A stretch of DNA of 64,000 nucleotides from positions 32,001-96,000 of IMG/VR virus record IMGVR_UViG_3300028048_000064; one strand, written 5' to 3'. A program made the position numbers and the translations under genes. Below are positions 1 through 64,000 of this stretch, piece after piece. This stretch comes from a virus (lineage: Duplodnaviria > Caudoviricetes). The notes beneath the pieces are model-generated. The model was not told the DNA's origin, searched no databases, and worked only from the letters and a program-made list of their open reading frames with translations. Each line of letters starts with the position of its first letter. Within the stretch, counting starts at the first letter, position 1.

Positions 1-1
1 T

Positions 2-1561
2 AATAAAATGAAAATACGCTGTAATATATGTGGCTATGAATTTGAACAAACTCCCAATAAACATTTATTGGGAAGAGGTTGCCCTAATTGTGGAAAAACT
101 AAACTATGGACAAATGAACAGTTTATAAATGCTGTAGAGAATAAATTTCCGGAACAGTTTACCTTTGAAAAAACAAAATATATTAATCAACGAACACCAA
201 TTGTTATCACATGTAAAAAACATGGGGATATTGAAGTTAATCCAAAAACTTTTCTTAATGGTGGTGGATGTAAATTCTGCCAAAAAGAAAAAAGAGAAGA
301 ATTTAAAAATAGTTTTTCAGAACGTGCAAGGAAAGTACATCCTATTGAAGAAGAACTTGACTACAGTAAAAGTGAATATGTTGATTATCACACAAAAATT
401 AAGATAATATGTCATAAGAAAGATGAATATGGAGTAGAACATGGTGAATTTTGGCAAACACCTGCACATCATCTAAATGGAGAAGGATGTCCTAAATGCA
501 AAGGTAATACTAAGATGAATGGGTATGATTTTGTGATTAAAGCAAAAAAAGTACATGGCGATAAATTTTCTTATTTTGAAGAAAAATATATTGGTTATAA
601 TGAAAATACTGATATTAAATGTAATACTTGCGGTAGAATTTTTCAGCAGACCCCACATAATCATCTGAAAGGTGAGGGATGTCCGTATTGTATATGTAAT
701 ATCTCAAAACCAGAAATTGATATAAGTGATTTTATTTCACAATTTGCTGATATAAGTACTAATAATAGAAAAATATTAAATAATTCAAAGGAAATTGATA
801 TTTTAATACCTTCTAAAAATATAGCATTTGAATATGATGGCTTGGTATGGCATTCAGAAAAGTTCGGTAAAGATAAAAACTACCATTTAAACAAAACAAA
901 AGAATGTTTGAATAACGGTATTCAACTTTATCATATATTTGAGGATGAATGGATATATAAACGTGAAATTGTGGTTTCTAAAATTAAAAACATAATAGGC
1001 ATAACTGAAAATAAAATATTTGCAAGAAAATGTATAATAAAGGAAATAACTGATATTGATACAAAGACGTTCCTTAATGCAAACCATCTACAGGGTTATT
1101 GTAATTCAAAATACAGATATGGATTATATTACAATGATGAATTAGTATCAGTTATGACATTTGGCCATCTGCGCAAAAATTTAGGAAGCAAAGGTAATAA
1201 TAATGAATATGAATTACTTAGGTTTTGTAATAAATTGAATACTACTGTTGTTGGTGGGGCTTCTAAACTTCTTAAATATTTTATAAAGTCAATTCAACCT
1301 AATAGAATTATAAGTTATGCTGATAAGAGATGGAGTAATGGTAATCTTTATAGAAAAATAGGATTTAAACAATTAAAAGATAGTGAGCCTGGCTATTTCT
1401 ATGTGGTTGGACAACACAGGGAAAATAGATTTAAATACCGTAAGGATGCTCTTATTAAAGAAGGATATGATAAGAATAAAACAGAACATGAAATAATGTT
1501 GGAACGTGGTATATATAGGATATATGATTGTGGAATGATGGCATTTGAAATAAAATTCTAA
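2..1561 (+). CDS. Zn-ribbon repeat + VSR/PD-(D/E)xK-like endonuclease + C-terminal GNAT/Mom-like domain (Hef-like homing endonuclease), probably 5'-truncated by the window edge
   Basis: Frame is open from base 2 (first ATG at 8). At least 4 Cys/His repeats (C..HGEFWQTP..HL.G.GCPKC), nuclease motif EIDILIP..IAFEYDG..WHS...HIFEDEW, and C-terminal YELLRFC..GGASKLL..ISYADKRWS.G.LY..GF...IYDCG. Confidence 0.8.
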   Translation, partial: NKMKIRCNICGYEFEQTPNKHLLGRGCPNCGKTKLWTNEQFINAVENKFPEQFTFEKTKYINQRTPIVITCKKHGDIEVNPKTFLNGGGCKFCQKEKREEFKNSFSERARKVHPIEEELDYSKSEYVDYHTKIKIICHKKDEYGVEHGEFWQTPAHHLNGEGCPKCKGNTKMNGYDFVIKAKKVHGDKFSYFEEKYIGYNENTDIKCNTCGRIFQQTPHNHLKGEGCPYCICNISKPEIDISDFISQFADISTNNRKILNNSKEIDILIPSKNIAFEYDGLVWHSEKFGKDKNYHLNKTKECLNNGIQLYHIFEDEWIYKREIVVSKIKNIIGITENKIFARKCIIKEITDIDTKTFLNANHLQGYCNSKYRYGLYYNDELVSVMTFGHLRKNLGSKGNNNEYELLRFCNKLNTTVVGGASKLLKYFIKSIQPNRIISYADKRWSNGNLYRKIGFKQLKDSEPGYFYVVGQHRENRFKYRKDALIKEGYDKNKTEHEIMLERGIYRIYDCGMMAFEIKF

Positions 1562-1637
1562 CTTTGTACCTTGATGTTTACTTTTTAGTCACATTATAAT
1601 ATTTATATATAAATAACAATAATAAAGATAATATATA

Positions 1638-2876
1638 ATGGGAAGACCACGTAAAACAACAGAAGAATGGTTTGAAGAGTGTAAAAAACGCCGTAAGGAT
1701 AAATGTAAAAATTTAAAATTAACTGAAAATTCGGTTTATCTTGGGCGTGAAAGTTTAATTGAACTTGAATGTACTAAGCATAATATAAGGTTTAGTTATA
1801 CAGCAGACTCTATTCTTAGAAGGGATACTATGTGCCCGGAATGCCTAAAAGAATATAGAGGAACTGATTATAAATCTTGGGAAAATAAAGCAAGAGAAGT
1901 TCATGGAGATGAATTTACATATCCTTATCTTAAAGATGAATATAAAGACATGCATAGTATGATTACCATGTTATGTAGTAACGGTCATACATTCAAACAA
2001 GATGCAACAAGTCATTTATCAGGGTGTGGTTGTCGTAAATGCTATGAAGAAAGTTTAAAGAAGCCAAAAGTTAGCTTTGAAGAATATCTTAAATTGGAAA
2101 AAGAAAAATTTGGAGATAAATTTGATTTAAGTAAATTTGAATACAAAGGTTTAAAAGAAAAATCAATTTATATTTGCCACTGTAAAGATAAAAATGGTGT
2201 TGAACATGGTGAATTTGAACAGTCACCATCAGCACATCTTAGAAGTAAAACAGGATGCCATAAGTGTTGTAATGAGCTAATAGCAAAAACACAAACTTTA
2301 ACAACAGAAGAATTTATTGAAAAGGCATTAAAAGTACACGGTGAAGACTTCAATTATAAAGATGCAAAATATATTAATGCAAAGGAAAATATATGGTTAA
2401 CATGTAATAATTGTGGCAATCATTTTCAAATAACACCAGATAATCATTTAAGAGGTGAAGGCTGTCCAAAATGTAATAAGAGTAAATTAGAAAGAAGTCT
2501 TGGTAATTTTTTTGAAAGTAAAAATATAGAATATGTTAAGGATTATATGAATAGTTTTAACAACTTAAGAAATGATTTTTATCTTCCTAAATATAATGTA
2601 ATAGTTGAGTGCCAAGGAACACAACATTTTAGACCAACATATTTTGGAAATTATAATAAAGAAAAGGCTGAGAGAAATTTAGAATATACTATTAGTTGTG
2701 ATGTACGTAAAAATAAGATAGCCAATGATTTAGGAATTAAGATTTTATATTTTATGGATAAACATAACTTTAAAGAGGAATACTTGGATAATGAAAAATA
2801 CTCTAAAATATATCAAAAAGATAACTTATTCACTAATATGTGTTCCATATTAGAAAAAATAAAAGAAGGTAGTTGA
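1638..2876 (+). CDS. Zn-ribbon repeat VSR/DUF559-like homing endonuclease (no GNAT tail)
   Basis: Four Cys/His repeats followed by SKLE...DFYLPKYNVIVECQGTQHF...D.RKN.IA...GIKILY. Confidence 0.78.
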   Translation: MGRPRKTTEEWFEECKKRRKDKCKNLKLTENSVYLGRESLIELECTKHNIRFSYTADSILRRDTMCPECLKEYRGTDYKSWENKAREVHGDEFTYPYLKDEYKDMHSMITMLCSNGHTFKQDATSHLSGCGCRKCYEESLKKPKVSFEEYLKLEKEKFGDKFDLSKFEYKGLKEKSIYICHCKDKNGVEHGEFEQSPSAHLRSKTGCHKCCNELIAKTQTLTTEEFIEKALKVHGEDFNYKDAKYINAKENIWLTCNNCGNHFQITPDNHLRGEGCPKCNKSKLERSLGNFFESKNIEYVKDYMNSFNNLRNDFYLPKYNVIVECQGTQHFRPTYFGNYNKEKAERNLEYTISCDVRKNKIANDLGIKILYFMDKHNFKEEYLDNEKYSKIYQKDNLFTNMCSILEKIKEGS

Positions 2877-2892
2877 AATCTCTACCTTCTTT
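2862..2892. terminator. Bidirectional intrinsic terminator
   Basis: Inverted repeat AAGAAGGTAG...CTACCTTCTT between convergent genes, with A/T-rich flanks. Confidence 0.7.
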
Positions 2893-2919
2893 ATAAGTTA
2901 TTCATTATCAGTAGGTTAA

Positions 2920-3408
2920 TTAGAAACTGAGGATACAGTACTGGGGACGTAATGTTAATGTCCATGTACTAAGTGAGTCGTCATCATAACTTAACTCACC
3001 ACCTGAAGCAGAAACAATCATTGCAGACTTGATAATCCATTGTGATACAGCAGTTCCGGTTGGATCCAACATCTCTAAGATGAGGTCTCTTTTATATGCA
3101 GCAGCATAGCCTTGACGTCCGGTAACTGATTCTGAATGAAGACGTACCCACTCCATAACAGCTTGTGATGCACTTGGGCCAATAGGGTCTCGTAGCTCGC
3201 AAGTAATTTGTTCCCACAAGTAGCGTCCAACCACCCAACTTGAAGTATTAAGGAATTGGATTTCAGTTTCATTTTGTGTAATTGTAGGACGTGAGCATGA
3301 TGATACCCACCATTCCTGTATTCCTAAATCTGAAGGAAATCTAAGTAAAAATCGATTTTTCCTGAGTGGCTCATATTCCACCGGCATCTTCAAGAGCATA
3401 TCTGGCAT
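2920..3408 (-). CDS. Tail tube protein (T4 gp19-like)
   Basis: 162 aa with EP.RKNRF, W..ITCELRDPI, VMEW, YKRDL.LEMLDP.G...QW, ELSY and final L.LRPQYC, the typical myovirus tube pattern. Confidence 0.85.
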   Translation of the reverse strand: MPDMLLKMPVEYEPLRKNRFLLRFPSDLGIQEWWVSSCSRPTITQNETEIQFLNTSSWVVGRYLWEQITCELRDPIGPSASQAVMEWVRLHSESVTGRQGYAAAYKRDLILEMLDPTGTAVSQWIIKSAMIVSASGGELSYDDDSLSTWTLTLRPQYCILSF

Positions 3409-3494
3409 TTGTGTATGTAAGTAAATAATATTTTTATTTTTATATTCTCTTTTTGTTATTTTTCAATTATAAATATGTTAAAAAACATTTTTTA

Positions 3495-3526
3495 TTTGCT
3501 TTTTTAAAAAAATTGTAGTATTTTTG
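3495..3526 (+). promoter_or_regulatory. Bacteroidota housekeeping-sigma promoter (-33/-7)
   Basis: TTTG(3495)-N20-TATTTTTG(3519) upstream of ORF 3569. Confidence 0.7.
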
Positions 3527-3568
3527 CAAACGGGATTAATATATATAAATAAGTATTAAAATAAAGAT

Positions 3569-5458
3569 ATGACAAAAGAGGAAAGATTTGAAGAATTTAA
3601 ATTAAAGGCTGTCAACACCCATAAGGGGTATTATATATATGACAAGGTTGATTATATAAACAGTACAACTAAAGTATGCATCATTTGTCCGCTGCATGGT
3701 GAATTTTGGCAAACACCGGCAGCACATATACAAGGGCAACATTGTCCTAAGTGTGCTAATAAAAAACGTGGAGATACTTTTAGGGGCAACAAGGATAATT
3801 TTATTTCAGAAGCAAGGAAGACACATGGTGACAAGTATGATTATTCAAAGGTAGAATATGAAAGTATGATGAAACCGGTTGAAATAGTGTGCAGCAAGCA
3901 TGGCTCTTTTTGGCAGATACCAATGCTTCATGTAAAAGGTCAAGGGTGTCCTAAATGTGCCGGACGTAACCATACAAATGAAGAAGTTGTTGAAAGGATG
4001 CAGTTGGCACATCCTTATGAAGACTATGACTATACAAAGGTTGAATTTACAAAGATGCATAACAAAGTGTGTATTGTGTGTCATAAAAAAGATAAGGACG
4101 GTAATGAACATGGTGAATTTTGGCAAACACCGGCCAAACACATTTATGGAAGGGGCTGTCCTAAATGTGGAAATATAAAGAAAAATGTTGATAGAAAAAT
4201 AACAGTAGAAAAGTTTAAAGAAAGAGGAAACAAGATTTTCAATGGGTTTTATGATTATCAATATGTGGATTTTGAGAATTTACATGATAAAGTTGATATA
4301 GTTTGTCCTGTTCACGGAAAATTTAAACAGATTGTTTGTGACCATTTGAATGGGCATGGTTGTACACAATGTGCTATTGATAAAACAAAATCAAATACTG
4401 AAGAATTTATTGCAAAATCTAAGATTATTCACGGTGGTAAATATGATTATTCAAAAGTAAATTATGTAAACAGTTATACTGAGGTATGTATTATATGCCC
4501 GGAACATGGAGAATTTTGGCAAGACCCCGGTACACATCTTAAAGGATGTGGTTGTCCTAAGTGTGGTAAGATAATTTCAAAGAATGAAGAGGAATTATAT
4601 CAATTTGTTTGCAATCTTGTTGGGGTAGATAATGTTATAAGAAATGACCGTGAGGTACTTAATGGAAAGGAGATTGACATATACATTCCGTCATTGAAAG
4701 TAGGAATTGAATATAATGGCGTTGTATGGCATTCAGAGAAGTTTGGTAAAGGAAGAAATTATCATATAGACAAGCTTAACGCAGCATTAGATAATGGTGT
4801 AAAACTAATTCAGATATTCGAGGACGAATTTATTGACTGTAAGAATATTGTATTAGGAAAGATACGTCATATATTAGGATATGACAATTATCAAGAGAAG
4901 ATATTTGGTAGGAAGTGCGAAATAAGGGAAATAGACAGATATACTTCAAAGGAGTTTCTTGTTACAAATCACATTCAAGGTTATGTTAAGTCAACAATGC
5001 ATTTAGGTGCGTTTTATAATAATAAGTTAGTTGCTGTGATGTCATTTAACAACATACAGAAAGGTGGTGATAAATGGGAATTAACGAGGTTTGCAAGTGA
5101 TATAACCAAGTTATGTTGTGGTATTGGTGGAAAGTTATTTAAATATTTTGTAGAGAAATACAATCCATCATATATAAAATCATTTGCTGATAGGAGGTGG
5201 ACAATGGATGAGAAATGTAATCTTTATACGAAACTTGGTTTTAATCTTGAAGAGATATTGAAACCAGAGTATAGGTATATAGAGAGTGGTTCTTATAAGA
5301 GGGCACACAAGTTTAATTTCAGAAAGAATACGTTAAGTAAGAAGTACGGTTTACCGTTGACAATGACTGAAACTGAGATGTGTGATGAGATTGGTGCTTA
5401 TAAGATTTGGGATTGCGGATTGCTAAAATATGTGTGGAAAAATAAAAAAATGCAGTAG
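3569..5458 (+). CDS. Zn-ribbon repeat + VSR/PD-(D/E)xK-like endonuclease + GNAT/Mom-like domain (Hef-like homing endonuclease)
   Basis: Five Cys/His repeats, EIDIYIP..VGIEYNG..WHS...QIFEDE, then WELTRFA..GIGGKLF..IKSFADRRW..LY..GF...IWDCG. Clear paralogue of ORF 2..1561. Confidence 0.8.
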   Translation: MTKEERFEEFKLKAVNTHKGYYIYDKVDYINSTTKVCIICPLHGEFWQTPAAHIQGQHCPKCANKKRGDTFRGNKDNFISEARKTHGDKYDYSKVEYESMMKPVEIVCSKHGSFWQIPMLHVKGQGCPKCAGRNHTNEEVVERMQLAHPYEDYDYTKVEFTKMHNKVCIVCHKKDKDGNEHGEFWQTPAKHIYGRGCPKCGNIKKNVDRKITVEKFKERGNKIFNGFYDYQYVDFENLHDKVDIVCPVHGKFKQIVCDHLNGHGCTQCAIDKTKSNTEEFIAKSKIIHGGKYDYSKVNYVNSYTEVCIICPEHGEFWQDPGTHLKGCGCPKCGKIISKNEEELYQFVCNLVGVDNVIRNDREVLNGKEIDIYIPSLKVGIEYNGVVWHSEKFGKGRNYHIDKLNAALDNGVKLIQIFEDEFIDCKNIVLGKIRHILGYDNYQEKIFGRKCEIREIDRYTSKEFLVTNHIQGYVKSTMHLGAFYNNKLVAVMSFNNIQKGGDKWELTRFASDITKLCCGIGGKLFKYFVEKYNPSYIKSFADRRWTMDEKCNLYTKLGFNLEEILKPEYRYIESGSYKRAHKFNFRKNTLSKKYGLPLTMTETEMCDEIGAYKIWDCGLLKYVWKNKKMQ

Positions 5459-5478
5459 TTATTTACTGCATTCTTTTT
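5445..5478. terminator. Bidirectional intrinsic terminator
   Basis: AATGCAGTA-gttatt-TACTGCATT with A/T tracts. Its arms encode the last codons of both convergent genes. Confidence 0.7.
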
Positions 5479-5855
5479 AATATGTTTAAAACATTATCTC
5501 TTACATCCATTTCAAGTTTTCTTATGACTTCATATCCGCCGCCACCATAACAATTTTTATCTGTGACACATGCAATATCATATTTGTCATATACAGCATC
5601 AAGTATGTCATCTGTTAAGATATCTTGCCAACAGTCATGGACTTCATTTTCTATGATGTCAGGATTATTAAGCATATCTTCTTCATCAAATTGATTTAAG
5701 ACATGTTTGCTTAATACATTAATTGCTTGTTTATATTTAGCATCATTTAGTTCAGTCCATTTGTCTATATTAGCTTCTTTTAATACCCTTTTTACAGATG
5801 TAGCAATAATATTATGAAACTGACTTTCTGTTAGTCTTATACTTTTCTTAGTCAT
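5463..5855 (-). CDS. Hypothetical protein, possible internal head protein
   Basis: 130 aa ORF; N-terminal IRLTESQFHNII..SVKRVLKE leader with L-x-E motifs. Confidence 0.55.
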   Translation of the reverse strand: MTKKSIRLTESQFHNIIATSVKRVLKEANIDKWTELNDAKYKQAINVLSKHVLNQFDEEDMLNNPDIIENEVHDCWQDILTDDILDAVYDKYDIACVTDKNCYGGGGYEVIRKLEMDVRDNVLNILKRMQ

Positions 5856-5879
5856 TTTACAAAAAATATATAAGAGGGA

Positions 5880-6311
5880 TTATACAGTTTGTTGTGGTTG
5901 TTTTTCTGCTTTGTTTGCATCTTCTGCTGCCTTGTCAACTGTTTGCCAGATTTTTTTGAGTAGCTGATAACTAGAAGAAGTTGGGTTATTTGCCAACTTT
6001 GAAATACCTTGAAGTGACAGAACACGTATTTTATCAATAATAGGCTTAATCTCAGCATCTACTTGTGACAAGTTCTGTGCAACCTTATCATCTTCTTCTG
6101 ATTTGAATGGTGTTGTATCCATTTGCTGTTGTGCTTCAGGTGATGCTTGTCGCATTTGTGCAAGGTTTGCCTTTGGTGGCAGTTGGTCTACATCTGCCAT
6201 TGGGTCATTATTTTCTCCGAATACAAGGCTTTCGACGGTCAGAGATGGTGTTTTATCTCTGAGAATAAGTTTCATTTCCTCAATCAGATTGCTACTATTA
6301 TTTTTATTCAT
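5880..6311 (-). CDS. Hypothetical protein
   Basis: 143 aa ORF preceded by an ATATTTAT motif; co-oriented with 5463..5855. Confidence 0.6.
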   Translation of the reverse strand: MNKNNSSNLIEEMKLILRDKTPSLTVESLVFGENNDPMADVDQLPPKANLAQMRQASPEAQQQMDTTPFKSEEDDKVAQNLSQVDAEIKPIIDKIRVLSLQGISKLANNPTSSSYQLLKKIWQTVDKAAEDANKAEKQPQQTV

Positions 6312-6403
6312 ATCTTTAAAAACGTTCTTAAATTATATATAATAAATATTAGGTGAAAAATAAAAATTAATGTAATTATATTATTGAAATATATTCATTT
6401 TTA

Positions 6404-6973
6404 ATGAAACAACCGGTAAAAGGCGGAAATAAAATAAAAAGGAAAACAAAAACAGTTAAGACTGGTAATCACAATCCATTTCGTAAGAGAAATCATACAC
6501 AAGAATATGGTACTTCAAAATTGGAGTATGATTTTGCACATGATTTCTTGGATAAATTGGGCTTAAAGTATGTTTACCAATTTTGTGCGGTCTCAATTGG
6601 GAGGTATTTTGACTTCGCAATTACGGCAGTTGAGAACTATCCTTACAAATATGTTATTAAGGAGGGAATTAATAGTATTGACCAAGATGCACAATGGTTT
6701 AAACCCGATTTCATCATTGAGGTGGATGGTGATTATTTTCATTCAAATCCATTATTAGTAAAGGAGGATAAACTTAATCCAATGCAGAAGCACAATAAGT
6801 TTGTTGATAAGTTAAAAGATGAATGGTGTGGAATGAATTGTATTCCTTTACTGAGAATATGGGAGTATGATATAAGACATAACCCCAAGAAAGTCATTGA
6901 TATGATTTGTGAGTATTCAAGTGCAGCAAAGAAAAGACAGATGATAAAGGAAAATAAAAAGAAGCCACATTAA
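6404..6973 (+). CDS. VSR/DUF559-like endonuclease
   Basis: SKLE...YFDF...IIEVDGDYFH...DKLKD...IPLLRIWE.DI motif set. Confidence 0.75.
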   Translation: MKQPVKGGNKIKRKTKTVKTGNHNPFRKRNHTQEYGTSKLEYDFAHDFLDKLGLKYVYQFCAVSIGRYFDFAITAVENYPYKYVIKEGINSIDQDAQWFKPDFIIEVDGDYFHSNPLLVKEDKLNPMQKHNKFVDKLKDEWCGMNCIPLLRIWEYDIRHNPKKVIDMICEYSSAAKKRQMIKENKKKPH

Positions 6974-7035
6974 CTGTTGATAATAAGTTAATTATGAATT
7001 AGGTTTATATTAAGATAAATTTTAATTGATGCGAA

Positions 7036-7629
7036 ATGAGAGCAGTATTATATGTACCATACAGTAACGGTGATGCACGCAATGGTTTCAAGTATGACAA
7101 GGAGATAAGTCAGAAAGAATATGCTGCCGCTATGGTTGATTATTACAATCAGCATAAGGATGGTATTGATAGTGTTTTTTACAGCAAGGGTTTAGGAAAG
7201 AACATTGCTGTAAATGGTTTTAGGAAGGAGAAGGTTAAATATAACCAACAGACTTTCTATTATCAGCCTGTTGAGGCAAAGGTATTTGATATTGATGGTA
7301 AAGACGAAAAGATTGATGAGTTAATTCAATTCTACAAGACAGGAGAACAATTTATTGTTATTGTTGCCTTATTGAATTTATCATCTGCTGACGAGACAGG
7401 TGAACTTGAAAGTGATATTAAGTCTTGGACAAGTGAGAGTATAAAGATAAACCGTACCAATAGGATGACAGAGGATGAGAAACTGAAAAGCCTTTCAAAG
7501 AAAAGTCTGAAGTTGAAGTTTAAAGACTCTAAGTCAAGCGCTATTTTGAAGAATTGCAAAATGGTTGAGGTTTACTCAAGGAATAAATTTGCATTGCTTG
7601 TTGAAAGTATAGATTTTGTACAAGAATAA
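7036..7629 (+). CDS. Hypothetical protein
   Basis: 197 aa ORF in operon orientation. Confidence 0.6.
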   Translation: MRAVLYVPYSNGDARNGFKYDKEISQKEYAAAMVDYYNQHKDGIDSVFYSKGLGKNIAVNGFRKEKVKYNQQTFYYQPVEAKVFDIDGKDEKIDELIQFYKTGEQFIVIVALLNLSSADETGELESDIKSWTSESIKINRTNRMTEDEKLKSLSKKSLKLKFKDSKSSAILKNCKMVEVYSRNKFALLVESIDFVQE

Positions 7630-7668
7630 GGCTATTAAAAATTAAAGATATATCTTTTTTAAAAGAAC

Positions 7669-9207
7669 ATGGATATTATTAACACAAATGGGAAGATGTC
7701 TCCTGAAGAGTTTGCTGCAAGAAGGAAAAAGGAACTTGCAATATTAAAGGCTTCAAATCAGATGCTTGAGGATGCAAAAAACAACCTTATTGCAATGAGT
7801 GAAGATGATATAGATATTCATAAGTATGCCGGTACACAAGAGTTGTCTAAACAAGACAAAATTAAGGCAATTGAAGAGGCACAGAAAGAGAATATTGCAG
7901 CAGGTCAGGCATATTATGGTGCGTCACCGGAAGAAATAGATAAGGCAACATATGGTGAACCTGATAAGGCTTCCATAAGGGCTTATGAAAATAGGCTCAA
8001 GATGAAGGGTATTACTGATGAGGAAATGCGTAGGAAAAGCATAGATGGTGCTATTGCCGAAGTAGTTGAAAACGAAGAGAGTAAACCAAAGCGTCGTTTA
8101 GGAAGACGTAAAAAGGAAAAGAAAGAGGAAGCAACTGAAACAGTATCACAGACGCAGGTAGAAAAAAAGAAAACAACTGTTGATGAGGTAGTAAGTGAAC
8201 CGATTGTTGAAGAAAAGAAATTTGAAACATCAAAGGAAGTATCATCAAAGATGGAAATAATCCAAGATGCGAAACCGTATATTGGTGGCGACGGTTTCAA
8301 GTTGTCAGATATACCTGATTACGTCCAATATGACATAATCCCTTTGCCATCTAATGGTGAATGTTATCCACATAAGAAGGATAGAATACCAGTGGCTTAT
8401 TTGACAGCATCTGACGAAAATATTATTGCATCCCCTAATATGTACCGTGATGGTAAGATTATTGATGCAATCCTTAGTAGAAAGATTTTGGATAAGACAA
8501 TTGACCCATCAACATTATGTGAAGGTGATAGGGATGCTGTTATCCTTTGGTTAAGGGCTACAGGGTATGGTGCTGATTTTCCTGTTAGTTTCACAAGTGC
8601 AACAGATGAGAATAAGACAATCAAGACAAAGGTTGACCTTAGTAAGTTGAAGTATAAGGATTTTAATTTGAAAGGTGACGAAAATGGTTTATTCAGTTTC
8701 TATGACAGTAAGGGTAATGAATTAAAATTCAGATTCTTCACCAAGGGTGACAAGGATAAGTTATCAAAGGATTTTGAAAAACGTGCAAATATTCTTGATG
8801 TTACAGAGATTGGCAAGTGTACTGAGATATTGAGGGAATGCTTTAACAGAGATACTTCATTGGAAGGTGATGATAAGGAAGATGTTAAGGATGCAATTGA
8901 TATATTGAATGAATGGGCAAATACCTATGAAATTGATGAAAGTATCGAAAAACTCGGCTATAATACCTATATAACAGAGATGATGAAGTTGCACACTGTA
9001 TCTATTAACGGTAATACTGATAGAGAGTATATTTCTAATTTCATTGATAACATGAGGTCATTGGATGCTTATTCATATAGGAATTACATTACAACAAATA
9101 CACCGGGTGTTGATTTCAGAATAAAGATTAATATCCCAGAGTCAGATGGAGGTGGCTCTTTTGAAACCTTTCTTAGACTCGACGATTTTGTTTTCACTAA
9201 TGTATGA
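7669..9207 (+). CDS. Baseplate hub assembly / tail assembly chaperone (T4 gp26-like) with long charged N-terminal extension
   Basis: C-terminal half has LPSNGECY, YLTASDENI, L..GDRDA..LWLRATGYG, PGVDF; lies just upstream of the tape measure gene. Confidence 0.65.
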   Translation: MDIINTNGKMSPEEFAARRKKELAILKASNQMLEDAKNNLIAMSEDDIDIHKYAGTQELSKQDKIKAIEEAQKENIAAGQAYYGASPEEIDKATYGEPDKASIRAYENRLKMKGITDEEMRRKSIDGAIAEVVENEESKPKRRLGRRKKEKKEEATETVSQTQVEKKKTTVDEVVSEPIVEEKKFETSKEVSSKMEIIQDAKPYIGGDGFKLSDIPDYVQYDIIPLPSNGECYPHKKDRIPVAYLTASDENIIASPNMYRDGKIIDAILSRKILDKTIDPSTLCEGDRDAVILWLRATGYGADFPVSFTSATDENKTIKTKVDLSKLKYKDFNLKGDENGLFSFYDSKGNELKFRFFTKGDKDKLSKDFEKRANILDVTEIGKCTEILRECFNRDTSLEGDDKEDVKDAIDILNEWANTYEIDESIEKLGYNTYITEMMKLHTVSINGNTDREYISNFIDNMRSLDAYSYRNYITTNTPGVDFRIKINIPESDGGGSFETFLRLDDFVFTNV

Positions 9208-9385
9208 TAACTATGAAAAAGATTTAAAGACGGAACTTTGGCTGTGTCATAAGAACATGAATTTGTCTATGGATGAGATACTTAACATGCCAATCAGTGA
9301 CCGAAAATTCTATATTTACATGCATAATAGGGGCATTGAAGAAGAAAAAGAAAAAATGAGGAATACTTTTAAGAGGAAGCACTAG
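9200..9385 (+). CDS. Small tail/baseplate assembly chaperone partner (gp51-like)
   Basis: Likely start ATG 9200 overlapping the upstream stop; EILNMPISDRKFY motif; sits directly before the tape measure gene. Confidence 0.55.
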   Translation: MYDNYEKDLKTELWLCHKNMNLSMDEILNMPISDRKFYIYMHNRGIEEEKEKMRNTFKRKH

Positions 9386-9402
9386 TAAAAATGTGCTTCC
9401 TT
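9374..9402 (+). terminator. Putative terminator hairpin
   Basis: AGGAAGCAC...GTGCTTCCT followed by T-rich sequence. Confidence 0.55.
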
Positions 9403-9434
9403 TATTATTTATAATTGTACAATAATGTTTTTGA

Positions 9435-12400
9435 ATGGCAGTTAATAATACATATTTTACAAAAGAAGAGGAAGAGATTGCAAGAAGTCTTGGTGTTGCT
9501 GCCGAGAACCTTTCAGATATGGTGGGGATGATTAATGAATTATCTTCACTTGAAAGTGGTATAGAAGCGTTAGATAAACAAATAAGTAATCTCGACGCTA
9601 AAATAAATGATGCTGCCACAAGTGATACAGAAAAGGCATTATATACGTTAAAAAAAGAAGAACTTGACGCACAACGTGAAAACAAAAAAGATATTTTAAC
9701 CAAAAAAATTGGCCTTTTTAACAAGACAACAGGTAAAGATTGGAACAATGCTGCAACCAAAGATGATTTAAAAGATGCTGCAAGTAAGGCTGAAGAGGCA
9801 AAGATGTCAAAAATTTTTGGCAAAAATGGGTCAAAAATCACCAAGATTAATAAAGGCATTGAGGCTGCTGCAAAGGTTTTAGATGCAATTAAGGACTATG
9901 TTAAACTTGGATATGATTTACAACTTAATCAATTAAATTATATTCAAAAGGTTAATAAGGCTGGTCTTACTGTCGCAGGTTCAAGATTAACTAAAGCAGT
10001 ATCTGGTTCATTGACCGGTATTACAAGCGGAGCAACAGAAGGTTCTTTTGCTGCCGCAGGAAATGCAATTGAATTACAAAAGGAAATTGCAGACTATGGA
10101 AGACAGCAGCGTATGGCTGAACTTCAGATGAGAAACTATGAAAAAGTTAGGATTACTGAGGCTATAACAGGTACTATTTCTGCTGCTGCTACAGGTATTG
10201 GAACTATTATCGGCGCTGCTGCCGGTGGTCCAATTGGTGCTGCTATTGGAGCAGGCATTGGTATGATTGTTGGTAAAGTTGGTGAACTTTTTACAACAGT
10301 CCTTAAAGGCGAAACACAACTTAGTGAAAAACAACTTGAAATAATTAATGAGCAAACAGAGCAAATGGACTCTACAATAAGTTCACTTGCTAAAAATACG
10401 TTAGATTTCACTAAGAATATTAATGAATTTTTCTTAAAGTCTGAAAAGGCTGCTACTGATATTGGTATTGCCTTTGGCTATAGTAGACAACAATTAGAGG
10501 ACTATAAGAGTAGTGCATACCGAACCCAAATTGTTATTTCAAAGTGGGGTAAGACATTAGAAGATTTAGCACAGATACAGAACCAATATGCCGAAACAAC
10601 TGGTAGAAACATTCAGATGTCTTCTAATGAAGCAGACACAAGTTTTGCATTAGGGAGATTCGTTGGTCAAGATATACAGTTGAATATTGCATCACAGATG
10701 GAGCTGTTTGGTAAATCCATCTCAAACAGTAATGAAACTGTGTTTGAAATGTACAAGAATGTCAATAGAATGGGGTTAAGTGGACGCAAGTTTGCAAAAG
10801 ACTTGGCACAGAACCTTAAAATGGCATCAAAATACAATTTCAAAGGTGGTGTTGAAGGGTTGATGAAAATGTCAATGTGGGCACAGAAGACACGTTTCAA
10901 CATGAATAGTCTTTCTGGTATGCTTGATGAAATACAAGGTGGTGGTATTGAAGAACTGATAACAAAATCAGCAGGTTTCCAAGTACTTGGTGGCCGTGCT
11001 GCAATGCATAGTGACCCACTTGGAATGATGTTTGATGCTTGGGCAGACCCACAGGCCTATGCTAAACGTATGCAGGATATGACAAAGGGCTTCGGTAGGT
11101 TTAATAGTAAAACCGGTGAAACCGAATTTAATATCAATGAGTCAATGCAACTTGCACAGATAGCCAAACTACAAGGCCGTTCTGTGGAAGAAGTCCGTAA
11201 TGAGATTATCGAAAGGAATAAGCGTAATAGAGTTGAAGGTATGCTTAATCCTAATGAGAAATTCTCTGAAATGGATAAAACAGCCATAGGCTCAAAGGCA
11301 CATGTTGATAAAAATGGTGAATGGGTTGTAACATTGTCTAATGGTGAGGAAAAACGTGTCAATGAATTGAACAAGGAAGACATTGGTCATCTTATGCCAG
11401 AAACGAACGATGAAAAACTTGTTGAATATGCAATGGACTCAAGGGATTACCTTAGCCAAATTGCTGCTGTTACAACACGTGGTAAAGCATCACTTGTTGT
11501 GGATAATGAAGGCAAGTTTAAAGAGCACCAAACGGAAACAATTAAGGAAGAAAAAAGGTTTTTTGATAAAACAAGAGCTGAGATAAATGAAATATTACGA
11601 ACAGAACTTGTTTTTATACAAGATACACAAAAACTGCAACATAAGATTTTCACTAATAGTTTAGAGGTTATTAAGGAAGCAAATAAAGCTATTATAAATA
11701 GAGCAACTGACATTGCAAAGCAATTAGTAACTGCTGATAGTATCATTAGAGAATATGTGAATATACTTACAATAAAAGATGAAAATGAACGTAATAAGGC
11801 ATTAGTTGACTTCAGTAAAAGAAGACTTATTACGCCTCAGGATGAAAAAACACAAAAAGAAATAGAAATGCATTCCACTGCCGCAGAAAAGGCTAAACAA
11901 AGGGGTGATGTCAAATCAGAACTAATACACAAAGCAGAAGAACAACGTGCTAAAGGAGAGTACAATAGTGCTTTTTTAACTAATATGGGGCTAACTCAGT
12001 TAACAACAAATCCAACTATGCCTGACGGTGTTGTCTACGGTTCTTCAATGATGGTTTCAGCACCTAATATTGTGCCTATACACGATGGAATAGTAAGTGG
12101 CGGTTCTACTTATAATACATCTAAAGTAACTAATAATGCAAATATTAATAGAATACACGATGGAATAGTAAGTGGTGTATCTTCATCTGAAAACCCAAAT
12201 ATTTCCATTATACATGATGGCGTTGTTGGTGGTTCTACATCTATTTCTCCAAAGATATTACCGACAAATACAAATATTACTACTATTCATGATGGTGTTG
12301 CCAATGCAAATGGTACATCATTGATGGTATCAGCACCTAAGATTGTACCTATACATGACGGTATAACGCAGTTTGCTGCTGCTGACCCGAAGGATACTGC

Positions 12401-12677
12401 ATTGTTTGCAAAGACCGGCGGTCCATTTGACACATTATTCAATGGAATATTTGACAAGATTAACTCGATGTCTGATGCTATGTCTTCCGGTATGAATTTA
12501 TCAATTAATGGCAAAATAGAACTTACAGGACAGAACGGACAATCAGTTGATATAATGAGTATGTTGCAATCAGACCCAATGTTTATACGTAAGATTACAG
12601 AGATGATTGTTTTACAGATGAACAATAATGCCAATGGTGGTAGAAATGAAATGTTCCATAACAGATTTAGTGCTTAA
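9435..12677 (+). CDS. Tape measure protein
   Basis: 1080 aa, Ala/Lys/Gln-rich helical, glycine-zipper hydrophobic segment (TGIGTIIGAAAGGPIGAAIGAGIG), located between chaperones and baseplate genes. Confidence 0.7.
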   Translation: MAVNNTYFTKEEEEIARSLGVAAENLSDMVGMINELSSLESGIEALDKQISNLDAKINDAATSDTEKALYTLKKEELDAQRENKKDILTKKIGLFNKTTGKDWNNAATKDDLKDAASKAEEAKMSKIFGKNGSKITKINKGIEAAAKVLDAIKDYVKLGYDLQLNQLNYIQKVNKAGLTVAGSRLTKAVSGSLTGITSGATEGSFAAAGNAIELQKEIADYGRQQRMAELQMRNYEKVRITEAITGTISAAATGIGTIIGAAAGGPIGAAIGAGIGMIVGKVGELFTTVLKGETQLSEKQLEIINEQTEQMDSTISSLAKNTLDFTKNINEFFLKSEKAATDIGIAFGYSRQQLEDYKSSAYRTQIVISKWGKTLEDLAQIQNQYAETTGRNIQMSSNEADTSFALGRFVGQDIQLNIASQMELFGKSISNSNETVFEMYKNVNRMGLSGRKFAKDLAQNLKMASKYNFKGGVEGLMKMSMWAQKTRFNMNSLSGMLDEIQGGGIEELITKSAGFQVLGGRAAMHSDPLGMMFDAWADPQAYAKRMQDMTKGFGRFNSKTGETEFNINESMQLAQIAKLQGRSVEEVRNEIIERNKRNRVEGMLNPNEKFSEMDKTAIGSKAHVDKNGEWVVTLSNGEEKRVNELNKEDIGHLMPETNDEKLVEYAMDSRDYLSQIAAVTTRGKASLVVDNEGKFKEHQTETIKEEKRFFDKTRAEINEILRTELVFIQDTQKLQHKIFTNSLEVIKEANKAIINRATDIAKQLVTADSIIREYVNILTIKDENERNKALVDFSKRRLITPQDEKTQKEIEMHSTAAEKAKQRGDVKSELIHKAEEQRAKGEYNSAFLTNMGLTQLTTNPTMPDGVVYGSSMMVSAPNIVPIHDGIVSGGSTYNTSKVTNNANINRIHDGIVSGVSSSENPNISIIHDGVVGGSTSISPKILPTNTNITTIHDGVANANGTSLMVSAPKIVPIHDGITQFAAADPKDTALFAKTGGPFDTLFNGIFDKINSMSDAMSSGMNLSINGKIELTGQNGQSVDIMSMLQSDPMFIRKITEMIVLQMNNNANGGRNEMFHNRFSA
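12018..12365 (+). repeat. Intragenic IHDG peptide repeats in the tape measure C-terminus
   Basis: Five IHDG plus one PDG; exact 23-nt direct repeat ATACACGATGGAATAGTAAGTGG at 12078 and 12153. Confidence 0.85.
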
Positions 12678-12750
12678 ATTTCCGTTTAAAAATGATTTTT
12701 TAAACTATATATTTATATAGGTTAAGAATTACTAACTGACATATATTCAT

Positions 12751-15700
12751 ATGATAAACAGAGATGATATAACAGCAGGTTTTAACTATGGCGTTGATAC
12801 ATTAAACAAAGTAACCAGACGTGCCGTAACTAAGACAAACGACTTCATAAACAACATTCTTGGAATGAAGATTGACGAACGTGTTGATTTTAATGACATG
12901 AATTATGAGTTTATGAAACGTTTTATGGCTGTCAATATCAATGAGCGTGATATTACGTTGTCAATTCTTGGGCAAGATGCTCATCTGTTTGGAGACCCTA
13001 ATGCTATTTCAGGGCAAGCACAGAGGCCTTCTTATACAAAGGGCATGAATTATGTCGAGGATTTTGTATCATATGTTGATGCAGAAGAACAAGAGGGTTG
13101 GAATACAACAAGGGTTGCCAAGCAAACAAATAGGTTCTATCGTGACCCTTATGAGGAACCTGTTAATTTATATCCTGATGAACTTGATAGCGGTTATGGA
13201 AAAGATTTCAAAAAGTGGAATTTAAATGACAATAAAAATTCCATCATAAATAAAACAAAGAGACTTTTCTATGAAAAGAAGATAAACACCATTATCTCAA
13301 AGTTCGGTACTGCTGTAGATGCTGGGGAAAATCTTTCACCTGGTAATGGTGATGCAAGAACAATTGAAGCCGGCATGTCACATGGACGTAACTTGCTACA
13401 GGCTGCTGCTGAGAAAGAAGGTATAACCGGTGAATATGATATAAACGGTTATAATAATCCATATTGTCGTGTTTGGACGCATCATTATCAATATGATAGA
13501 TTAGATAAACTTATCCGCCCATTTGTTATAAGAACATCAAATGGCAATACTGAGGTAAGAAGCCTTAAAGATTTACATACTTGGAAAGGCTTTGAAAATG
13601 CGAATGAAACTGCTTATAGTTGGAAGGGTAAATCCAATGACGGATGGGAAAAATCTGTATTGGATAATAACGGATTTGTTAAGATAACACCGAAATATCA
13701 AGGTGGGGGTAAAAATAATGTACACACCAAGGATTGTATGTTTTCAATTGAAAACCTTGCATGGAAAGGTTATGACCCTTATTCATTTGAACAGGCGCTT
13801 TCTTGGGAACAGCGTGGACCACTTGGCGGAAGAATAATGTGGTTTCCACCTTATGGTTTGACGTTTAATGAAACGACACAAGCAAATTGGAACTCAAATA
13901 CATTTATCGGACGTGGTGAAGACGTATATACATATGTTAATACGGTTAGAAGTGGAACATTGAGTTTCATTATGCTTACTGACCACCCATCAGTTATTGA
14001 CTATGCCAACTGGTATGATGGTCGTGGAGGTACGGATGATTTGACAGACACAGATATTTTAAGATTCTTTGCAGGATGTGACAGTGGTGATGGAAATGAC
14101 AAATATAGTCTTTTATCAAAGGTTAAACCAACACCATTGACAGATGAGTTTGTGAAACAGACACATACGAAAGAAGAAACTGCAACGCCAGATATACTTA
14201 AACCAGAGCCGCCAGTAAAACCACAACCGGAAATTAGGGAAAGTGTTAAGAAAATACAGTTTGTGGTATTTTATCCCAATAACTATTCAGGTACATATGA
14301 TTATCCAACAAATGAAAGTGGCATGGTTGATGCTATTGCATATTTGTTGGGTGGTAATGGCTGTAATAAGGAATACAATTCAGATGAAAGTGATTTTGGC
14401 TCTGATATTGAAATCAAGTTTGATAAATTTGACATCGGAAATGCAAAAGGTTATGAAATGTCAAGTAATGGCATAAGCAATAAAAATGCACAAGATAATA
14501 ATGGTGATTACATTGTTGGTTCTAAAATTACTTGGTCACAAGCCAAAAGCAAAAACATTAAGACTTATCAGCCAAATGACAATAGAAGATGGTATTATAG
14601 AATAGATGGCATTTATAAAAATGGCATTCTTAATAGTGATTTCTATCGTAATACATATGACCAAATACTTGCTGTTGAAGGAAACTATCAAGATACAAAG
14701 GGCTTCAATTTAAATCTTGATGCAGAAGCAGTTAAAAATCAAAATCTGATATTGACAGAGGATGCAGACCTTTATTCTTTGGCAGAGATTGCCTATGCAA
14801 TTGTTAAAGATAAAGATAAGTATTCTGATATACGTGACTATTTGGCAAGAAAATTGAATGTTGACTCTGGGCAACTAAGTGACCGTTTAACTGAACTTAT
14901 TAATTTATTTACAAATGGTAAGTTAACGGAGGTTGAAGCATATGGCTATTCTAACTCCCATGGTTCAAATAGAAATCAAAAGACAAATGATACACGAAAT
15001 AATGATTTGGCAACACAGAGAGCAACCACAGTTATTGATTGGTTGAAGAAAATGGATGTAATTAACAGTGATGTTAAGTATAAGACGGATTTCAAATCAA
15101 GCCAAGGTGTTACAAGTAAAAATGTTTCATCAGATGCTGCCAAAAAATATCGTTCAGCTTTGGTAACTATGTCTTTTACACTTACAGAACAAGTTAATCT
15201 GTCCGATACAACTGCTGAACCTGAGAGTGGAGCAGATGTTATCCAGAGGTATCAAGGTTATACCTTTATAGGTGTTGACACTTACTCAAAACGTCCAATG
15301 TATCAGGATGAAAATGGTATCATTTGGTATGAAGACACAAAGGGTGTTTTGAAACGTTATGAAACTGTTACTATACCGGATGCTGAAAGAAATACACTGA
15401 AATTCAGTGACATAAAAAATAGTGATGGGCGAATGCTTCTATTCTATAGTAAAAACAAAGAAGGCGACAATACTATGAATAACCTGCGTTATGACCAAGA
15501 ATACTATTTCTATAAGCATCTTGAAAAGGATAATCCTATTGTATTTAAGAAACTAACAGAAAAACTAAAGTATTTTGACCCTGCATTCCACTCTATGACC
15601 CCTGAAGGGTTTACAGAACGTCTTACATTCTTACAGCAATGTACAAGACAAGGAAATACTGTAACTGCTTCTGATAAAAATGGTAAAACAGCAAGTAACC

Positions 15701-16080
15701 TTGCATTTGGTAGACCACCATTCTGTGTCTTGAGAATAGGTGACTTCTATTATCAAACCATTGTGATTGACTCAATTAATATAGATTATAATGTTTCTGG
15801 TGGTTTGCAATGGGATTTAAATCCTGAAGGTAATGGTGTACAGCCAATGTTGGCACAAATTAACATTTCATTTAAATTTATCGGCGGCGGAGACCTTGGA
15901 GGACCGATTAGAAGATTGCAGAATGCTATGACATTCAATTATTATGCTAACAGTAGACTGCACGATAATAGAGCAGACAGAATTAAATATAATTGGGATG
16001 ATAAGACCAATGGTGCCATTGATAATAGTGTAAATAGCAGTGATAGCTATGCATATATGACAAAGATGGCAGATAAATAA
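12751..16080 (+). CDS. Baseplate/tail-tube initiator-like structural protein with inserted OmpA-like domain
   Basis: MWFPPY..F.E....W....FIGRGE..YTY.N..RSG and PPFCVLRIGDFY...I motifs flank an OmpA-like segment (VEAYGYSNS...NNDLATQRATTVIDWL). Confidence 0.55.
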   Translation: MINRDDITAGFNYGVDTLNKVTRRAVTKTNDFINNILGMKIDERVDFNDMNYEFMKRFMAVNINERDITLSILGQDAHLFGDPNAISGQAQRPSYTKGMNYVEDFVSYVDAEEQEGWNTTRVAKQTNRFYRDPYEEPVNLYPDELDSGYGKDFKKWNLNDNKNSIINKTKRLFYEKKINTIISKFGTAVDAGENLSPGNGDARTIEAGMSHGRNLLQAAAEKEGITGEYDINGYNNPYCRVWTHHYQYDRLDKLIRPFVIRTSNGNTEVRSLKDLHTWKGFENANETAYSWKGKSNDGWEKSVLDNNGFVKITPKYQGGGKNNVHTKDCMFSIENLAWKGYDPYSFEQALSWEQRGPLGGRIMWFPPYGLTFNETTQANWNSNTFIGRGEDVYTYVNTVRSGTLSFIMLTDHPSVIDYANWYDGRGGTDDLTDTDILRFFAGCDSGDGNDKYSLLSKVKPTPLTDEFVKQTHTKEETATPDILKPEPPVKPQPEIRESVKKIQFVVFYPNNYSGTYDYPTNESGMVDAIAYLLGGNGCNKEYNSDESDFGSDIEIKFDKFDIGNAKGYEMSSNGISNKNAQDNNGDYIVGSKITWSQAKSKNIKTYQPNDNRRWYYRIDGIYKNGILNSDFYRNTYDQILAVEGNYQDTKGFNLNLDAEAVKNQNLILTEDADLYSLAEIAYAIVKDKDKYSDIRDYLARKLNVDSGQLSDRLTELINLFTNGKLTEVEAYGYSNSHGSNRNQKTNDTRNNDLATQRATTVIDWLKKMDVINSDVKYKTDFKSSQGVTSKNVSSDAAKKYRSALVTMSFTLTEQVNLSDTTAEPESGADVIQRYQGYTFIGVDTYSKRPMYQDENGIIWYEDTKGVLKRYETVTIPDAERNTLKFSDIKNSDGRMLLFYSKNKEGDNTMNNLRYDQEYYFYKHLEKDNPIVFKKLTEKLKYFDPAFHSMTPEGFTERLTFLQQCTRQGNTVTASDKNGKTASNLAFGRPPFCVLRIGDFYYQTIVIDSINIDYNVSGGLQWDLNPEGNGVQPMLAQINISFKFIGGGDLGGPIRRLQNAMTFNYYANSRLHDNRADRIKYNWDDKTNGAIDNSVNSSDSYAYMTKMADK

Positions 16081-16098
16081 ATGTTTAATTGAAAGAAT

Positions 16099-16413
16099 AT
16101 GGCTTATTACGATAGATATCAGAAATTTAGAAAAGACGGTGTTATTGATATAGTACCATTTGTGAGGATTAGTGAGAATGATACAGATTTATACATAGTG
16201 TATGATAAGTCAAGAATGCGTATGGATACACTATCTTATAAATACTACGGAGACCCTGACTATGGGTGGCTTATTTTGCAAGCAAATCCACAGTTGCCAA
16301 CAATGGAATATTTCATATCAGATGGAATTAGGATAAGGATACCTTATCCTTTGTCAACTGCAATATCAAGGTATGAGCAAGCCATTGATGAATACAATGC
16401 TGAGAATAATTAA
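16099..16413 (+). CDS. LysM-like baseplate wedge protein (gp53/tail X-like)
   Basis: RMDTLSYKYYGDPDYGWLILQANP...IRIP. Confidence 0.75.
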   Translation: MAYYDRYQKFRKDGVIDIVPFVRISENDTDLYIVYDKSRMRMDTLSYKYYGDPDYGWLILQANPQLPTMEYFISDGIRIRIPYPLSTAISRYEQAIDEYNAENN

Positions 16414-16432
16414 CATCTTTTAACTAAAATAA

Positions 16433-16464
16433 TTTGGATTATTCAATATTATTTATTACCTTTG
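16433..16464 (+). promoter_or_regulatory. Bacteroidota -33/-7 promoter
   Basis: TTTG(16433)-N20-TACCTTTG(16457). Confidence 0.75.
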
Positions 16465-16505
16465 CACCACAAAAGAAAAGTAAAGTTAATAAATAATATT
16501 TTTTT

Positions 16506-17360
16506 ATGAAACAGTTTGTATTATTTTTAATCAGTTTTTTGACAGTTGCCGTTTACGGACAGAAAGTAAATAGTAATGGTGAAAAGATGGTTTCAAAGTT
16601 AGTGATGGATAAAATCACTGTTAAAGGGAAGGTGTATGAAACAAGGACATATAATTTTTCATATAACTCCAAAAACCGTTTGATGGCTATTAACTGTGAC
16701 GTAAAAGCATATTCAGGTAATAGATATGCTTATTCTCGTCGTATTATTATGGAAAATAATGGTACATCAATTAAACGTAAGGATTATTTAGACGGAAAGA
16801 TTGATAACAGAGTAACTTATAAATACAAAGTAGATAATTGGATGATTACCGGTAGTAATAGGGTACATCTCCCTGATGCGGATAATGATATTGTTGATAT
16901 ACGGACTGTTTATAAGTATCAGAATGGAAGGCTTAATGAAATATTACTTCGATGGTACGTAACTAACAAGGATGTTATTAATTGGTCGCCATTAAAGGAA
17001 AGATATCATTATAATATTGAGTATAAAGATGGTAATCCATATTCAGCAAATAGGGAAAAGCAGAGGGAGTATTTTTATGAGGATTTAGTTAATGACACCA
17101 ATATTAATCTTCATGCTTTGTTGTGGGATAAGACAGGACAGATTACTATTGATAATATTGATATGGAATATTTCACTGAATGGGTGCCGTTTAAAGCGTA
17201 TAATTTGTTAGAAAAAAGTTGCATTGGTGATGAACCTTATGATATTCATACTGATATTGACTATGATTTTGATGAGGTTGGAAATTTAAAGAATGCTTAT
17301 TTAAAAATGACAGGTTCTGATGTTATAAATAGAAAAATCACTATTATGTATCTGTATTGA
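16506..17360 (+). CDS. Secreted beta-rich protein with signal peptide (DUF4595-like), moron
   Basis: MKQFVLFLISFLTVAVYG-Q Sec signal; Tyr-rich beta hairpins (YNFSYNSKNRL, YKYQNGRL, YDFDEVGNL); ND.NINL motif. Confidence 0.6.
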   Translation: MKQFVLFLISFLTVAVYGQKVNSNGEKMVSKLVMDKITVKGKVYETRTYNFSYNSKNRLMAINCDVKAYSGNRYAYSRRIIMENNGTSIKRKDYLDGKIDNRVTYKYKVDNWMITGSNRVHLPDADNDIVDIRTVYKYQNGRLNEILLRWYVTNKDVINWSPLKERYHYNIEYKDGNPYSANREKQREYFYEDLVNDTNINLHALLWDKTGQITIDNIDMEYFTEWVPFKAYNLLEKSCIGDEPYDIHTDIDYDFDEVGNLKNAYLKMTGSDVINRKITIMYLY

Positions 17361-17425
17361 AAAATGGTATGTTAGATAGTTATATTTAGATTAGAGGTAA
17401 TATAACCATTTAACATACTTTTACG

Positions 17426-20400
17426 ATGGCAGAAACACTAAAAAACACAGTAAATCAAAACAAGCGTATATTATATGTAGAACCAAATGATGTCTATGGG
17501 AATATTAACGGTGTTCCTATGGCACCGGATTATTCTGATTATTGCATATCAGTAAATCTTATTGCAGAAGTAGTTACACGTTATCGTCAAACAGGTGGAG
17601 AGTCTGCTAAAAAAATTGTTTGCACTTTTTCTTGCAGACCTGGTGATGAAAGTGCTAAAACTTGGGTTTCTTTTCTACAAGGTGAAGATGCTAAGAAGTA
17701 TGGTGGTTCAAATGGTAATTTCCTAACTACATTCTATACGGATATTGACTATGATGATGTAGTTAAGAAAAATATTGTTGAAGGTTTTGGTATTGAAAGT
17801 GTACAAGTTTCTTTTGAAAGTTACTATACTCCAACAGTTGTTATTAAGTTTGTTGATGTAAGAGGTTCTTCTTTATTTGGAAGAGAGGAAGCAGTACATG
17901 AAAGTGGAGAAGATTTGTCTTCGTCAAGTGTTTTTGGTGTTTTCTTTACAGTGCCATATCCTAAATTTAAAATTCAGATTAAGGGATTTTACGGACGTGG
18001 CGTTACCTATCAATTAACATGTTCTGATTTTAAGGCTTCATTTAACTCACAGACAGGTAATTTCGAAGCCGTTGCTACCTTTATCGGTTATTCATATTCG
18101 TTGCTGACAGATATTCCGTTAAGATATCTGGTAGCAGCGCCTTATTGTAATTATATTGGTCGTGATTATTGGGAAAAACATTTGCACACTCCTGCATGGG
18201 CATTAAGTGACGGAAAACATCCACAAAAATTATTTGCTGTTATAGAAAAGATTAAATCTCTTCTCAATGACAAAGAAATAAAGAATAAGTTAATGTCCGA
18301 TGAAGAAACAGAACAGAAAAACAACATCAAGAATGAAAGGAGTCAACTTGCAACATTAGCAACTTCTTTAAAAGAATATATAAGCGCTTTAAGGGGATTA
18401 AATGAAACAAGCCAAAGTATATGGGTTAATGGTGATGAAGCAAATGATGAACAACTGATAATATTTGCTCACACAGATAAGGTTACTGTTGGGGATAAAG
18501 TTAGTCTTGCAAGTAAAACCTTTATTGAAGCATTTGATAATTATAATACTTCAAATAGAGGAAAAGCATTTAGTAACAACTTTTTGCCAAATTCATCCCA
18601 TTCTTCAAAGCAACCAAATGATAAGTTAGTTTTTACTAAATTATGCGATATTGTTAAGGAAAATGGTGTTATAACAAAACTTACATTTAGGTGTGAGAAG
18701 CAAAATGTTGATGGTATTAGGTCGATTGAACTTAATAATGGTATACGCATGTCTGAAACATTGGCAAAATACCTTTACAATGACAGCCACCTTGAAAATA
18801 ACGGTATTAGGGATTACTTTGGAGAATATTGTTATATCTTCAATCTTAACAAATTCCTTGGGGAGATAAATGAGAGGATTGAAAATTTAAATAAACAAGA
18901 TAAGGATATTAACAGAAAGGTTGCAGAGAAGGTACAGAAGGCTGCAAGTTTGGAATTAGGATTTACGCCTTATATCGGTGATGTATTCAAGATAATTATG
19001 TGTCATCTTGAAACATTTATTCATATGATGTGGGGCTGCTATCATAATATTGATAAAAGCAATCGTTCACCGGAATTTCTTAATTTGCCTTTGGATAAAA
19101 CTGATTTTGCCGGTCTTGATGAGAATAAAGGCCAAATAGGTGCATGGCCTGGCTTGTTTAATAACGGTAAGAAGACAAAAGATGGTGGTGATGAAGACAA
19201 ATCCATCGAGTCATTAGCTTGGGTTGGCGATTTTAGTCACAATTTTGAAGAGGAACGTTTTGTTGTATCATTATATAAGGCAATAAGGCACGTAGCAGAT
19301 GACACAAAAACTCCATCTAAGCCGCTTACTTTGGTTTCTGGCTTTCCAATTATGCCAAGTGACATAAATGATATGTCCGCCATTTTCGGAAGCAGCACAG
19401 AGAATAATATGTCAGCGTTGGCTGGTTATCTTTCATTTAGGGCAGCACAGATTTTTGGTGTGTTATTGAAAGACAAACCAACAATAGAATTGGCTAAAGC
19501 ATTTGGTAAGATGGATGCATATAACTTCTTCAGTTTTATGCAGTCAAGGAGTGAGTTGAAAAACAAATATATTGAAGCAGCATCTGGTAATTCTATGGAA
19601 AATATTCTATATGGAATATCAAAGTGCTCTGATGAGTTTAACACTTATTGTCAGAATACATTCCAAGAAACAAATAAGGCACGTCATTCATTTGAAACCG
19701 TTTATTCAATAAATAAGGAATACAATAAGAGGGAAAGGCATCCAATGTTTGTTGAAGATAGTTCCAACATGAAATATGTACATTATTACACAAAGAGTAA
19801 GGTTGGAATGGTTCCTGATATTATTGCATCATATAAAAAATATGAAGATACATTTGAATATAAAAAGGTAGGTGATGCAGAGCCTTATTTTGAGTTCAAA
19901 AAAACAAACTCAGATGATAATGCATGGAAACAAGATAACCTTTTACATAAGTCAAGCGATGCAACATTGTTTGGTAATAGCGAAGTTGTAAACTACATCA
20001 ACGATGATATGTTCAATATTGATACTAATTCATATTTGTCAGACTCTGTAAAACAGAAATATGATGAGTTGAAAAGTGGTACGTTCAAGATTTATGGCGA
20101 TGAGTTCACAGATGATTTCAAGAATGTACTTGAAAAACTATGGCATGTCGAGGATGATGACTATGGCAAATATTTCAAGGATAATGCTTATATGTTAAGT
20201 AAACCTTTGAACAGTTTAGGCATAACTGAGGGTGAATTGTATCCAATTGGTAAAGCAAAGGATGATTTGTCAAATGCACCAGTAACTGTTGATAATGAAA
20301 AATGGCTTGAGACTACTAATAGTAGCATATCTTATACTTCTACTGATGATGATGGAAAGTGGGTAGATAATGAAGGAACAGAGATGTCCGTAAGTAATCT

Positions 20401-23400
20401 TTCAGTAAGGTACATTCAAAGCGTATTCCCAAAGTCAAGTGGTGAATATGAATATCAAAATCTGTTTGGAGACCCATTCTATTACTTACAGAATGATGAA
20501 GTGGCGAAAACCGGTAGTGAGACAATATCAGATAGTGACAGTGACGAAGATAAAGCACAGAAGACAAATATTAGATTACAGCGTCAGAAACGTGTAAAGG
20601 CATTGTTATTCTTGCATTGTCTTAACTATAATATTAAAGATATTCCGCAGTTCTTTAATAGAAACAAGAAGTCAGGTGGTATATATGCATTGCCTTATGG
20701 CTATGTATTATTGCTTGGTGGCTTGCTTTGGAGAAAGAAGTATTTTGACAAGAATAATGTTGACCCAATACAAAGTGGCTCAAATGGTTATAAAACAGTT
20801 GGTAATGGAAATACATTATTTACCAAACTGAAGGATGGACAATATAGGATGTGTGCATTAATGGATAGTGATAGTGCACAGAAATATAATGTTACAGTTG
20901 CATCATTATTTGGTGATAGTTGGGTACCTGATTACCATATTATGAATAAATTCATTTCTGTTTTCGAAACATTCGTCAATGGTGAATGGGGACGTATTAT
21001 GCCCAAACTTGAATTAAAGAGATATGAAAAAGAAGTTACTGATACAAGTACAACATATAAGGTTAAGACATATACGTGTGAAACATTCAAGAAAGATGTT
21101 GCATTGTTTAAGGAAGAGTTGAAATTCTCTCTTCAAAATGACAGACCTATCTATGTTCAAGATTTAAAGAAGACAATTGAAAGAAATGCCTATATTTTGC
21201 ATCGATTAGGTTTTAAGTATTTCAGCAACTTCTTTGATAACTATCGTTACATATATGTCAAGAAGGACTTCAGAGATGGCGGTTCGAGAGGTTTGTTATT
21301 ATTGTTGAATGAAAACAGCGTTGAAACGCAGAAAATATTAAAGGATATATATACAAGAAAAGTAACTGTAACAGACTCCTGTGGTTATTCTTATAAATGT
21401 GGTGAAGTAAGCAGTGATAATGAAATAAATATAAGTGGTGAGATATTCAAGGCATATCTGTCAAGTTTTAGGTCTAAGATAGAAGATATAGCAAGGGATG
21501 ATAACAGCAGTACATTAAGTGAATACGATGATAGTTTCACTAATGTAAAGAGAGATATTGTATTACCTATTTATTTGTATTTGAAGACATTATGGGATAG
21601 ATGGCTTGTTTCAACTCCAAATAGGAAGTTAAAGGATGGACGTACAATAAGTTATGAGGATTATTATAATGTAGAGAATTTCTACAATAGTTTCATATTC
21701 ATTGACTCATTCTATACAAATATATATAAGAAACTACTTATAAACTGTGATTCACTTAAAACCTCATATCTTGGAAGAGATGAGGACGGAACATTATTCC
21801 AATTTATTGGTGATATAACAAAAGACCATCATTGTATCTTCCTTGCTTTACCGGATTATATTGATATGGGCAATGCCGACAGCAAAACAGCCGTTGATGA
21901 AATGAAGAACATGTTCAGACCAATTCCATATACTGAAATGAATGATTTGGATTGTGAGAATAGGTTTGTAGTGATTTATTCCCCAAGAATGTCAGAATAT
22001 CCAACATCAGATACAGGACATAAAGCAGATTATATCAAGATTTGGAATCCTGTTACAGACAGATGGGATGACACTTTGCCCGATACATTCACAACAGAAC
22101 CAGTAACTGATGGTAATACAGATTTGGTTTCACGTTATGGGTATTATGTACCGTCATTTGGCGTTGCATTTAGCAGACAGAATAATAACATGTTCAAGGC
22201 TATTAATCTTAACATGACAAGCCCACTTGTAACATCAGCATCCATTAATGCAGCATCACGTATTGCAGAGATGGGGTCTGGGTCATCACATAAGGTGGCA
22301 TTTATGGGTCAGGACTTATATCCGGTTTATAGCAATTATTCTTATGTCTGTGAGATTGAGATGTTGGGTAATGCACAAGTACAGCCTTTGATGTATTTCC
22401 AATTGATGAATATACCTATGTGGAGTGGTGTATATATGATATTTAACGTAACCCACACCATTTCAGCAGGTAACATGGTTACAAGGTTCAAGGGAATGAA
22501 ACTTGCAAGAAATCCACTGCCTTATAATTCAGAATGGTTCATGTTTAATCCGGAAGATGTTGACTATGAACCATATGAAACCGGTGATTATTCAGACAAT
22601 GAGGAAGAAAATACAAGTAACGATAGTAGTGATATTGTTGTTATTAGTGGGGATAATTATACACGTTCCAATAATCCTGGCAATCATTATGATGAATCTG
22701 AAAACTATGCCGGTGGCGAAAAAGGCACAACATATACTACAAGGGATAGTTGTCCCGGTGGTGACAAAAGGGTAAGTTCTAAAATCAAGAAACTCTATAA
22801 TGAATTATATGAGGAAATTAAAAACTACCAAACAAAGAATGGCGGTAAGATGACATGGAATGTTGGTATCACAAGTGTTGGACATGGTGGCCATACAAAG
22901 GGGTCACAGCATTATAGAGGTTACGCAATAGACTTGCAATTGACAAAGTTTGATGAAAAGGGTAAGTGTAAAGGGCTTGTTAGTGGTAAGAATAAGACAC
23001 CTGACAAGAATTATTTCATTGTCATGGATATACTTTTCTCACTTCATTTCAAAGATATACGTCAGTGCATTTATGAAGTATATGATACGGGCCAATATTA
23101 TGACCCAACAAGACAATATCAGCCAAAATGTTTGCATATTGGCGTAAAGGAAACTGATGAGCATCAGAAACAACTTGCGCATTTCTTCTGTGATAATGGC
23201 GGGTATAATAATTATATCTTTAATGGTAAAGAATTACTGCCAGAATTTAAGGGTATTGCCTCCAAGTATTATAGAGTAGATAAAGGGCGATTAAAGGGAG
23301 TATTCATTAATTTTAAAAACTATAGTACATCACAACTTGATGCACTGTTTAATGGAGTAGGCAGTAGTAGTACGGGTGGATGTGATACTACAGCTGTGGC

Positions 23401-23854
23401 TTCTAATCTCAATGGGTCAAATAAGGGGAATATTAAAATTGTACGTTATTATCTTAAACAAGAACTTGATATAAATGATATACAATTCTGCGGTATTGCA
23501 GGTAACTTAGTTCAAGAGAGCAGTTTCAACCCAAAAGCAGAAGAATATCCGGGTAAAGAAAATTATGGCGGTAAAGGTATTGCTCAATGGACAGGTGATA
23601 GAAGAAAAAAAGCAACTGAATGGTTAGGAAAGCCAATTATAAAAGCATCTTTGAAAGAACAGACAAATTTATTAATTTATGAGTTAAATGGTACAGAAAA
23701 AAATGCTTTGAAGGAACTTAAGACAGCAACAACGGTAGCGGATGCAGTTAGGATATTCTGTGAGAAATATGAAAGGCCAAAAGCAGTAGAACTTTGTCAG
23801 AGAATTAAGTACGCTAATCTTGTAAAACAGATGATTGATGGTGGGCAAATCTAA
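17426..23854 (+). CDS. Giant baseplate hub / tail-associated lysin with C-terminal M15-like peptidase and phage tail lysozyme domains
   Basis: Hub-like motifs (FVDVRG..LF, FF..PYP.F....KGFYG; C.IEMLGNA.VQP.MYFQL.NIP...G.Y.I..V.H.I); SQHYRGYAID...LHIG; GIAGNLVQESSFNP...GIAQWTG.R...YERP. Confidence 0.72.
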   Translation: MAETLKNTVNQNKRILYVEPNDVYGNINGVPMAPDYSDYCISVNLIAEVVTRYRQTGGESAKKIVCTFSCRPGDESAKTWVSFLQGEDAKKYGGSNGNFLTTFYTDIDYDDVVKKNIVEGFGIESVQVSFESYYTPTVVIKFVDVRGSSLFGREEAVHESGEDLSSSSVFGVFFTVPYPKFKIQIKGFYGRGVTYQLTCSDFKASFNSQTGNFEAVATFIGYSYSLLTDIPLRYLVAAPYCNYIGRDYWEKHLHTPAWALSDGKHPQKLFAVIEKIKSLLNDKEIKNKLMSDEETEQKNNIKNERSQLATLATSLKEYISALRGLNETSQSIWVNGDEANDEQLIIFAHTDKVTVGDKVSLASKTFIEAFDNYNTSNRGKAFSNNFLPNSSHSSKQPNDKLVFTKLCDIVKENGVITKLTFRCEKQNVDGIRSIELNNGIRMSETLAKYLYNDSHLENNGIRDYFGEYCYIFNLNKFLGEINERIENLNKQDKDINRKVAEKVQKAASLELGFTPYIGDVFKIIMCHLETFIHMMWGCYHNIDKSNRSPEFLNLPLDKTDFAGLDENKGQIGAWPGLFNNGKKTKDGGDEDKSIESLAWVGDFSHNFEEERFVVSLYKAIRHVADDTKTPSKPLTLVSGFPIMPSDINDMSAIFGSSTENNMSALAGYLSFRAAQIFGVLLKDKPTIELAKAFGKMDAYNFFSFMQSRSELKNKYIEAASGNSMENILYGISKCSDEFNTYCQNTFQETNKARHSFETVYSINKEYNKRERHPMFVEDSSNMKYVHYYTKSKVGMVPDIIASYKKYEDTFEYKKVGDAEPYFEFKKTNSDDNAWKQDNLLHKSSDATLFGNSEVVNYINDDMFNIDTNSYLSDSVKQKYDELKSGTFKIYGDEFTDDFKNVLEKLWHVEDDDYGKYFKDNAYMLSKPLNSLGITEGELYPIGKAKDDLSNAPVTVDNEKWLETTNSSISYTSTDDDGKWVDNEGTEMSVSNLSVRYIQSVFPKSSGEYEYQNLFGDPFYYLQNDEVAKTGSETISDSDSDEDKAQKTNIRLQRQKRVKALLFLHCLNYNIKDIPQFFNRNKKSGGIYALPYGYVLLLGGLLWRKKYFDKNNVDPIQSGSNGYKTVGNGNTLFTKLKDGQYRMCALMDSDSAQKYNVTVASLFGDSWVPDYHIMNKFISVFETFVNGEWGRIMPKLELKRYEKEVTDTSTTYKVKTYTCETFKKDVALFKEELKFSLQNDRPIYVQDLKKTIERNAYILHRLGFKYFSNFFDNYRYIYVKKDFRDGGSRGLLLLLNENSVETQKILKDIYTRKVTVTDSCGYSYKCGEVSSDNEINISGEIFKAYLSSFRSKIEDIARDDNSSTLSEYDDSFTNVKRDIVLPIYLYLKTLWDRWLVSTPNRKLKDGRTISYEDYYNVENFYNSFIFIDSFYTNIYKKLLINCDSLKTSYLGRDEDGTLFQFIGDITKDHHCIFLALPDYIDMGNADSKTAVDEMKNMFRPIPYTEMNDLDCENRFVVIYSPRMSEYPTSDTGHKADYIKIWNPVTDRWDDTLPDTFTTEPVTDGNTDLVSRYGYYVPSFGVAFSRQNNNMFKAINLNMTSPLVTSASINAASRIAEMGSGSSHKVAFMGQDLYPVYSNYSYVCEIEMLGNAQVQPLMYFQLMNIPMWSGVYMIFNVTHTISAGNMVTRFKGMKLARNPLPYNSEWFMFNPEDVDYEPYETGDYSDNEEENTSNDSSDIVVISGDNYTRSNNPGNHYDESENYAGGEKGTTYTTRDSCPGGDKRVSSKIKKLYNELYEEIKNYQTKNGGKMTWNVGITSVGHGGHTKGSQHYRGYAIDLQLTKFDEKGKCKGLVSGKNKTPDKNYFIVMDILFSLHFKDIRQCIYEVYDTGQYYDPTRQYQPKCLHIGVKETDEHQKQLAHFFCDNGGYNNYIFNGKELLPEFKGIASKYYRVDKGRLKGVFINFKNYSTSQLDALFNGVGSSSTGGCDTTAVASNLNGSNKGNIKIVRYYLKQELDINDIQFCGIAGNLVQESSFNPKAEEYPGKENYGGKGIAQWTGDRRKKATEWLGKPIIKASLKEQTNLLIYELNGTEKNALKELKTATTVADAVRIFCEKYERPKAVELCQRIKYANLVKQMIDGGQI

Positions 23855-23872
23855 AAAAAGTTAATAGTTTAT

Positions 23873-23903
23873 TTTGATATTTCAAATAAAAGCAGTATCT
23901 TTG
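23873..23903 (+). promoter_or_regulatory. Bacteroidota -33/-7 promoter
   Basis: TTTG(23873)-N19-TATCTTTG(23896). Confidence 0.75.
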
Positions 23904-23926
23904 CAATGTAAAAATGATAAAATGGT

Positions 23927-24541
23927 ATGCAAAAACTTGCAAATATTGTAACAAAGGGTAATAAAGACCAATACAGTAAGATATATAATGTAGTCAGTTC
24001 ATGTGAAGGGATTGACTGTGATTTACCTACGTTATATATAGGTCTTTCAAGTGCGAAGAAGTGTATAGATAACTTTTCTATATTGAAAAAACATTATAAA
24101 GACCAAAACTGTTGGTGGACATTTACCAAGACAGAACGTAGGAATGATTATATCAATGATTTGGAACAATTCCAAGAGGATGTAATACTTAATGCATTGA
24201 AGAATGTAAGATATGAATATGTTGATATTATCAAGTACAAGAGAAAACGTATAGTTAATTTCATCAAGTATATCTATTCCAATTCAGATAAACTATGTTT
24301 CATTACAAGAGGTAGTAATTTTATCTTCATCTATGATGTAAAGTTAAAGACGGTTTTCGGCTTGTCGTTGTCATTATGCGAATATTTAGGTATAAACAAA
24401 CATAAGATAATAGAAAAGATTAAGTCAAATAAGTTTAATCAATTCATACCAAATGTATCGTTTCTTAATGCTGATATTAAGCGTATAATCGGCAATAACA
24501 CTCATTACATAATGCCTTTGTATAGTTATTTTAGAAAATAA
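23927..24541 (+). CDS. Hypothetical protein
   Basis: 204 aa ORF behind a host-type promoter. Confidence 0.6.
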   Translation: MQKLANIVTKGNKDQYSKIYNVVSSCEGIDCDLPTLYIGLSSAKKCIDNFSILKKHYKDQNCWWTFTKTERRNDYINDLEQFQEDVILNALKNVRYEYVDIIKYKRKRIVNFIKYIYSNSDKLCFITRGSNFIFIYDVKLKTVFGLSLSLCEYLGINKHKIIEKIKSNKFNQFIPNVSFLNADIKRIIGNNTHYIMPLYSYFRK

Positions 24542-24581
24542 CAACTATTTATAATATATAATATTAATAAGGTATAATAAG

Positions 24582-24875
24582 ATGCCACAGAGATTCATAG
24601 GTAAAAACCCACATAAGAAATGCATACGTCCTATCAGTAGGATGATATTGGCTAATAGTAAGCCAACTACAGTTAATGTGGAGACAGAAAATAAAAAAGT
24701 TAATGAAGAAAACGAAATGAATACCATAGAGCAGTTGAAATCAATAGTCGGTGATGAAACCAAAATCCCAAAGAGGAAAGTAAAGGTTGAGAAGAAAGAC
24801 AAGGGTCTTATCGAGCGTACTGAGGATAGTACCATACTTTTGACTGAAGATGATAAAATGATGCTTAACGATTAA
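24582..24875 (+). CDS. Hypothetical protein
   Basis: 97 aa ORF preceded by CTATTTATA. Confidence 0.55.
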   Translation: MPQRFIGKNPHKKCIRPISRMILANSKPTTVNVETENKKVNEENEMNTIEQLKSIVGDETKIPKRKVKVEKKDKGLIERTEDSTILLTEDDKMMLND

Positions 24876-24882
24876 TAAACCA

Positions 24883-25689
24883 ATGGCAGTTGTTGATAAG
24901 GAATTACTTAAGAAGTATCATCTTGAGGAAGCGCAGAAACGTTTCCAACAGATTTGTGAATATAGTTTTATCACTAAGCCTATTCTTGATGAAGAGGGTG
25001 ATGATGATGTAGATGATAATCAGCAGCCTGATATGACTAAACAGGATGCACCTCAGCAGATGCCGCCACAAAATAATGATAATGGCGGCAACAACATGCC
25101 ACAAGGTATGGGAAATGATAATAATGGTGGAGATATGCCACCAATGACAGATGATAATCAACAACCGGATGGTAATGACGAACCTATGGATGTTGATTTT
25201 GAACCGTCAGATGAACAGCCGGAGGATGATGCTGATAAAAACGTAGACTCCATGCAGGATGGCGATGAAGTCATTGATGTTGATGAACTGACTCAAGCAC
25301 AGGAAACTGCTGATGTCAAGATTGATGGTGTAAATGACAAACTCCAAGACCTATTGGCTGTTACAACCAAATTCATTGCAGCCGTTGACCAAAATAATCA
25401 GAAGATTGATGATTTGAGAGCTGAGTTTGAAAAACGTAACCCATCTGAAGAAGAGAAAATTAATATTCGCTCACAGGCATCTGCCCCATATTCTGAAACA
25501 CCTAAGAGTTTCTGGGATAAAAAGACACAGGATTCTAACTATAATGTCATTTATAATAACGATGTTGACCCTGATAAAGAGGAAAAGGAATATGTAATCA
25601 CAAAGGCTGATATAAACGGCAATGATGACCGTTCTCTTGCAAGGTCACTTGACTATCCGTCAAAATTACAAGATTTTATAAACTTTTAA
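24883..25689 (+). CDS. Acidic low-complexity protein, possible prohead core/scaffold component
   Basis: 268 aa, D/Q/P/M-rich disordered middle, coiled-coil C-terminal part, L-x-E motifs near the N-terminus. Confidence 0.5.
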   Translation: MAVVDKELLKKYHLEEAQKRFQQICEYSFITKPILDEEGDDDVDDNQQPDMTKQDAPQQMPPQNNDNGGNNMPQGMGNDNNGGDMPPMTDDNQQPDGNDEPMDVDFEPSDEQPEDDADKNVDSMQDGDEVIDVDELTQAQETADVKIDGVNDKLQDLLAVTTKFIAAVDQNNQKIDDLRAEFEKRNPSEEEKINIRSQASAPYSETPKSFWDKKTQDSNYNVIYNNDVDPDKEEKEYVITKADINGNDDRSLARSLDYPSKLQDFINF

Positions 25690-25718
25690 CATTAAAAACA
25701 TAATTTCAGACTATTTAT

Positions 25719-25760
25719 ATACAGTAATTCGGAAAAATAACCGGTTACTGTATTTTTTTT
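25719..25760 (+). terminator. Intrinsic terminator
   Basis: ATACAGTAA..CGG / CCG.TTACTGTAT stem followed by a T-run. Confidence 0.7.
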
Positions 25761-25771
25761 GTACGAAAAAT

Positions 25772-25802
25772 TTTGAAATGTGAAAAAATGGTAGTATATT
25801 TA
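25772..25802 (+). promoter_or_regulatory. Bacteroidota -33/-7 promoter (variant)
   Basis: TTTG(25772)-N19-TATATTTA(25795), with the same GTAG extension as other copies. Confidence 0.6.
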
Positions 25803-25861
25803 CAGCGTGAAAAAGACAATATGATATAAATTATAAAATAATTAAATATATTTTTAGTAAA

Positions 25862-26962
25862 ATGACAGAAAATATTAACTTAAATGTAAACACAAGTGCG
25901 GATGTAATTCTCCGTCAGCGTGAAGCAATTTTAGCAAAGAAAGACAATCAGCAATTTAAGAAGAAGTTTGAATTTGATGAAAAAAATTATCTTAACTTGC
26001 GCCTTAACAAGGGTGAAACTCAAAGAAAAGTAACAGTTAGAATTCTACCTGTAAGTGCGGATAACCCAACACCATTCCTTATTCTTCATACACATTCAAT
26101 GAAGGTATCTACTGAGGTTTCAAAAAGTGGATACAAGTCGTTTATTTGCCTTAATGAAGATAAACTGCCAAATCATGATGGACGTGGATGCCCATTGTGT
26201 CAAAAGTCAGCTGAACTACTTAAGCAAAGTAATGCAATTCCTAATGATGAAGCACATAAGGCTGAGAGAAAGGCACTTTTCAAGCAAGGAATGCAGTATA
26301 AGTCCAAGGAAACGTTTATTGTACGTGTAATTGAACGTGGCCATGAGGATGAAGGTGTTAAGTTCTGGCGCTTTAATGCCCATAACGATGGAACAGGTAT
26401 CTATGACCAACTTATGTCAATCTTTGATAATAGGGCACAGGAATCAATTGATACAGGTGATGCCTATTACAAGATAGAAAACTATGCAGATGACGGTAGT
26501 GCAGGATATAGACACGTTAAGATTGATGAGGACGAATACAATAGTCTTCCTGAAAATGAACGTACCATTATCCCTTATAATGTATTTGACTTGAATAATG
26601 GTAAGGATTTCATTATCACACTGCAATATGTCCCAACAACTGACAAGACAACCATGACTATCAATGACGCAGGTAAGGAAACACCTCTGTCAAAGGATAT
26701 CAATAAGGCTATGGCTTGGGTTAATGACGAAAAGACTTGGGAAGATTTGTATTCCCTTAAATCATTTGAATACCTTGACCTTATATCTGAAGGAAAAGTT
26801 CCATTCTATAGTAAAGCAGAAGAAAAGTGGGTGGATAAGGCAACCGTAAGCAATGATGATATTGCAGCAGCAGAAGCACGGAAGATTTTGGAAGGAACAT
26901 CTGATTTTAATACAACACCACAACTTGATAATGATGATAATGGGGATGACCTGCCATTCTAA
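25862..26962 (+). CDS. Single-stranded DNA-binding protein (T4 gp32-like)
   Basis: VRILP, H, C...CPLC, VIERG.EDEGVKFWRF, FDL.NGKDF and acidic tail ending DDLPF. Confidence 0.8.
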   Translation: MTENINLNVNTSADVILRQREAILAKKDNQQFKKKFEFDEKNYLNLRLNKGETQRKVTVRILPVSADNPTPFLILHTHSMKVSTEVSKSGYKSFICLNEDKLPNHDGRGCPLCQKSAELLKQSNAIPNDEAHKAERKALFKQGMQYKSKETFIVRVIERGHEDEGVKFWRFNAHNDGTGIYDQLMSIFDNRAQESIDTGDAYYKIENYADDGSAGYRHVKIDEDEYNSLPENERTIIPYNVFDLNNGKDFIITLQYVPTTDKTTMTINDAGKETPLSKDINKAMAWVNDEKTWEDLYSLKSFEYLDLISEGKVPFYSKAEEKWVDKATVSNDDIAAAEARKILEGTSDFNTTPQLDNDDNGDDLPF

Positions 26963-26974
26963 ATAAGATTAAAT

Positions 26975-27004
26975 GGTCTAATTGACAAGAAAATCAGTTA
27001 GACC
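26975..27004 (+). terminator. Hairpin, putative terminator or processing site
   Basis: GGTCTAATTGA-caagaaaa-TCAGTTAGACC. Confidence 0.5.
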
Positions 27005-27045
27005 TAATTAATTTTAATAATAAAAAAATATGTTTTATTTATAAA

Positions 27046-27702
27046 ATGGCTAAATACTATTATTATTTTGGGTCAATGTCTTGCGGTAAAACAGCATTGC
27101 TTTTGATGAAGGCACATTCTTTTGAGGAACGTGGAATACCGTTTTTGTGCATAAAACCATCCATTGATGATAGAGACGGTGAAGATATTATCAAATCAAG
27201 AATTGGTCTATCAAGAGAATGCATTTCATTTGACACAACGCATAATCTATATAAGTTTATTGATAACTATATTGTTAATGTGACTATACAAGGATATGAT
27301 AGACCTAAGTGGATACTTGTTGATGAATGCCAATTCCTTTCAAAAGAACAAGTTGACCAACTTGCAGAGGTCGTTGATAATCTTGACATTAATGTGATGT
27401 GCTATGGGCTTAGAACTGATTTTAAAAGTGATTTGTTTGAAGGTTCTAAGAGATTAATGGAGATTGCTGATGACATTGAGGAAATAAAATCATCATGTGG
27501 ATGTGGAAGAAAAGCAATTATCAACGCAAGAATTGATGAGTTTGGTAATATCATAAGCGAAGGTGAACAAATTGAAATAGGTGGAGATGATAAATATATC
27601 TCACTATGCAGAAAATGCTATAAAAAGGCAATAGAAGAACAGAGGCAGGTAAAAAATAATAATACCTCAGAAAATGTAAATATAAATTTTAATGAATTAT
27701 AA
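27046..27702 (+). CDS. tdk: Thymidine kinase
   Basis: GSMSCGKT P-loop, ILVDECQFL, YGLRTDF...FEGS, C.CG...SLCRKC. Confidence 0.93.
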   Translation: MAKYYYYFGSMSCGKTALLLMKAHSFEERGIPFLCIKPSIDDRDGEDIIKSRIGLSRECISFDTTHNLYKFIDNYIVNVTIQGYDRPKWILVDECQFLSKEQVDQLAEVVDNLDINVMCYGLRTDFKSDLFEGSKRLMEIADDIEEIKSSCGCGRKAIINARIDEFGNIISEGEQIEIGGDDKYISLCRKCYKKAIEEQRQVKNNNTSENVNINFNEL

Positions 27703-27707
27703 AAGAT

Positions 27708-28877
27708 ATGGCACAACCAATTAAAAAAGGAGCAGGAATAAAGGCTGCTAAATTTGATATTAATGAATTTAAAAGTAAAAAATTAAAAATTGCACCAGTA
27801 GCCGAAAAGCCGATGGAATGGTTTATACTGCCAAAAGGATTTCAAGATGCAATAGGCCTTCCTGGTATACCAATGGGATATTTTTGTGGGTGCTATGGAT
27901 GGAACTCAACAGGTAAGAGCACCATAAAGAACTGTTTGATAGCAGCAGCCCAAAAACAAGGCGTTTTACCGGTGATTTTTGAAACAGAAAGCAATTTTGA
28001 CTTCAAATACGCAATAAATTGTGGAATGCAAGCTGAACCTGTCTATGGTGAAGTCGAGCACATTGATGAAGAAACTGGTGAAGTAACTACATCAGAAGAA
28101 ATCGTTGACTATCAGGGTAATTTTATTCTTTTCACAAATGAAGCAATGTGCGAATATTGTGGCGATTTGGATTATAGCACAATGACAAGAAAGGCAACAA
28201 AGAGAAAAGTTGCAGTAATCGAAGATATTGCATACATCATAAATGATTTGATAGATAAACAAGAAAGTGGTGAGTTGCCTGTTAGCTTACTATTTGTATG
28301 GGATAGTGTAGGCTCGATAACATCTTGGAAATCATTTACTTCCAAAGCCGGCAATAATATGTTTGATGCCTCAAGTATTGCAACTGCATTCAATACGATT
28401 GTCAATACGAGAATACCTTCATCACGAAGTAAGAAATCAGAATATACTAATTCATTCTTTATTGTCAACAAGATTTGGGACTCGTCAATGGCAACTATGG
28501 GTAAGCCATCTGTGAAACTCAAAGGAGGCAACTCATTCGAATATTCCTTGCGTCTTCTTGTGGCTTGTGGAAAAATCGTGACATCCGGTGTAAAGAAATT
28601 GGAAGCAACAGTAAAGGGGGAAAAGTATGAATATGGTAGTGTTGCACCCATTTCAATAAAGAAAAATCATCTGCCAAGTCCATTTAATATAACGAGGGAA
28701 GGAAGCTTATATTGTGTTAATAGTGGTATAATTTCAGAGGATGAAATAGACTCTTATAAAAAGAAAATACTTCCTGATATTATCAAGCAATTAAAGAGTG
28801 AGGATAAAACAGGTAAGATGACAGATATTAGTGAAACAGACGTTGTATTCACAGAAAGCGAAGAGGAAACATTGTAA
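27708..28877 (+). CDS. RecA/UvsX-like recombinase
   Basis: G.PGIPMG, Walker A GWNSTGKS, FETE, Walker B LFVWDSVG, KGG, KKNH. Confidence 0.85.
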   Translation: MAQPIKKGAGIKAAKFDINEFKSKKLKIAPVAEKPMEWFILPKGFQDAIGLPGIPMGYFCGCYGWNSTGKSTIKNCLIAAAQKQGVLPVIFETESNFDFKYAINCGMQAEPVYGEVEHIDEETGEVTTSEEIVDYQGNFILFTNEAMCEYCGDLDYSTMTRKATKRKVAVIEDIAYIINDLIDKQESGELPVSLLFVWDSVGSITSWKSFTSKAGNNMFDASSIATAFNTIVNTRIPSSRSKKSEYTNSFFIVNKIWDSSMATMGKPSVKLKGGNSFEYSLRLLVACGKIVTSGVKKLEATVKGEKYEYGSVAPISIKKNHLPSPFNITREGSLYCVNSGIISEDEIDSYKKKILPDIIKQLKSEDKTGKMTDISETDVVFTESEEETL

Positions 28878-28932
28878 TATCAAGAAGAATAACAATAGAA
28901 TAAGTTATAGAACGTCATAAACAGAAAAACCA

Positions 28933-28966
28933 TAATACAGACTGCAAATAATTGTAGTCTGTATTA
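28933..28966 (+). terminator. Long hairpin after the recombinase gene
   Basis: TAATACAGACTGCAA-ataa-TTGTAGTCTGTATTA (15-bp stem, one G-U pair). Confidence 0.6.
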
Positions 28967-29109
28967 GTTGGTAATAACCATTCTAAAATTAAGATAATAT
29001 GTAAATTGCACGGCTCATTTATCCATATGACATCTATTTTACAGATACTGATGATTTGATAGAATATATTAATAAAGAAACATTAAAAATAGAATTTAAT
29101 GACGATTAA
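28967..29109 (+). pseudogene. Collapsed remnant of a Zn-ribbon endonuclease gene
   Basis: Reads VGNNHSKIKIICKLHGSF (one Zn repeat start), then in a shifted frame YPYDIYFTDTDDLIEYINKE...stop. 18 nt are identical to 395..412. No start codon. Confidence 0.65.
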
Positions 29110-30019
29110 TGAACAGTTAGGAAAGGACTTTTCAACTCACTTATTTATTGAGTTTTTCTTTCAGAAGAGTAAGCGTGGTTTTCTGTTAGAGCAGTCAGGC
29201 AGTTATGAACATCGTAGGATGCTTATAGAGCAATACGGCGTTTTTAACGGTTGTTATGAGATTGCCAAGAAAATTTCTAATGAACTACCGCAGTTATATA
29301 AGGAAAATAAGATTTTTATTCCAATTGAAAGTGAATTAATTTGGAAAGTTGAGATTATTTCAGATAAAGGTGTGGAGATAATGTCTTATGACCCGGATGA
29401 AACTATATTAAACAATGTTTTTAACATTATTAAACTTGTTATAAGGGTAAATCCATCTTATATTGGCGCAAAAGATATAATTCCGTTGTTTATGCATGAA
29501 TTGACACACGCTTATCAAGATGTGCAGATGTATAAAAGTGGAAAAAGTTACATAGATGCACTTGATAGCGAGAAATATTTTGATAATCAGACTGGTAGTT
29601 ATGCCAATGAAAGTGAAATTAAGGATAAAATATCATATTTTCTATATTTTTCCAATCAATTTGAGCGTGGTGCATACATGGCTGAACTAAGTGGCATGTT
29701 AATGACCAATAAGCACAAGTTTTCAAGTATTTCAGAAGTTATTGAGTTCATTAAGGGTACTGAAGTGTATAATTTCTATATTGATAGTGTTGCAGATGCA
29801 GTTTCAATAATGAAATTAAAGGATAATTCAGAAAGAAAATTAGCAATTGGTTATTTCAATGAACTTGGTGGAAGAAAATTCAATAGTTTTAGTGAGTTAT
29901 ATACGTGGTTGAGGCATCGCTGTAGCAGTATAAAGAAGAAATTTGAGAAAACAATTCCTAATATTATATATAATAATGTAGAAATGAATGCATTTTTAAG
30001 GCAAAATGTTTTGAAATAA
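29099..30019 (+). CDS. Putative zincin metallopeptidase (HExxH)
   Basis: FMHELTHAYQD followed by a downstream E..AY motif (FERGAY). Confidence 0.55.
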   Translation: MTINEQLGKDFSTHLFIEFFFQKSKRGFLLEQSGSYEHRRMLIEQYGVFNGCYEIAKKISNELPQLYKENKIFIPIESELIWKVEIISDKGVEIMSYDPDETILNNVFNIIKLVIRVNPSYIGAKDIIPLFMHELTHAYQDVQMYKSGKSYIDALDSEKYFDNQTGSYANESEIKDKISYFLYFSNQFERGAYMAELSGMLMTNKHKFSSISEVIEFIKGTEVYNFYIDSVADAVSIMKLKDNSERKLAIGYFNELGGRKFNSFSELYTWLRHRCSSIKKKFEKTIPNIIYNNVEMNAFLRQNVLK

Positions 30020-30040
30020 ATCTAAAAAGTAGTATATTTG
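30010..30040 (+). promoter_or_regulatory. Bacteroidota -33/-7 promoter
   Basis: TTTG(30010)-N19-TATATTTG(30033). Confidence 0.75.
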
Positions 30041-30092
30041 CAACTGAAAATAATATTAATAATAATATAAGTTTAATTAAAAGAATAGAAAC

Positions 30093-30377
30093 ATGAAAGT
30101 AGTATTGAAAAAAGAGGCAGAATTTGAGTTCTGTGAGGAAAAGTACACAGCCATTCCAAGTGTTGTGCTTAGTACGTTAGTTGGTAAGCCTGAAGAGTCA
30201 ACAGGTCCTGCTGACCCTGAGTTGCCACGTGTTATTGTATTTGAGAATAAATCCGATTATATTGCCAATGCCGGTAAATATAATATTGACTACGATAGGA
30301 ACGTTTTTGTATCCCAAAAGGGGCAATTTTTCTGTTATGAATTAAACAATGCCGCAACCAATACCAAAGAAGATTAA
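30093..30377 (+). CDS. Hypothetical protein
   Basis: 94 aa ORF behind the promoter; overlaps the next gene. Confidence 0.6.
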   Translation: MKVVLKKEAEFEFCEEKYTAIPSVVLSTLVGKPEESTGPADPELPRVIVFENKSDYIANAGKYNIDYDRNVFVSQKGQFFCYELNNAATNTKED

Positions 30378-31512
30378 GGAGAAAAACCCGGAATTAGGTG
30401 TGAAGACATTTAACACCTTGCTTGTGGATGGTTCTAATGTGTTAGAGCTGTCCTCGCTTGGCGATAAAACAATGTCAAGTAAAGGAAAACGTATCGGAGG
30501 TATACAACAAATGCTTTTACAGATAAAACTCCTAATGAAAAAGGCCAATTTTAGATATGTTTATGTCTTCTGGGACCCGAATGAAGAGGGTGGATATTAT
30601 CGTTATCTATTAAACAATGAATATAAAGCCAATCGTGACAAGAATTTCACTGTTGATGAAGGCCTTTCTGACTATATGAAGGAGTATAATGCCAAGCTTA
30701 GAAGCATGCAGAACTACTTCTTTAATAAGAAAAGGAAAGAAAAGACAGATGAACAGAAGAAAGACAAAGAGATTTTCTATGAGCAACGTGAGGTTTTAAT
30801 GAATTGTTTTGAAGAATTGTTTGTCAGACAGTGTTTATGCGAAAAAGTAGAGGCTGATGACCTTATAGCCTATTATGTAAACCATAAAGTACCTAATGAG
30901 CGTATTGTCATTATGTCAAATGACAGGGATTTAACCCAATTAATCAGTGATGATGTCATTGTTTATATACAGCAGAAGAAGAAATTCATTAATAAGAAGA
31001 ACCATACAGAGGAAATGGGTTATTATTATGAGAATGTCTTGTTGAAAAAGATGATTTGCGGTGATTCTTCTGATAATATTAAAGGTGTAAAGGGTGTTGG
31101 TGAGACAACATTGCTTAAAAACTTCCCTGAATTGAAGAAAAGAAAAGTTACACTCGACGAAATTGTGGATGGGGCAAGAAAAATCAACCAAGAAAGGGAA
31201 AAAAACGGTAAAAAACCTTTACTTTGGGCAAAAAACATAGTTGAAGGAGTAACAGATGGGGCACAAGGTAACAGATTATATGAAATAAATGAAAAAATCA
31301 TTGATTTGAAGCATCCTTTGATGAGTGATGAAGCAAAGGAACTAATGGATAGTCTAATGTATGCCCCACTTGACCCTGAAGGTCGAAGTTATGACAATTT
31401 ATATAAAATTTTGAGTGATGCTGGGGTTGAAGAACTGACAAATCCATCAACTTTTAGTAATTTTTTCATAGAATATACATATTTGATTGAAAAAGAGAAG
31501 AAAAAAACTTAA
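30349..31512 (+). CDS. 5'-3' exonuclease / flap endonuclease (T4 RNase H-like)
   Basis: LLVDGSN, YKANR, EADDLIA, SNDRDLTQL, GDSSDNIKGVKGVGE. Confidence 0.9.
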   Translation: MPQPIPKKIKEKNPELGVKTFNTLLVDGSNVLELSSLGDKTMSSKGKRIGGIQQMLLQIKLLMKKANFRYVYVFWDPNEEGGYYRYLLNNEYKANRDKNFTVDEGLSDYMKEYNAKLRSMQNYFFNKKRKEKTDEQKKDKEIFYEQREVLMNCFEELFVRQCLCEKVEADDLIAYYVNHKVPNERIVIMSNDRDLTQLISDDVIVYIQQKKKFINKKNHTEEMGYYYENVLLKKMICGDSSDNIKGVKGVGETTLLKNFPELKKRKVTLDEIVDGARKINQEREKNGKKPLLWAKNIVEGVTDGAQGNRLYEINEKIIDLKHPLMSDEAKELMDSLMYAPLDPEGRSYDNLYKILSDAGVEELTNPSTFSNFFIEYTYLIEKEKKKT

Positions 31513-31518
31513 ATTTAT

Positions 31519-31549
31519 TTTGAAGTGTGGAAAAAACGTAGTATATTTG
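31519..31549 (+). promoter_or_regulatory. Bacteroidota -33/-7 promoter
   Basis: TTTG(31519)-N19-TATATTTG(31542). Confidence 0.75.
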
Positions 31550-31604
31550 CAATCGAAAATTAGAGATAGTATATATAGTTTAACAATTAAAATTTTTAAC
31601 AAAC

Positions 31605-32498
31605 ATGTTAGAAAACAACATTAAGAAAGAGGCAAAGGTCGTTGATAATGAAGCCTATAAGGAGAGATTTCAGTTCCTTTTGTGGGTAAACGACAACATT
31701 ATTTGCCAACGTTATTTTAAAATAAACGGTTTTAACAATGATTCTCTACGTTCTCTTGAGTTTAAGGAGACGATGGACAACGTAACGAAGATGATTAAGG
31801 ATGACTTGCTTTCCAAGAGTCGTATTTTTATGTGGTACACCAGGGAAGAACCAATTAAGATGAGTGGTTTCCTAAGTAATTATGACGGTCTTGAGCAGTC
31901 TGACATTCTTGCACTTACTTCTGCTAATTATGAGGGCAATATTCAACTTTCGAATGGTCAAGTAATTAACAAGAACTATTTCAGTTACCCTGAAGGTATT
32001 GATGACTCATATTACGATAGGGAGAAACTTCCGGCATGGGATGTAACCTTTAAGTTCCAGATGCTGATTGATGAGGAAGCTGTTTATGAGCACATTTGGG
32101 ATGGAACTGTATATCCTAAGTATGTACGTAACGGTGTTGACTTGACAAATTCAGATATTCTCTATCGAGATAAAGACCCATCTTCTTTGCATTTCAGTTA
32201 TGCCATCATTCACCATATGACACATGGTAAAATTGACCTTGTTTATCATATTATCAAGCAGATTTGTGAGGTTATGAGTTATAAGTTCGAAGATAGCAAC
32301 AAGTATACCAAGCGAATGAAGTATGGTGACAGAAACTACATCCTCTCGACCTATAATAAGGATTGGGTTGATATTGCAAGACAGTCATGCCTTGAAAAGA
32401 CTAAGGCATATATGAATGAACTTGCACGTGAGGAAAAATATGCGGATACATTTGGACTGACTCCCGGTCAGTACGAATATATTGAGAATCGTCTTTGA
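31605..32498 (+). CDS. Hypothetical protein in the replication module
   Basis: 297 aa ORF between the exonuclease and helicase genes. Confidence 0.65.
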   Translation: MLENNIKKEAKVVDNEAYKERFQFLLWVNDNIICQRYFKINGFNNDSLRSLEFKETMDNVTKMIKDDLLSKSRIFMWYTREEPIKMSGFLSNYDGLEQSDILALTSANYEGNIQLSNGQVINKNYFSYPEGIDDSYYDREKLPAWDVTFKFQMLIDEEAVYEHIWDGTVYPKYVRNGVDLTNSDILYRDKDPSSLHFSYAIIHHMTHGKIDLVYHIIKQICEVMSYKFEDSNKYTKRMKYGDRNYILSTYNKDWVDIARQSCLEKTKAYMNELAREEKYADTFGLTPGQYEYIENRL

Positions 32499-32520
32499 TT
32501 CTAAAACATCTCCTTTCTCC

Positions 32521-32548
32521 GGCTGTTCCTCAATGGAGCAGCCTTTTT
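32521..32548 (+). terminator. Intrinsic terminator
   Basis: GGCTGTTCC-tcaat-GGAGCAGCC-TTTTT. Confidence 0.8.
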
Positions 32549-32591
32549 ATACGAACATTTTTGTTTAACAGATTAATTTTATATTTAATAA

Positions 32592-34022
32592 ATGAGTTCA
32601 AATCGTAATGACAGAAGTACATTAGGATATCTTGGCGCTGATTTTCAATTAAAACTTGTTAAGTGTTTTTTTGAAGACCAGAAGTATTTTTCTGCGATAC
32701 AGGATATAGTAGACCAAAATATGTTTAGCAATGAACATCTTAGAAGAATTGTAGGTTTCATGAAAGACCGTTATAACTTTAATGAAACTGTTACGACATA
32801 TTTTGAAATGGAAACTATTATCAGAAGCAAGGTTTCTGATGCTATATCTGTTGAGCAACTGCTTGCACATATTGAGAAAATCAAGGAAATGGATTTGAGT
32901 GGTATGGATTTGGTTGAGGAAGAGTCAGAGAAGTTCTTCAAACAGCAAAACCTAACCAAAGCAATCAATAAGGCACAAGACATTATTAAAAAAGGTGATT
33001 TTAGCAATTATTATGCTATTGAGGATATTGTAAAGAAAGCACTTGAAGTCAATACAAAACAAGATTTTGGTTTTAGACTATTTGATAATATTGAAAGTGA
33101 TTTGAAAGAGGATTATCGTAGTGCAATACCTACAGGTGCTGAAAAACTTGATAAAGCACTTTATGGTGGCTTGGCTAAGGGTGAGTTGGGTGTTATTGTA
33201 GCACCCCCTGGTATAGGAAAGTCATCTACTACTACAGGATTTGCTGCAAATGCTGCAATAACCAAGAATGAATATAATAACTACAACGGATATAAAGTAC
33301 TCCATTTCTTCTTTGAGGATGAAGAAATAAACATTAGACGTAAATATTATGGTTTTGTAACTGATATTGATGCTTGTACGCTTTCTTTACCTGATGTAAG
33401 ACCAATTGCAATTCAGAAACTGAATGAAGATACTGATGTCAGAAGAATGCTAAGAGAAAATGTAATTTGTGAACGTTTATCAACAGGTGAAGTAAGGGCA
33501 TCAGAAATTAAGAATAAAATCAGACAGTATATAGCAAGGGGTTTTAAACCGGACCTTATTATCATTGACTATTTTGAATGTATTAAATTCGAAAAGTCTG
33601 ATGTAGGTGACAGTGAATGGTCAAAAGAGGGTGTGACAATGCGTAAACTTGAATCTATGGCAAAGGAGTTCAATGTTGCTATGTGGGTTCCGGTGCAAGG
33701 CACACGTGACTCAATTGGAGCAGAGATAGTTGGTCTTATGCAAGCAGGTGGCTCAGTGAAAAAGACACAGATTGCACATGTGGTAATTACAATGGGTCAG
33801 ACCGACGAAATGAAGACCCAAGGCAGAGTTAATATGTTCCTTGGTAAATTCCGTGCAGGACGTATAGATAAGAATAAATTCCTGAATGTGTATCTTAATA
33901 ACGGTACTTGTAAGTTCGATATGTCTGAAATGGATGATGGGGTTGATTTACCTTATGAACAGAGACAAACAAACCGTATGAATGAAATTGCAAGGGAAAC
34001 AAAGCAAACTTATCAAAAATAA
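32592..34022 (+). CDS. Replicative DnaB-like helicase (T4 gp41-like)
   Basis: IPTG...LD..L.GGLAKGELGVIVAPPGIGKS, FFED, IIIDY, QGTR. Confidence 0.9.
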   Translation: MSSNRNDRSTLGYLGADFQLKLVKCFFEDQKYFSAIQDIVDQNMFSNEHLRRIVGFMKDRYNFNETVTTYFEMETIIRSKVSDAISVEQLLAHIEKIKEMDLSGMDLVEEESEKFFKQQNLTKAINKAQDIIKKGDFSNYYAIEDIVKKALEVNTKQDFGFRLFDNIESDLKEDYRSAIPTGAEKLDKALYGGLAKGELGVIVAPPGIGKSSTTTGFAANAAITKNEYNNYNGYKVLHFFFEDEEINIRRKYYGFVTDIDACTLSLPDVRPIAIQKLNEDTDVRRMLRENVICERLSTGEVRASEIKNKIRQYIARGFKPDLIIIDYFECIKFEKSDVGDSEWSKEGVTMRKLESMAKEFNVAMWVPVQGTRDSIGAEIVGLMQAGGSVKKTQIAHVVITMGQTDEMKTQGRVNMFLGKFRAGRIDKNKFLNVYLNNGTCKFDMSEMDDGVDLPYEQRQTNRMNEIARETKQTYQK

Positions 34023-34210
34023 AGACAAGTAAATAGTCAAAAATTATAATTTTTAACAAACTTTTTTTATAAAATTTTTATTCTGTGTATATCAGACAGT
34101 TAGACAAAATGCATAAATTTTTCAACAAATTTTGTATGCTTTTTTGAAAAATGGAGTGATATATATTATATACCAAGTTACAGAATAAAGATTAAATATT
34201 GATATAAATT

Positions 34211-36427
34211 ATGCGTGTTTTAAAAAGAGACAAAACAACAGAGGAATTTCAGTTTGAAAAGATTGAAAGTGCAATTAAGAAAGCATTTGAGTCTTGTGAA
34301 GTACCAGTAAATCAGAAGGTTATAGAATGTATGCATAACCGTTTCAATGAAAATGATGATATTACAGTGCATGTTGAAGAAATACAAGATGCGGTTGAAG
34401 ATTGCTTAATGCAGTGGTGTCCTCCTGTAGCCAAGAAATATATCATATATAGGTATGAGCACAAAGTAATCAGAGAAAGTAATAATAAACTTTATCGTGA
34501 TATCACAAAGAAACTGATGGCAGAAGATGTACAAAATCAGAATGCTAATCTTGACGAACATTCATTTGGCGGAAGAATGGGAGAAGTTAATAGATTAGTT
34601 ATGAAAGATTACGCCTTAAAATATTGTATGTCAAGAAAATCACGCAATAATCATTTGAATAATGAAATTTACATTCATGATTTGGACTCATATGCTGCTG
34701 GTATGCATAATTGTCTTTCAATACCCTTTGATGAACTTCTTGCAAATGGCTTTAACACAAGACAAACTGATGTAAGACCAGCTAATAGTATCAATACGGC
34801 TTTTCAATTAGTTGCTGTTTTGTTCCAATTACAATCACTTCAACAGTTTGGTGGAGTAAGTGCAACGCATCTTGATTGGACTATGGTGCCATATGTTCGC
34901 AAATCATTTTACAAACATTTTGCTGTTGGTGTAGAAACTATTAATGATTGTAATATTTCAAGCAATGAATATAACGATACATTATCAATTGATGACCAAA
35001 AGTATCATGAATATGGCGAAAAATGCTACAACTATGCTTTAAATAGGACTAAAAAGGAACTTAAACAGGCAGTTGAGGGTATGTATCATAATCTTAATAC
35101 TTTGCAATCACGTAGTGGAAACCAATTACCGTTTACAAGTATTAACTATGGCACGTGTACTTTGACGGAGGGACGTATGGTAATTAAGGCTTTGTTAGAT
35201 GGTTCGTTAGCGGGCGTTGGTAAATTCCATAAGACACCAATTTTCCCTTGTGGTATTTTCCAAATGATGAAGGGTGTTAATAGAAAAGAAGGTGAACCAA
35301 ATTATGATTTATTCAAACTTGCATTAAAATCAACCTCACAGAGATTATATCCTAACTATGCTAATTGTGATTGGAGTGGCAACGCAGGGTATGATAAGAA
35401 TGACCCTAAGACATATTTTAGTACAATGGGGTGCAGAACAGCCAATGGTTTTGATATAAACGGATTAGGACAGCAGAAAGACGGACGTGGTAATATTTGT
35501 CCTGTAACTATTATTATGCCAACACTTGCAATGCAAGCAAAGGAAAAAATTGAAGAAAAGGCAATTAAAGAAGAAAGAAAATATTCAAACGACGAAGTTG
35601 TTGCTGAGTTTATGAAAATTCTTGATAAGAAGATTTCAGAGGCTAAGGACATGCTTATTGAACGTTTTGAATGGATTTGCAAACAAAGTCCTGCTTCCGC
35701 TAAGTTTATGTGGGAAAATAATACTATGGCAGGATATGTACCTGAAGAAGGTATTAGGTCAGCACTCAAGCATGGCACAATTGTGATAGGACAACTTGGT
35801 TTGGCTGAAACATTACAAGTCCTTATTCATACAGACCACACAACAGAAGATGGAATGAATCTTGCAAAGGAAATAGAAGGTTTGTTCAAGAAACGTTGTG
35901 CCGAATATAAAGAAAAATATAAATTGAATTTTGGTGTATATTACACCCCTGCTGAAAATCTTTGTTATACGGCAATGAAGAAATTCAAAGACAAGTACGG
36001 TACTATACCTAATGTTTCAGATAGGGAATATTTCACTAATTCAATGCATGTTCCTGTATGGCAAAAGATGACACCGTTTGAGAAAATTGACATCGAGTCT
36101 CAATTGACTGGCTATTCTTCGGCAGGTTGCATTACTTATGTTGAATTACCAAGTACAACAAAGAATAATATTGAAGCACTTGAAACAATTGTCAGTTATG
36201 CTATGGATAAGGATATACCTTATTTTGCTGTTAATATTCCGGTAGATAACTGTAATTCTTGCGGTTATTCGGATGAAATGGGTGATACATGTCCGATATG
36301 CGGAAGCAGCGACATTAGTAGATTAAGACGTGTAACCGGATATCTTACGGGTCACTACAAGTCGGCATTTAACTATGGTAAACAGTGTGAAACAGAAGAA
36401 AGAGTAAAACATATTGAAAAATTTTAA
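34211..36427 (+). CDS. nrdD: Anaerobic (class III) ribonucleoside-triphosphate reductase
   Basis: ATP-cone N-terminus (VLKRD...F..EKI..AI.KA), IYIHDLD, HNC, TMGCRT, TPAENLC, CxxC...CxxC, glycyl loop RRVTGYL. Confidence 0.96.
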   Translation: MRVLKRDKTTEEFQFEKIESAIKKAFESCEVPVNQKVIECMHNRFNENDDITVHVEEIQDAVEDCLMQWCPPVAKKYIIYRYEHKVIRESNNKLYRDITKKLMAEDVQNQNANLDEHSFGGRMGEVNRLVMKDYALKYCMSRKSRNNHLNNEIYIHDLDSYAAGMHNCLSIPFDELLANGFNTRQTDVRPANSINTAFQLVAVLFQLQSLQQFGGVSATHLDWTMVPYVRKSFYKHFAVGVETINDCNISSNEYNDTLSIDDQKYHEYGEKCYNYALNRTKKELKQAVEGMYHNLNTLQSRSGNQLPFTSINYGTCTLTEGRMVIKALLDGSLAGVGKFHKTPIFPCGIFQMMKGVNRKEGEPNYDLFKLALKSTSQRLYPNYANCDWSGNAGYDKNDPKTYFSTMGCRTANGFDINGLGQQKDGRGNICPVTIIMPTLAMQAKEKIEEKAIKEERKYSNDEVVAEFMKILDKKISEAKDMLIERFEWICKQSPASAKFMWENNTMAGYVPEEGIRSALKHGTIVIGQLGLAETLQVLIHTDHTTEDGMNLAKEIEGLFKKRCAEYKEKYKLNFGVYYTPAENLCYTAMKKFKDKYGTIPNVSDREYFTNSMHVPVWQKMTPFEKIDIESQLTGYSSAGCITYVELPSTTKNNIEALETIVSYAMDKDIPYFAVNIPVDNCNSCGYSDEMGDTCPICGSSDISRLRRVTGYLTGHYKSAFNYGKQCETEERVKHIEKF

Positions 36428-36925
36428 ATGAGAGTTTTAAGTATAACATATCCTGATGTAAATAATGGTTTGGGCTGTCGTGCTACTTTATGGGTAGCCG
36501 GCTGCTCACATCATTGTAAGGGTTGCCATAATAAAGAAACATGGTCATTTGAATGTGGTAAGGAATTTGATGAAGAATATAAGCAGAAATTATTTGATGT
36601 TATTTCATTACCTTATATAAAGGGTTTAACATTATCTGGTGGAGACCCATTAGACAGTTATGATGATGTTCTTTCTTTGTTAAAGGATTTTTATGAAAAA
36701 TTCGATGGCACAAAGGATGTATGGCTTTACACCGGATATACAATGAAAGAGTTGTTTGCTAATGGATGGAAAGAAATCATAAACTATGTTGATTACATAG
36801 TTGATGGGAGATATGAAGAAGATAAACGTGATGTATCTTTAGCGTTCAGAGGTTCTAAAAATCAAACAATATATGAGAAATGTGGTGAACATTTTATAAA
36901 AAGTAAATTAAACGATGGAAAATAA
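36428..36925 (+). CDS. nrdG: Anaerobic RNR activase (radical SAM)
   Basis: NG.G.R..LWVAGCSHHCKGCHN (CxxxCxxC), SGGDPL, WLYTGY, VDGRY, FRGSKNQ. Confidence 0.95.
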   Translation: MRVLSITYPDVNNGLGCRATLWVAGCSHHCKGCHNKETWSFECGKEFDEEYKQKLFDVISLPYIKGLTLSGGDPLDSYDDVLSLLKDFYEKFDGTKDVWLYTGYTMKELFANGWKEIINYVDYIVDGRYEEDKRDVSLAFRGSKNQTIYEKCGEHFIKSKLNDGK

Positions 36926-37526
36926 ATATTTAAATAAATTTTTGACTGCAATATTTGCCGGCATTGCAATTTCAATAGGCGGTTTGGCATTTCTTACAAT
37001 GGGCAATGTTATCGGCCCAATTTTATTTACATTTGGTCTTATAACAGTAGTGCATTATAAGTTGGCATTGTATACAGGAACAGTAGGCTTTCTTGAATTG
37101 GTTGGATTTAATAATCAAGTACTAACAAATTGGAAGATAATATTAACAGTTATATTAGGTAATATAATTGGGTGTGGCATAGTTGCATTATTGGCAAGTT
37201 ATGGTAATTTTACATTTGCAATCGCTGCTAATAGTATAGTAATGTCAAGACTATCACAGCCGATTATTTCTGTTATTATTAGAGCAATTGGATGTGGAAT
37301 GATTATGAGCACAGCAGTACAATTTGCAAGGGAAGGTAGATTTCTTCCTTTACTTTTTGGTGTACCTTTGTTTATATATTGTGGCTTTTATCATAGCATC
37401 GCCGATACTTTTTACTATTGCTTCTCATCCATGAAACCAACCGGTTCAATGTTATACACACTGTCTATGACTTATTTTGGAAATTATCTTGGATGCAGTG
37501 CTTATAAACTGTTTGTTAAAAAATAA
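36915..37526 (+). CDS. Formate/nitrite transporter (FNT) family channel
   Basis: About six hydrophobic helices; AI.AG..I.IG, F..GL, LYTG, GN.IG, AIGC, GF.HSIAD, GN.LG match the FNT signature series. Confidence 0.85.
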   Translation: MENKYLNKFLTAIFAGIAISIGGLAFLTMGNVIGPILFTFGLITVVHYKLALYTGTVGFLELVGFNNQVLTNWKIILTVILGNIIGCGIVALLASYGNFTFAIAANSIVMSRLSQPIISVIIRAIGCGMIMSTAVQFAREGRFLPLLFGVPLFIYCGFYHSIADTFYYCFSSMKPTGSMLYTLSMTYFGNYLGCSAYKLFVKK

Positions 37527-37599
37527 TACAATTCACACTTTATAAATAAAACTACGACATCTATATTTATACTATATAGGTGTTTTTATTTTATATATT

Positions 37600-37986
37600 A
37601 TGGCAAGGACACAAAAATACGGAATTAAATTCCCCATTACAGTTAAAAGTGAAGAAAAGACATTCTTTGACTTGGATAATACTGCTGGTGAGGGAATAAA
37701 ATCACAGATAATGCATCTTATCTTCACACCAATTGGGCAAAGGATAAGAAGGCCTCTTTTCGGGTCTAAACTTATACAATTTATATTCTCACCAAACGAT
37801 GGTGAAAGCTGGGGTGATGTTGTATCTGAAATTAAGGATATGGTTAAAAGAAATATTCCAAATTGCAACATTGATGATATAAATGTCTATGAGGTAAATG
37901 AAGGTTTGGGGCTTGTTGTAAGTATAAAATACAGTGTTACGGAAAACGGTGGCACAACGCAATATCAAATAATGACAAATATATAA
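37600..37986 (+). CDS. Baseplate wedge protein (gp25-like)
   Basis: YGIKFP, IKSQIMHLIFT..GQR...P.FGS.L..FIF.P. Confidence 0.85.
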   Translation: MARTQKYGIKFPITVKSEEKTFFDLDNTAGEGIKSQIMHLIFTPIGQRIRRPLFGSKLIQFIFSPNDGESWGDVVSEIKDMVKRNIPNCNIDDINVYEVNEGLGLVVSIKYSVTENGGTTQYQIMTNI

Positions 37987-38001
37987 TTTTATATTAGATA
38001 A

Positions 38002-40068
38002 ATGGCAGAAAACAGAATACAATATTCAGCAAGAAATTATGATGATTTTAGAAAATCCATTATAGATATTTCAAAAAAATACTATCCAGACATTTCTAAT
38101 AGTTGGGATGATGCGTCTATTGGAAGTTGGCTGACAGACGTTTTCGCTGATGTGGCCGATGCCATCAATTATCATATTGACAGAACATATCAGGAAACAT
38201 CAGTTAATGCAGCCGGCCAGAGGAAGTCATTACTTAATATTGCAAGGAATAATGGTGTAAAGGTTCCGGGTAAGAAAGCTGCTATTGTTGAGGTAGAGTT
38301 ATCATGTGAGTTACCTTTATATACACAGGGTAACACATCTAATGGTGACTTGAGTCAAGCAGATGAGAATTATGCACCTTATATTAAGAGGGGTACATTA
38401 TTTTCAACCGGTCTTGTAACGTTTGAATTAATTCATGATGTTGATTTCACACAGCAGTTTGATGAGGATGGTATTTCAAACAGACAGATAATTCCAAATC
38501 ATGATTCGAATGGTAATATTGTAAGTTATACATATAAGAAGTTAGGAATTGCAGTTGCCGGCCAGAGCAAGGTATTCAAGCAGATTATTACGAATAAAGA
38601 CATAAAACCATTTATGAGTATATTGCTACAAGATAGCGACATACTTGGTGTTGAGAGTATCATTGTAAAGAAAGGTACAGATTTATCAACTAATCCGGCA
38701 ATTACTGATTATAGTGTTGATGAGGAAACATTTACAAGAACGAAAAACGGTAATGAAGAAACAATTAACCGTTATTTTGAAGTCGATAACCTTGTTGACC
38801 AATACAGATTTGGATATGAAATCGAAGAGGTTACAGATGATGATGGTAACACTATTAGATACAATCCTGTTTGGGAAAAAGAAACAACTGAATATGTAAT
38901 TGCCAAAATTGGTAACGAATATAAAGAAGTTAAACTTGATAATCCTATTGTAATCAGACAAATAGCCAAGGGTAAATGGAAACGTCTTAAGAACAAGTTT
39001 GTTACTGAATTTACTGACAATGGTTCATTGAAAATCACATTTGGCGCTGGCTTAAAGAACCAATATGGTACTATTCCAACAGAAGCCAAGCAATTTACTC
39101 AATATATTATGTCACGTATGGCAGCTAATGACTATATGGGTGTATTACCTGAAACGGATACAACTATGTATATTCTTTATAGAGTTGGTGGTGGTGAACA
39201 GAGTAACATTGCAAAGGATACACTTACAAATATCACCAATTTGAGCATGACAATTGAAGGAAACTGTGATGATGGTGATGATGCAAGAAAGAAGAGGGAC
39301 GTACAGAATTCATTGTCTGTAACGAATACAACTCCGTCTTATGGTGGTAAGGATGAACCGTCTGATGAGGAATTAAGACAACTTATCAAGTATAATGCCG
39401 GTGCTAAGAACAGATGCGTTACATTGCATGACTATGAAGCAAGGATTATTGAACTTCCTGCTAAGTATGGAACACCATTCAGATGCGGTGTTGTTGAAGA
39501 GAACAACAAAGTAGTTATTTATACACTTGGTTTAGATGCTGAGGGTCATCTTGAAAGCAAATTATCAGAATATGTTGCTAAGAACATCAAGGAATATCTT
39601 TCAATGTACAAGATGATTAATGATTTTGTTGAGATACGTTCCGGAAAGATTATTAATGTGGCTTTTGAGATTGACATCTATATTGAAAAGTCATATGATA
39701 AGGCCGATGTAACCAAGAAGGTCATTGAAATGGTTCAAAACTATATGGATGTGCGTGCCCATTTAATGGGTCAGGAAATTTTCCTTGGCGATTTGGAGAA
39801 AGAAATCTCAAAGATGGATGGTGTTAAGAATCTTATTGAGTTAAGGGTATATAATAAAGTTGGCAAAGGGTATTCAGATGATGCAACAACTCAGCAACTT
39901 ATTGATGCCAATGACTGTTGTTACAGTGAATATTCAGAAGGTGACGGTAATTATGACAACAGAATTGACTTGAAAGCAAGCGATAAAATACTGTTTACAG
40001 ATGCCAATAGTATGATTGAGGTTAAATATCCGAATAAAGATATTGTAGTTAATGTTCGTCAAAGATAG
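38002..40068 (+). CDS. Baseplate wedge subunit (gp6 / baseplate J-like)
   Basis: Y..RNYDD.R, YHID...QE, I.FG.G, YRVGGG..SN, GG.DE, R.VT..DY. Confidence 0.8.
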   Translation: MAENRIQYSARNYDDFRKSIIDISKKYYPDISNSWDDASIGSWLTDVFADVADAINYHIDRTYQETSVNAAGQRKSLLNIARNNGVKVPGKKAAIVEVELSCELPLYTQGNTSNGDLSQADENYAPYIKRGTLFSTGLVTFELIHDVDFTQQFDEDGISNRQIIPNHDSNGNIVSYTYKKLGIAVAGQSKVFKQIITNKDIKPFMSILLQDSDILGVESIIVKKGTDLSTNPAITDYSVDEETFTRTKNGNEETINRYFEVDNLVDQYRFGYEIEEVTDDDGNTIRYNPVWEKETTEYVIAKIGNEYKEVKLDNPIVIRQIAKGKWKRLKNKFVTEFTDNGSLKITFGAGLKNQYGTIPTEAKQFTQYIMSRMAANDYMGVLPETDTTMYILYRVGGGEQSNIAKDTLTNITNLSMTIEGNCDDGDDARKKRDVQNSLSVTNTTPSYGGKDEPSDEELRQLIKYNAGAKNRCVTLHDYEARIIELPAKYGTPFRCGVVEENNKVVIYTLGLDAEGHLESKLSEYVAKNIKEYLSMYKMINDFVEIRSGKIINVAFEIDIYIEKSYDKADVTKKVIEMVQNYMDVRAHLMGQEIFLGDLEKEISKMDGVKNLIELRVYNKVGKGYSDDATTQQLIDANDCCYSEYSEGDGNYDNRIDLKASDKILFTDANSMIEVKYPNKDIVVNVRQR

Positions 40069-40142
40069 CTTTTTGTGAATTAACTATATATTTATACATG
40101 ACAAAAGGATTTTTTTTCTACATAGTTTTTAATTGATTTTTT

Positions 40143-40177
40143 CCACCCTTGCATGGTATTGCTGGGGTGGTTTTTTA
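40143..40177 (+). terminator. Intrinsic terminator
   Basis: CCACCC..GCA-loop-TGC..GGGTGG followed by TTTTTT. Confidence 0.7.
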
Positions 40178-40233
40178 TTGAAAAAATACATATTTTTAGT
40201 TATATTAATAATAATATAAAGTACTTTATTTTT

Positions 40234-40491
40234 ATGAGTTGTAATTGTAAGAACAAATATAAAGGATTTGAGAAACTTGCTTATGGCGGCAAATCAACAG
40301 ATGAAAAGAAAAAGTTCAATTGGTTTGAAAAAATATTGAAAGTTTTGCTTCAGATAGGGTTTGGAATTTTAAGTGGCGCTGTAATTATTATTATGGTAGT
40401 GCCAATGCTTGTGTATATCATTGGATGTCTTATTTTGGGCAAAGAGGCACATTTCAATATCAAGAACATAACAAAGAAGCAGAAGAAATAA
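40234..40491 (+). CDS. Small membrane protein
   Basis: Likely start MSCNCK at 40234 (the longer ORF start lies inside the terminator); long hydrophobic stretch and basic C-terminus. Confidence 0.55.
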   Translation: MSCNCKNKYKGFEKLAYGGKSTDEKKKFNWFEKILKVLLQIGFGILSGAVIIIMVVPMLVYIIGCLILGKEAHFNIKNITKKQKK

Positions 40492-40511
40492 GCAGGTTTT
40501 AAACAGGATTC

Positions 40512-43500
40512 ATGGCAGAAAATTATAAATCATATCGTATTCGTACCAATGTTGGTCAGGATTCTCCAAATGTAATCAATGTACAACTTGACCAAACATA
40601 TGATGCATTTGAAATATTGTCATTGAAGATTGACAGTGATAATGCATATAATCTATTTCAATCAGATAAGGGTATTATTGTTGGCCGTGTATTGGCTAAT
40701 GGCGGATTTGGTGTGCCTAATGCCAAAATCTCGATTTTCATACCTACTGATGATACTATGGATATGGAAAAACATATTCTTTATCCTTATTCATCAGTGA
40801 ATGATACAAATAATGACAGAATACGTTATAATCTTCTACCGGATGAGAAAGATGAGGCATGTTATCAAAATGTCGGTACATTCCCAAATAAACGTTATGT
40901 GCTTGATAATGATGATGTAATTGAGGTATTTGACCGTTTTTGGAAGTATACAACAGTTACAAACAGTGCCGGTGACTATATGATGTATGGTATACCAACC
41001 GGTAGTCAGACATTGCATGCAGATATTGATTTATCGGATATTGGATTGTTGTCAGTCAGACCAATTGATATGATGTACAAAGGATTTAATATCAATCAGT
41101 TTGAAAGCCCGAATAAATTCAAACAAGATACTAATTTAAATAGTCTTGCACAGATTAAGACACAAGATGTAGGCGTATTTGTTTATCCTTTCTGGGGTGA
41201 TAGTACTGATAATCCTGAGAACATTGCAGTTACACGTTGTGATATTCAAGTTGATTATAAGTTTGAGCCAACATGTGTATTTATTGGCAGCATTATAACA
41301 GATACAGGTAGTAATGCTATTGGTAAGAACTGTGCAGGCACAGATGAAGTTGGTAAAATGTCTGACTTAGTGGCCGGTGAAGGTTCTATTGAAATGATAC
41401 GAAAAACCTTTGACGGTAAGGTTGAACAATTTCAGATTAAGGGTAATCGTGTAATTGATGGTGACGGAGTGTGGTGTTATCAGATACCGATGAACCTTGA
41501 TTATGTGATGACTGATGAATATGGAAACCTTGTACCAAGTGACAATCCTGATAAGGGTATCCCTACAAGAGCAAGGGTTAGATTTAGAATTTCATTGGAT
41601 GATGCCATAAGTGACAGTACTGCAAGGAAGAGATGTAAATATCTTGTCCCTAACAATCCACGTATGGATGAGGAACGTTTTCCTGAGTTCTACAAGTCAC
41701 ATGAGGCCGATTATGAATTTGGCAGCAATACAAAGGAAGAAAGTTATTGTGACTTATTCTGGAATAAGGTTTATTCTGTGAAAAACTATATTCCGAGAAT
41801 ACAGAAGAATACCAAGATTACAAATAGAAAACATACTGGTATTAAGTTGATTAACCATTATGGTGATAATAACCCAATGCCGTATAATAATCTTAGTCTG
41901 AAACTTTCATTTACATATAGGTTTATCTGTGTATTAACAAAGATATTCATATTGTTGGTGACATTCCTTAATGGAATTATTACATTGTTGGCCGCAGTTC
42001 CATGTATCCTTTATTCGCTGTTTCAGACAATTGCGGATTTGTTTAATTCAATGCGTATCAGAATTAGGGCATTTGGTAAGACGCTTATTGATATTTGTCT
42101 TGGATGCCCTATTGGTGCGGTATTTCAGACTTTTGCCGATTTGTTTCATGCAATTATTCCATCGTGTATTGCAATTTCATCTGATTTCTGTGCAGGTGAT
42201 GTAACACACGCATATACTTATTATTCAGGTTGCGGTAGATTTCTCGGCATAAGAATGTCATGGTTATCTTGTGCTTGGGATGTGACACAAGATAGGCATA
42301 ATGAAGAGCAAGCAGAACTTGATAACCCGGAAGACAGAACAACAGCACAAAACGAGAATGCTGAGCTATATAACTGTGTTGAAAGTGAATTGGCTGAAAG
42401 TAATGATGCTGCATCATTTAATTTCCAAAATGACTGGATAAATGGTAGCCTTTATGCGCCGTTGTGGTTTAGAAAGATTACTCCGAAGAAAAAATTCCTT
42501 TTTGGTACAATTACTCGTAAGGCAAAGGATGAGTGGTGTTCTTCAGACCATGTATATACAGGTAGTTTAAGACTATATTATCCTTGTGCTGTCAATAGAA
42601 ACGGTAATCAGTCATATACTAACCATAATGGTGATATTGAGAATGCAAGGTATATGAATGCTGACACTGGTTGTGGCGATGACTGTCATACAAATTACAC
42701 ACCGGTAGGTTTGAACAACGGTCTTATTTTGACAAGGCAGACAATGCTTGGTCAAACTGTATATTATTACAAGGCAGTTGAATATGATGCCACTATAAAG
42801 GATATAAAACTTTTGTTTGCAAGTGACATCATATTGTTGGGTAGTTTAAATGATTGTGACTTAAATGGTGTTCCACAATTCTTTAAATCTCTTGAGTCTT
42901 CAACATATAAACTTCCGTCAAACATGCTATTTACTGATAATGAAATTAAAATATCATTTAGCCCTGATGGTAAACAAGTTAAGAGTGTTGACCAAGTAAG
43001 TCATACTGAAATGACAGGTAATGACTGGGGAAACTCAAATGATGATATGTGTAATGGCGATGACGGCGGCTTATTCTACGATATTGGTTGTTCTTCCATT
43101 GAACTTGAACCAAAGTCATGTATTAACCTTTCACGTATTTGTGAGTTTGGCGTATCGTTGGATGAAGCAAAACAAGTTCCTGACTTGGCAGCATTACAGT
43201 CAGATGAAACAGGTAATAGCTCATTCTCAACACTGATTCCAGACGGTTTTATTTCAAAGGATGAACTTTACAATGATGATTGGAGAAGTATGTTTGCTAC
43301 AATGAATGGTAATGAATTGAAGACTAAACTCAATAAGGAGAATGGTCTTAAAGAGTATGACTTCAGATATTTGTATGTAGACAACTTTGATAATTCATTG
43401 CAGTCTGAAATGCGTAATTCTCAGCGAAATTGTGGTGATTACACATATAGGAATAACTATAAACTTGAAATGTTTAGCCCTGGTTATTATGATTTCAGAA

Positions 43501-46500
43501 TGGGTAAAAATCCTTACTACTACGATGCATTTGATGGTGGTAATGGCACATTCCCACGTTATGAAAATTCATTCTATTTCTACTTTGGCTTAAAGGTTGG
43601 AAAGACAGCATTGGATAAGTTTAATAGTCAGTTCTTCAGTGAATGTACAAATGTTGCCAATGCTGAGGATGCTGTACAGATAGTTTCAAAGGGAAATACG
43701 TGGTGCTCAGAGATTAATGATAGTTATGGTGACGAAGCCCTTGATGATGGAATTATAACACCAAGTGAAATGACAGGCTTGGATGATAATGACGGATATG
43801 TTAAATTTGATTTGACAGAAGTTTCATTACCTTGTGATATTGACATTATCAATTTGGATAATTCAGTGTATGTATATCCGACAATAGAACAAAATACATA
43901 CGAAAAAATAGCAATTGGTAAATATTGGTACAATCATATTGCTTCAGTAGATGAAAAGAAAGGTTATACATTAATTTCATCAATACCTGCATTAAAGAAT
44001 GGTTCTTATAAAGTTGTTATAACAGATAATGACGGAAATATAATGGAATTTAGATTTAACATGACATCTGACTTCCTGACGTTTAAGACTGAAGCAACAT
44101 CATTTAGACAACCGGATAATGTATTGCCTGATGACATGGAGGTTATTGCTAATAATACCGATGGTGTGGATTGTACTAGTAGTGATTATGATTTACACTC
44201 TTCACGTACCATTGGTGGTACTATATTGGTTGATACGATAATTGATAATCAGACAAGTGATTTATTAGATAATTTCCTAATTACCGTAGACTCTGAAAAG
44301 AACATTGGTTATCGCCCTGACGATGGTGATGGAAAATACCATTTTGCCATAAAGTATAAAATACAAAGACCGATACGTCCGGCAGAAATATCTTATGACG
44401 ATGATGGTATAATAGATGCAGAAACGGGATGGATTACTGATGGTAATGATGATGCATTACTTTGTACAAAAGTTGTACAAGAGGGGTCAAAGATAGAAAA
44501 TGTGATGTTCCTAATTGGCGTACCAAAGAGTGATGAGAATTACATTATAAAGGTAAGGCAACTCTGTAATGGCGTTGAAACACAAAATGTTTCTACACAG
44601 TATGTAAAGGTTAAATCTGCTACACCATTTAAGATGTACATCAATGATGTTGTTGATTATGATGTTATTTCACATTGGAAAACTGGGTGGTATGCTGATG
44701 GTAAAAGAAAAATCTCTTATGATGGTATTGTAAGCCCTAATTGGTATAATATTGGCGATAACAATGACTATAAGTGGGAAAACTACAGTAACATGAAAGA
44801 CAACATGGATGCTCTTCAAACAAAATTTGAAGAAAGAACTGCTTTGATTGATAGTTTAAGCAATGCAATTAATGGTATCCCGTCTGCATATTCAAGTTTC
44901 AAGCCAATTGTATATACAGGAATTGAGAATGATATCGAAACCAATATTTCATACTATCCAAGCGTAAATGGGCAACTTACGGATGATTACATTAAAGAAA
45001 ATATAGAAAATGAACAAAAGAGTATTATAAATGACAATGTTGCACAGACAGGTACCATTTATTATTTTAATGAGCTGATTAATAACGGAAATGACCAAAT
45101 CCGTGACATTAATGAAAGAGTTAGTACAGGAACTAATCCGTATATGTTTGGTATTAATCAATTAAATGAGTATATTAATACTTGGAGTAGAGAAATTGAG
45201 AGGATTGAATCTAAGGATGAATTAACAGAAGAAGATGAAAATCTTATAGGTGACTATACTACAAGAATATTATTATTCCAAGATGCTGTTTCTACTCTTC
45301 AAGCACAGATTACTAATATAGAAAATAATATTAATAATTGGCAAGATATTATTACATCATTAACTGAATGGATTAATTATGACAATGATATTTTAGAGCG
45401 TTTTGAAACAATTAGGGAACAACAATTGGAATTTGTTGATACGATGCGTTTAACATTCCAATTAACATGTCCGAATGAAGAAAAGAGCATAAGATTTAAA
45501 GGTATTACCGATGATACACCGGTTTCATTTGTCAGTGCCTTCAGAGGTGAGGAAACATTGTCAGAAGAGGTTAGGAATACACTTGAAAAACAAATATCAA
45601 ATGGTAATATTGGCTTACTTGATAATATTACTATACCAAGTTTGACTTATACAGAAAGTGAAAAATTTGGTAATACAGATTATAGGATTGGAGCAACAAA
45701 TTATTGTTTCGGTACTGATAATAGAGCTGATTTCACTGAGAATAAGGCTACAGGAGGCTCAGTACAAGTAAAACCTATTAAATATCCTTATTTCATTGGC
45801 ATTAAAAATAAGGCTGATAAAGTTATACCGAATGATTTGGATTTTGACGGTGTTCACAATTTATTTGGCTTCCATATTGTAGATAAGATTTTCAATATGG
45901 AATATGCTGCATGGTCATCATTTATTGACTTACCATATTTCGGTATATTACATGATGCAATGAAAGAGGAAAAAGTCAGAATGAGTGGTATATTTGCAAG
46001 TAATGTTTTAAACGGTTATATTAATAGCAAAGATGAAAATGGTATTACAACGTTCCAAAAACAACGTTATGGTAATAATGGAATTAAGATATATACTCCA
46101 ATTAGTAATGATAATACAGAAGAAACATTACCTACAAAGAGATACATTATTTCAGAAGACTATGGGATAGATGTTGATAATTATGATTTAAATACGGATG
46201 AAGGTAAAGAGGCCTTAACAATTGACACATTGGCAGTTGTTGAGAATATTCTTGATGGTATTGGAACAGAATATAATGAAAATGCATTAAAGGCATATAT
46301 TAAGAGTAAAATCACTTATGCAACACAATACGGAATGAATGCATTTGAATATGCATTAACTAATTTCTTGCCATGTCCGAATTATAAAATAACCAAAGTA
46401 TATGAAGGTGGTAATGATGTAACCGGCAAGTACTTGCATCAATATTTGACAGTACCTAATAAGAATAACTCAGTTAAGGTTACTGATAAAAATGCTTGTT

Positions 46501-47816
46501 CAAACAGTTTTAATGTCTATGGTCCGATGAAGGTTGTTTTGGATGAAGAAGAGTCTTATCAGGATATACGTTATATTGAAGATGATGAGGATGAATATGA
46601 TTTAGGTAAATTATCATTTAATGTGGAAGGTGCAAGTGGTAAGGGTGTAACATATTACATTTTTAATATAAGTGACGTAATAGACCAAAAAGGTGAACCT
46701 CGTGACCGATATCCACTAAATTATATTAATAAACTCTATTTAACAATGCAAGATGGTGGCAATGAAGTTAAATTGCCAATATGCCAATTGATGTATACTG
46801 GGGATGAGTCAATGACCGGCGTTTTTAGAAATGACCAAAATACGGCAAAATATTTGTTTAATATAAACACAACAAAAAGTTTATTACAGACATATTGTGA
46901 TACAGGTGTTCCATCACAGTCTTCAGACCCAACAACAGGAAGAACATATCAGACTATGGGCTATGGTAATAATGGTGAATTTGGAATGAATTGGAGAACA
47001 AGACACACATCACCATCAGCAATGCATTATGTTGTTGCTGTTAGTGAAAATAACTGCATGGCTATATCTCCGGTATTTGATTTTTCAGAGATAAAATGTG
47101 ATATACAGTTGGTAAAGGTTTATATTAGAAAAAACCCTGGTGATGAAAATACTTTGATGTATAAATGTAAAATGTGGGTAAATAATTTAGGTGACATCTA
47201 TTATTTAAGAAATTATCCATTTACAGTCTCACTTATGTATACTGATAATGTTGACCATGTGGTTTTATCTACTGCTGAGGTTGATGCCGGCAACACTAGT
47301 CCTGCGTATTTTGACATCACAGCTGAACAATATGATGCCATTGGCAATGAATATTTCTGGCCATATATCCGTCTTACAGATTGTACAACATTACGCCATA
47401 TGATTGGCCCTAGCAGACATTGGCCATTCTACGATGAAAAGCTTGAAATTGAATGGCAGACAAATGGTGGATATTGGTGTATCAAGCAGTTTGCACAGAA
47501 TGAGACGTTAGACCAACAAGATATAGTTTTCTATGAAAATGCGGAACAAATAAACGACCAAAGAAACAGACAATTATATGCCACAAATAGTGAAACTGCT
47601 CAAACCTATTATCTTAATTACAATATCCGAAGTGATGATTATTGGTCAAGCCCTACCAATACAAAAAGTATTTTAAAGAAAAAGAAAAGTGGCGGCGGAT
47701 ATTATACATTTAGAGGGTGGGCTTTGCAGCCTGATGGAAATCCAATGCCGTTTAATATAAGTGAACAACTTGTATATAATACACCAATTACTTGGTATGC
47801 AATTTGGGGTGAATAA
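40512..47816 (+). CDS. Very large virion structural protein (baseplate/tail appendage)
   Basis: 2434 aa; N-terminal GRV.ANGGFGVPNAKISIF...TN.AGDY...G.P.G prealbumin-like domain, Cys-rich regions, hydrophobic hairpin, coiled coil, C-terminal Y.F.GW...T.YA.W motif; follows the gp25 and gp6 genes. Confidence 0.55.
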   Translation: MAENYKSYRIRTNVGQDSPNVINVQLDQTYDAFEILSLKIDSDNAYNLFQSDKGIIVGRVLANGGFGVPNAKISIFIPTDDTMDMEKHILYPYSSVNDTNNDRIRYNLLPDEKDEACYQNVGTFPNKRYVLDNDDVIEVFDRFWKYTTVTNSAGDYMMYGIPTGSQTLHADIDLSDIGLLSVRPIDMMYKGFNINQFESPNKFKQDTNLNSLAQIKTQDVGVFVYPFWGDSTDNPENIAVTRCDIQVDYKFEPTCVFIGSIITDTGSNAIGKNCAGTDEVGKMSDLVAGEGSIEMIRKTFDGKVEQFQIKGNRVIDGDGVWCYQIPMNLDYVMTDEYGNLVPSDNPDKGIPTRARVRFRISLDDAISDSTARKRCKYLVPNNPRMDEERFPEFYKSHEADYEFGSNTKEESYCDLFWNKVYSVKNYIPRIQKNTKITNRKHTGIKLINHYGDNNPMPYNNLSLKLSFTYRFICVLTKIFILLVTFLNGIITLLAAVPCILYSLFQTIADLFNSMRIRIRAFGKTLIDICLGCPIGAVFQTFADLFHAIIPSCIAISSDFCAGDVTHAYTYYSGCGRFLGIRMSWLSCAWDVTQDRHNEEQAELDNPEDRTTAQNENAELYNCVESELAESNDAASFNFQNDWINGSLYAPLWFRKITPKKKFLFGTITRKAKDEWCSSDHVYTGSLRLYYPCAVNRNGNQSYTNHNGDIENARYMNADTGCGDDCHTNYTPVGLNNGLILTRQTMLGQTVYYYKAVEYDATIKDIKLLFASDIILLGSLNDCDLNGVPQFFKSLESSTYKLPSNMLFTDNEIKISFSPDGKQVKSVDQVSHTEMTGNDWGNSNDDMCNGDDGGLFYDIGCSSIELEPKSCINLSRICEFGVSLDEAKQVPDLAALQSDETGNSSFSTLIPDGFISKDELYNDDWRSMFATMNGNELKTKLNKENGLKEYDFRYLYVDNFDNSLQSEMRNSQRNCGDYTYRNNYKLEMFSPGYYDFRMGKNPYYYDAFDGGNGTFPRYENSFYFYFGLKVGKTALDKFNSQFFSECTNVANAEDAVQIVSKGNTWCSEINDSYGDEALDDGIITPSEMTGLDDNDGYVKFDLTEVSLPCDIDIINLDNSVYVYPTIEQNTYEKIAIGKYWYNHIASVDEKKGYTLISSIPALKNGSYKVVITDNDGNIMEFRFNMTSDFLTFKTEATSFRQPDNVLPDDMEVIANNTDGVDCTSSDYDLHSSRTIGGTILVDTIIDNQTSDLLDNFLITVDSEKNIGYRPDDGDGKYHFAIKYKIQRPIRPAEISYDDDGIIDAETGWITDGNDDALLCTKVVQEGSKIENVMFLIGVPKSDENYIIKVRQLCNGVETQNVSTQYVKVKSATPFKMYINDVVDYDVISHWKTGWYADGKRKISYDGIVSPNWYNIGDNNDYKWENYSNMKDNMDALQTKFEERTALIDSLSNAINGIPSAYSSFKPIVYTGIENDIETNISYYPSVNGQLTDDYIKENIENEQKSIINDNVAQTGTIYYFNELINNGNDQIRDINERVSTGTNPYMFGINQLNEYINTWSREIERIESKDELTEEDENLIGDYTTRILLFQDAVSTLQAQITNIENNINNWQDIITSLTEWINYDNDILERFETIREQQLEFVDTMRLTFQLTCPNEEKSIRFKGITDDTPVSFVSAFRGEETLSEEVRNTLEKQISNGNIGLLDNITIPSLTYTESEKFGNTDYRIGATNYCFGTDNRADFTENKATGGSVQVKPIKYPYFIGIKNKADKVIPNDLDFDGVHNLFGFHIVDKIFNMEYAAWSSFIDLPYFGILHDAMKEEKVRMSGIFASNVLNGYINSKDENGITTFQKQRYGNNGIKIYTPISNDNTEETLPTKRYIISEDYGIDVDNYDLNTDEGKEALTIDTLAVVENILDGIGTEYNENALKAYIKSKITYATQYGMNAFEYALTNFLPCPNYKITKVYEGGNDVTGKYLHQYLTVPNKNNSVKVTDKNACSNSFNVYGPMKVVLDEEESYQDIRYIEDDEDEYDLGKLSFNVEGASGKGVTYYIFNISDVIDQKGEPRDRYPLNYINKLYLTMQDGGNEVKLPICQLMYTGDESMTGVFRNDQNTAKYLFNINTTKSLLQTYCDTGVPSQSSDPTTGRTYQTMGYGNNGEFGMNWRTRHTSPSAMHYVVAVSENNCMAISPVFDFSEIKCDIQLVKVYIRKNPGDENTLMYKCKMWVNNLGDIYYLRNYPFTVSLMYTDNVDHVVLSTAEVDAGNTSPAYFDITAEQYDAIGNEYFWPYIRLTDCTTLRHMIGPSRHWPFYDEKLEIEWQTNGGYWCIKQFAQNETLDQQDIVFYENAEQINDQRNRQLYATNSETAQTYYLNYNIRSDDYWSSPTNTKSILKKKKSGGGYYTFRGWALQPDGNPMPFNISEQLVYNTPITWYAIWGE

Positions 47817-47854
47817 TTTTTGACTAAAAAATATTTAGAATAAAGGCATAATCA

Positions 47855-50596
47855 ATGAGTACAACAATTAGGTTAGGACAGACAGACTCTGTAAATTCAG
47901 TAAACAGACAGAATTTTTTGGATGTGGAACTTAAAAACACATCCAAACTTTCCCATTTTACTGATATAAAGACAACTATTGACCAATATGAGCAATTTGT
48001 TAATGAAAGGGAAAAATGTGACAAATACAGATTAATCCTTACGATTAACCCATATTGTTCTAATGTTCTATTTAATACCATCACTGAAGTGGTATATGCT
48101 GAGGGTTCTACCTATTGTGAAAATGTAGTTGGAGAGAATAAGGCTGAAAATGTAAATAGCAGAAGTGGCGTAGTCTATGGTTTACCTGACCCCACAAGGT
48201 TTCAAATGATAGCAGATACCGAGTATTCTAAAATTGGTACTGCAAAAAGAAGTGAATATGAAGAAAATTATGTCTATCATCCGGGGTATGATATTTTCAA
48301 TAATCATACATTAAGGAATACAACATTCAAGATTGTCAATAAGTTAAAGAATAGTAGCGAAGACGCAAAGAAGGTATTCAATACAATTGCTGACACTATG
48401 CGTTATCAAGACGGCTCAGAGGTTAAGTTTAAAAGAAGAGAGGTCTTTGAGGTTGGTGATGCACAGACAAAGCATTTATATTTAAATGAGGATGTTTTAA
48501 CATATGAGGACAGTGTGAATGCCAACTTAACAGAGGAAAACGGTTGGTATGGTTTCATTAATGCATCTACAATACAGTCAAAAAACCCGACGGATAGTTT
48601 TAATGATTTAGGAATTGCGTATACGTTAAATGACCGCAAGCCTTGTGAGTTTATTGATATGTATCCTGACAGGACGTTGTATTCATTTACACCTAAATAC
48701 AATAAGTACCGTCATAGATTAGAACATAATTGGGACATTATCCTTACATATCCTTATGAAAAGACTAATGAATATGATGTTGTTAGTTTTGAAGATGGGA
48801 ATAAACGTGTTAGTGCGTTAACAATTGTTTCGGCCACAAAGACATATGGAATGAGTGGTGAATGTGTGGTATTATTCAGATGTCTTACTAAACATGGGCT
48901 TAAACGTGGTGATACTGTACGTTTTTATTATGATAATAACGGATGGAAGACATATGAAAAGGATTTCATGGTGAAAGATGTAGGTGATATGAATAAGGAG
49001 AAGAAAGAATATTACTTCTATATTACCGATATGGACTTCATACGTTTTGTTGCAGGTAGCACTTATGCAAATGCAACTGATGAAGAATTACCGCAACCGA
49101 TTGACATGAAATACCGTTTTGCAAGGGTTGTCAATGGCGAACCTTGTGAATATTATATCAGAAAATTCAAGAAATTGCCTAATTTCAAGTTTAGAAAGGA
49201 GAATTTCTCACTTGATGGGTATTATGGAATTGATGACATTGATAGTTACAGGGCATATATTAATAGATATGTTGATGAGAATGCAAAGGAAGATGACAAA
49301 ATGGTGTTGTTTGACCATGAACAATATAAATTAGGCTTTGCATCAACAATTTACAATGATGATACAACGCAAGTAACATTTACAGATACAATTGACGTTG
49401 AAAACCTTGTAGATGAGTTCGGAAGACCTTTGACAGAAATATATGCAACAGTTATTAAAACAAATAGAGGCCATGAGGAATGGTATGGAGGTGAAGTATC
49501 TAACGACAAAGTTGAATTTTCACATTGTTTTGGTAAGGTATCATGTGGACTTTTATTCTCACAAGAATATACTGATAGGTCTGCTAAAGTTATAGGTGAG
49601 GCAAATGATACATGTGTGTTAGATTATCGAACAACTTATGGTGATATTACATGTATGTATTATGAAGCAACTAATTGTATAGGTGGAAATGCTTATGATA
49701 CAGACATTACGGTTGACAATAAGGATGAATTTTTTGGAGATATCATAGAATTTACCCCCTCTAAGGTGGAAACAAGAATAATTCAGCCGTTTTCGTTTAG
49801 ATTTAATACAAGACAGCGTGAGTTAAATGATAATAATAACTACAAATTAGTCTATACAGAGATAGAAACAGATGATTATGATAAAGATGGTTTTGTAATA
49901 AAAGACACAACAGTTAATAGTCAAATTTCTCTCCGTCCTGAAGGCTATTATTATCAAGCCCATTACCGTATTCCAATACGTGAGTTCGGTTCTGTAAATC
50001 AGGATTCTCATTATGATATTATTTTGTCTGATATATCAATAGTGCAAGCGGATGCCATATATATTAAGCTTGTGGCTGTTAGGAATGCGCATTTATCTGT
50101 TGGTGATACATTATATATGTGTATAGACAGTGAGAATAAGATGTATGAATTTGTTGTTACGTACATTGAAAACCGTGTAACATATTATGTAGTACCTAAG
50201 TGTCCGGCTAATGACAGCCCTTGGCATTATTTCACAGAGAAAACGTGGTATGATATTGTAAATGAAACTAAAACAAGGAAAAAAGAAGATGGTACTATTG
50301 TTTTCCGTAAGGTAAATGAAAATATTCCTATATATGCGCAGAAAGTAGCAAATAATACCTATTTGTGGAGAGATGTATTGAAACCCGGTGATAAAGACAT
50401 TCTTAATTTACCCGAATATGCTTATGCAAATGACAGTTTCTATATCACAAATGAAATTAATTTCTTCTTGAAGAGGCAAGACCCACAGGGTATGAATAAT
50501 TTATATTGTGATGATGGTTTCCCGAATGATATTTCAGGAAATATCAAGAAAGAATCTAATTATTTCTATAGAAAGGAAAACGAGGTTGTATGTTAA
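47855..50596 (+). CDS. Putative structural (baseplate/tail) protein
   Basis: 913 aa in the structural operon; no recognisable catalytic motif. Confidence 0.5.
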   Translation: MSTTIRLGQTDSVNSVNRQNFLDVELKNTSKLSHFTDIKTTIDQYEQFVNEREKCDKYRLILTINPYCSNVLFNTITEVVYAEGSTYCENVVGENKAENVNSRSGVVYGLPDPTRFQMIADTEYSKIGTAKRSEYEENYVYHPGYDIFNNHTLRNTTFKIVNKLKNSSEDAKKVFNTIADTMRYQDGSEVKFKRREVFEVGDAQTKHLYLNEDVLTYEDSVNANLTEENGWYGFINASTIQSKNPTDSFNDLGIAYTLNDRKPCEFIDMYPDRTLYSFTPKYNKYRHRLEHNWDIILTYPYEKTNEYDVVSFEDGNKRVSALTIVSATKTYGMSGECVVLFRCLTKHGLKRGDTVRFYYDNNGWKTYEKDFMVKDVGDMNKEKKEYYFYITDMDFIRFVAGSTYANATDEELPQPIDMKYRFARVVNGEPCEYYIRKFKKLPNFKFRKENFSLDGYYGIDDIDSYRAYINRYVDENAKEDDKMVLFDHEQYKLGFASTIYNDDTTQVTFTDTIDVENLVDEFGRPLTEIYATVIKTNRGHEEWYGGEVSNDKVEFSHCFGKVSCGLLFSQEYTDRSAKVIGEANDTCVLDYRTTYGDITCMYYEATNCIGGNAYDTDITVDNKDEFFGDIIEFTPSKVETRIIQPFSFRFNTRQRELNDNNNYKLVYTEIETDDYDKDGFVIKDTTVNSQISLRPEGYYYQAHYRIPIREFGSVNQDSHYDIILSDISIVQADAIYIKLVAVRNAHLSVGDTLYMCIDSENKMYEFVVTYIENRVTYYVVPKCPANDSPWHYFTEKTWYDIVNETKTRKKEDGTIVFRKVNENIPIYAQKVANNTYLWRDVLKPGDKDILNLPEYAYANDSFYITNEINFFLKRQDPQGMNNLYCDDGFPNDISGNIKKESNYFYRKENEVVC

Positions 50597-52410
50597 AATA
50601 TCAGTTAAATGTTAATAAGATAAAGAATGATATTGTCCCAATTGTTTTGAATGAATATTCAATTGAGACCTTGCAAGGTGATGCCTTTAAGGATAAGAAG
50701 ATGCTTGCTTGTTATACAGAAGAAGACATTGATTTTGATATGGGGGCAAATATTGTTTCCATGTATGAACAATATATGGTTAATGACGATTTTATTTCCT
50801 CAACAGCCTACAATTTCAATACAATTTATCATCCATTTGGTGTTAATAAGGAGAAAAAGTTCTTTTCCCTATTGTTTGATGCATATTTCTATTTGACAGC
50901 AGATAGAACAAGCATTATAACAGATGAAGATGACAATAATAAACAATGGTGGTATATATGGTTTAATGGAAGCCATTTATTTGAAACAGAAAATAGTCAA
51001 ACATATACATTATATGTAGGATATAATACAGCAAATGGCTATACAAAAGGAGAAATAGAAGTAACTGCTGATAATGTTGTAACAAGTTCGGTTTTAAGAT
51101 TTGAAAAAAGTGTACTTGAGTCTCTTGATAATCTTGAATGGGAAGAATTGAGAAATGTAATATTTTTTGAAGAAGATGGCAGACAAGTAAGTGACTTGAC
51201 AAATGTATCATTTTTCCGTGACAATTTCATTTTCACTGATGGTATGTTCAGTTTGTTCCTTGATAGGGCAACTGAAGGTGTAATAGTACCATTAAGTCAG
51301 AAATTTTCAACTGATTTGCTTCAAGATGAGTTGATAAATCATGATTTTGTCAATGAGGAACGTAGAAAGGCTATTAATCGTATTACCGATATGGAAAAGG
51401 ATATCTATTATCCTGTTATTTGGGATACTGCTAATAAAAGGATATATTACAGCAATAGTGGTGGCAAGGTTAAGAACGGTGAAGTATATAACATAGAGTT
51501 TAATCTTCATTTCAGAAAGCATGAGGGTGATAATTGGTTAGTTAGTCCAACAAGTTATTGGAATGGGGTTAATGACAACGCCACTTTTTATAGTAATGGT
51601 TTTTTCAATACGGCATATCCAAATAAGGAGAGTCAACCTGACTTATTGACATACCTTGGTTTTACCAATAATGATGTGAAATATCAGAAGAATAAGTTAA
51701 AGAAGTCATTTTTAAGACTTATGTTCTTTGATTCGATGAGTCCCACAAATCAAAATCTTCTTGCTTATTATACGGTATTCATGGATAGTGGTGGATATTT
51801 CAGTAAATTCGTAAAGTATGTTGAATTGACTGACTATTATAAAGCTCCGGCAGATGGCGGAAGAGCAATAACTGATTTGGTTGGTTTAAGGGTCGATAGA
51901 GAACCTACAATTGATGAAAGGGGAGAACTTATACAAGAAAGCACCGTTGATGAAGTAAGATTAGGTACACGTTTTATTATTTCGGATAAATATTCATCCG
52001 ATGCATCAAGTGAGGGTTTTTACCTATATTTGTGGAAAGACAATTTTGAGGGTACTGTACCACAGGATATTTATATGAAGGTTGAGTTTAACCATGCGGG
52101 CTATGGAAGAACAATACCATTTATGATGCCATTCTGGGATAATAAGAAATGGCCAAGTAAAAAAGGTATTAAAACCTTTGAAGAAATACTTGCGGATTGG
52201 AAAAATGGAAGTGGTACAGACGGCCCTTATGGTATTCAGCAATATTTGAAATATTCATATATTCATTTTAAGTACCGTTATGATAAGGCTACTAAACGTC
52301 ATGTATATTATCTTGATGATGAGTTCTATGGAACAGACCCAAGTAAAGGTGGTGTACATTTCGCCAATAATAAAATAACTTTAAACCTTTATGAGGCAAA
52401 AATAGTATAG
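50590..52410 (+). CDS. Putative structural protein
   Basis: 606 aa, start overlaps the previous stop. Confidence 0.5.
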   Translation: MLKYQLNVNKIKNDIVPIVLNEYSIETLQGDAFKDKKMLACYTEEDIDFDMGANIVSMYEQYMVNDDFISSTAYNFNTIYHPFGVNKEKKFFSLLFDAYFYLTADRTSIITDEDDNNKQWWYIWFNGSHLFETENSQTYTLYVGYNTANGYTKGEIEVTADNVVTSSVLRFEKSVLESLDNLEWEELRNVIFFEEDGRQVSDLTNVSFFRDNFIFTDGMFSLFLDRATEGVIVPLSQKFSTDLLQDELINHDFVNEERRKAINRITDMEKDIYYPVIWDTANKRIYYSNSGGKVKNGEVYNIEFNLHFRKHEGDNWLVSPTSYWNGVNDNATFYSNGFFNTAYPNKESQPDLLTYLGFTNNDVKYQKNKLKKSFLRLMFFDSMSPTNQNLLAYYTVFMDSGGYFSKFVKYVELTDYYKAPADGGRAITDLVGLRVDREPTIDERGELIQESTVDEVRLGTRFIISDKYSSDASSEGFYLYLWKDNFEGTVPQDIYMKVEFNHAGYGRTIPFMMPFWDNKKWPSKKGIKTFEEILADWKNGSGTDGPYGIQQYLKYSYIHFKYRYDKATKRHVYYLDDEFYGTDPSKGGVHFANNKITLNLYEAKIV

Positions 52411-52415
52411 AGGAT

Positions 52416-54302
52416 ATGAAAAAGATACAGAAAACCATATGTAGAGAGGAATTGAAATCACGTATTCCAGGTTTATTTGCCTATATAGAGGAAAATGATG
52501 CCGACGAATTTAAGTTGCATAAGGCAACTGATTCGTTGCAAGGCTGTTGGGGCAAAATCATAGAGAATATCAAGTTGCCAAATGGAATAAATCTTAAAAT
52601 CGGTAATGAAACAATATTAAGTCAGTATGATACAAATAAGAAAGAACCTGTTTATTCATATCGTACATTAATCAGTTATTACTACCAATATAAGGATTAT
52701 CCTTTTAAAACAAGTGTTGACGACGGTAGCTTTATTGGGTTTATGGAAGAAGGCATCGGAAAGATAGAGATTAATTTTACCACGCTTGGACTGAATGAAA
52801 AAGATAATGACCTTGTGCCACATTATATCTATTTGGCCAATGTAAGGAATTTAATCAACCAATATTCAAAGTTAAAGGTTATATATGATTATTACAAAGA
52901 TGAAGAAAATGTAGAAAGTGATATTTGTTGCCTTTTAGCCAAATATATAAGGATGGGTGGTGACATCATGTATAATGAATTAATACGTTTGAATGATATT
53001 GCCGAAACAGAAGCAACTAAATATTATGGCTATGCTGTTAAGGATGCAGATGAGGTTAATAACAAGGTTACAAAGAAACTAACCTTGAATATGGGTATAA
53101 ATTTAAACCAATCAATTCATGATATAGGTTATCTGTCTTGCTACCTTAATGATTGGGTTGGGGGTGATGCCCATAAAGAAGGTGAATTATATACCTATGA
53201 TGGAAACACATACGTTTGTATGAAAGATAATAATGATGAGTTCAATAAGGAAACATTTGAATTTGATTTTAAGGAAGACTCAAGGCATTTTCAGAAATTA
53301 ACAGACATTAGTCGATGGCCTAAACCTTTACAACCGGGTAATAAAACCATACGTGACAATATTATTAAAGCCGATAACCCATATGGTACAAAATTTGTTG
53401 TTGAACGTGATGAATATGAATTAGATTATTCTGCCGATAGTAAATTGAAGTCACTTAGAAGATATAAGACATATATCAATGGTGAGGATATTGAGGAAGA
53501 ACCGTCTGATAACGAGGATTGGCTATTCTATTACAGAATAGGTGTTGTGTCTAACTATACTACCGTTACAGATGAATTTGGGAATATTTGTGATATAGAA
53601 GAACTTAATAAAGGTAATAAAGTTGCGGCTGAAACTGGTGATAAACTTGCTGCATTTGGCAATGTAATTACCAATATAGTTGCAAATAAGAATAAGCGAA
53701 CAATAACATTTACATATGTGATAAATGCTCATTTGAAGTCTTCTGAATTACAACCTGAAAAGATAAACGGTAACTATCCAACTGATGACGACGGTAATAA
53801 ACTTTATAAGTTCAAGGATTTTGTCTATGATGATAGCACTGCATATAAGCATTATGGTGTGAAATATGAAGAAACTTATACATATGATGAAGGCAGTGAA
53901 CTTGATACGTTGGTAAAAGGACAAGATGCATTCACGTTTTATGAATATGTAAATGACATTAACGATACAATAACATCATACAATAAGTATGCTTTCAGTT
54001 TGGTTAATTCTACACGTTATTATGATAAGCGGCTAGATACACAGATAGTATCAATTCCTTATGTAAAAAGTGACTATGAAGCCATTATAAAAAACGAAAC
54101 AGACTATTTATTTGCAGATACATTCAAGAGAGATTATCTGAATGATATAACATATAAACCAACTGTTGAGAATGATGTGAGGATAGACAGAGGTAACTAT
54201 GCTGCATTTGAAAAACATTTGAAACTTGGCGAAATCAAGTCTATGGAAACAATGGAAAACTTCTCTAATGGTTCATTCTTCAATATACAGAAGGTTAATT
54301 AA
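52416..54302 (+). CDS. Putative structural protein with CBM5/12-like carbohydrate-binding motif
   Basis: W..G..H..GELYTYDGNTYVC resembles W....Y..GD.V.Y.G..Y.C. Confidence 0.5.
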   Translation: MKKIQKTICREELKSRIPGLFAYIEENDADEFKLHKATDSLQGCWGKIIENIKLPNGINLKIGNETILSQYDTNKKEPVYSYRTLISYYYQYKDYPFKTSVDDGSFIGFMEEGIGKIEINFTTLGLNEKDNDLVPHYIYLANVRNLINQYSKLKVIYDYYKDEENVESDICCLLAKYIRMGGDIMYNELIRLNDIAETEATKYYGYAVKDADEVNNKVTKKLTLNMGINLNQSIHDIGYLSCYLNDWVGGDAHKEGELYTYDGNTYVCMKDNNDEFNKETFEFDFKEDSRHFQKLTDISRWPKPLQPGNKTIRDNIIKADNPYGTKFVVERDEYELDYSADSKLKSLRRYKTYINGEDIEEEPSDNEDWLFYYRIGVVSNYTTVTDEFGNICDIEELNKGNKVAAETGDKLAAFGNVITNIVANKNKRTITFTYVINAHLKSSELQPEKINGNYPTDDDGNKLYKFKDFVYDDSTAYKHYGVKYEETYTYDEGSELDTLVKGQDAFTFYEYVNDINDTITSYNKYAFSLVNSTRYYDKRLDTQIVSIPYVKSDYEAIIKNETDYLFADTFKRDYLNDITYKPTVENDVRIDRGNYAAFEKHLKLGEIKSMETMENFSNGSFFNIQKVN

Positions 54303-54356
54303 CATTTGAAAAAATTGAGTTTTTAATATAAATTAATAGATATACAGACAAGGTAG

Positions 54357-55265
54357 ATGAATAATACATATGGGATTGTAAAATCAAGTTTAATAGACCC
54401 TGCACAGGATGTACAGGTATTCTATCATTATAGACCAAGCCGTAGTTCAGAGGATAGTTCATTTAAGTCTTTCAAAGAGATTACAGATGTTTCATCTATT
54501 TTCTCAAATTCGGTAATTGATACAGATGATTTTGATAAACGTTTACCTGGTATGTATAATCTTAATTTGCCGGTTTCAATATTCGGGAAAAAAGGCATCT
54601 ATACGATTTATATTAGACCAAAGGAGTTTACATGCACAATCAAGGATGTAGGCTCATTGGCCGCATATCCTGATATAAAGGGTATTGTCATTGACATGAA
54701 CAGCGTTGAAAATCAGACATTGTTTGAGGCTGATAAACTTGTTGGCTATCGTGTTGAATACTTTGACTATGAGGGTAGTGGTTTGAAAAGACAAGAGTAT
54801 TATAGGCTTATTACAAGTAATAATATGTGTGAACCTGTTTCACAGAATTTAACATCTGCCAATACAAATTCAAATGGCTACAGATTTAATGGAAGTGGTA
54901 CGTTGTGCTTTATGACACTTACACCATCTACAAGTCCAAGTTTTAAGAGTAATTCCAAGCCTTATATAGGCTCTCCTAATCAGCAAATTGTAATTACTAA
55001 TACCAAATTTGACCCGGTAATGATTGAGGTTGAAATGGTTGACCATGATATTGAAACGCTGAGTATAATGAGTGAAGGAAATGTGGTAAGAAACCTCGAT
55101 AAAGGACAAGTGTCTTATTATAACTTTGAAAATGAGATATATAAGCAGTATGAGTTCTCTACCATTAAGGATAATTACACAAAGAATAGTGTTGCAGAGA
55201 TTAAGATTGACAGAAGTAACAATATTGATAATGAACTTGATATAAATGATTTAATAGAGGCATAA
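54357..55265 (+). CDS. Putative structural protein
   Basis: 302 aa beta-rich ORF in the structural operon. Confidence 0.5.
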   Translation: MNNTYGIVKSSLIDPAQDVQVFYHYRPSRSSEDSSFKSFKEITDVSSIFSNSVIDTDDFDKRLPGMYNLNLPVSIFGKKGIYTIYIRPKEFTCTIKDVGSLAAYPDIKGIVIDMNSVENQTLFEADKLVGYRVEYFDYEGSGLKRQEYYRLITSNNMCEPVSQNLTSANTNSNGYRFNGSGTLCFMTLTPSTSPSFKSNSKPYIGSPNQQIVITNTKFDPVMIEVEMVDHDIETLSIMSEGNVVRNLDKGQVSYYNFENEIYKQYEFSTIKDNYTKNSVAEIKIDRSNNIDNELDINDLIEA

Positions 55266-55268
55266 ACA

Positions 55269-58034
55269 ATGGGTCGTTACAGTAAATTACATAGTAATTA
55301 CATACTTAGTAAGAAGCATCAAGTCACCCATAAGGGTACAATCTTTGAAAGAGACTGGGTGACAATTGGCTCACAGCATCAGATTGAGAAAGGCAAGAAG
55401 CCTTATTATTCTGATACTAACTTCTTGTTTACTGACAACTCATATCCATCATATAAGAAAAAGTATAACTATGGAAAATGGGTTGCATCATGGGATTATG
55501 ATGATGTCAAGGATGCAAAAGATGAGGTAAATAAGGTTAAAGTCAATAAGACAAGTAACGACATACGTGATTTTGCCTATTATGGCTCTGCTGTAGAGTT
55601 GGTTAAGTCCTCTGTTACTAATATCATTAATTGGTTTCCAGCATATGTGGCATGTTCACACTCAGATATATATGTACCAAATGAAGATGGTACGGGATTT
55701 GTTGTATTAACAGGAACTAGATACAATCACATGATTGTAAACCCCTTTAATATTGATTTTGTACATACTTTATCACAAGAGGAAAAGGAAGGCACTAATG
55801 TTGATAGGTTTATGGCTGAGTCATATACTAGATATATGATTAAATTCGGTAATGATACACCCGGAGAAATTATAGCATATAGAAAAACACAATATGTTCC
55901 ATTAAATAGTAATTCAGATAACTCATTCGGTGTTTATACAGAAAACGAAGCTAAAACAAAAATAAAAAGTGGCGAATACCGTTATGCTGATTGCTACCCA
56001 GAATATTGGCTACCAGGTGGTAACAGAAAACCACTTTATCAAATAAACTTAGGTGCTGAGAATGAAACACATTTGGAACTTATTTTCCAAGCATATATCA
56101 TTGACTCAGAGATTGTTTTGCTTACCAAAAATAGTGGAACATCTGGTAATCCTGATTTTATGATTATTCCAAAAGAAGAAGTATTTGAGGAATATTTCAA
56201 CAATCTCGATGATTTTGAGAAACAACTTCTTACATTAAATTCAAAACCTGTATATAGAAATTCATTTTTGACACCTTTTGAGGGTGAGACAGATTATAAA
56301 TATGTATATCGTGATTATACATGGCCTTCAATAAGTGTTGATGGGTATCCTTATTCGTTTATTGACATTGTTTCAGAGGGTTATACTGATTATCTGTCAA
56401 GATTGGTTGATATGGCAACCACTTATGATGAATTATGGTGTGATAGCCTATATAGGAATATGACCCATGAGGCAATCAAGAACTTTGATTGGACTTATAC
56501 AAAGGACTATACTGACGGTGATGAACAAGATAATATAGATGGCGGTAATCAGATGATGAAACTTCTACGTATCTATGGCCGTGCATTTGATGACTTGAAG
56601 AGATATGCCGATGGCATTGGTTTTGTGTCAAAGAATACTTATGACGGCTATAACAATGAACCAGATGCAGAGATTTCAGATAGACTTGAGTTAATGGGTT
56701 GGGATGCCCCATCAGTTATACCAGATGCTACTGACGGAAATACAGATATTATCAAGATTGAAAAATCTTTCCTTGATAATGGAAATTATAAATGGTTTGA
56801 TGCCCAAAACTCAGAGGATATAGACACAGCCAAGACAGACATTAACTTTGCAAAACATCTTTTACTTTCATCAAGTAGGATTTTGAATACAAAGGGTACA
56901 ACGCAGGCTATTGATATGGTTATGGCATTGTTTGGATTTGGTGAAAAAGATTATACTTTAACAGAAAGGTTCTATAAGATACCTTATTCTTCATTGAAGA
57001 ATTTTGATGACGAATATACCACATCAGAAGAAGAAACAATGACATATGGTGAATTGGTTGATAATATCAACTTTTATAAGGACTATCCAAAGGCTTATGA
57101 TGATATATACAGTGGTGTACCTCTTGGTGATTACTATGTTTCCAAAAAAGCATATGTTAATAAAAATAACGGGTCTGTTATTGGGCAACAAGCTTATAAT
57201 GAGTTAGATGATAATACTAAAAAAGATTATGAGGAAGTAATGAAAACCACTCACTATATTATTCCTTTCTATACACAGAAGAGAGTGTATGATGGGGATT
57301 TATACTTCAATTCAAAGGGCGGTTGGGGTAAAAATGATATTGATGGCCAATATCTTGAAACCATGTCATATCTACATATTGTAGATGATTTCAGTGAATT
57401 GTTAAATCTTAACCCAAGTTCATTAAATGATGAAGACATATATTATGTATCAGATATGACAACTTACAGTGAATATGTGGAAACATTACCTGAGAATTTA
57501 TCCCATTTCTTTGTGATTATTGAAAATGGAAAATATAATCCACAACTTCCGGAGTCATGGGCTAATGTTGATATGACAAGTGATACAGATATTGCCAAGA
57601 AAGCTAAGTATCTTGATAGTTTGGTTTCTAACAATATTGGAAATAATCCACATGTCGGCTATGGTGCATATGATATGGGTGAGGATTTCATTGAGTATAT
57701 GAAGAAACCATTCAAATTTGCCCTTGATGAAGAATTATTGCCGGATGAATGGAAAGATGAAGCAGATAATTTCACATTTGTGGCTGACTATGAGGATAGC
57801 GTTGTAGTGTTTGGCAATGGAAATGAAGATAACATATATGGTAAGGTGAAGATAATTGATGATGGCACTACGGATTACTATATCAATCACAAGTATCTGA
57901 AACTCAAATTCAATCTTGATGATGAGAGGCAACCAAACGAACTTTTCAGAAATTATTTCATGAATGTTGTTCTGAAATATGTAATGCAAGTTATACCATC
58001 AACAACAATTTTGGAAATAAATTTCAATAGTTAA
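55269..58034 (+). CDS. Baseplate wedge protein (gp7 / P2 gpI-like domain)
   Basis: L..YGRAFD.LK.Y, L...GW, ILNTKGT..AI.....LFG, terminal QVIPSTTI. Confidence 0.6.
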   Translation: MGRYSKLHSNYILSKKHQVTHKGTIFERDWVTIGSQHQIEKGKKPYYSDTNFLFTDNSYPSYKKKYNYGKWVASWDYDDVKDAKDEVNKVKVNKTSNDIRDFAYYGSAVELVKSSVTNIINWFPAYVACSHSDIYVPNEDGTGFVVLTGTRYNHMIVNPFNIDFVHTLSQEEKEGTNVDRFMAESYTRYMIKFGNDTPGEIIAYRKTQYVPLNSNSDNSFGVYTENEAKTKIKSGEYRYADCYPEYWLPGGNRKPLYQINLGAENETHLELIFQAYIIDSEIVLLTKNSGTSGNPDFMIIPKEEVFEEYFNNLDDFEKQLLTLNSKPVYRNSFLTPFEGETDYKYVYRDYTWPSISVDGYPYSFIDIVSEGYTDYLSRLVDMATTYDELWCDSLYRNMTHEAIKNFDWTYTKDYTDGDEQDNIDGGNQMMKLLRIYGRAFDDLKRYADGIGFVSKNTYDGYNNEPDAEISDRLELMGWDAPSVIPDATDGNTDIIKIEKSFLDNGNYKWFDAQNSEDIDTAKTDINFAKHLLLSSSRILNTKGTTQAIDMVMALFGFGEKDYTLTERFYKIPYSSLKNFDDEYTTSEEETMTYGELVDNINFYKDYPKAYDDIYSGVPLGDYYVSKKAYVNKNNGSVIGQQAYNELDDNTKKDYEEVMKTTHYIIPFYTQKRVYDGDLYFNSKGGWGKNDIDGQYLETMSYLHIVDDFSELLNLNPSSLNDEDIYYVSDMTTYSEYVETLPENLSHFFVIIENGKYNPQLPESWANVDMTSDTDIAKKAKYLDSLVSNNIGNNPHVGYGAYDMGEDFIEYMKKPFKFALDEELLPDEWKDEADNFTFVADYEDSVVVFGNGNEDNIYGKVKIIDDGTTDYYINHKYLKLKFNLDDERQPNELFRNYFMNVVLKYVMQVIPSTTILEINFNS

Positions 58035-58046
58035 CTATAAAGATTA

Positions 58047-58688
58047 ATGACGGTAAATGTAGAGAATAATACCTTGGAGTTTGATGCAAATTGGACTGAA
58101 GGTAGTAGTAATAATAAGAAGTCATTTACTGTAAGTGGCAGTAAGGGATTTCGTTATGAGGTAAGTGAGGGTGATTGGTTTGATGTTACTCTTACTGACA
58201 ATACATTTACTGTTACCGTAAGAGAAAACTTCAATATTGGCGAAAGAAACGGATATATATTGCTAAATAACAATATGGTACATGGCAATACAAGTGACGA
58301 AGATACAATAGATGAATTAGAGGTTGATATTCATCAGGATGGTATGAAATGTACAATAAACATTTCAGAAAATAGTGCCTCATTTGCTTCAAATCCAACA
58401 CATGAAGATGGTGATAAGATAATAATAAAGGAAGATAAGACTTTTACTGTTACAACTACAGGTGGGGTAAAGGATTTTATCATAAAGGAAATAAGGGAAG
58501 AATATACAAATAATACCAAACCAGTTCAATTTGACCATGGAATTAAGGTTGAAAAGATTAGTAAGACGCAGTTAAAGATTACAAGTTATGGCCGTGTATT
58601 TGACCCTAATGATAAAAAGTATATCATAACATTGGCACATAAAAACAATCGTGAAATAGCAAAAACAATAACAGTTACATACAGTTAG
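58047..58688 (+). CDS. BACON-domain protein
   Basis: DWFDV....FTVTV.EN....ERNG.I...V.I.Q.G is the BACON W/N/R/Q signature. Confidence 0.7.
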   Translation: MTVNVENNTLEFDANWTEGSSNNKKSFTVSGSKGFRYEVSEGDWFDVTLTDNTFTVTVRENFNIGERNGYILLNNNMVHGNTSDEDTIDELEVDIHQDGMKCTINISENSASFASNPTHEDGDKIIIKEDKTFTVTTTGGVKDFIIKEIREEYTNNTKPVQFDHGIKVEKISKTQLKITSYGRVFDPNDKKYIITLAHKNNREIAKTITVTYS

Positions 58689-58700
58689 AAAAAAGACATT

Positions 58701-59081
58701 ATGGTACAATCATATTATAGTTATAAGAAACAATTACGTGAAAGTTATGTTGAACCGACAGTTTCATTACAAGAAGCAGCAGAGTCAACAAGAAAAGTCA
58801 GACGTAAGTCAAATGATAAATCTACTGATGAGGTTTATTTTGACCGTGAGGGTGGTGAAATGAGGTTTAAATATAAGTTAGAGCCTGAGCATGCAGAACT
58901 ATATGTTGAGATTTCATCTGATTTTATAACATATAGAACTGAGGATAATGATTTGATTTTAGTCGCAAAACCAAACCCATATAGTTTAGAAAGAAGATGT
59001 ATTGTTAAGATAATGAATTCATTTAATCCGTTATTCTCGCAGACAAAAGTCGTTATTCAGAAAGGAGTTGACCAAAAATAG
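58701..59081 (+). CDS. BACON-like domain protein
   Basis: F..EGG, DFI......L.L....N....ER...V.I....V.V.QKG. Confidence 0.55.
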   Translation: MVQSYYSYKKQLRESYVEPTVSLQEAAESTRKVRRKSNDKSTDEVYFDREGGEMRFKYKLEPEHAELYVEISSDFITYRTEDNDLILVAKPNPYSLERRCIVKIMNSFNPLFSQTKVVIQKGVDQK

Positions 59082-59098
59082 CCAACTCCTTATTTTTT
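59062..59098. terminator. Bidirectional terminator
   Basis: AAGGAGTTG...CAACTCCTT plus T-run between convergent genes. Confidence 0.7.
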
Positions 59099-59099
59099 C

Positions 59100-59930
59100 T
59101 TAAAGATTGATTAATCTTTCCTCATCATTTTGTATATCTTCATATGAGGTTATTTCGAATTTATATGTTCTATATAGGTTTTTAACCTCATGAAGCGTAT
59201 ATTTCATTGTATCAATATCCCATATGACAAATCCATGACCAGTTGTATTTTCTCCACTGTTGCATTGGAATACTGAGCCTGCATAGACAATTGGAACACC
59301 GTTTTTCTTTATTGTCTGATGTTTATGTATATGTCCTGCCATTACGCAGTCACATTCTTTGAAATCATCTGTATTGATACCACTTTCTGACATTCTGCCA
59401 ATATCCGTAACAGCACCGGCGATATCACCATGATATAAACCAATTAGTTTACAATCCGGGTTTTCTTCTCTTAACCCATCAATATTTGGTTTTGCGAACT
59501 TATCGAACATTGAGTATAGAACCCATATGATGTTATCATCCTTAATGTATCCGCTTTTATATTCAAGAGCCTTATCAGCATATATAATATTTGGATAAGC
59601 CCCTTTAATTGTGAATGTTGGCGATATTGAGTCCATCCTGTCTTGATTATTTTCAAGCATATCATGATTACCGGCCACAATAATCGTTTTGGCCATTGCA
59701 TTGAGATAATTCAAAAACTCATGGAATAAATCCTTTGATTCGTTGTCTGCTTTGATTTTCTTTTCAAATACATCACCAACGATGACAATTCTGACTTCCT
59801 CTTTCTTTAAATCCTTGATTTCAAGCATGATTTCGCCTGCAAGTTGCTTCAACATATCAGAGAATGGTCTATCTGTTGAAGAACTGTTAGGTATGTGCAA
59901 ATCAGCCATGAAAATAACTTTCTTAACCAT
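59100..59930 (-). CDS. SbcD/Mre11-like metallophosphoesterase nuclease (gp47-like), catalytic core only
   Basis: ADLH, GDVFE, AGNHD, YHG, GHIHK.Q, YAGS. Confidence 0.88.
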   Translation of the reverse strand: MVKKVIFMADLHIPNSSSTDRPFSDMLKQLAGEIMLEIKDLKKEEVRIVIVGDVFEKKIKADNESKDLFHEFLNYLNAMAKTIIVAGNHDMLENNQDRMDSISPTFTIKGAYPNIIYADKALEYKSGYIKDDNIIWVLYSMFDKFAKPNIDGLREENPDCKLIGLYHGDIAGAVTDIGRMSESGINTDDFKECDCVMAGHIHKHQTIKKNGVPIVYAGSVFQCNSGENTTGHGFVIWDIDTMKYTLHEVKNLYRTYKFEITSYEDIQNDEERLINL

Positions 59931-59948
59931 AGTTTCTTAAATTTTTTG

Positions 59949-59980
59949 CAAAGATACTACTTTTATTCCAAAAAAACAAA
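59949..59980 (-). promoter_or_regulatory. Bacteroidota -33/-7 promoter
   Basis: Minus strand TTTG-N20-TATCTTTG upstream of the SbcD gene. Confidence 0.75.
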
Positions 59981-60084
59981 TAAAATTTGTTAAAAAATTC
60001 AAATTCTATAGGTACCTAGGTACCTTATGTATTGAAAAATAAAATTAAAATATATAATTTTATTTTTATATAATATTATACTAG

Positions 60085-60846
60085 ATGGACCAGGACCTAA
60101 AGAAGCGAATTATACTTGGTTTGGATGTTTCCACACGTTGCATTGGTTCTACCGTTGCAAGCCTTGATGAGGATGGAACAATTAAGATTTTGGAAATAAG
60201 TCATTTGAAACTTAAAACCCCAAGAAAAACTAAGGGGACAAAGATTTTGTTCCAGAAGAGTGATGTATTTAAACAGAAGTTAGAGGATAAGTACACAAAA
60301 TATTTCATTACTGACGTTATTATTGAAGAGCCACTTATCAGCAGCAATAATGCTGAAACGGCAGCAACACTAATGAGATTTAACGGTATGATTTCACAGT
60401 GTGTAAAGGATGTTCTTGGTATTATTCCGGAATATATTTCTTCATATGATGCAAGAAAGTTTGGTTGCCCATCATTGATTGCAATCAGAAAGTACAATAA
60501 GGTGGGTGAAGTATATTCTCGTAAGAAGATAATGAAATGTATCAAGAAAAATGAATTAGTTTTGTTTGGCGCTTATCCGTTTGACTGTGCAAAGAAGTTC
60601 ATACTTTGGAATTATGTTTCAGAGAAGTTCCCTTACATCAAATGGGACTATAACAAGAAGGGTGAATTGAAAAATGAGAATTTTGATGCAAGTGACAGCC
60701 TTATGTGCGTTCTTGGCTATGTTTCCAAATGTAAGTATGGTGATAAGGAACCAGAGATTGTGAATAGTACGAGCAAAAAGAATAAAATTGAGTATACAAT
60801 TGATTTTTGCGGACAGAAATTTGACAAAGTTATAGATTTTGAGTAG
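60085..60846 (+). CDS. RuvC-like Holliday junction resolvase
   Basis: ILGLDVST..IG, VIIEEPL, L.RFNG, ARK, D.SDS. Confidence 0.78.
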   Translation: MDQDLKKRIILGLDVSTRCIGSTVASLDEDGTIKILEISHLKLKTPRKTKGTKILFQKSDVFKQKLEDKYTKYFITDVIIEEPLISSNNAETAATLMRFNGMISQCVKDVLGIIPEYISSYDARKFGCPSLIAIRKYNKVGEVYSRKKIMKCIKKNELVLFGAYPFDCAKKFILWNYVSEKFPYIKWDYNKKGELKNENFDASDSLMCVLGYVSKCKYGDKEPEIVNSTSKKNKIEYTIDFCGQKFDKVIDFE

Positions 60847-60871
60847 TTTTTTAATTAAAATTGCTTAAAAA

Positions 60872-60903
60872 TTTGGATATTTAGTATATTTTTAGTATCT
60901 TTG
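60872..60903 (+). promoter_or_regulatory. Bacteroidota -33/-7 promoter
   Basis: TTTG(60872)-N20-TATCTTTG(60896). Confidence 0.75.
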
Positions 60904-60924
60904 CAAAAAAAAAATAGAAGCAAA

Positions 60925-61941
60925 GTGGAAGAAAGTGTACTAAATTTGTTATATACCTTTTTGGGTAGTTATGGAAAACATTCAGGTGAATGGTATTCTT
61001 TTAATTGTCCTGAGTGTGCAGCAGAGAAAGGAGTTAAGGCCGACAATAAATACAACCTTGAAGTGAAGATAGACCTTACAGTTAAGGGCTGTGGAGGGTA
61101 TCATTGTTGGCGTTGTAAGGACACAAATGGTACAAAAGGTACACTTGTATCACTTTTCAAAAAATATGCCTCTAAAACGGTCTTAGATGAGTTTAAACAG
61201 ATAGTAAATGACTTCCGTGAAGCAAAGAAGTATGAACTATTTGATGGAAGTGGTGTAATTCCGGATGAATTTATTGAAGATAATGAATTTTATCTCCCTG
61301 AAGGTTTTAAACCTATAAGGGAAAATGACAAATATGCTGCCGATGTTAAGCAATATCTCTTGAAACGTGGTATTGATGATAAGATTATTAAGAAATACAA
61401 TATTGGTTATATTGGAAACAATCCATCAGTACATTTCTCATTAAGAAATAGGGTGGTTATACCATCATATGATGCTTTTGACAGCCTTAACTATTGGGTC
61501 GGACGTGATTATACAGGGAAAAACAAGATTAGATACAAAAACCCAAAGGCTGAGAAGACACAATTCATATTTAACGAGGGAAAAATCAATTGGTATGAGC
61601 CTATTACACTTGTAGAAGGTCCATTTGACCATATTGTAGTACCAAATTCAATTCCTTTGTTGGGTAAAACCTTGGATAAGGATTATTTGCTATATAAGAC
61701 ACTTATTCAGCGTTCAAGAAGTCTTATTTACATATTATTGGATGATGATGCATTATATAACGCCAAGAAGATATATAAATTGCTTGAAAATTCAGAATTA
61801 AGTGGCCGAATTAGGTTAATTGAATGTCCGGCAGGTTATGATGCTTCATTGGTGTATGAAAAATACGGAAAGAAAGGGATTGTTTCACTTTTAACACATG
61901 CCAAGAAGTTAAATGACTATGATTTAGCAACTTTTCACTAA
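60925..61941 (+). CDS. DNA primase (Zn finger + TOPRIM)
   Basis: CPEC...HCWRC, YL.KRGI, RVVIPS, GR, YKNP, VEGPFD, LDDDA. Start reassigned to GTG 60925 because the TTG at 60901 lies within the -7 box. Confidence 0.88.
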   Translation: MEESVLNLLYTFLGSYGKHSGEWYSFNCPECAAEKGVKADNKYNLEVKIDLTVKGCGGYHCWRCKDTNGTKGTLVSLFKKYASKTVLDEFKQIVNDFREAKKYELFDGSGVIPDEFIEDNEFYLPEGFKPIRENDKYAADVKQYLLKRGIDDKIIKKYNIGYIGNNPSVHFSLRNRVVIPSYDAFDSLNYWVGRDYTGKNKIRYKNPKAEKTQFIFNEGKINWYEPITLVEGPFDHIVVPNSIPLLGKTLDKDYLLYKTLIQRSRSLIYILLDDDALYNAKKIYKLLENSELSGRIRLIECPAGYDASLVYEKYGKKGIVSLLTHAKKLNDYDLATFH

Positions 61942-61945
61942 ATAA

Positions 61946-61977
61946 TTTGGTCATTTCAGAAAATTATAGTATATTTG
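61946..61977 (+). promoter_or_regulatory. Bacteroidota -33/-7 promoter
   Basis: TTTG(61946)-N20-TATATTTG(61970). Confidence 0.75.
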
Positions 61978-62003
61978 CAAACGTAAAAGAATATTAATTA
62001 AAA

Positions 62004-62435
62004 ATGACTGTTGAAGTAGAGTTAATAAATAGGATATATACGAATTTATGTGAGTTCTGTGATGCCAATGGCTTAGATGTACAGGAATACATGTCAAATG
62101 CTATTACGGAAAGATATAATCTTGATAAGTATGGTGATTTGAATGAGAAGTTGGCAAAGAAAGAAGAAAAGAAGCCAACTACTAAACGTACTAAGAAAAA
62201 TCAAAGCGAAGCAGAGTTAGCAACAGAAGAATTCAACAAAATTGTAGTTGATAAATTAGTTTCTATGGTTAAAGGAAATGATGAACAAGACAATAGAGCA
62301 CAGACTGATGAAATCAGAGAAGAAGTCATCAAGGAGGAAACAGAAGAAACAAAGCAGCCAACAATTGAACCCATTGTGGTACAAGGAGATGGTGACAAAC
62401 CTAAGAAGGTAAGAAGAACATTAAAAACTAAGTAG
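62004..62435 (+). CDS. Hypothetical protein
   Basis: 143 aa, charged, behind a host-type promoter. Confidence 0.6.
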   Translation: MTVEVELINRIYTNLCEFCDANGLDVQEYMSNAITERYNLDKYGDLNEKLAKKEEKKPTTKRTKKNQSEAELATEEFNKIVVDKLVSMVKGNDEQDNRAQTDEIREEVIKEETEETKQPTIEPIVVQGDGDKPKKVRRTLKTK

Positions 62436-62451
62436 AAAAGAAAAAATATAT

Positions 62452-64000
62452 ATGGTAAATGTAAATCCGACTGATAAACTTGTATTTGATTTGAAGATGC
62501 TTCAGATTGACTACAATGAACAGAAGAAACAATCACTTAGAAAGGAAATATCAGAGAAGTATGGTGTTCCCTTGAAGAATGTTGAAATAAATTTCATACC
62601 AATTACTGTCAATAAGGATGGTGATAGAATTTCCTTGACATCAGATGTTATTGAGAATATCCAAGACCCAAATTTCCAAGTTGGTTTGTTTAAGGAATAT
62701 TTGGATTTAAAGGATATTAAGGATGTAGATTTTGAGGAAATCAAGAAAATTGATGCACAGGTCAACGCATTTGTAGATTTTGACCAATATTCAAAATATA
62801 AGTTGTATAAGTTCAAGTATGTAAAGTGGAAGAATTACCTTTCATATGGTAATGATAACTATTTTGACTTTACTAAACTTCACGGCCTTGTCCTTTTGAA
62901 TGGAGAACCTGAAAACCAGAGTGGTAAGACTACATTTGCCATTGATTTGCTTAGATTTGCATTATTTGGAAAGGCACAAAAGTCACCAAGTCTTGACAGT
63001 GTGTTTAATGTGTATCATCCGGAAGAAACTGAGGTAATGGTTGAAGCCGGTATTGAGATAGATGGCATAGACTATGTTATTAGAAGAACTGTTACACGTC
63101 CGGCATTAGCAAAGAGAACAAAGAAGAGTAAGGCCAAACAGAAGATTGAATATTTCAAACTCACAAATGGAGATTATGAACTTATTGAGAATTGTGAGGG
63201 TGAAAGTGGAACAGAAACCAATAATATTATTAAAGAGTCAGTAGGAAGTGTTGATGATTATAACCTTGTAATTTCTGCAACGGCAAAGACACTTGGTGAT
63301 TTGTTGGATATGGGTCAGACAGATAAGGGTAAACTCTTTTCTCGTTGGCTTGGATTACTTACAATTGAAAAGAAAGAAGAAATTGCCAAGGATTTGTGGA
63401 AGAAACAGATTTCTCCGTCTTTGCTTTCAAATACATATAATAAGGCAACTATTGATAGCGAAATCACTGATTATGAGGCAGCAATCAAGGGAGATAAGGA
63501 AGAGGTTGAGAAGACTCAAGTAAAATTGAATGCATCCAATGATAGGATAAATTCACTTAATACGGAAAAAGTCAATGTCCTTACCAATAGAAAGGAAATC
63601 AAAGAGGAATTGATTAAACTTGATGTTACAACCATTGAGACTAAACTTACAAATCATAATGCAGAACTTACCAATTACCGTGCTCAGTTGGCAAAATTCA
63701 AAGAGGATTATACAATTGTAAAAGATGCTAAATATGATGAGGATGAATATAATAAGGTAAATACTGCACGAGAGGGTAAAATTAAGGAACAGAAGGTATT
63801 TCTTGATAGGAATATTGAAATAAAGGTAGAAATCGGTCATTTACGTACAGATACCAAACGTATTGAGAAACTTATTGAGGATAAGGTTTGTCCTACTTGT
63901 GGCCATCCAATTGAATTAGATGAACAGAATGGCTTTATAGATAAGAATAAGCAAGCAGAGGATAAACTTATTGAGGAAGGAAAGAAAAACAAAGCCGAAA
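62452..64000 (+). CDS. SbcC/Rad50-like ATPase (gp46-like) with N-terminal extension, 3'-truncated by the window edge
   Basis: Missing from the ORF track (no stop before the edge). My translation: MVNVNPTDKLVFDLK...KWKNYLSYG...LNGEPENQSGKTT...LRFALFG, coiled coil, zinc hook CPTC at 63889-63900. Confidence 0.88.
   Translation, partial: MVNVNPTDKLVFDLKMLQIDYNEQKKQSLRKEISEKYGVPLKNVEINFIPITVNKDGDRISLTSDVIENIQDPNFQVGLFKEYLDLKDIKDVDFEEIKKIDAQVNAFVDFDQYSKYKLYKFKYVKWKNYLSYGNDNYFDFTKLHGLVLLNGEPENQSGKTTFAIDLLRFALFGKAQKSPSLDSVFNVYHPEETEVMVEAGIEIDGIDYVIRRTVTRPALAKRTKKSKAKQKIEYFKLTNGDYELIENCEGESGTETNNIIKESVGSVDDYNLVISATAKTLGDLLDMGQTDKGKLFSRWLGLLTIEKKEEIAKDLWKKQISPSLLSNTYNKATIDSEITDYEAAIKGDKEEVEKTQVKLNASNDRINSLNTEKVNVLTNRKEIKEELIKLDVTTIETKLTNHNAELTNYRAQLAKFKEDYTIVKDAKYDEDEYNKVNTAREGKIKEQKVFLDRNIEIKVEIGHLRTDTKRIEKLIEDKVCPTCGHPIELDEQNGFIDKNKQAEDKLIEEGKKNKAE

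Follow-up and report, generated by a model that had tools for sequence, protein, structure and literature searches.

Two of three Hef-like nuclease genes around a jumbo-phage tail tube gene carry a predicted Mom-like GNAT domain

Results

We analyzed a 64,000-nucleotide stretch of DNA (hereafter the window; positions 32,001 to 96,000 of IMG/VR record IMGVR_UViG_3300028048_000064) from an uncultured jumbo phage whose genome spans roughly 360 kb. The window opens with three paralogous ORFs on the + strand, P1, P2 and P3, which are 29–36% identical in pairwise comparisons. A preliminary description, made from the sequence alone, had placed all three correctly; the window edge truncates the first. 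They share a layout in which four or five treble-clef zinc modules precede a Vsr-like nuclease, and P1 and P3 carry an extra C-terminal domain of ~185 aa. P1 (1..1561, + strand; ORF from 8) is by its matches to PHROG 559 and PHROG 1384 a Hef-like homing endonuclease with a predicted Mom-like GNAT domain. Its full ORF in the record is 553–556 aa long and starts ~100–110 nt upstream of the window. Motif positions place four zinc modules in P1, one of them starting upstream of the window, the nuclease at about 700–1000 and the GNAT domain at 1001–1558, the latter two on the + strand. P2 (1638..2876, + strand) was recognized with PHROG profiles as a zinc array with a divergent Vsr-like nuclease (about 2481–2873, + strand; matching PHROG 559 and PHROG 9084, "homing endonuclease"). 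As had been described, the extra domain is missing from P2. No GNAT remnant is present either, because the ORF ends directly past the nuclease domain, with only 43 nt (2877–2919) to the next gene.

The tail tube gene lies at 2920..3408 on the − strand (PHROG 4542, E 1.9e-27). It has 445 relatives among viral contigs and is a conserved neighbor, around which the endonuclease genes have been inserted. P3 occupies 3569..5458 (+ strand). The five treble-clef zinc modules of its N-terminal array (3569..4570, + strand) were identified from Pfam DUF4379 and DUF723, a module regular expression, and PHROG 4605, the match to which falls in five stretches. The array is followed by a Vsr-like, EDxHD-type nuclease (4571..4888, + strand), supported by the AF2 model, VIA-align and conservation, and by the predicted Mom-like GNAT domain (4886..5458, + strand), supported by AF2, Foldseek, hhalign and column conservation. 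A promoter-like motif, TAnnTTTG, is found 72 nt upstream of P2 and 43 nt upstream of P3; we do not read it as a promoter because it is not enriched within the window (88 matches versus ~98 expected).

The PHROG 559 profile matches P1 (E 1.1e-140) and P3 (E 2.1e-129) through to the profile end, and P2 (E 6e-50) over positions 57–428 of 607 only. Full-length matches were also obtained to PHROG 3339, and relatives occur in 1054 phage records, where they are named homing, Hef-like or endonuclease-like. At the nucleotide level, a megablast search with positions 1–8000 of the window gave no match among phage records; a search of NCBIfam gave nothing useful. Within the same record but outside the window lie two further members of the family, at C1:15020–16903 (GNAT-bearing) and at ~C1:140.9–142.1 kb (P2-like), and the record has at least three GNAT-bearing copies in all. 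Counted after P1, P2 and P3, the fourth copy, P4, also bears the GNAT domain and is flanked by the N- and C-terminal halves of a PolB intein.

The behavior of P1, P2 and P3 is that of free-standing homing endonuclease genes. Among relatives with tail tube proteins at least 85% identical, each of the three comes and goes independently of the others, and P2 forms a clean 1.37-kb insertion with respect to one genome (L006), which holds 69 nt at this place. This presence/absence polymorphism, together with the copy inside a split intein, lends support to the earlier suggestion of a selfish element. Vsr-like homing endonucleases were originally reported from this split-intein or "fractured gene" context (PMC2677866, PMC3239194). 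The target site cannot be inferred from the relatives, because their DNA is too diverged (73–86% identity).

The nuclease is well defined by structure and conservation. The AF2 model that includes the P3 nuclease has a pLDDT of 94.3, and with VIA-align this domain matches 3hrl (NGO0050; Z 11.9), the catalytic domain of I-Bth0305I (3r3p_B; Z 11.8, rmsd 2.9, 96 of 98 residues aligned) and Vsr (1cw0; Z 11.6). The conserved residues in P3 are E368, D370, E381, H388, H399, K402 and E418-D419-E420. Among 44 sequences, the nuclease columns E49, D51, E62, H69, H80, K83 and E99-D100-E101 are at least 84% conserved (E49 in 39, D51 in 37, H69 in 39, each of the others in at least 40). All the GNAT-bearing paralogues, P1, P3 and P4, keep these E/D/E/H/H/K/EDE columns, and the P2 nuclease retains D, E, H and D. 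With this fold and these catalytic residues, the domain presumably cleaves a DNA target. The label "HNH endonuclease" attached to PHROG 559 can be set aside, since neither an HNH motif nor an HNH fold was found. The N-terminal zinc array is the presumed DNA-recognition part and probably a swappable one; the N-terminal DNA-binding modules vary among GNAT–nuclease representatives. A phmmer search of P1 against PDB sequences gave chance zinc-ribbon matches only.

The C-terminal domain of P1 and P3 is predicted, from models and profile comparisons, to be a Mom-like GNAT. The preliminary description had pointed to a motif string, EL.RF...G..SKL...I.S(Y/F)AD.RW..G.LY...GF, and had likened its order to that of phage Mu Mom. 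We find the string in both long paralogues (P1, YELLRF..GGASKL..IISYADKRW..GNLYRKIGF; P3, WELTRF..GIGGKL..IKSFADRRW..CNLYTKLGF), and Mom indeed shows the same order (ELNRM..SFADERC..VVYQASNF). The likeness to Mom far exceeds chance. The proposed fold, for which AlphaFold and Foldseek had been named as the check, was borne out as well. The AF2 model of the P3 domain (pLDDT 95.7) has the GNAT alpha/beta fold, and its best Foldseek match is Mom (8bv8, E 1.3e-8). Foldseek returned 250 matches in the PDB at E ≤ 0.001; among the matches listed, Mom comes first, followed by GNAT acetyltransferases. VIA-align gives Z scores of 11–13.5 to many GNATs, the longest aligned stretch being that with Mom (149 residues, Z 12.0). 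At the level of sequence, PHROG 1384, "Mom-like DNA modification protein", matches P1 (E 2.9e-12), and the GNAT domain aligns with Mom, family against family, at E 3.5e-7 and 93% probability in hhalign. The GNAT family profile matches the single Mu Mom sequence weakly (E 0.012), significance being reached only with a Mom-family profile. Against Pfam Mom (PF25680), which has a gathering threshold of 27.1 bits, both P1 (23.7 bits) and P3 (13.2 for the whole protein, 16.2 for the domain alone) score below threshold. Among 36 family members, 20 match this model at E ≤ 0.01 (best 4.8e-6) and 26 match Pfam Acetyltransf_7.

Five of the residues that matter in Mom are kept in this domain. In P3 the conserved residues are H468, R507, G518-x-G520-G521-K522, D541, R543 and Y553. 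Across 176 GNAT-domain sequences, H29, R68 and D102 (domain numbering) are invariant, R104 is found in 173 and Y114 in 174. By hhalign, H29, R68, D102, R104 and Y114 correspond to Mom H58, R111, D149, R151 and Y159, all of which matter for activity, with R111, D149 and R151 essential or nearly so (PMC13219725). The glycine loop is conserved too: G79 is invariant, position 81 is G/A, position 82 is G/S and K83 is present in 170 of the 176. Judged by sequence, this loop would fit GNAT motif A, G-x-G/A (Q/R-x-x-G-x-G/A, the CoA pyrophosphate loop), with the leading Q/R not fixed. Its form, G-x-G/A-G/S-K, is typical of CoA-binding GNATs, whereas Mom has N-S-E-S-R. Because the domain scores below the Pfam Mom threshold and has a canonical GNAT glycine loop that is absent in Mom, we regard it as a sister family of Mom. 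The equivalent of the essential Mom residue S124 is not secure; one alignment puts it at domain position 82 (occupied by G in P3, by S in P1; G in 95, S in 66 and N in 12 of the 176 sequences), and a second puts it in a different, non-conserved column. The model also has extra helices at domain residues 142–168, ahead of the last two strands. These probably lie where Mom carries its HTH-like insertion, which separates the last beta strands and is required for activity (PMC13219725). The last third of the domain gave no sequence alignment with Mom, even at relaxed settings.

The two enzyme domains are closely coupled. Over 18,000 sequence clusters fall in the nuclease–GNAT family. Of 141 GNAT-bearing representatives of at least 300 aa, 137 also carry the nuclease. 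Modeled together, the domains give a pTM of 0.89, which suggests a confidently packed two-domain unit.

Discussion

The nuclease–GNAT fusion is very common in phages and is already in print. Iyer, Anantharaman, Krishnan, Burroughs and Aravind (2021, Viruses 13:63; PMC7824862) described Mom–REase fusions in jumbo phages. As in our case, a Mom-type GNAT is fused to a DNase of the restriction-endonuclease fold, several copies occur per jumbo-phage genome, and modification and cleavage are predicted as a pair. Homing is nowhere mentioned in their account, which is of a conflict system resembling restriction-modification; added here are individually mobile genes, beside a conserved structural gene and in a split intein, that belong to the "Hef-like" annotation family. 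Database relatives annotated as Hef-like homing endonucleases (PHROG 559/3339), from T4-related and other phages, also cover the GNAT region, but their annotations never mention a Mom-like domain. LIMEstone F-LimIII, VII, VIII and X are among the Hef-like homing endonucleases (PMC3296691). The nuclease fold is that of the EDxHD/Vsr-like homing endonucleases (I-Bth0305I; Dassa et al. 2009, PMC2677866; Taylor et al. 2011, PMC3239194), which have similar conserved acidic and histidine residues and are likewise free-standing or placed between split-intein halves in replication genes. I-Bth0305I differs in having another N-terminal DNA-binding region and a C-terminal nuclease without a GNAT domain, at ~21% identity.

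Phage Mu Mom (PDB 8bv8; Silva et al. 2026, PMC13219725) modifies N6 of adenine in double-stranded DNA in a reaction that depends on Gly-tRNA(Gly). It stands alone as a protein of 241 aa, whereas the domain described here is fused to a nuclease. The preliminary description had held that a missing acyl-CoA pocket would speak against Mom-like modification; this is not a valid criterion, because Mom itself uses Gly-tRNA(Gly). Our literature search for experimental work on the GNAT domain of the Hef-like/PHROG 559 family found none.

Type IIG/IIC restriction-modification enzymes are cellular defence genes in which one polypeptide both cuts and modifies, by means of a SAM-dependent methyltransferase and a PD-(D/E)XK nuclease. 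The proposed logic of the phage proteins may be similar, in that one recognition module would serve both nuclease and modifier, and prior modification would mark self; here, the modifier would be a GNAT and the gene a mobile phage element. That a single polypeptide cuts and protects through target modification was the central idea of the preliminary description, and we treat it as a hypothesis. It is not new for Mom–nuclease fusions, having essentially been proposed by Iyer et al. 2021 (PMC7824862).

We tentatively favor a reading that seems to us a fair candidate, though short of probable, in which these are homing genes with a zinc array, a Vsr-like nuclease and an active DNA-modifying GNAT that gives self-protection. 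The Hef-like (PHROG 559) genes P1, P2 and P3 would have invaded the intergenic spaces around the tail tube gene. The zinc array would read a target, and the Vsr-like nuclease would cut the same target. The GNAT would most likely be an active enzyme that transfers an acyl or aminoacyl group, from either acyl-CoA or aminoacyl-tRNA, to adenine N6 in DNA bound by the same protein. Genomes with the gene would thereby arrive in the next cell already modified and withstand cutting; an unmodified competitor would be cut, and repair would copy the gene in. This amounts to a fused, type IIG-like restriction-modification logic placed in a homing element, with self-protection as the step that we infer.

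Support in print comes from Iyer et al. 2021, whose proposal of modification and restriction for the Mom–nuclease fusion may extend to these genes. Several points weigh against the homing-with-protection reading. The domain falls short of the Pfam Mom threshold, and S124 lacks a secure counterpart. The canonical G-x-G/A loop is found in the GNAT family and not in Mom, and the chemistry may differ. P2-type relatives manage without a GNAT, so homing as such does not require one. Furthermore, cutting and protecting one and the same site would separate genomes only if the mark is inherited through packaging. In work attributed to Sandegren et al. (2005), Hef is reported to cut the DNA of its own phage in vitro. 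A more specific version, in which a very large and commonly mislabeled phage homing endonuclease family carries its own epigenetic immunity, placing on an adenine of its own target an acyl or aminoacyl mark that is packaged and leaves the target intact yet uncut, strikes us as doubtful. If true, it would make a homing element work as a one-protein restriction-modification system, possibly with a second class of DNA-aminoacylating enzymes.

It is unlikely, in our judgment, that the proteins are instead weapons resembling restriction-modification systems, with the GNAT modifying phage DNA broadly, the nuclease degrading DNA of the host or of superinfecting phages, and patchy distribution reflecting arms-race turnover. 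This is how Iyer et al. 2021 (PMC7824862) interpret the several copies per genome in jumbo phages; the three or more GNAT-bearing copies in the present record fit it, and Mom is itself an anti-restriction enzyme. However, the locations of the copies, next to the tail tube gene and within the PolB split intein, are classic for homing genes, and close relatives gain or lose them one gene at a time. A separate zinc array for each copy also suggests a few long, specific sites as opposed to genome-wide marking, and the nuclease shares its fold with a proven homing endonuclease.

Less likely still is a GNAT that does not modify DNA and serves as a dimerization, DNA-clamping or base-flipping module, bringing together two nicking Vsr-like domains to make a double-strand break. 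Mom is a tight dimer with a DNA-binding cleft, I-Bth0305I requires dimerization, and both the joint modeling of nuclease and GNAT as one unit (pTM 0.89) and the insecure conservation of S124 are in keeping with such a role. Nonetheless, across 176 diverse sequences the counterparts of Mom's catalytic residues (R, D, R, Y, H) and the glycine loop are invariant or nearly so, which is more than a scaffold usually requires, and enzymes of the P2 and I-Bth0305I types work without any such domain. Activity on a substrate other than DNA (aminoacyl-tRNA, as for the TacT/AtaT toxins; a repair protein of the host; or the protein itself), by which host physiology or repair would be tuned after the cut, appears improbable; GNAT substrates are highly diverse, generic acetyltransferase models are matched as often as Mom and the canonical CoA-type loop is kept, but no GNAT other than Mom, the nearest structure, is known to act on DNA, the conserved residues are those around Mom's flipped adenine, and the domain nearly always comes joined to modules that bind and cut DNA.

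For this window, the outcome is better annotation and not a new kind of system. The same cassette is labeled "HNH" or "homing endonuclease" in databases, with its second enzyme domain ignored, in about 1000 sequenced phages. If the domain marks DNA, homing endonucleases gain a so-far-unrecognized way to spare their own genome, and phage DNA would contain site-specific adenine marks that are as yet unlooked-for. The chemistry of Mom, which takes glycine from charged tRNA, was solved only in 2026, and the same assays can be applied to the nuclease–GNAT family.

Finally, GNAT proteins that seem to stand alone might be taken as a sign of independent function. We reject this reading, since both of the two that we inspected look like split or decayed copies. 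The ORF immediately before them is a zinc-array ORF or a short unidentified one, and they adjoin tail tube or capsid genes.

Mobile endonuclease genes at the tail-tube locus

Here, we show that P1, P2 and P3, the three endonuclease paralogues at the start of the window, are mobile genes. P1 (8..1561, + strand) extends beyond the window edge, its true start lying ~100 nt upstream (full length 553–556 aa); it is followed by P2 (1638..2876, +), and the tail-tube gene (2920..3408, −) lies between P2 and P3 (3569..5458, +). We fetched 80 loci around tail-tube homologues, mapped the window genes onto them, and took as comparison set those with a tail-tube protein at least 85% identical. Within this set, P1 is missing from L009, P2 from L012, P3 from L011, P2 and P3 from L006, and all three from L016. 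P2 is a clean 1.37-kb insertion, the corresponding spot in L006 measuring 69 nt. No such endonuclease gene is found at the tail-tube locus in the more distant L019, L026, L039, L041, L044 and others. The preliminary description had read these genes as a possible selfish element, and their gene-by-gene presence and absence in relatives bears out the mobility that this implies.

P1, P2 and P3 share 29–38% identity with one another and are old paralogues. The record, of 149,924 bases, of which the window spans 32001–96000, has a CheckV completeness of 41%; its relatives reach 340–400 kb, indicating that the source is a jumbo phage. Outside the window, the record encodes a further nuclease-GNAT paralogue, P4, and a P2-like fifth family member (C1 about 140,890–142,140, +), sharing ~34% identity with P2 across 335 residues. 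A profile search finds only three GNAT copies in the record.

An ORF of 130 aa that matches no family (5463–5855, −) lies tail-to-tail with P3 and is an indel: it accompanies P3 in L009 (95% identity) and L010, and is missing from the P3-bearing L007 and L012. Both the window and the relatives closest to it have the tail-tube gene and an ORF at 5880–6311 inverted with respect to flanking genes, with endonuclease genes at both junctions of this block (~2900–6320) and within it. The counterparts of all those genes lie on a single strand in L019, L026, L039, L041 and L044.

A Vsr-like nuclease joined to a Mom-like domain

Each paralogue begins with 4–5 treble-clef zinc modules of ~60–70 aa (Pfam DUF4379/DUF723; PHROG 4605 matches up to five per protein), followed by a nuclease domain of ~105 aa. 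P3 residues 320–629 were modelled as a two-domain unit from an alignment of 44 sequences (pLDDT 94.3, pTM 0.89). In a full structural search with this model, the nuclease part matched Neisseria NGO0050 (3hrl; Z 11.9), the catalytic domain of homing endonuclease I-Bth0305I (3r3p; Z 11.8, 96 of 98 residues aligned) and Vsr (1cw0; Z 11.6). Conserved columns (E368, D370, E381, H388, H399, K402 and E418-D419-E420 in P3 numbering) are present in P1, P3 and P4; the P2 nuclease is more divergent, retaining D, E, H and D. These matches and columns identify the nuclease as Vsr-like (EDxHD type), and we therefore reject the HNH assignment of the PHROG label.

A 189-aa protein encoded at 6404–6973 (+) is essentially a single Vsr-like nuclease domain, with a weak match to PHROG 559 in its nuclease part (E 1.6e-5). 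Unlike P1–P3, its gene stays in one place in nearly all relatives and so looks as if it belongs to the phage core and is not mobile. In L006 and L038 the counterpart consists of two overlapping pieces, possibly frameshifted.

The earlier claim that two paralogues carry an extra Mom/GNAT-like domain and the third does not holds up well: ~185 aa follow the nuclease in P1 and P3, whereas P2 ends there. Modelled alone (36 sequences; pLDDT 95.7), the domain has phage Mu Mom (8bv8) as its top Foldseek match in the PDB (E 1.3e-8), ordinary GNAT acetyltransferases coming next, and Mom also gives the longest alignment in a wide structural search (149 residues, Z 12.0). At the sequence level, P1 is matched by PHROG 1384, 'Mom-like DNA modification protein' (E 2.9e-12); among family members, 26 of 36 match Pfam Acetyltransf_7 and 20 of 36 match Mom. 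Aligned with a 108-sequence Mom-family profile (probability 93%, E 3.5e-7), our 176-sequence family profile places Mom H58, R111, D149, R151 and Y159 at P3 H468, R507, D541, R543 and Y553, columns that the family keeps either without exception or to at least 98%. When these residues are mutated, Mom loses its activity entirely or for the most part (Silva et al. 2026, PMC13219725).

The domain nevertheless belongs to a Mom-like sister family, outside Mom proper, for four reasons. The window proteins score under the Pfam Mom cut-off; S124, essential in Mom, has no secure counterpart; the loop G-x-(G/A)-(G/S)-K resembles the canonical GNAT CoA-binding loop, where Mom has N-S-E-S-R; and the last third does not align in sequence, with extra helices at the place of Mom's HTH-like insertion. 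The preliminary description had looked to an acyl-CoA pocket as diagnostic. Since the Mom donor is Gly-tRNA(Gly), not acyl-CoA (Silva et al. 2026, PMC13219725), such a pocket is not decisive.

Prevalence and architecture

A profile search of 1.84 billion representatives found the domain in 18,555 cluster representatives, 6,029 of them at E≤1e-30. It is almost always C-terminal, in proteins of 350–870 aa, and among the matches listed a Vsr-like nuclease is also present in 137 of 141 GNAT-bearing representatives that are 300 aa or longer. What precedes the nuclease is variable and includes DUF723/DUF4379 arrays, Ros/MucR zinc fingers, KilA/ANT-like regions and even an additional GIY-YIG domain. 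From this constant pairing behind varying N-termini, we infer a conserved two-domain catalytic cassette with interchangeable DNA-binding heads. Relatives occur in 1054 phage records (tblastn), labelled 'homing endonuclease', 'Hef-like homing endonuclease', 'endonuclease-like protein' or hypothetical.

Two 'stand-alone' GNAT ORFs that we inspected come immediately after an ORF with a zinc array (P0042) or a short ORF of no identified family (P0060); both have tail-tube or capsid genes as neighbors and resemble copies that have split or are decaying. P0134, a 723-aa metagenomic representative, combines a GIY-YIG nuclease domain, a DUF723 zinc module and a C-terminal GNAT, and may have two different nuclease domains in a single protein.

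Possible roles of the GNAT domain

The residues of the Mom active site are nearly invariant in the family, which speaks for an active enzyme, probably one acting on a flipped adenine in the manner of Mom. Its constant pairing with a nuclease and DNA-binding heads suggests that it would act on the DNA to which the protein is bound. The most economical model, which we favor tentatively, is that of the preliminary description, in which one protein either cuts its site or marks it. Carrier DNA would be packaged in the modified state and so be protected on entering the next cell, where a naive genome would lack the mark. Inherited modification is how fused restriction-modification enzymes separate self from non-self. 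If the same protein cuts and marks, a homing element could make this distinction only if the mark is inherited. Weighing against this model, P2-type enzymes function without the GNAT domain, Mom S124 appears to have no secure equivalent, and Hef reportedly cuts the DNA of its own phage in vitro. Modification plus cleavage has already been proposed for jumbo-phage Mom-REase fusions (Iyer et al. 2021, PMC7824862).

It is unlikely that the fusion is instead a general weapon, acting against both restriction and competitors. A non-catalytic domain, serving dimerisation or clamping, seems quite improbable, and action on a non-DNA substrate is very doubtful.

The nuclease-Mom fusion and its predicted meaning are already in print (Iyer et al. 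2021, PMC7824862). Vsr-like nucleases of this family, and their occurrence with inteins and introns, were likewise known before (PMC3239194; PMC2677866). We found no published work identifying Mom-REase fusions with 'Hef-like' homing endonuclease genes through direct gene-by-gene mobility evidence, no published residue-level comparison of the domain with the Mom structure released in 2023, and no published mention of its retained canonical GNAT loop. Assays worked out for Mom now make a functional experiment on the GNAT domain straightforward.

P4 and the split polymerase

Outside the window, a family B DNA polymerase is split at G000:C1:13354–19515 of the full record (loci L085, L004). An intein N-half closes the 845-aa N-part; then come P4 (C1:15020–16903), a short frame with the intein C-half (ending ..SN/TDG, then stop) and the 447-aa C-part. 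It was in 'fractured gene' arrangements of this kind that Vsr-like homing endonucleases were first found (PMC2677866; PMC3239194). Two related contigs, L086 and L087 (9654–12990), have a pair of oppositely oriented nuclease-GNAT-type genes behind the polymerase N-part, sharing 44% and 32% identity with P4, so the polymerase gap can house more than one.

Follow-up and report, generated by a model that had tools for sequence, protein, structure and literature searches.

The window analysed here, 64,000 nt of DNA (positions 32,001 to 96,000 of the IMG/VR record IMGVR_UViG_3300028048_000064), carries a three-gene unit, nrdD-nrdG-FNT, lying between a block of replication genes and a block of structural genes (Table 1). 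The unit originates from a cattle-rumen jumbo phage, the record being 149,924 bp long and 41% complete (CheckV), with an expected whole genome of ~0.36 Mb, and the host is probably a Prevotella-like bacterium. Since the source is the cattle rumen, the 'gut formate' of a preliminary description of this locus is rumen formate. The TAA stop codon of nrdD is followed by the ATG of nrdG with 0-nt spacing, and the ATG of the FNT gene lies 11 nt inside the end of nrdG ATGGAAAATAA. Related loci were sought in viral, genome and metagenome collections, and the same 0-nt spacing and 11-nt overlap occur in L001, L002 and L098-L102, where FNT identity is 73-94% and NrdD identity goes down to 64%. Because this packing is kept in diverged relatives, the 11-nt overlap is a conserved feature and not a chance overlap. 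The coupled three-gene unit of the preliminary description is borne out by this spacing and overlap, with the open reading frames exactly where it had placed them, and the three genes are probably carried on one transcript in the phage. A promoter and terminator scan of the operon gave counts equal to the shuffled expectation, the consensus being that of sigma-70, which is unsuited to Bacteroidota-type hosts. A megablast search of the operon against deposited phage genomes gave no match, and neither pyruvate formate-lyase (PFL) nor a class I or II ribonucleotide reductase (RNR) was found in the 150-kb phage record.

Table 1. Features of the nrdD-nrdG-FNT locus (positions in the window).
Feature	Position	Strand	Details
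DnaB-like replicative helicase	32592..34022	+	PF03796 DnaB_C 5.2e-16; upstream neighbour, ends replication block
nrdD, class III (anaerobic) ribonucleoside-triphosphate reductase	34211..36427	+	738 aa; N-terminal ATP-cone; predicted formate (Met/Asn) type
NrdD finger-loop codons T-M-G-C-R-T	35423..35440	+	residues 405-410; thiyl-radical Cys408, Met406
NrdD glycyl-radical loop R-V-T-G-Y-L	36329..36346	+	residues 707-712; Gly710; PF01228 Gly_radical 1.2e-07
nrdG, radical-SAM activase of NrdD	36428..36925	+	165 aa
NrdG CxxxCxxC radical-SAM motif	36503-36526	+	C26, C30, C33
Short FNT-family channel gene (P0001)	36915..37526	+	203 aa; PF01226
FNT pore residue codons	T54 37074-37076; R112 37248-37250; H160 37392-37394	+	
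gp25-like baseplate wedge gene	37600..37986	+	PF04965 3.5e-07; downstream neighbour, opens structural block
Baseplate J-like gene	38002..40068	+	PF04865 2.6e-06; after gp25 in all related loci

The first gene product matches the Pfam models NRDD (4.7e-145) and ATP-cone (6e-18) as well as TIGR02487 (471.5 bits, cut-off 326.35), and its closest PDB match is the NrdD of Prevotella copri (8p23, 3.7e-111). The Met-Gly-Cys-Arg finger loop and the GY glycyl loop noted previously are both present, TMGCRT aligning with ATMGCRT of the P. copri enzyme and RVTGYL with RITGYL, and the Zn-ribbon cysteines (NCNSCG...TCPICG, CxxC...CxxC) are found at ~681-698. A Met lies two residues ahead of the radical Cys, and there is no third Cys on beta-strand 6; instead, RGN aligns with Asn435 of P. 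copri NrdD, at the position where thioredoxin-type enzymes have the third Cys. In contrast, the thioredoxin-type NrdD of the Prevotella locus L027 has SCCRL. Formate-dependent class III RNRs correspond to NrdD1 of Wei et al. 2014; the enzymes of E. coli, phage T4 and P. copri use formate as reductant (PMC4390871), and P. copri NrdD has been found experimentally to need it (PMC11226230). The Met/Asn pattern and the similarity to the formate-requiring P. copri enzyme, its best solved match, suggest that the phage NrdD is of the formate type, in agreement with the preliminary description, and that it probably requires formate. The neighbouring activase scores 164.3 bits against TIGR02491 (cut-off 126.1) and 5.8e-47 against PF13353.

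The third gene product scores 70.5 bits against PF01226 (Form_Nir_trans; gathering score 34.6), covering profile positions 18-230 of 240. Judged from its sequence, it belongs to a large 'short FNT' subfamily of proteins of ~200 aa that has no prior characterisation and is without the N-terminal domain of FocA, starting at about FocA residue 30. The subfamily comprises at least 1,600 clusters at 50% identity and supplies the sole FNT found in many rumen Prevotella; the phage proteins are orthologous to this widespread bacterial housekeeping family, and metagenomic homologues of the window protein are P0002-P0121. The AlphaFold2 model (pLDDT 94.1, pTM 0.90) has a six-helix, aquaporin-like protomer with a broken TM2 (omega loop) and TM5 (S loop) and short helices at 53-57 and 161-170, and Foldseek matched it to HSC, FocA, NirC and PfFNT with TM scores of 0.79-0.84 and probability 1.00, the hydrosulfide channel HSC giving the top matches. 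T54 and H160 align with the LFT and EHS motifs of FocA, NirC and HSC; like N190, they do not vary among 27 diverse short FNTs, and across phage and bacterial members the pore Thr, His, Arg and Asn show little or no variation. Compared with FocA, four residues are kept (T91=T54, H209=H160, S210=S161, N262=N190) and one is replaced conservatively (K156=R112), whereas N172=G128 (an invariant Gly), N213=D164, E208=Y159 and D88=A51 are altered. The roles of the pore residues have been described for FocA, N172 being essential for formate passage (PMC9380403).

These likenesses do not extend to any one subfamily. The short FNT reaches 33.7 bits against the FocA equivalog TIGR04060 (cut-off 290.1) and 28.1 against the NirC model NF008595 (cut-off 293), and it is ~20% identical to FocA, NirC, HSC and PfFNT alike, so a substrate cannot be transferred from any solved FNT. 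An identity as FocA was rejected on the equivalog score, the missing N-terminal domain and the lack of linkage to pflB. Thus, of the FocA-like formate channel proposed previously, the FNT fold with its pore Thr and His stands, but the particular kinship with FocA does not.

The synteny of FNT with nrdDG was proposed previously as a feature worth surveying, and across phages it gave a positive signal, FNTs from no fewer than three or four distinct clades lying in or beside nrdDG in different lineages and in several gene orders. In L155 the order is nrdD-FNT-nrdG with overlapping ends, and the FNT is of a different clade from that of the window (support 99/94); constraining it to join the window clade, a grouping picked after the tree was seen, was rejected (AU p = 0.02, delta lnL 69). 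In L152 the gene order is FNT-nrdD-nrdG and the FNT falls in a third clade, and in the crAss-like L179 and L180 the FNT follows nrdD-nrdG after three genes. Several unrelated phages thus paired FNT with nrdDG independently, and phages therefore probably import the reductant of NrdD. All FNT-linked phage NrdDs with a readable finger loop (window, L099, L152 and L179) are of the Met type, those of L155 and L180 being cut short there. The association with nrdD is not universal, however, since FNT recurs at nrdDG but in another jumbo-phage clade follows Hsp70-Hsp20-x-DnaJ or an ADP-ribosylglycohydrolase, and nrdD was not found in the 76-kb record of L003, a member of this Hsp70/DnaJ-linked FNT group. 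In L178 the FNT follows an unknown 656-aa protein. The only FNT match in 50,697 deposited phage records, MT839063.1, adjoins dnaX-ybaB-recR-smpB and was discarded as a mislabelled bacterial fragment.

Related jumbo phages keep the order DnaB-nrdD-nrdG-gp25-BaseplateJ, with the FNT gene occupying a variable slot between nrdG and gp25 that is empty in L090 and L093-L096 and holds other genes in L091, L092 and L097. The L091 cargo is a papain-like peptidase, so an insertion hot spot could by itself account for where FNT lies. The nrdD gene of L091 is split, and Rfam gave no match on either this split gene or the operon of the window. FNT is absent throughout the records (28-80% complete) of sister phages that share this cassette and its Met-type NrdD. 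The co-occurrence of FNT with Met-type NrdD suggested in the preliminary description therefore holds in one direction only, the Met type being necessary but no predictor of FNT. FNT is dispensable for phages with this nrdDG cassette, and is not a fixed module.

Among 101 Bacteroidaceae genomes surveyed as the host family, with statistics that ignore shared ancestry, PFL occurred in 42/48 genomes with formate-type NrdD versus 15/53 without (p = 1.7e-9), short FNT in 4/6 genomes with NrdD1 but no PFL versus 2/42 with both (p = 0.001), and PFL in 4/17 short-FNT genomes versus 53/84 without short FNT (p = 0.003). Short FNT is therefore anti-correlated with PFL in host-family genomes. In the same 101 genomes canonical FocA was found only alongside PFL (8/8), and short FNT was not significantly enriched with formate-type NrdD (6/17 versus 42/84). 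A further 50 short-FNT Prevotella genomes included 36 with formate-type NrdD and just four with PFL. Short FNT had no conserved neighbours in Prevotella chromosomes, the contexts being unrelated housekeeping genes, and the only chromosomal linkage to nrdD was an nrdD-nrdG-LOG-FNT operon (L027, L031 and L042). The NrdD of this operon is of the thioredoxin type, so it was dropped as support for formate supply, and the expected pairing of FNT with Met-type NrdD is contradicted in these chromosomes.

The best reading, with a probability of roughly 0.55, is that formate/H+ uptake through the short FNT feeds the phage NrdD, the three genes together making up an accessory module for 'reductant supply' in this rumen jumbo phage. 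NrdG would put the glycyl radical on NrdD, which would turn NTPs into dNTPs, oxidising one formate to CO2 in each turnover. The short FNT, co-translated and presumably pentameric as other FNTs are, would enter the inner membrane of the host, and formate or formic acid from rumen fluid would come into the infected cell by an uptake that depends on the His and is coupled to protons, with a net inward flux. Synthesis of dNTPs for the ~0.36-Mb genome would thereby become independent of the host PFL. As an illustration, if a burst of 50 and a cell volume of 1 fL are assumed, ~0.36 Mb x 2 strands x 50 amounts to ~3.6e7 formate needed per cell, or tens of mM. Counted in favour of uptake were the coupling of the genes, the formate-type NrdD, the FNT fold and pore, the independent captures, the host-family genomics, and the lack of PFL and of class I or II RNRs in the record. 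More tentatively, and a little short of an even chance, the whole short FNT subfamily may be a dedicated formate importer for NrdD1 in PFL-less cells that large phages of anaerobes have repeatedly captured into nrdDG; if so, the reason for its capture by jumbo myophages and crAss-like phages would be that the reductant, besides the enzyme, limits the dNTP supply for big genomes.

Counted against uptake were the ~20% identity to all FNTs, the FocA and NirC equivalog scores far below their cut-offs, the changes of N172 to Gly, D88 to Ala and E208 to Tyr, the missing FocA gating domain, the FNT-less sister phages, the variable slot, the Hsp70/DnaJ and other phage contexts, the lack of fixed Prevotella neighbours and of NrdD1 enrichment, and the chromosomal linkage to a thioredoxin-type enzyme. 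Several of these points also suit an alternative, itself unlikely, in which the short FNT passes some other anion or weak acid of small size, such as nitrite, hydrosulfide, lactate or acetate, and aids the infected cell in detoxification or pH/anion balance unrelated to NrdD, having settled in a permissive slot at the replication/structural boundary. Equal distance from every characterised FNT, with HSC topping the Foldseek matches, would be in keeping with this, as would the three substitutions, the other cargo or emptiness of the nrdG/gp25 slot, the chaperone genes adjoining FNT in other phages, the unrelated housekeeping genes around the Prevotella copies, and the presence of short FNT in 9/38 Bacteroidaceae genomes having neither formate-type NrdD nor PFL. 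A hot spot behind nrdG, however, leaves unexplained the FNT lying between nrdD and nrdG in L155, that upstream of nrdD in L152, and the crAss-like cases, while the anti-correlation with PFL and the 4/6 enrichment in genomes with NrdD1 but without PFL point to formate specifically.

It is improbable that the short FNT handles formate mainly as a valve for efflux or equilibration, for example to ease formate or acid stress or to divert the host's fermentation as the phage takes over, with no import of reductant for NrdD. FocA works in both directions and, in growing cells, exports formate (PMC8914244), and some short-FNT genomes do have PFL (4/17 and 4/50), but most lack it and would have no bulk formate to export; the recurrent linkage is to NrdD, a formate consumer, and to no formate producer, and the invariant pore His is the residue that FocA requires for uptake, its N or Q variants being able only to export (PMC8914244). 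Recruitment beyond metabolite transport, such as for perturbing the membrane, timing lysis, excluding superinfection or countering defence, would fit a small, patchy, lineage-specific membrane protein without a PHROGs family, like many phage morons, but is very improbable given the (nearly) invariant pore Thr, His, Arg and Asn expected of a working channel, the orthology to a bacterial housekeeping family, and the absence of a PADLOC match.

NrdD, NrdG and FNT are ordinary as pieces; their pairing and its recurrence are new, and no description of an nrdDG-FNT pairing was found in searches of a full-text literature library, in line with the earlier view that the module had no known characterisation. 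If formate uptake is correct, this would be the first case found of a phage channel for the direct reductant of its own enzyme, and would extend the auxiliary-metabolic-gene idea from enzymes to co-substrate supply. It would also offer a testable function for a very large uncharacterised FNT branch, and explain where many rumen Prevotella with formate-type NrdD but without PFL obtain their formate. Rumen phage replication would be tied to the extracellular formate pool, a main methanogen substrate, so that phage productivity and formate cross-feeding could affect each other.

Among known systems, E. coli FocA (TCDB 1.A.16) has the same predicted fold (TM ~0.82 to 9g49 and 3klz), shares T91, H209, S210 and N262, and has a basic residue at K156 (R112 in the phage). 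The focA-pflB operon likewise places a channel gene alongside a glycyl-radical enzyme and its activase, although in the phage the channel substrate is predicted. FocA differs in its 285 aa and in the N-terminal cytoplasmic domain needed for gating, absent from the 203-aa short FNT; this domain contacts PflB (PMC5600444). The partners also differ, since PflB makes formate and NrdD consumes it, and among the Bacteroidaceae surveyed every canonical FocA accompanies PFL, but short FNT is mostly found without it. HSC of Clostridioides difficile (3tdo, 3te0), NirC (4fc4) and PfFNT (6vqq, 7e26) are equal structural matches (TM 0.79-0.84) with the Thr/His pore in common, each at ~20% identity and with no subfamily-level match. 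The NrdD/NrdG pairs of P. copri (8p23; PMC11226230) and phage T4 resemble the rumen phage pair in the ATP-cone, the TMGCRT finger loop, the Asn replacing a third Cys, the Zn ribbon and glycyl loop, and the neighbouring activase. Unlike the rumen phage unit, they have no channel gene attached, and the formate-type NrdD of Bacteroidaceae is usually accompanied by PFL rather than a channel gene (n=101). Cyanophage pstS, for phosphate uptake, is an auxiliary metabolic gene that secures a substrate for phage replication. The logic would be similar here, the phage carrying a host-like uptake component for a nutrient that limits nucleotide or DNA synthesis; in contrast to pstS, the compound brought in would serve a phage enzyme directly as reductant, and the gene of the transporter is packed translationally with that of the enzyme.

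The three genes listed below lie where the preliminary description had placed them, on the plus strand, as both the ORF listing and the raw sequence bear out. The ATG of nrdG immediately follows the nrdD TAA, and that of the FNT gene, which encodes a formate/nitrite transporter family membrane channel, is found 11 nt within nrdG. Upstream are a 5'-3' exonuclease gene, an unassigned ORF and a DnaB-like helicase gene; downstream are gp25- and J-like baseplate genes and an ORF of 2,434 codons. Since the exonuclease and helicase genes lie on one side and the baseplate genes on the other, the unit sits where the replication block meets the structural one. The virus record containing the window has 149,924 bp (completeness by CheckV ~41%), and neither pyruvate formate-lyase (PFL) nor a class I or class II ribonucleotide reductase was found in this 150-kb fragment.

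Features of the window in and beside the nrdD-nrdG-FNT unit
Feature	Position	Strand	Details
nrdD, class III ribonucleotide reductase with ATP-cone	34211-36427	+	738 aa; Pfam NRDD 4.7e-145; TIGR02487 above cut-off
nrdG, NrdD activase	36428-36925	+	165 aa; TIGR02491 above cut-off; CxxxCxxC read from DNA
FNT gene	36915-37526	+	203 aa; PF01226 70.5 bits, threshold 34.6
Single 2,434-aa ORF just past the baseplate genes	40512-47816		Product presumably a giant protein of the baseplate or tail fibre

The earlier view that the window NrdD is of the formate type is supported by homology and by its motifs. Its best solved relative is the NrdD of Prevotella copri (8p23; 3.7e-111), to which it aligns end to end, with STMGCRT against ATMGCRT, RGN against RGN (with Asn435) and RVTGYL against RITGYL. 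The P. copri enzyme needs formate, and carries Asn435 in place of the third cysteine of thioredoxin-type enzymes (PMC11226230). Formate is also the reductant of the E. coli, T4 and L. lactis enzymes, and the background to the Met/Cys mechanism has been described (PMC4390871).

The channel had been likened to FocA, and this held only in part: the protein is a real FNT by its PF01226 match and fold, but it fails the FocA equivalog model by a wide margin (33.7 versus 290 bits), as it does that for NirC (28.1 versus 293 bits). It belongs to a short family of ~200 aa comprising 1,605 clusters at 50% identity (E <= 1e-3), 649 of them with E <= 1e-10, which is common in rumen Prevotella, its members there sharing 46-49% identity with the phage protein. 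An AlphaFold2 model using 27 family members (pLDDT 94.1, pTM 0.90) is matched equally by HSC, FocA, NirC and PfFNT (TM 0.79-0.84; ~20% identity each). The nine conserved FocA pore residues (PMC9380403) were mapped via HMM alignments and family conservation. T91, H209 and N262 correspond to the invariant T54, H160 and N190 of the phage protein, S210 is kept as S161, and K156 is conservatively replaced by R112, which is invariant in two alignments of short FNTs (A2 and A3). N213, E208, D88 and N172 are changed to D164, Y159, A51 and G128, respectively, the last being an invariant Gly. The central His needed for uptake in FocA (PMC8914244) is among the residues kept, and the phage protein has no counterpart of FocA's N-terminal cytoplasmic domain. 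Judged from sequence and predicted fold, it very probably functions as a channel for anions or weak acids; homology cannot assign its substrate.

The linkage of FNT to nrdDG was followed through related loci (L-numbers), several of the phage records being fragments, and the expected synteny was borne out in one respect, with several FNT lineages at nrdDG, but not in another, as sister phages lack the gene and two phage lineages carry it away from nrdDG. The order nrdD-nrdG-FNT-gp25-J and the 11-nt overlap are kept in L001, L002 and L098-L102, with identities to the window of 73-94% for FNT and down to 64% for NrdD and 56% for NrdG. Sister jumbo phages have DnaB-nrdD-nrdG-gp25-J and a Met-type NrdD, but no FNT gene there. 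The slot after nrdG is only a 70-95 nt gap in L090 (NrdD 83% identical) and L093-L096 (69%), and holds ~1.1 kb of other DNA in L091, L092 and L097, including in L091 a 108-aa ORF and a papain-like peptidase gene; PF01226 was absent throughout five sister-phage records (28-80% complete). Because these phages leave the slot empty or fill it with other DNA, FNT counts as an accessory gene of patchy occurrence, and its slot as variable. Its presence does not track NrdD similarity (it is missing from L090, at 83%, and present in L099, at 64%), a pattern that points to mosaic exchange or to repeated loss. The NrdD proteins of L093-L096 and L099 are longer than that of the window (768-776 versus 738 aa) owing to internal insertions. 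In L091 (IMGVR_UViG_3300028591_005215, 404-3996), nrdD is split into three pieces matching window residues 1-158, 157-407 and 408-738. The first insert, of ~1.1 kb, bears an ORF for a GIY-YIG/NUMOD3 homing endonuclease, and the second break interrupts the codons of the catalytic TMGCRT finger loop; in the split gene, Rfam detected no intron of group I or group II.

Elsewhere, FNTs 46-47% identical to that of the window follow Hsp70-Hsp20-x-DnaJ or an ADP-ribosylglycohydrolase gene in large viral contigs (L003-L007, L168-L170, L173, L176 and L177), and in L178 the gene follows one for an unassigned 656-aa protein. The jumbo-phage group L003-L007, L168-L170 and L177 (viral or metagenome contigs of 76-435 kb) carries a full chaperone set (Hsp70/DnaK-like, Hsp20 and DnaJ) with the short FNT directly 3' of DnaJ, the stop codon of the one gene often overlapping the start codon of the next; in L007 the ADP-ribosylglycohydrolase gene lies upstream of the set. 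Other arrangements at nrdDG are nrdD-FNT-nrdG with overlapping ends in L155 (NrdD 79% identical to that of the window), FNT-nrdD-nrdG in L152 (a 132-kb contig) and, in the crAss-like L179 and L180 (PF21825), nrdD-nrdG, three genes, FNT and then an SPFH gene. In this IMG/VR pair (91 and 112 kb; 3327-5555 in L179), a crAss001_48-like gene, a divergent short FNT and SPFH/Band-7 follow nrdD-nrdG; their NrdG proteins are 75% identical and their NrdD genes unlike each other. Every FNT-linked NrdD with a readable finger loop (window, L099, L152 and L179) has Met-Gly-Cys-Arg, a count that leaves aside L155 and L180, whose NrdD is truncated there.

In a maximum-likelihood tree of 70 short FNTs (IQ-TREE, LG+C20), the window clade was monophyletic (support 100/97), L155 was nested among the Hsp70/DnaJ phages (99/94), L152 grouped with L161, L124 and L162 (96/88) adjoining Prevotella sequences, and L179 and L180 formed a separate, very long branch. 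Constraining L155 to the window clade, a grouping chosen post hoc from the tree, cost 69 lnL units (AU p = 0.02). From these placements and this test it follows that the FNTs in or beside nrdDG come from three different lineages at least, and probably from four, and stand in three gene orders. Two phage lineages carry the gene elsewhere.

Across 80 Prevotella loci, the short FNT had no conserved neighbour; adjacent genes included those for Rho, GlnA-III, a TonB receptor, peptidases and a pseudouridine synthase. An nrdD-nrdG-LOG-FNT operon occurred only in L027, L031 and L042, and was rejected as support for the formate idea because its NrdD is of the Thermotoga thioredoxin type (SCCRL). These loci are from rumen Prevotellaceae MAGs (L027, 1862-5588), with a LOG/lysine-decarboxylase-like gene and a 4-nt overlap; a formate-type NrdD is also encoded on that contig of the L027 genome (G122), at a distance of ~27 kb. 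Prevotella sp. tc2-28 carries two short-FNT paralogues (L011, L012). Gene content, which told more than gene neighbourhood, was compared in a pilot-scale sample of 101 Bacteroidaceae genomes, with p values that ignore shared ancestry. The short FNT was present in 17 and canonical FocA in 8, never together. PFL accompanied FocA in 8/8 genomes and was depleted among those with the short FNT (4/17 versus 53/84 others, p = 0.003); it was found in 42/48 genomes with a formate-type NrdD versus 15/53 without (p = 1.7e-9). Among the former, 4/6 lacking PFL had the short FNT, compared with 2/42 having PFL (p = 0.001). Another 50 Prevotella genomes with the short FNT included 36 with a formate-type NrdD (Pfam ~640-655 bits) and only 4 with PFL, and the short FNT was the sole FNT in all five genomes checked individually. 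Although they ignore shared ancestry, the counts are consistent with formate being taken up in place of being made inside the cell. Since 11 of the 17 short-FNT genomes have no formate-type NrdD, that enzyme cannot be the only client.

The reading preferred here, with a probability of roughly 0.55, is that the short FNT imports formate for the phage NrdD. Formate or formic acid of rumen fluid would enter through the co-expressed channel by His-dependent, proton-linked uptake, and NrdD, activated by NrdG, would use up one formate per dNTP. As an illustrative sum on assumed values, a ~0.36 Mb genome and a burst of 50 require ~3.6e7 dNTPs, and a recycled 3-Mb host chromosome can supply ~6e6 nucleotides. 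It could be argued instead, if somewhat doubtfully, that the channel carries another substrate and owes its position to the slot after nrdG, which is an insertion hot spot. Such a hot spot does not account for an FNT placed between the two genes nrdD and nrdG, or ahead of nrdD, and chance adjacency to one given gene pair is, on a rough estimate, around 1% for each insertion in genomes of hundreds of genes. A part in formate efflux or balance is improbable, PFL being scarce beside the short FNT. A non-transport role, set beside the pore residues retained, is very improbable.

A full-text literature search found no description of an FNT encoded by a phage, nor of a module joining nrdDG to FNT, and PHROGs has no family for phage FNT. 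Among 50,697 deposited phage records, the single match, MT839063.1 (L181; GenBank 'UNVERIFIED: Bacteriophage sp.'), was rejected as a mislabelled bacterial fragment; it is probably not phage DNA, because FNT-dnaX-ybaB-recR-smpB is a typical bacterial chromosomal order. The significance of the pairing is that it recurs, and that a large, unstudied branch of the FNTs gains a testable function. The nrdD-nrdG-FNT unit belongs to a known class, the phage auxiliary metabolic modules, and its closest analogue in design is focA-pflB-pflA, which likewise combines a channel, a glycyl-radical enzyme and its activase. The two differ in that the enzyme of the phage unit is a predicted consumer of formate, and in that the phage channel lacks the N-terminal cytoplasmic domain through which FocA contacts PflB (PMC5600444).
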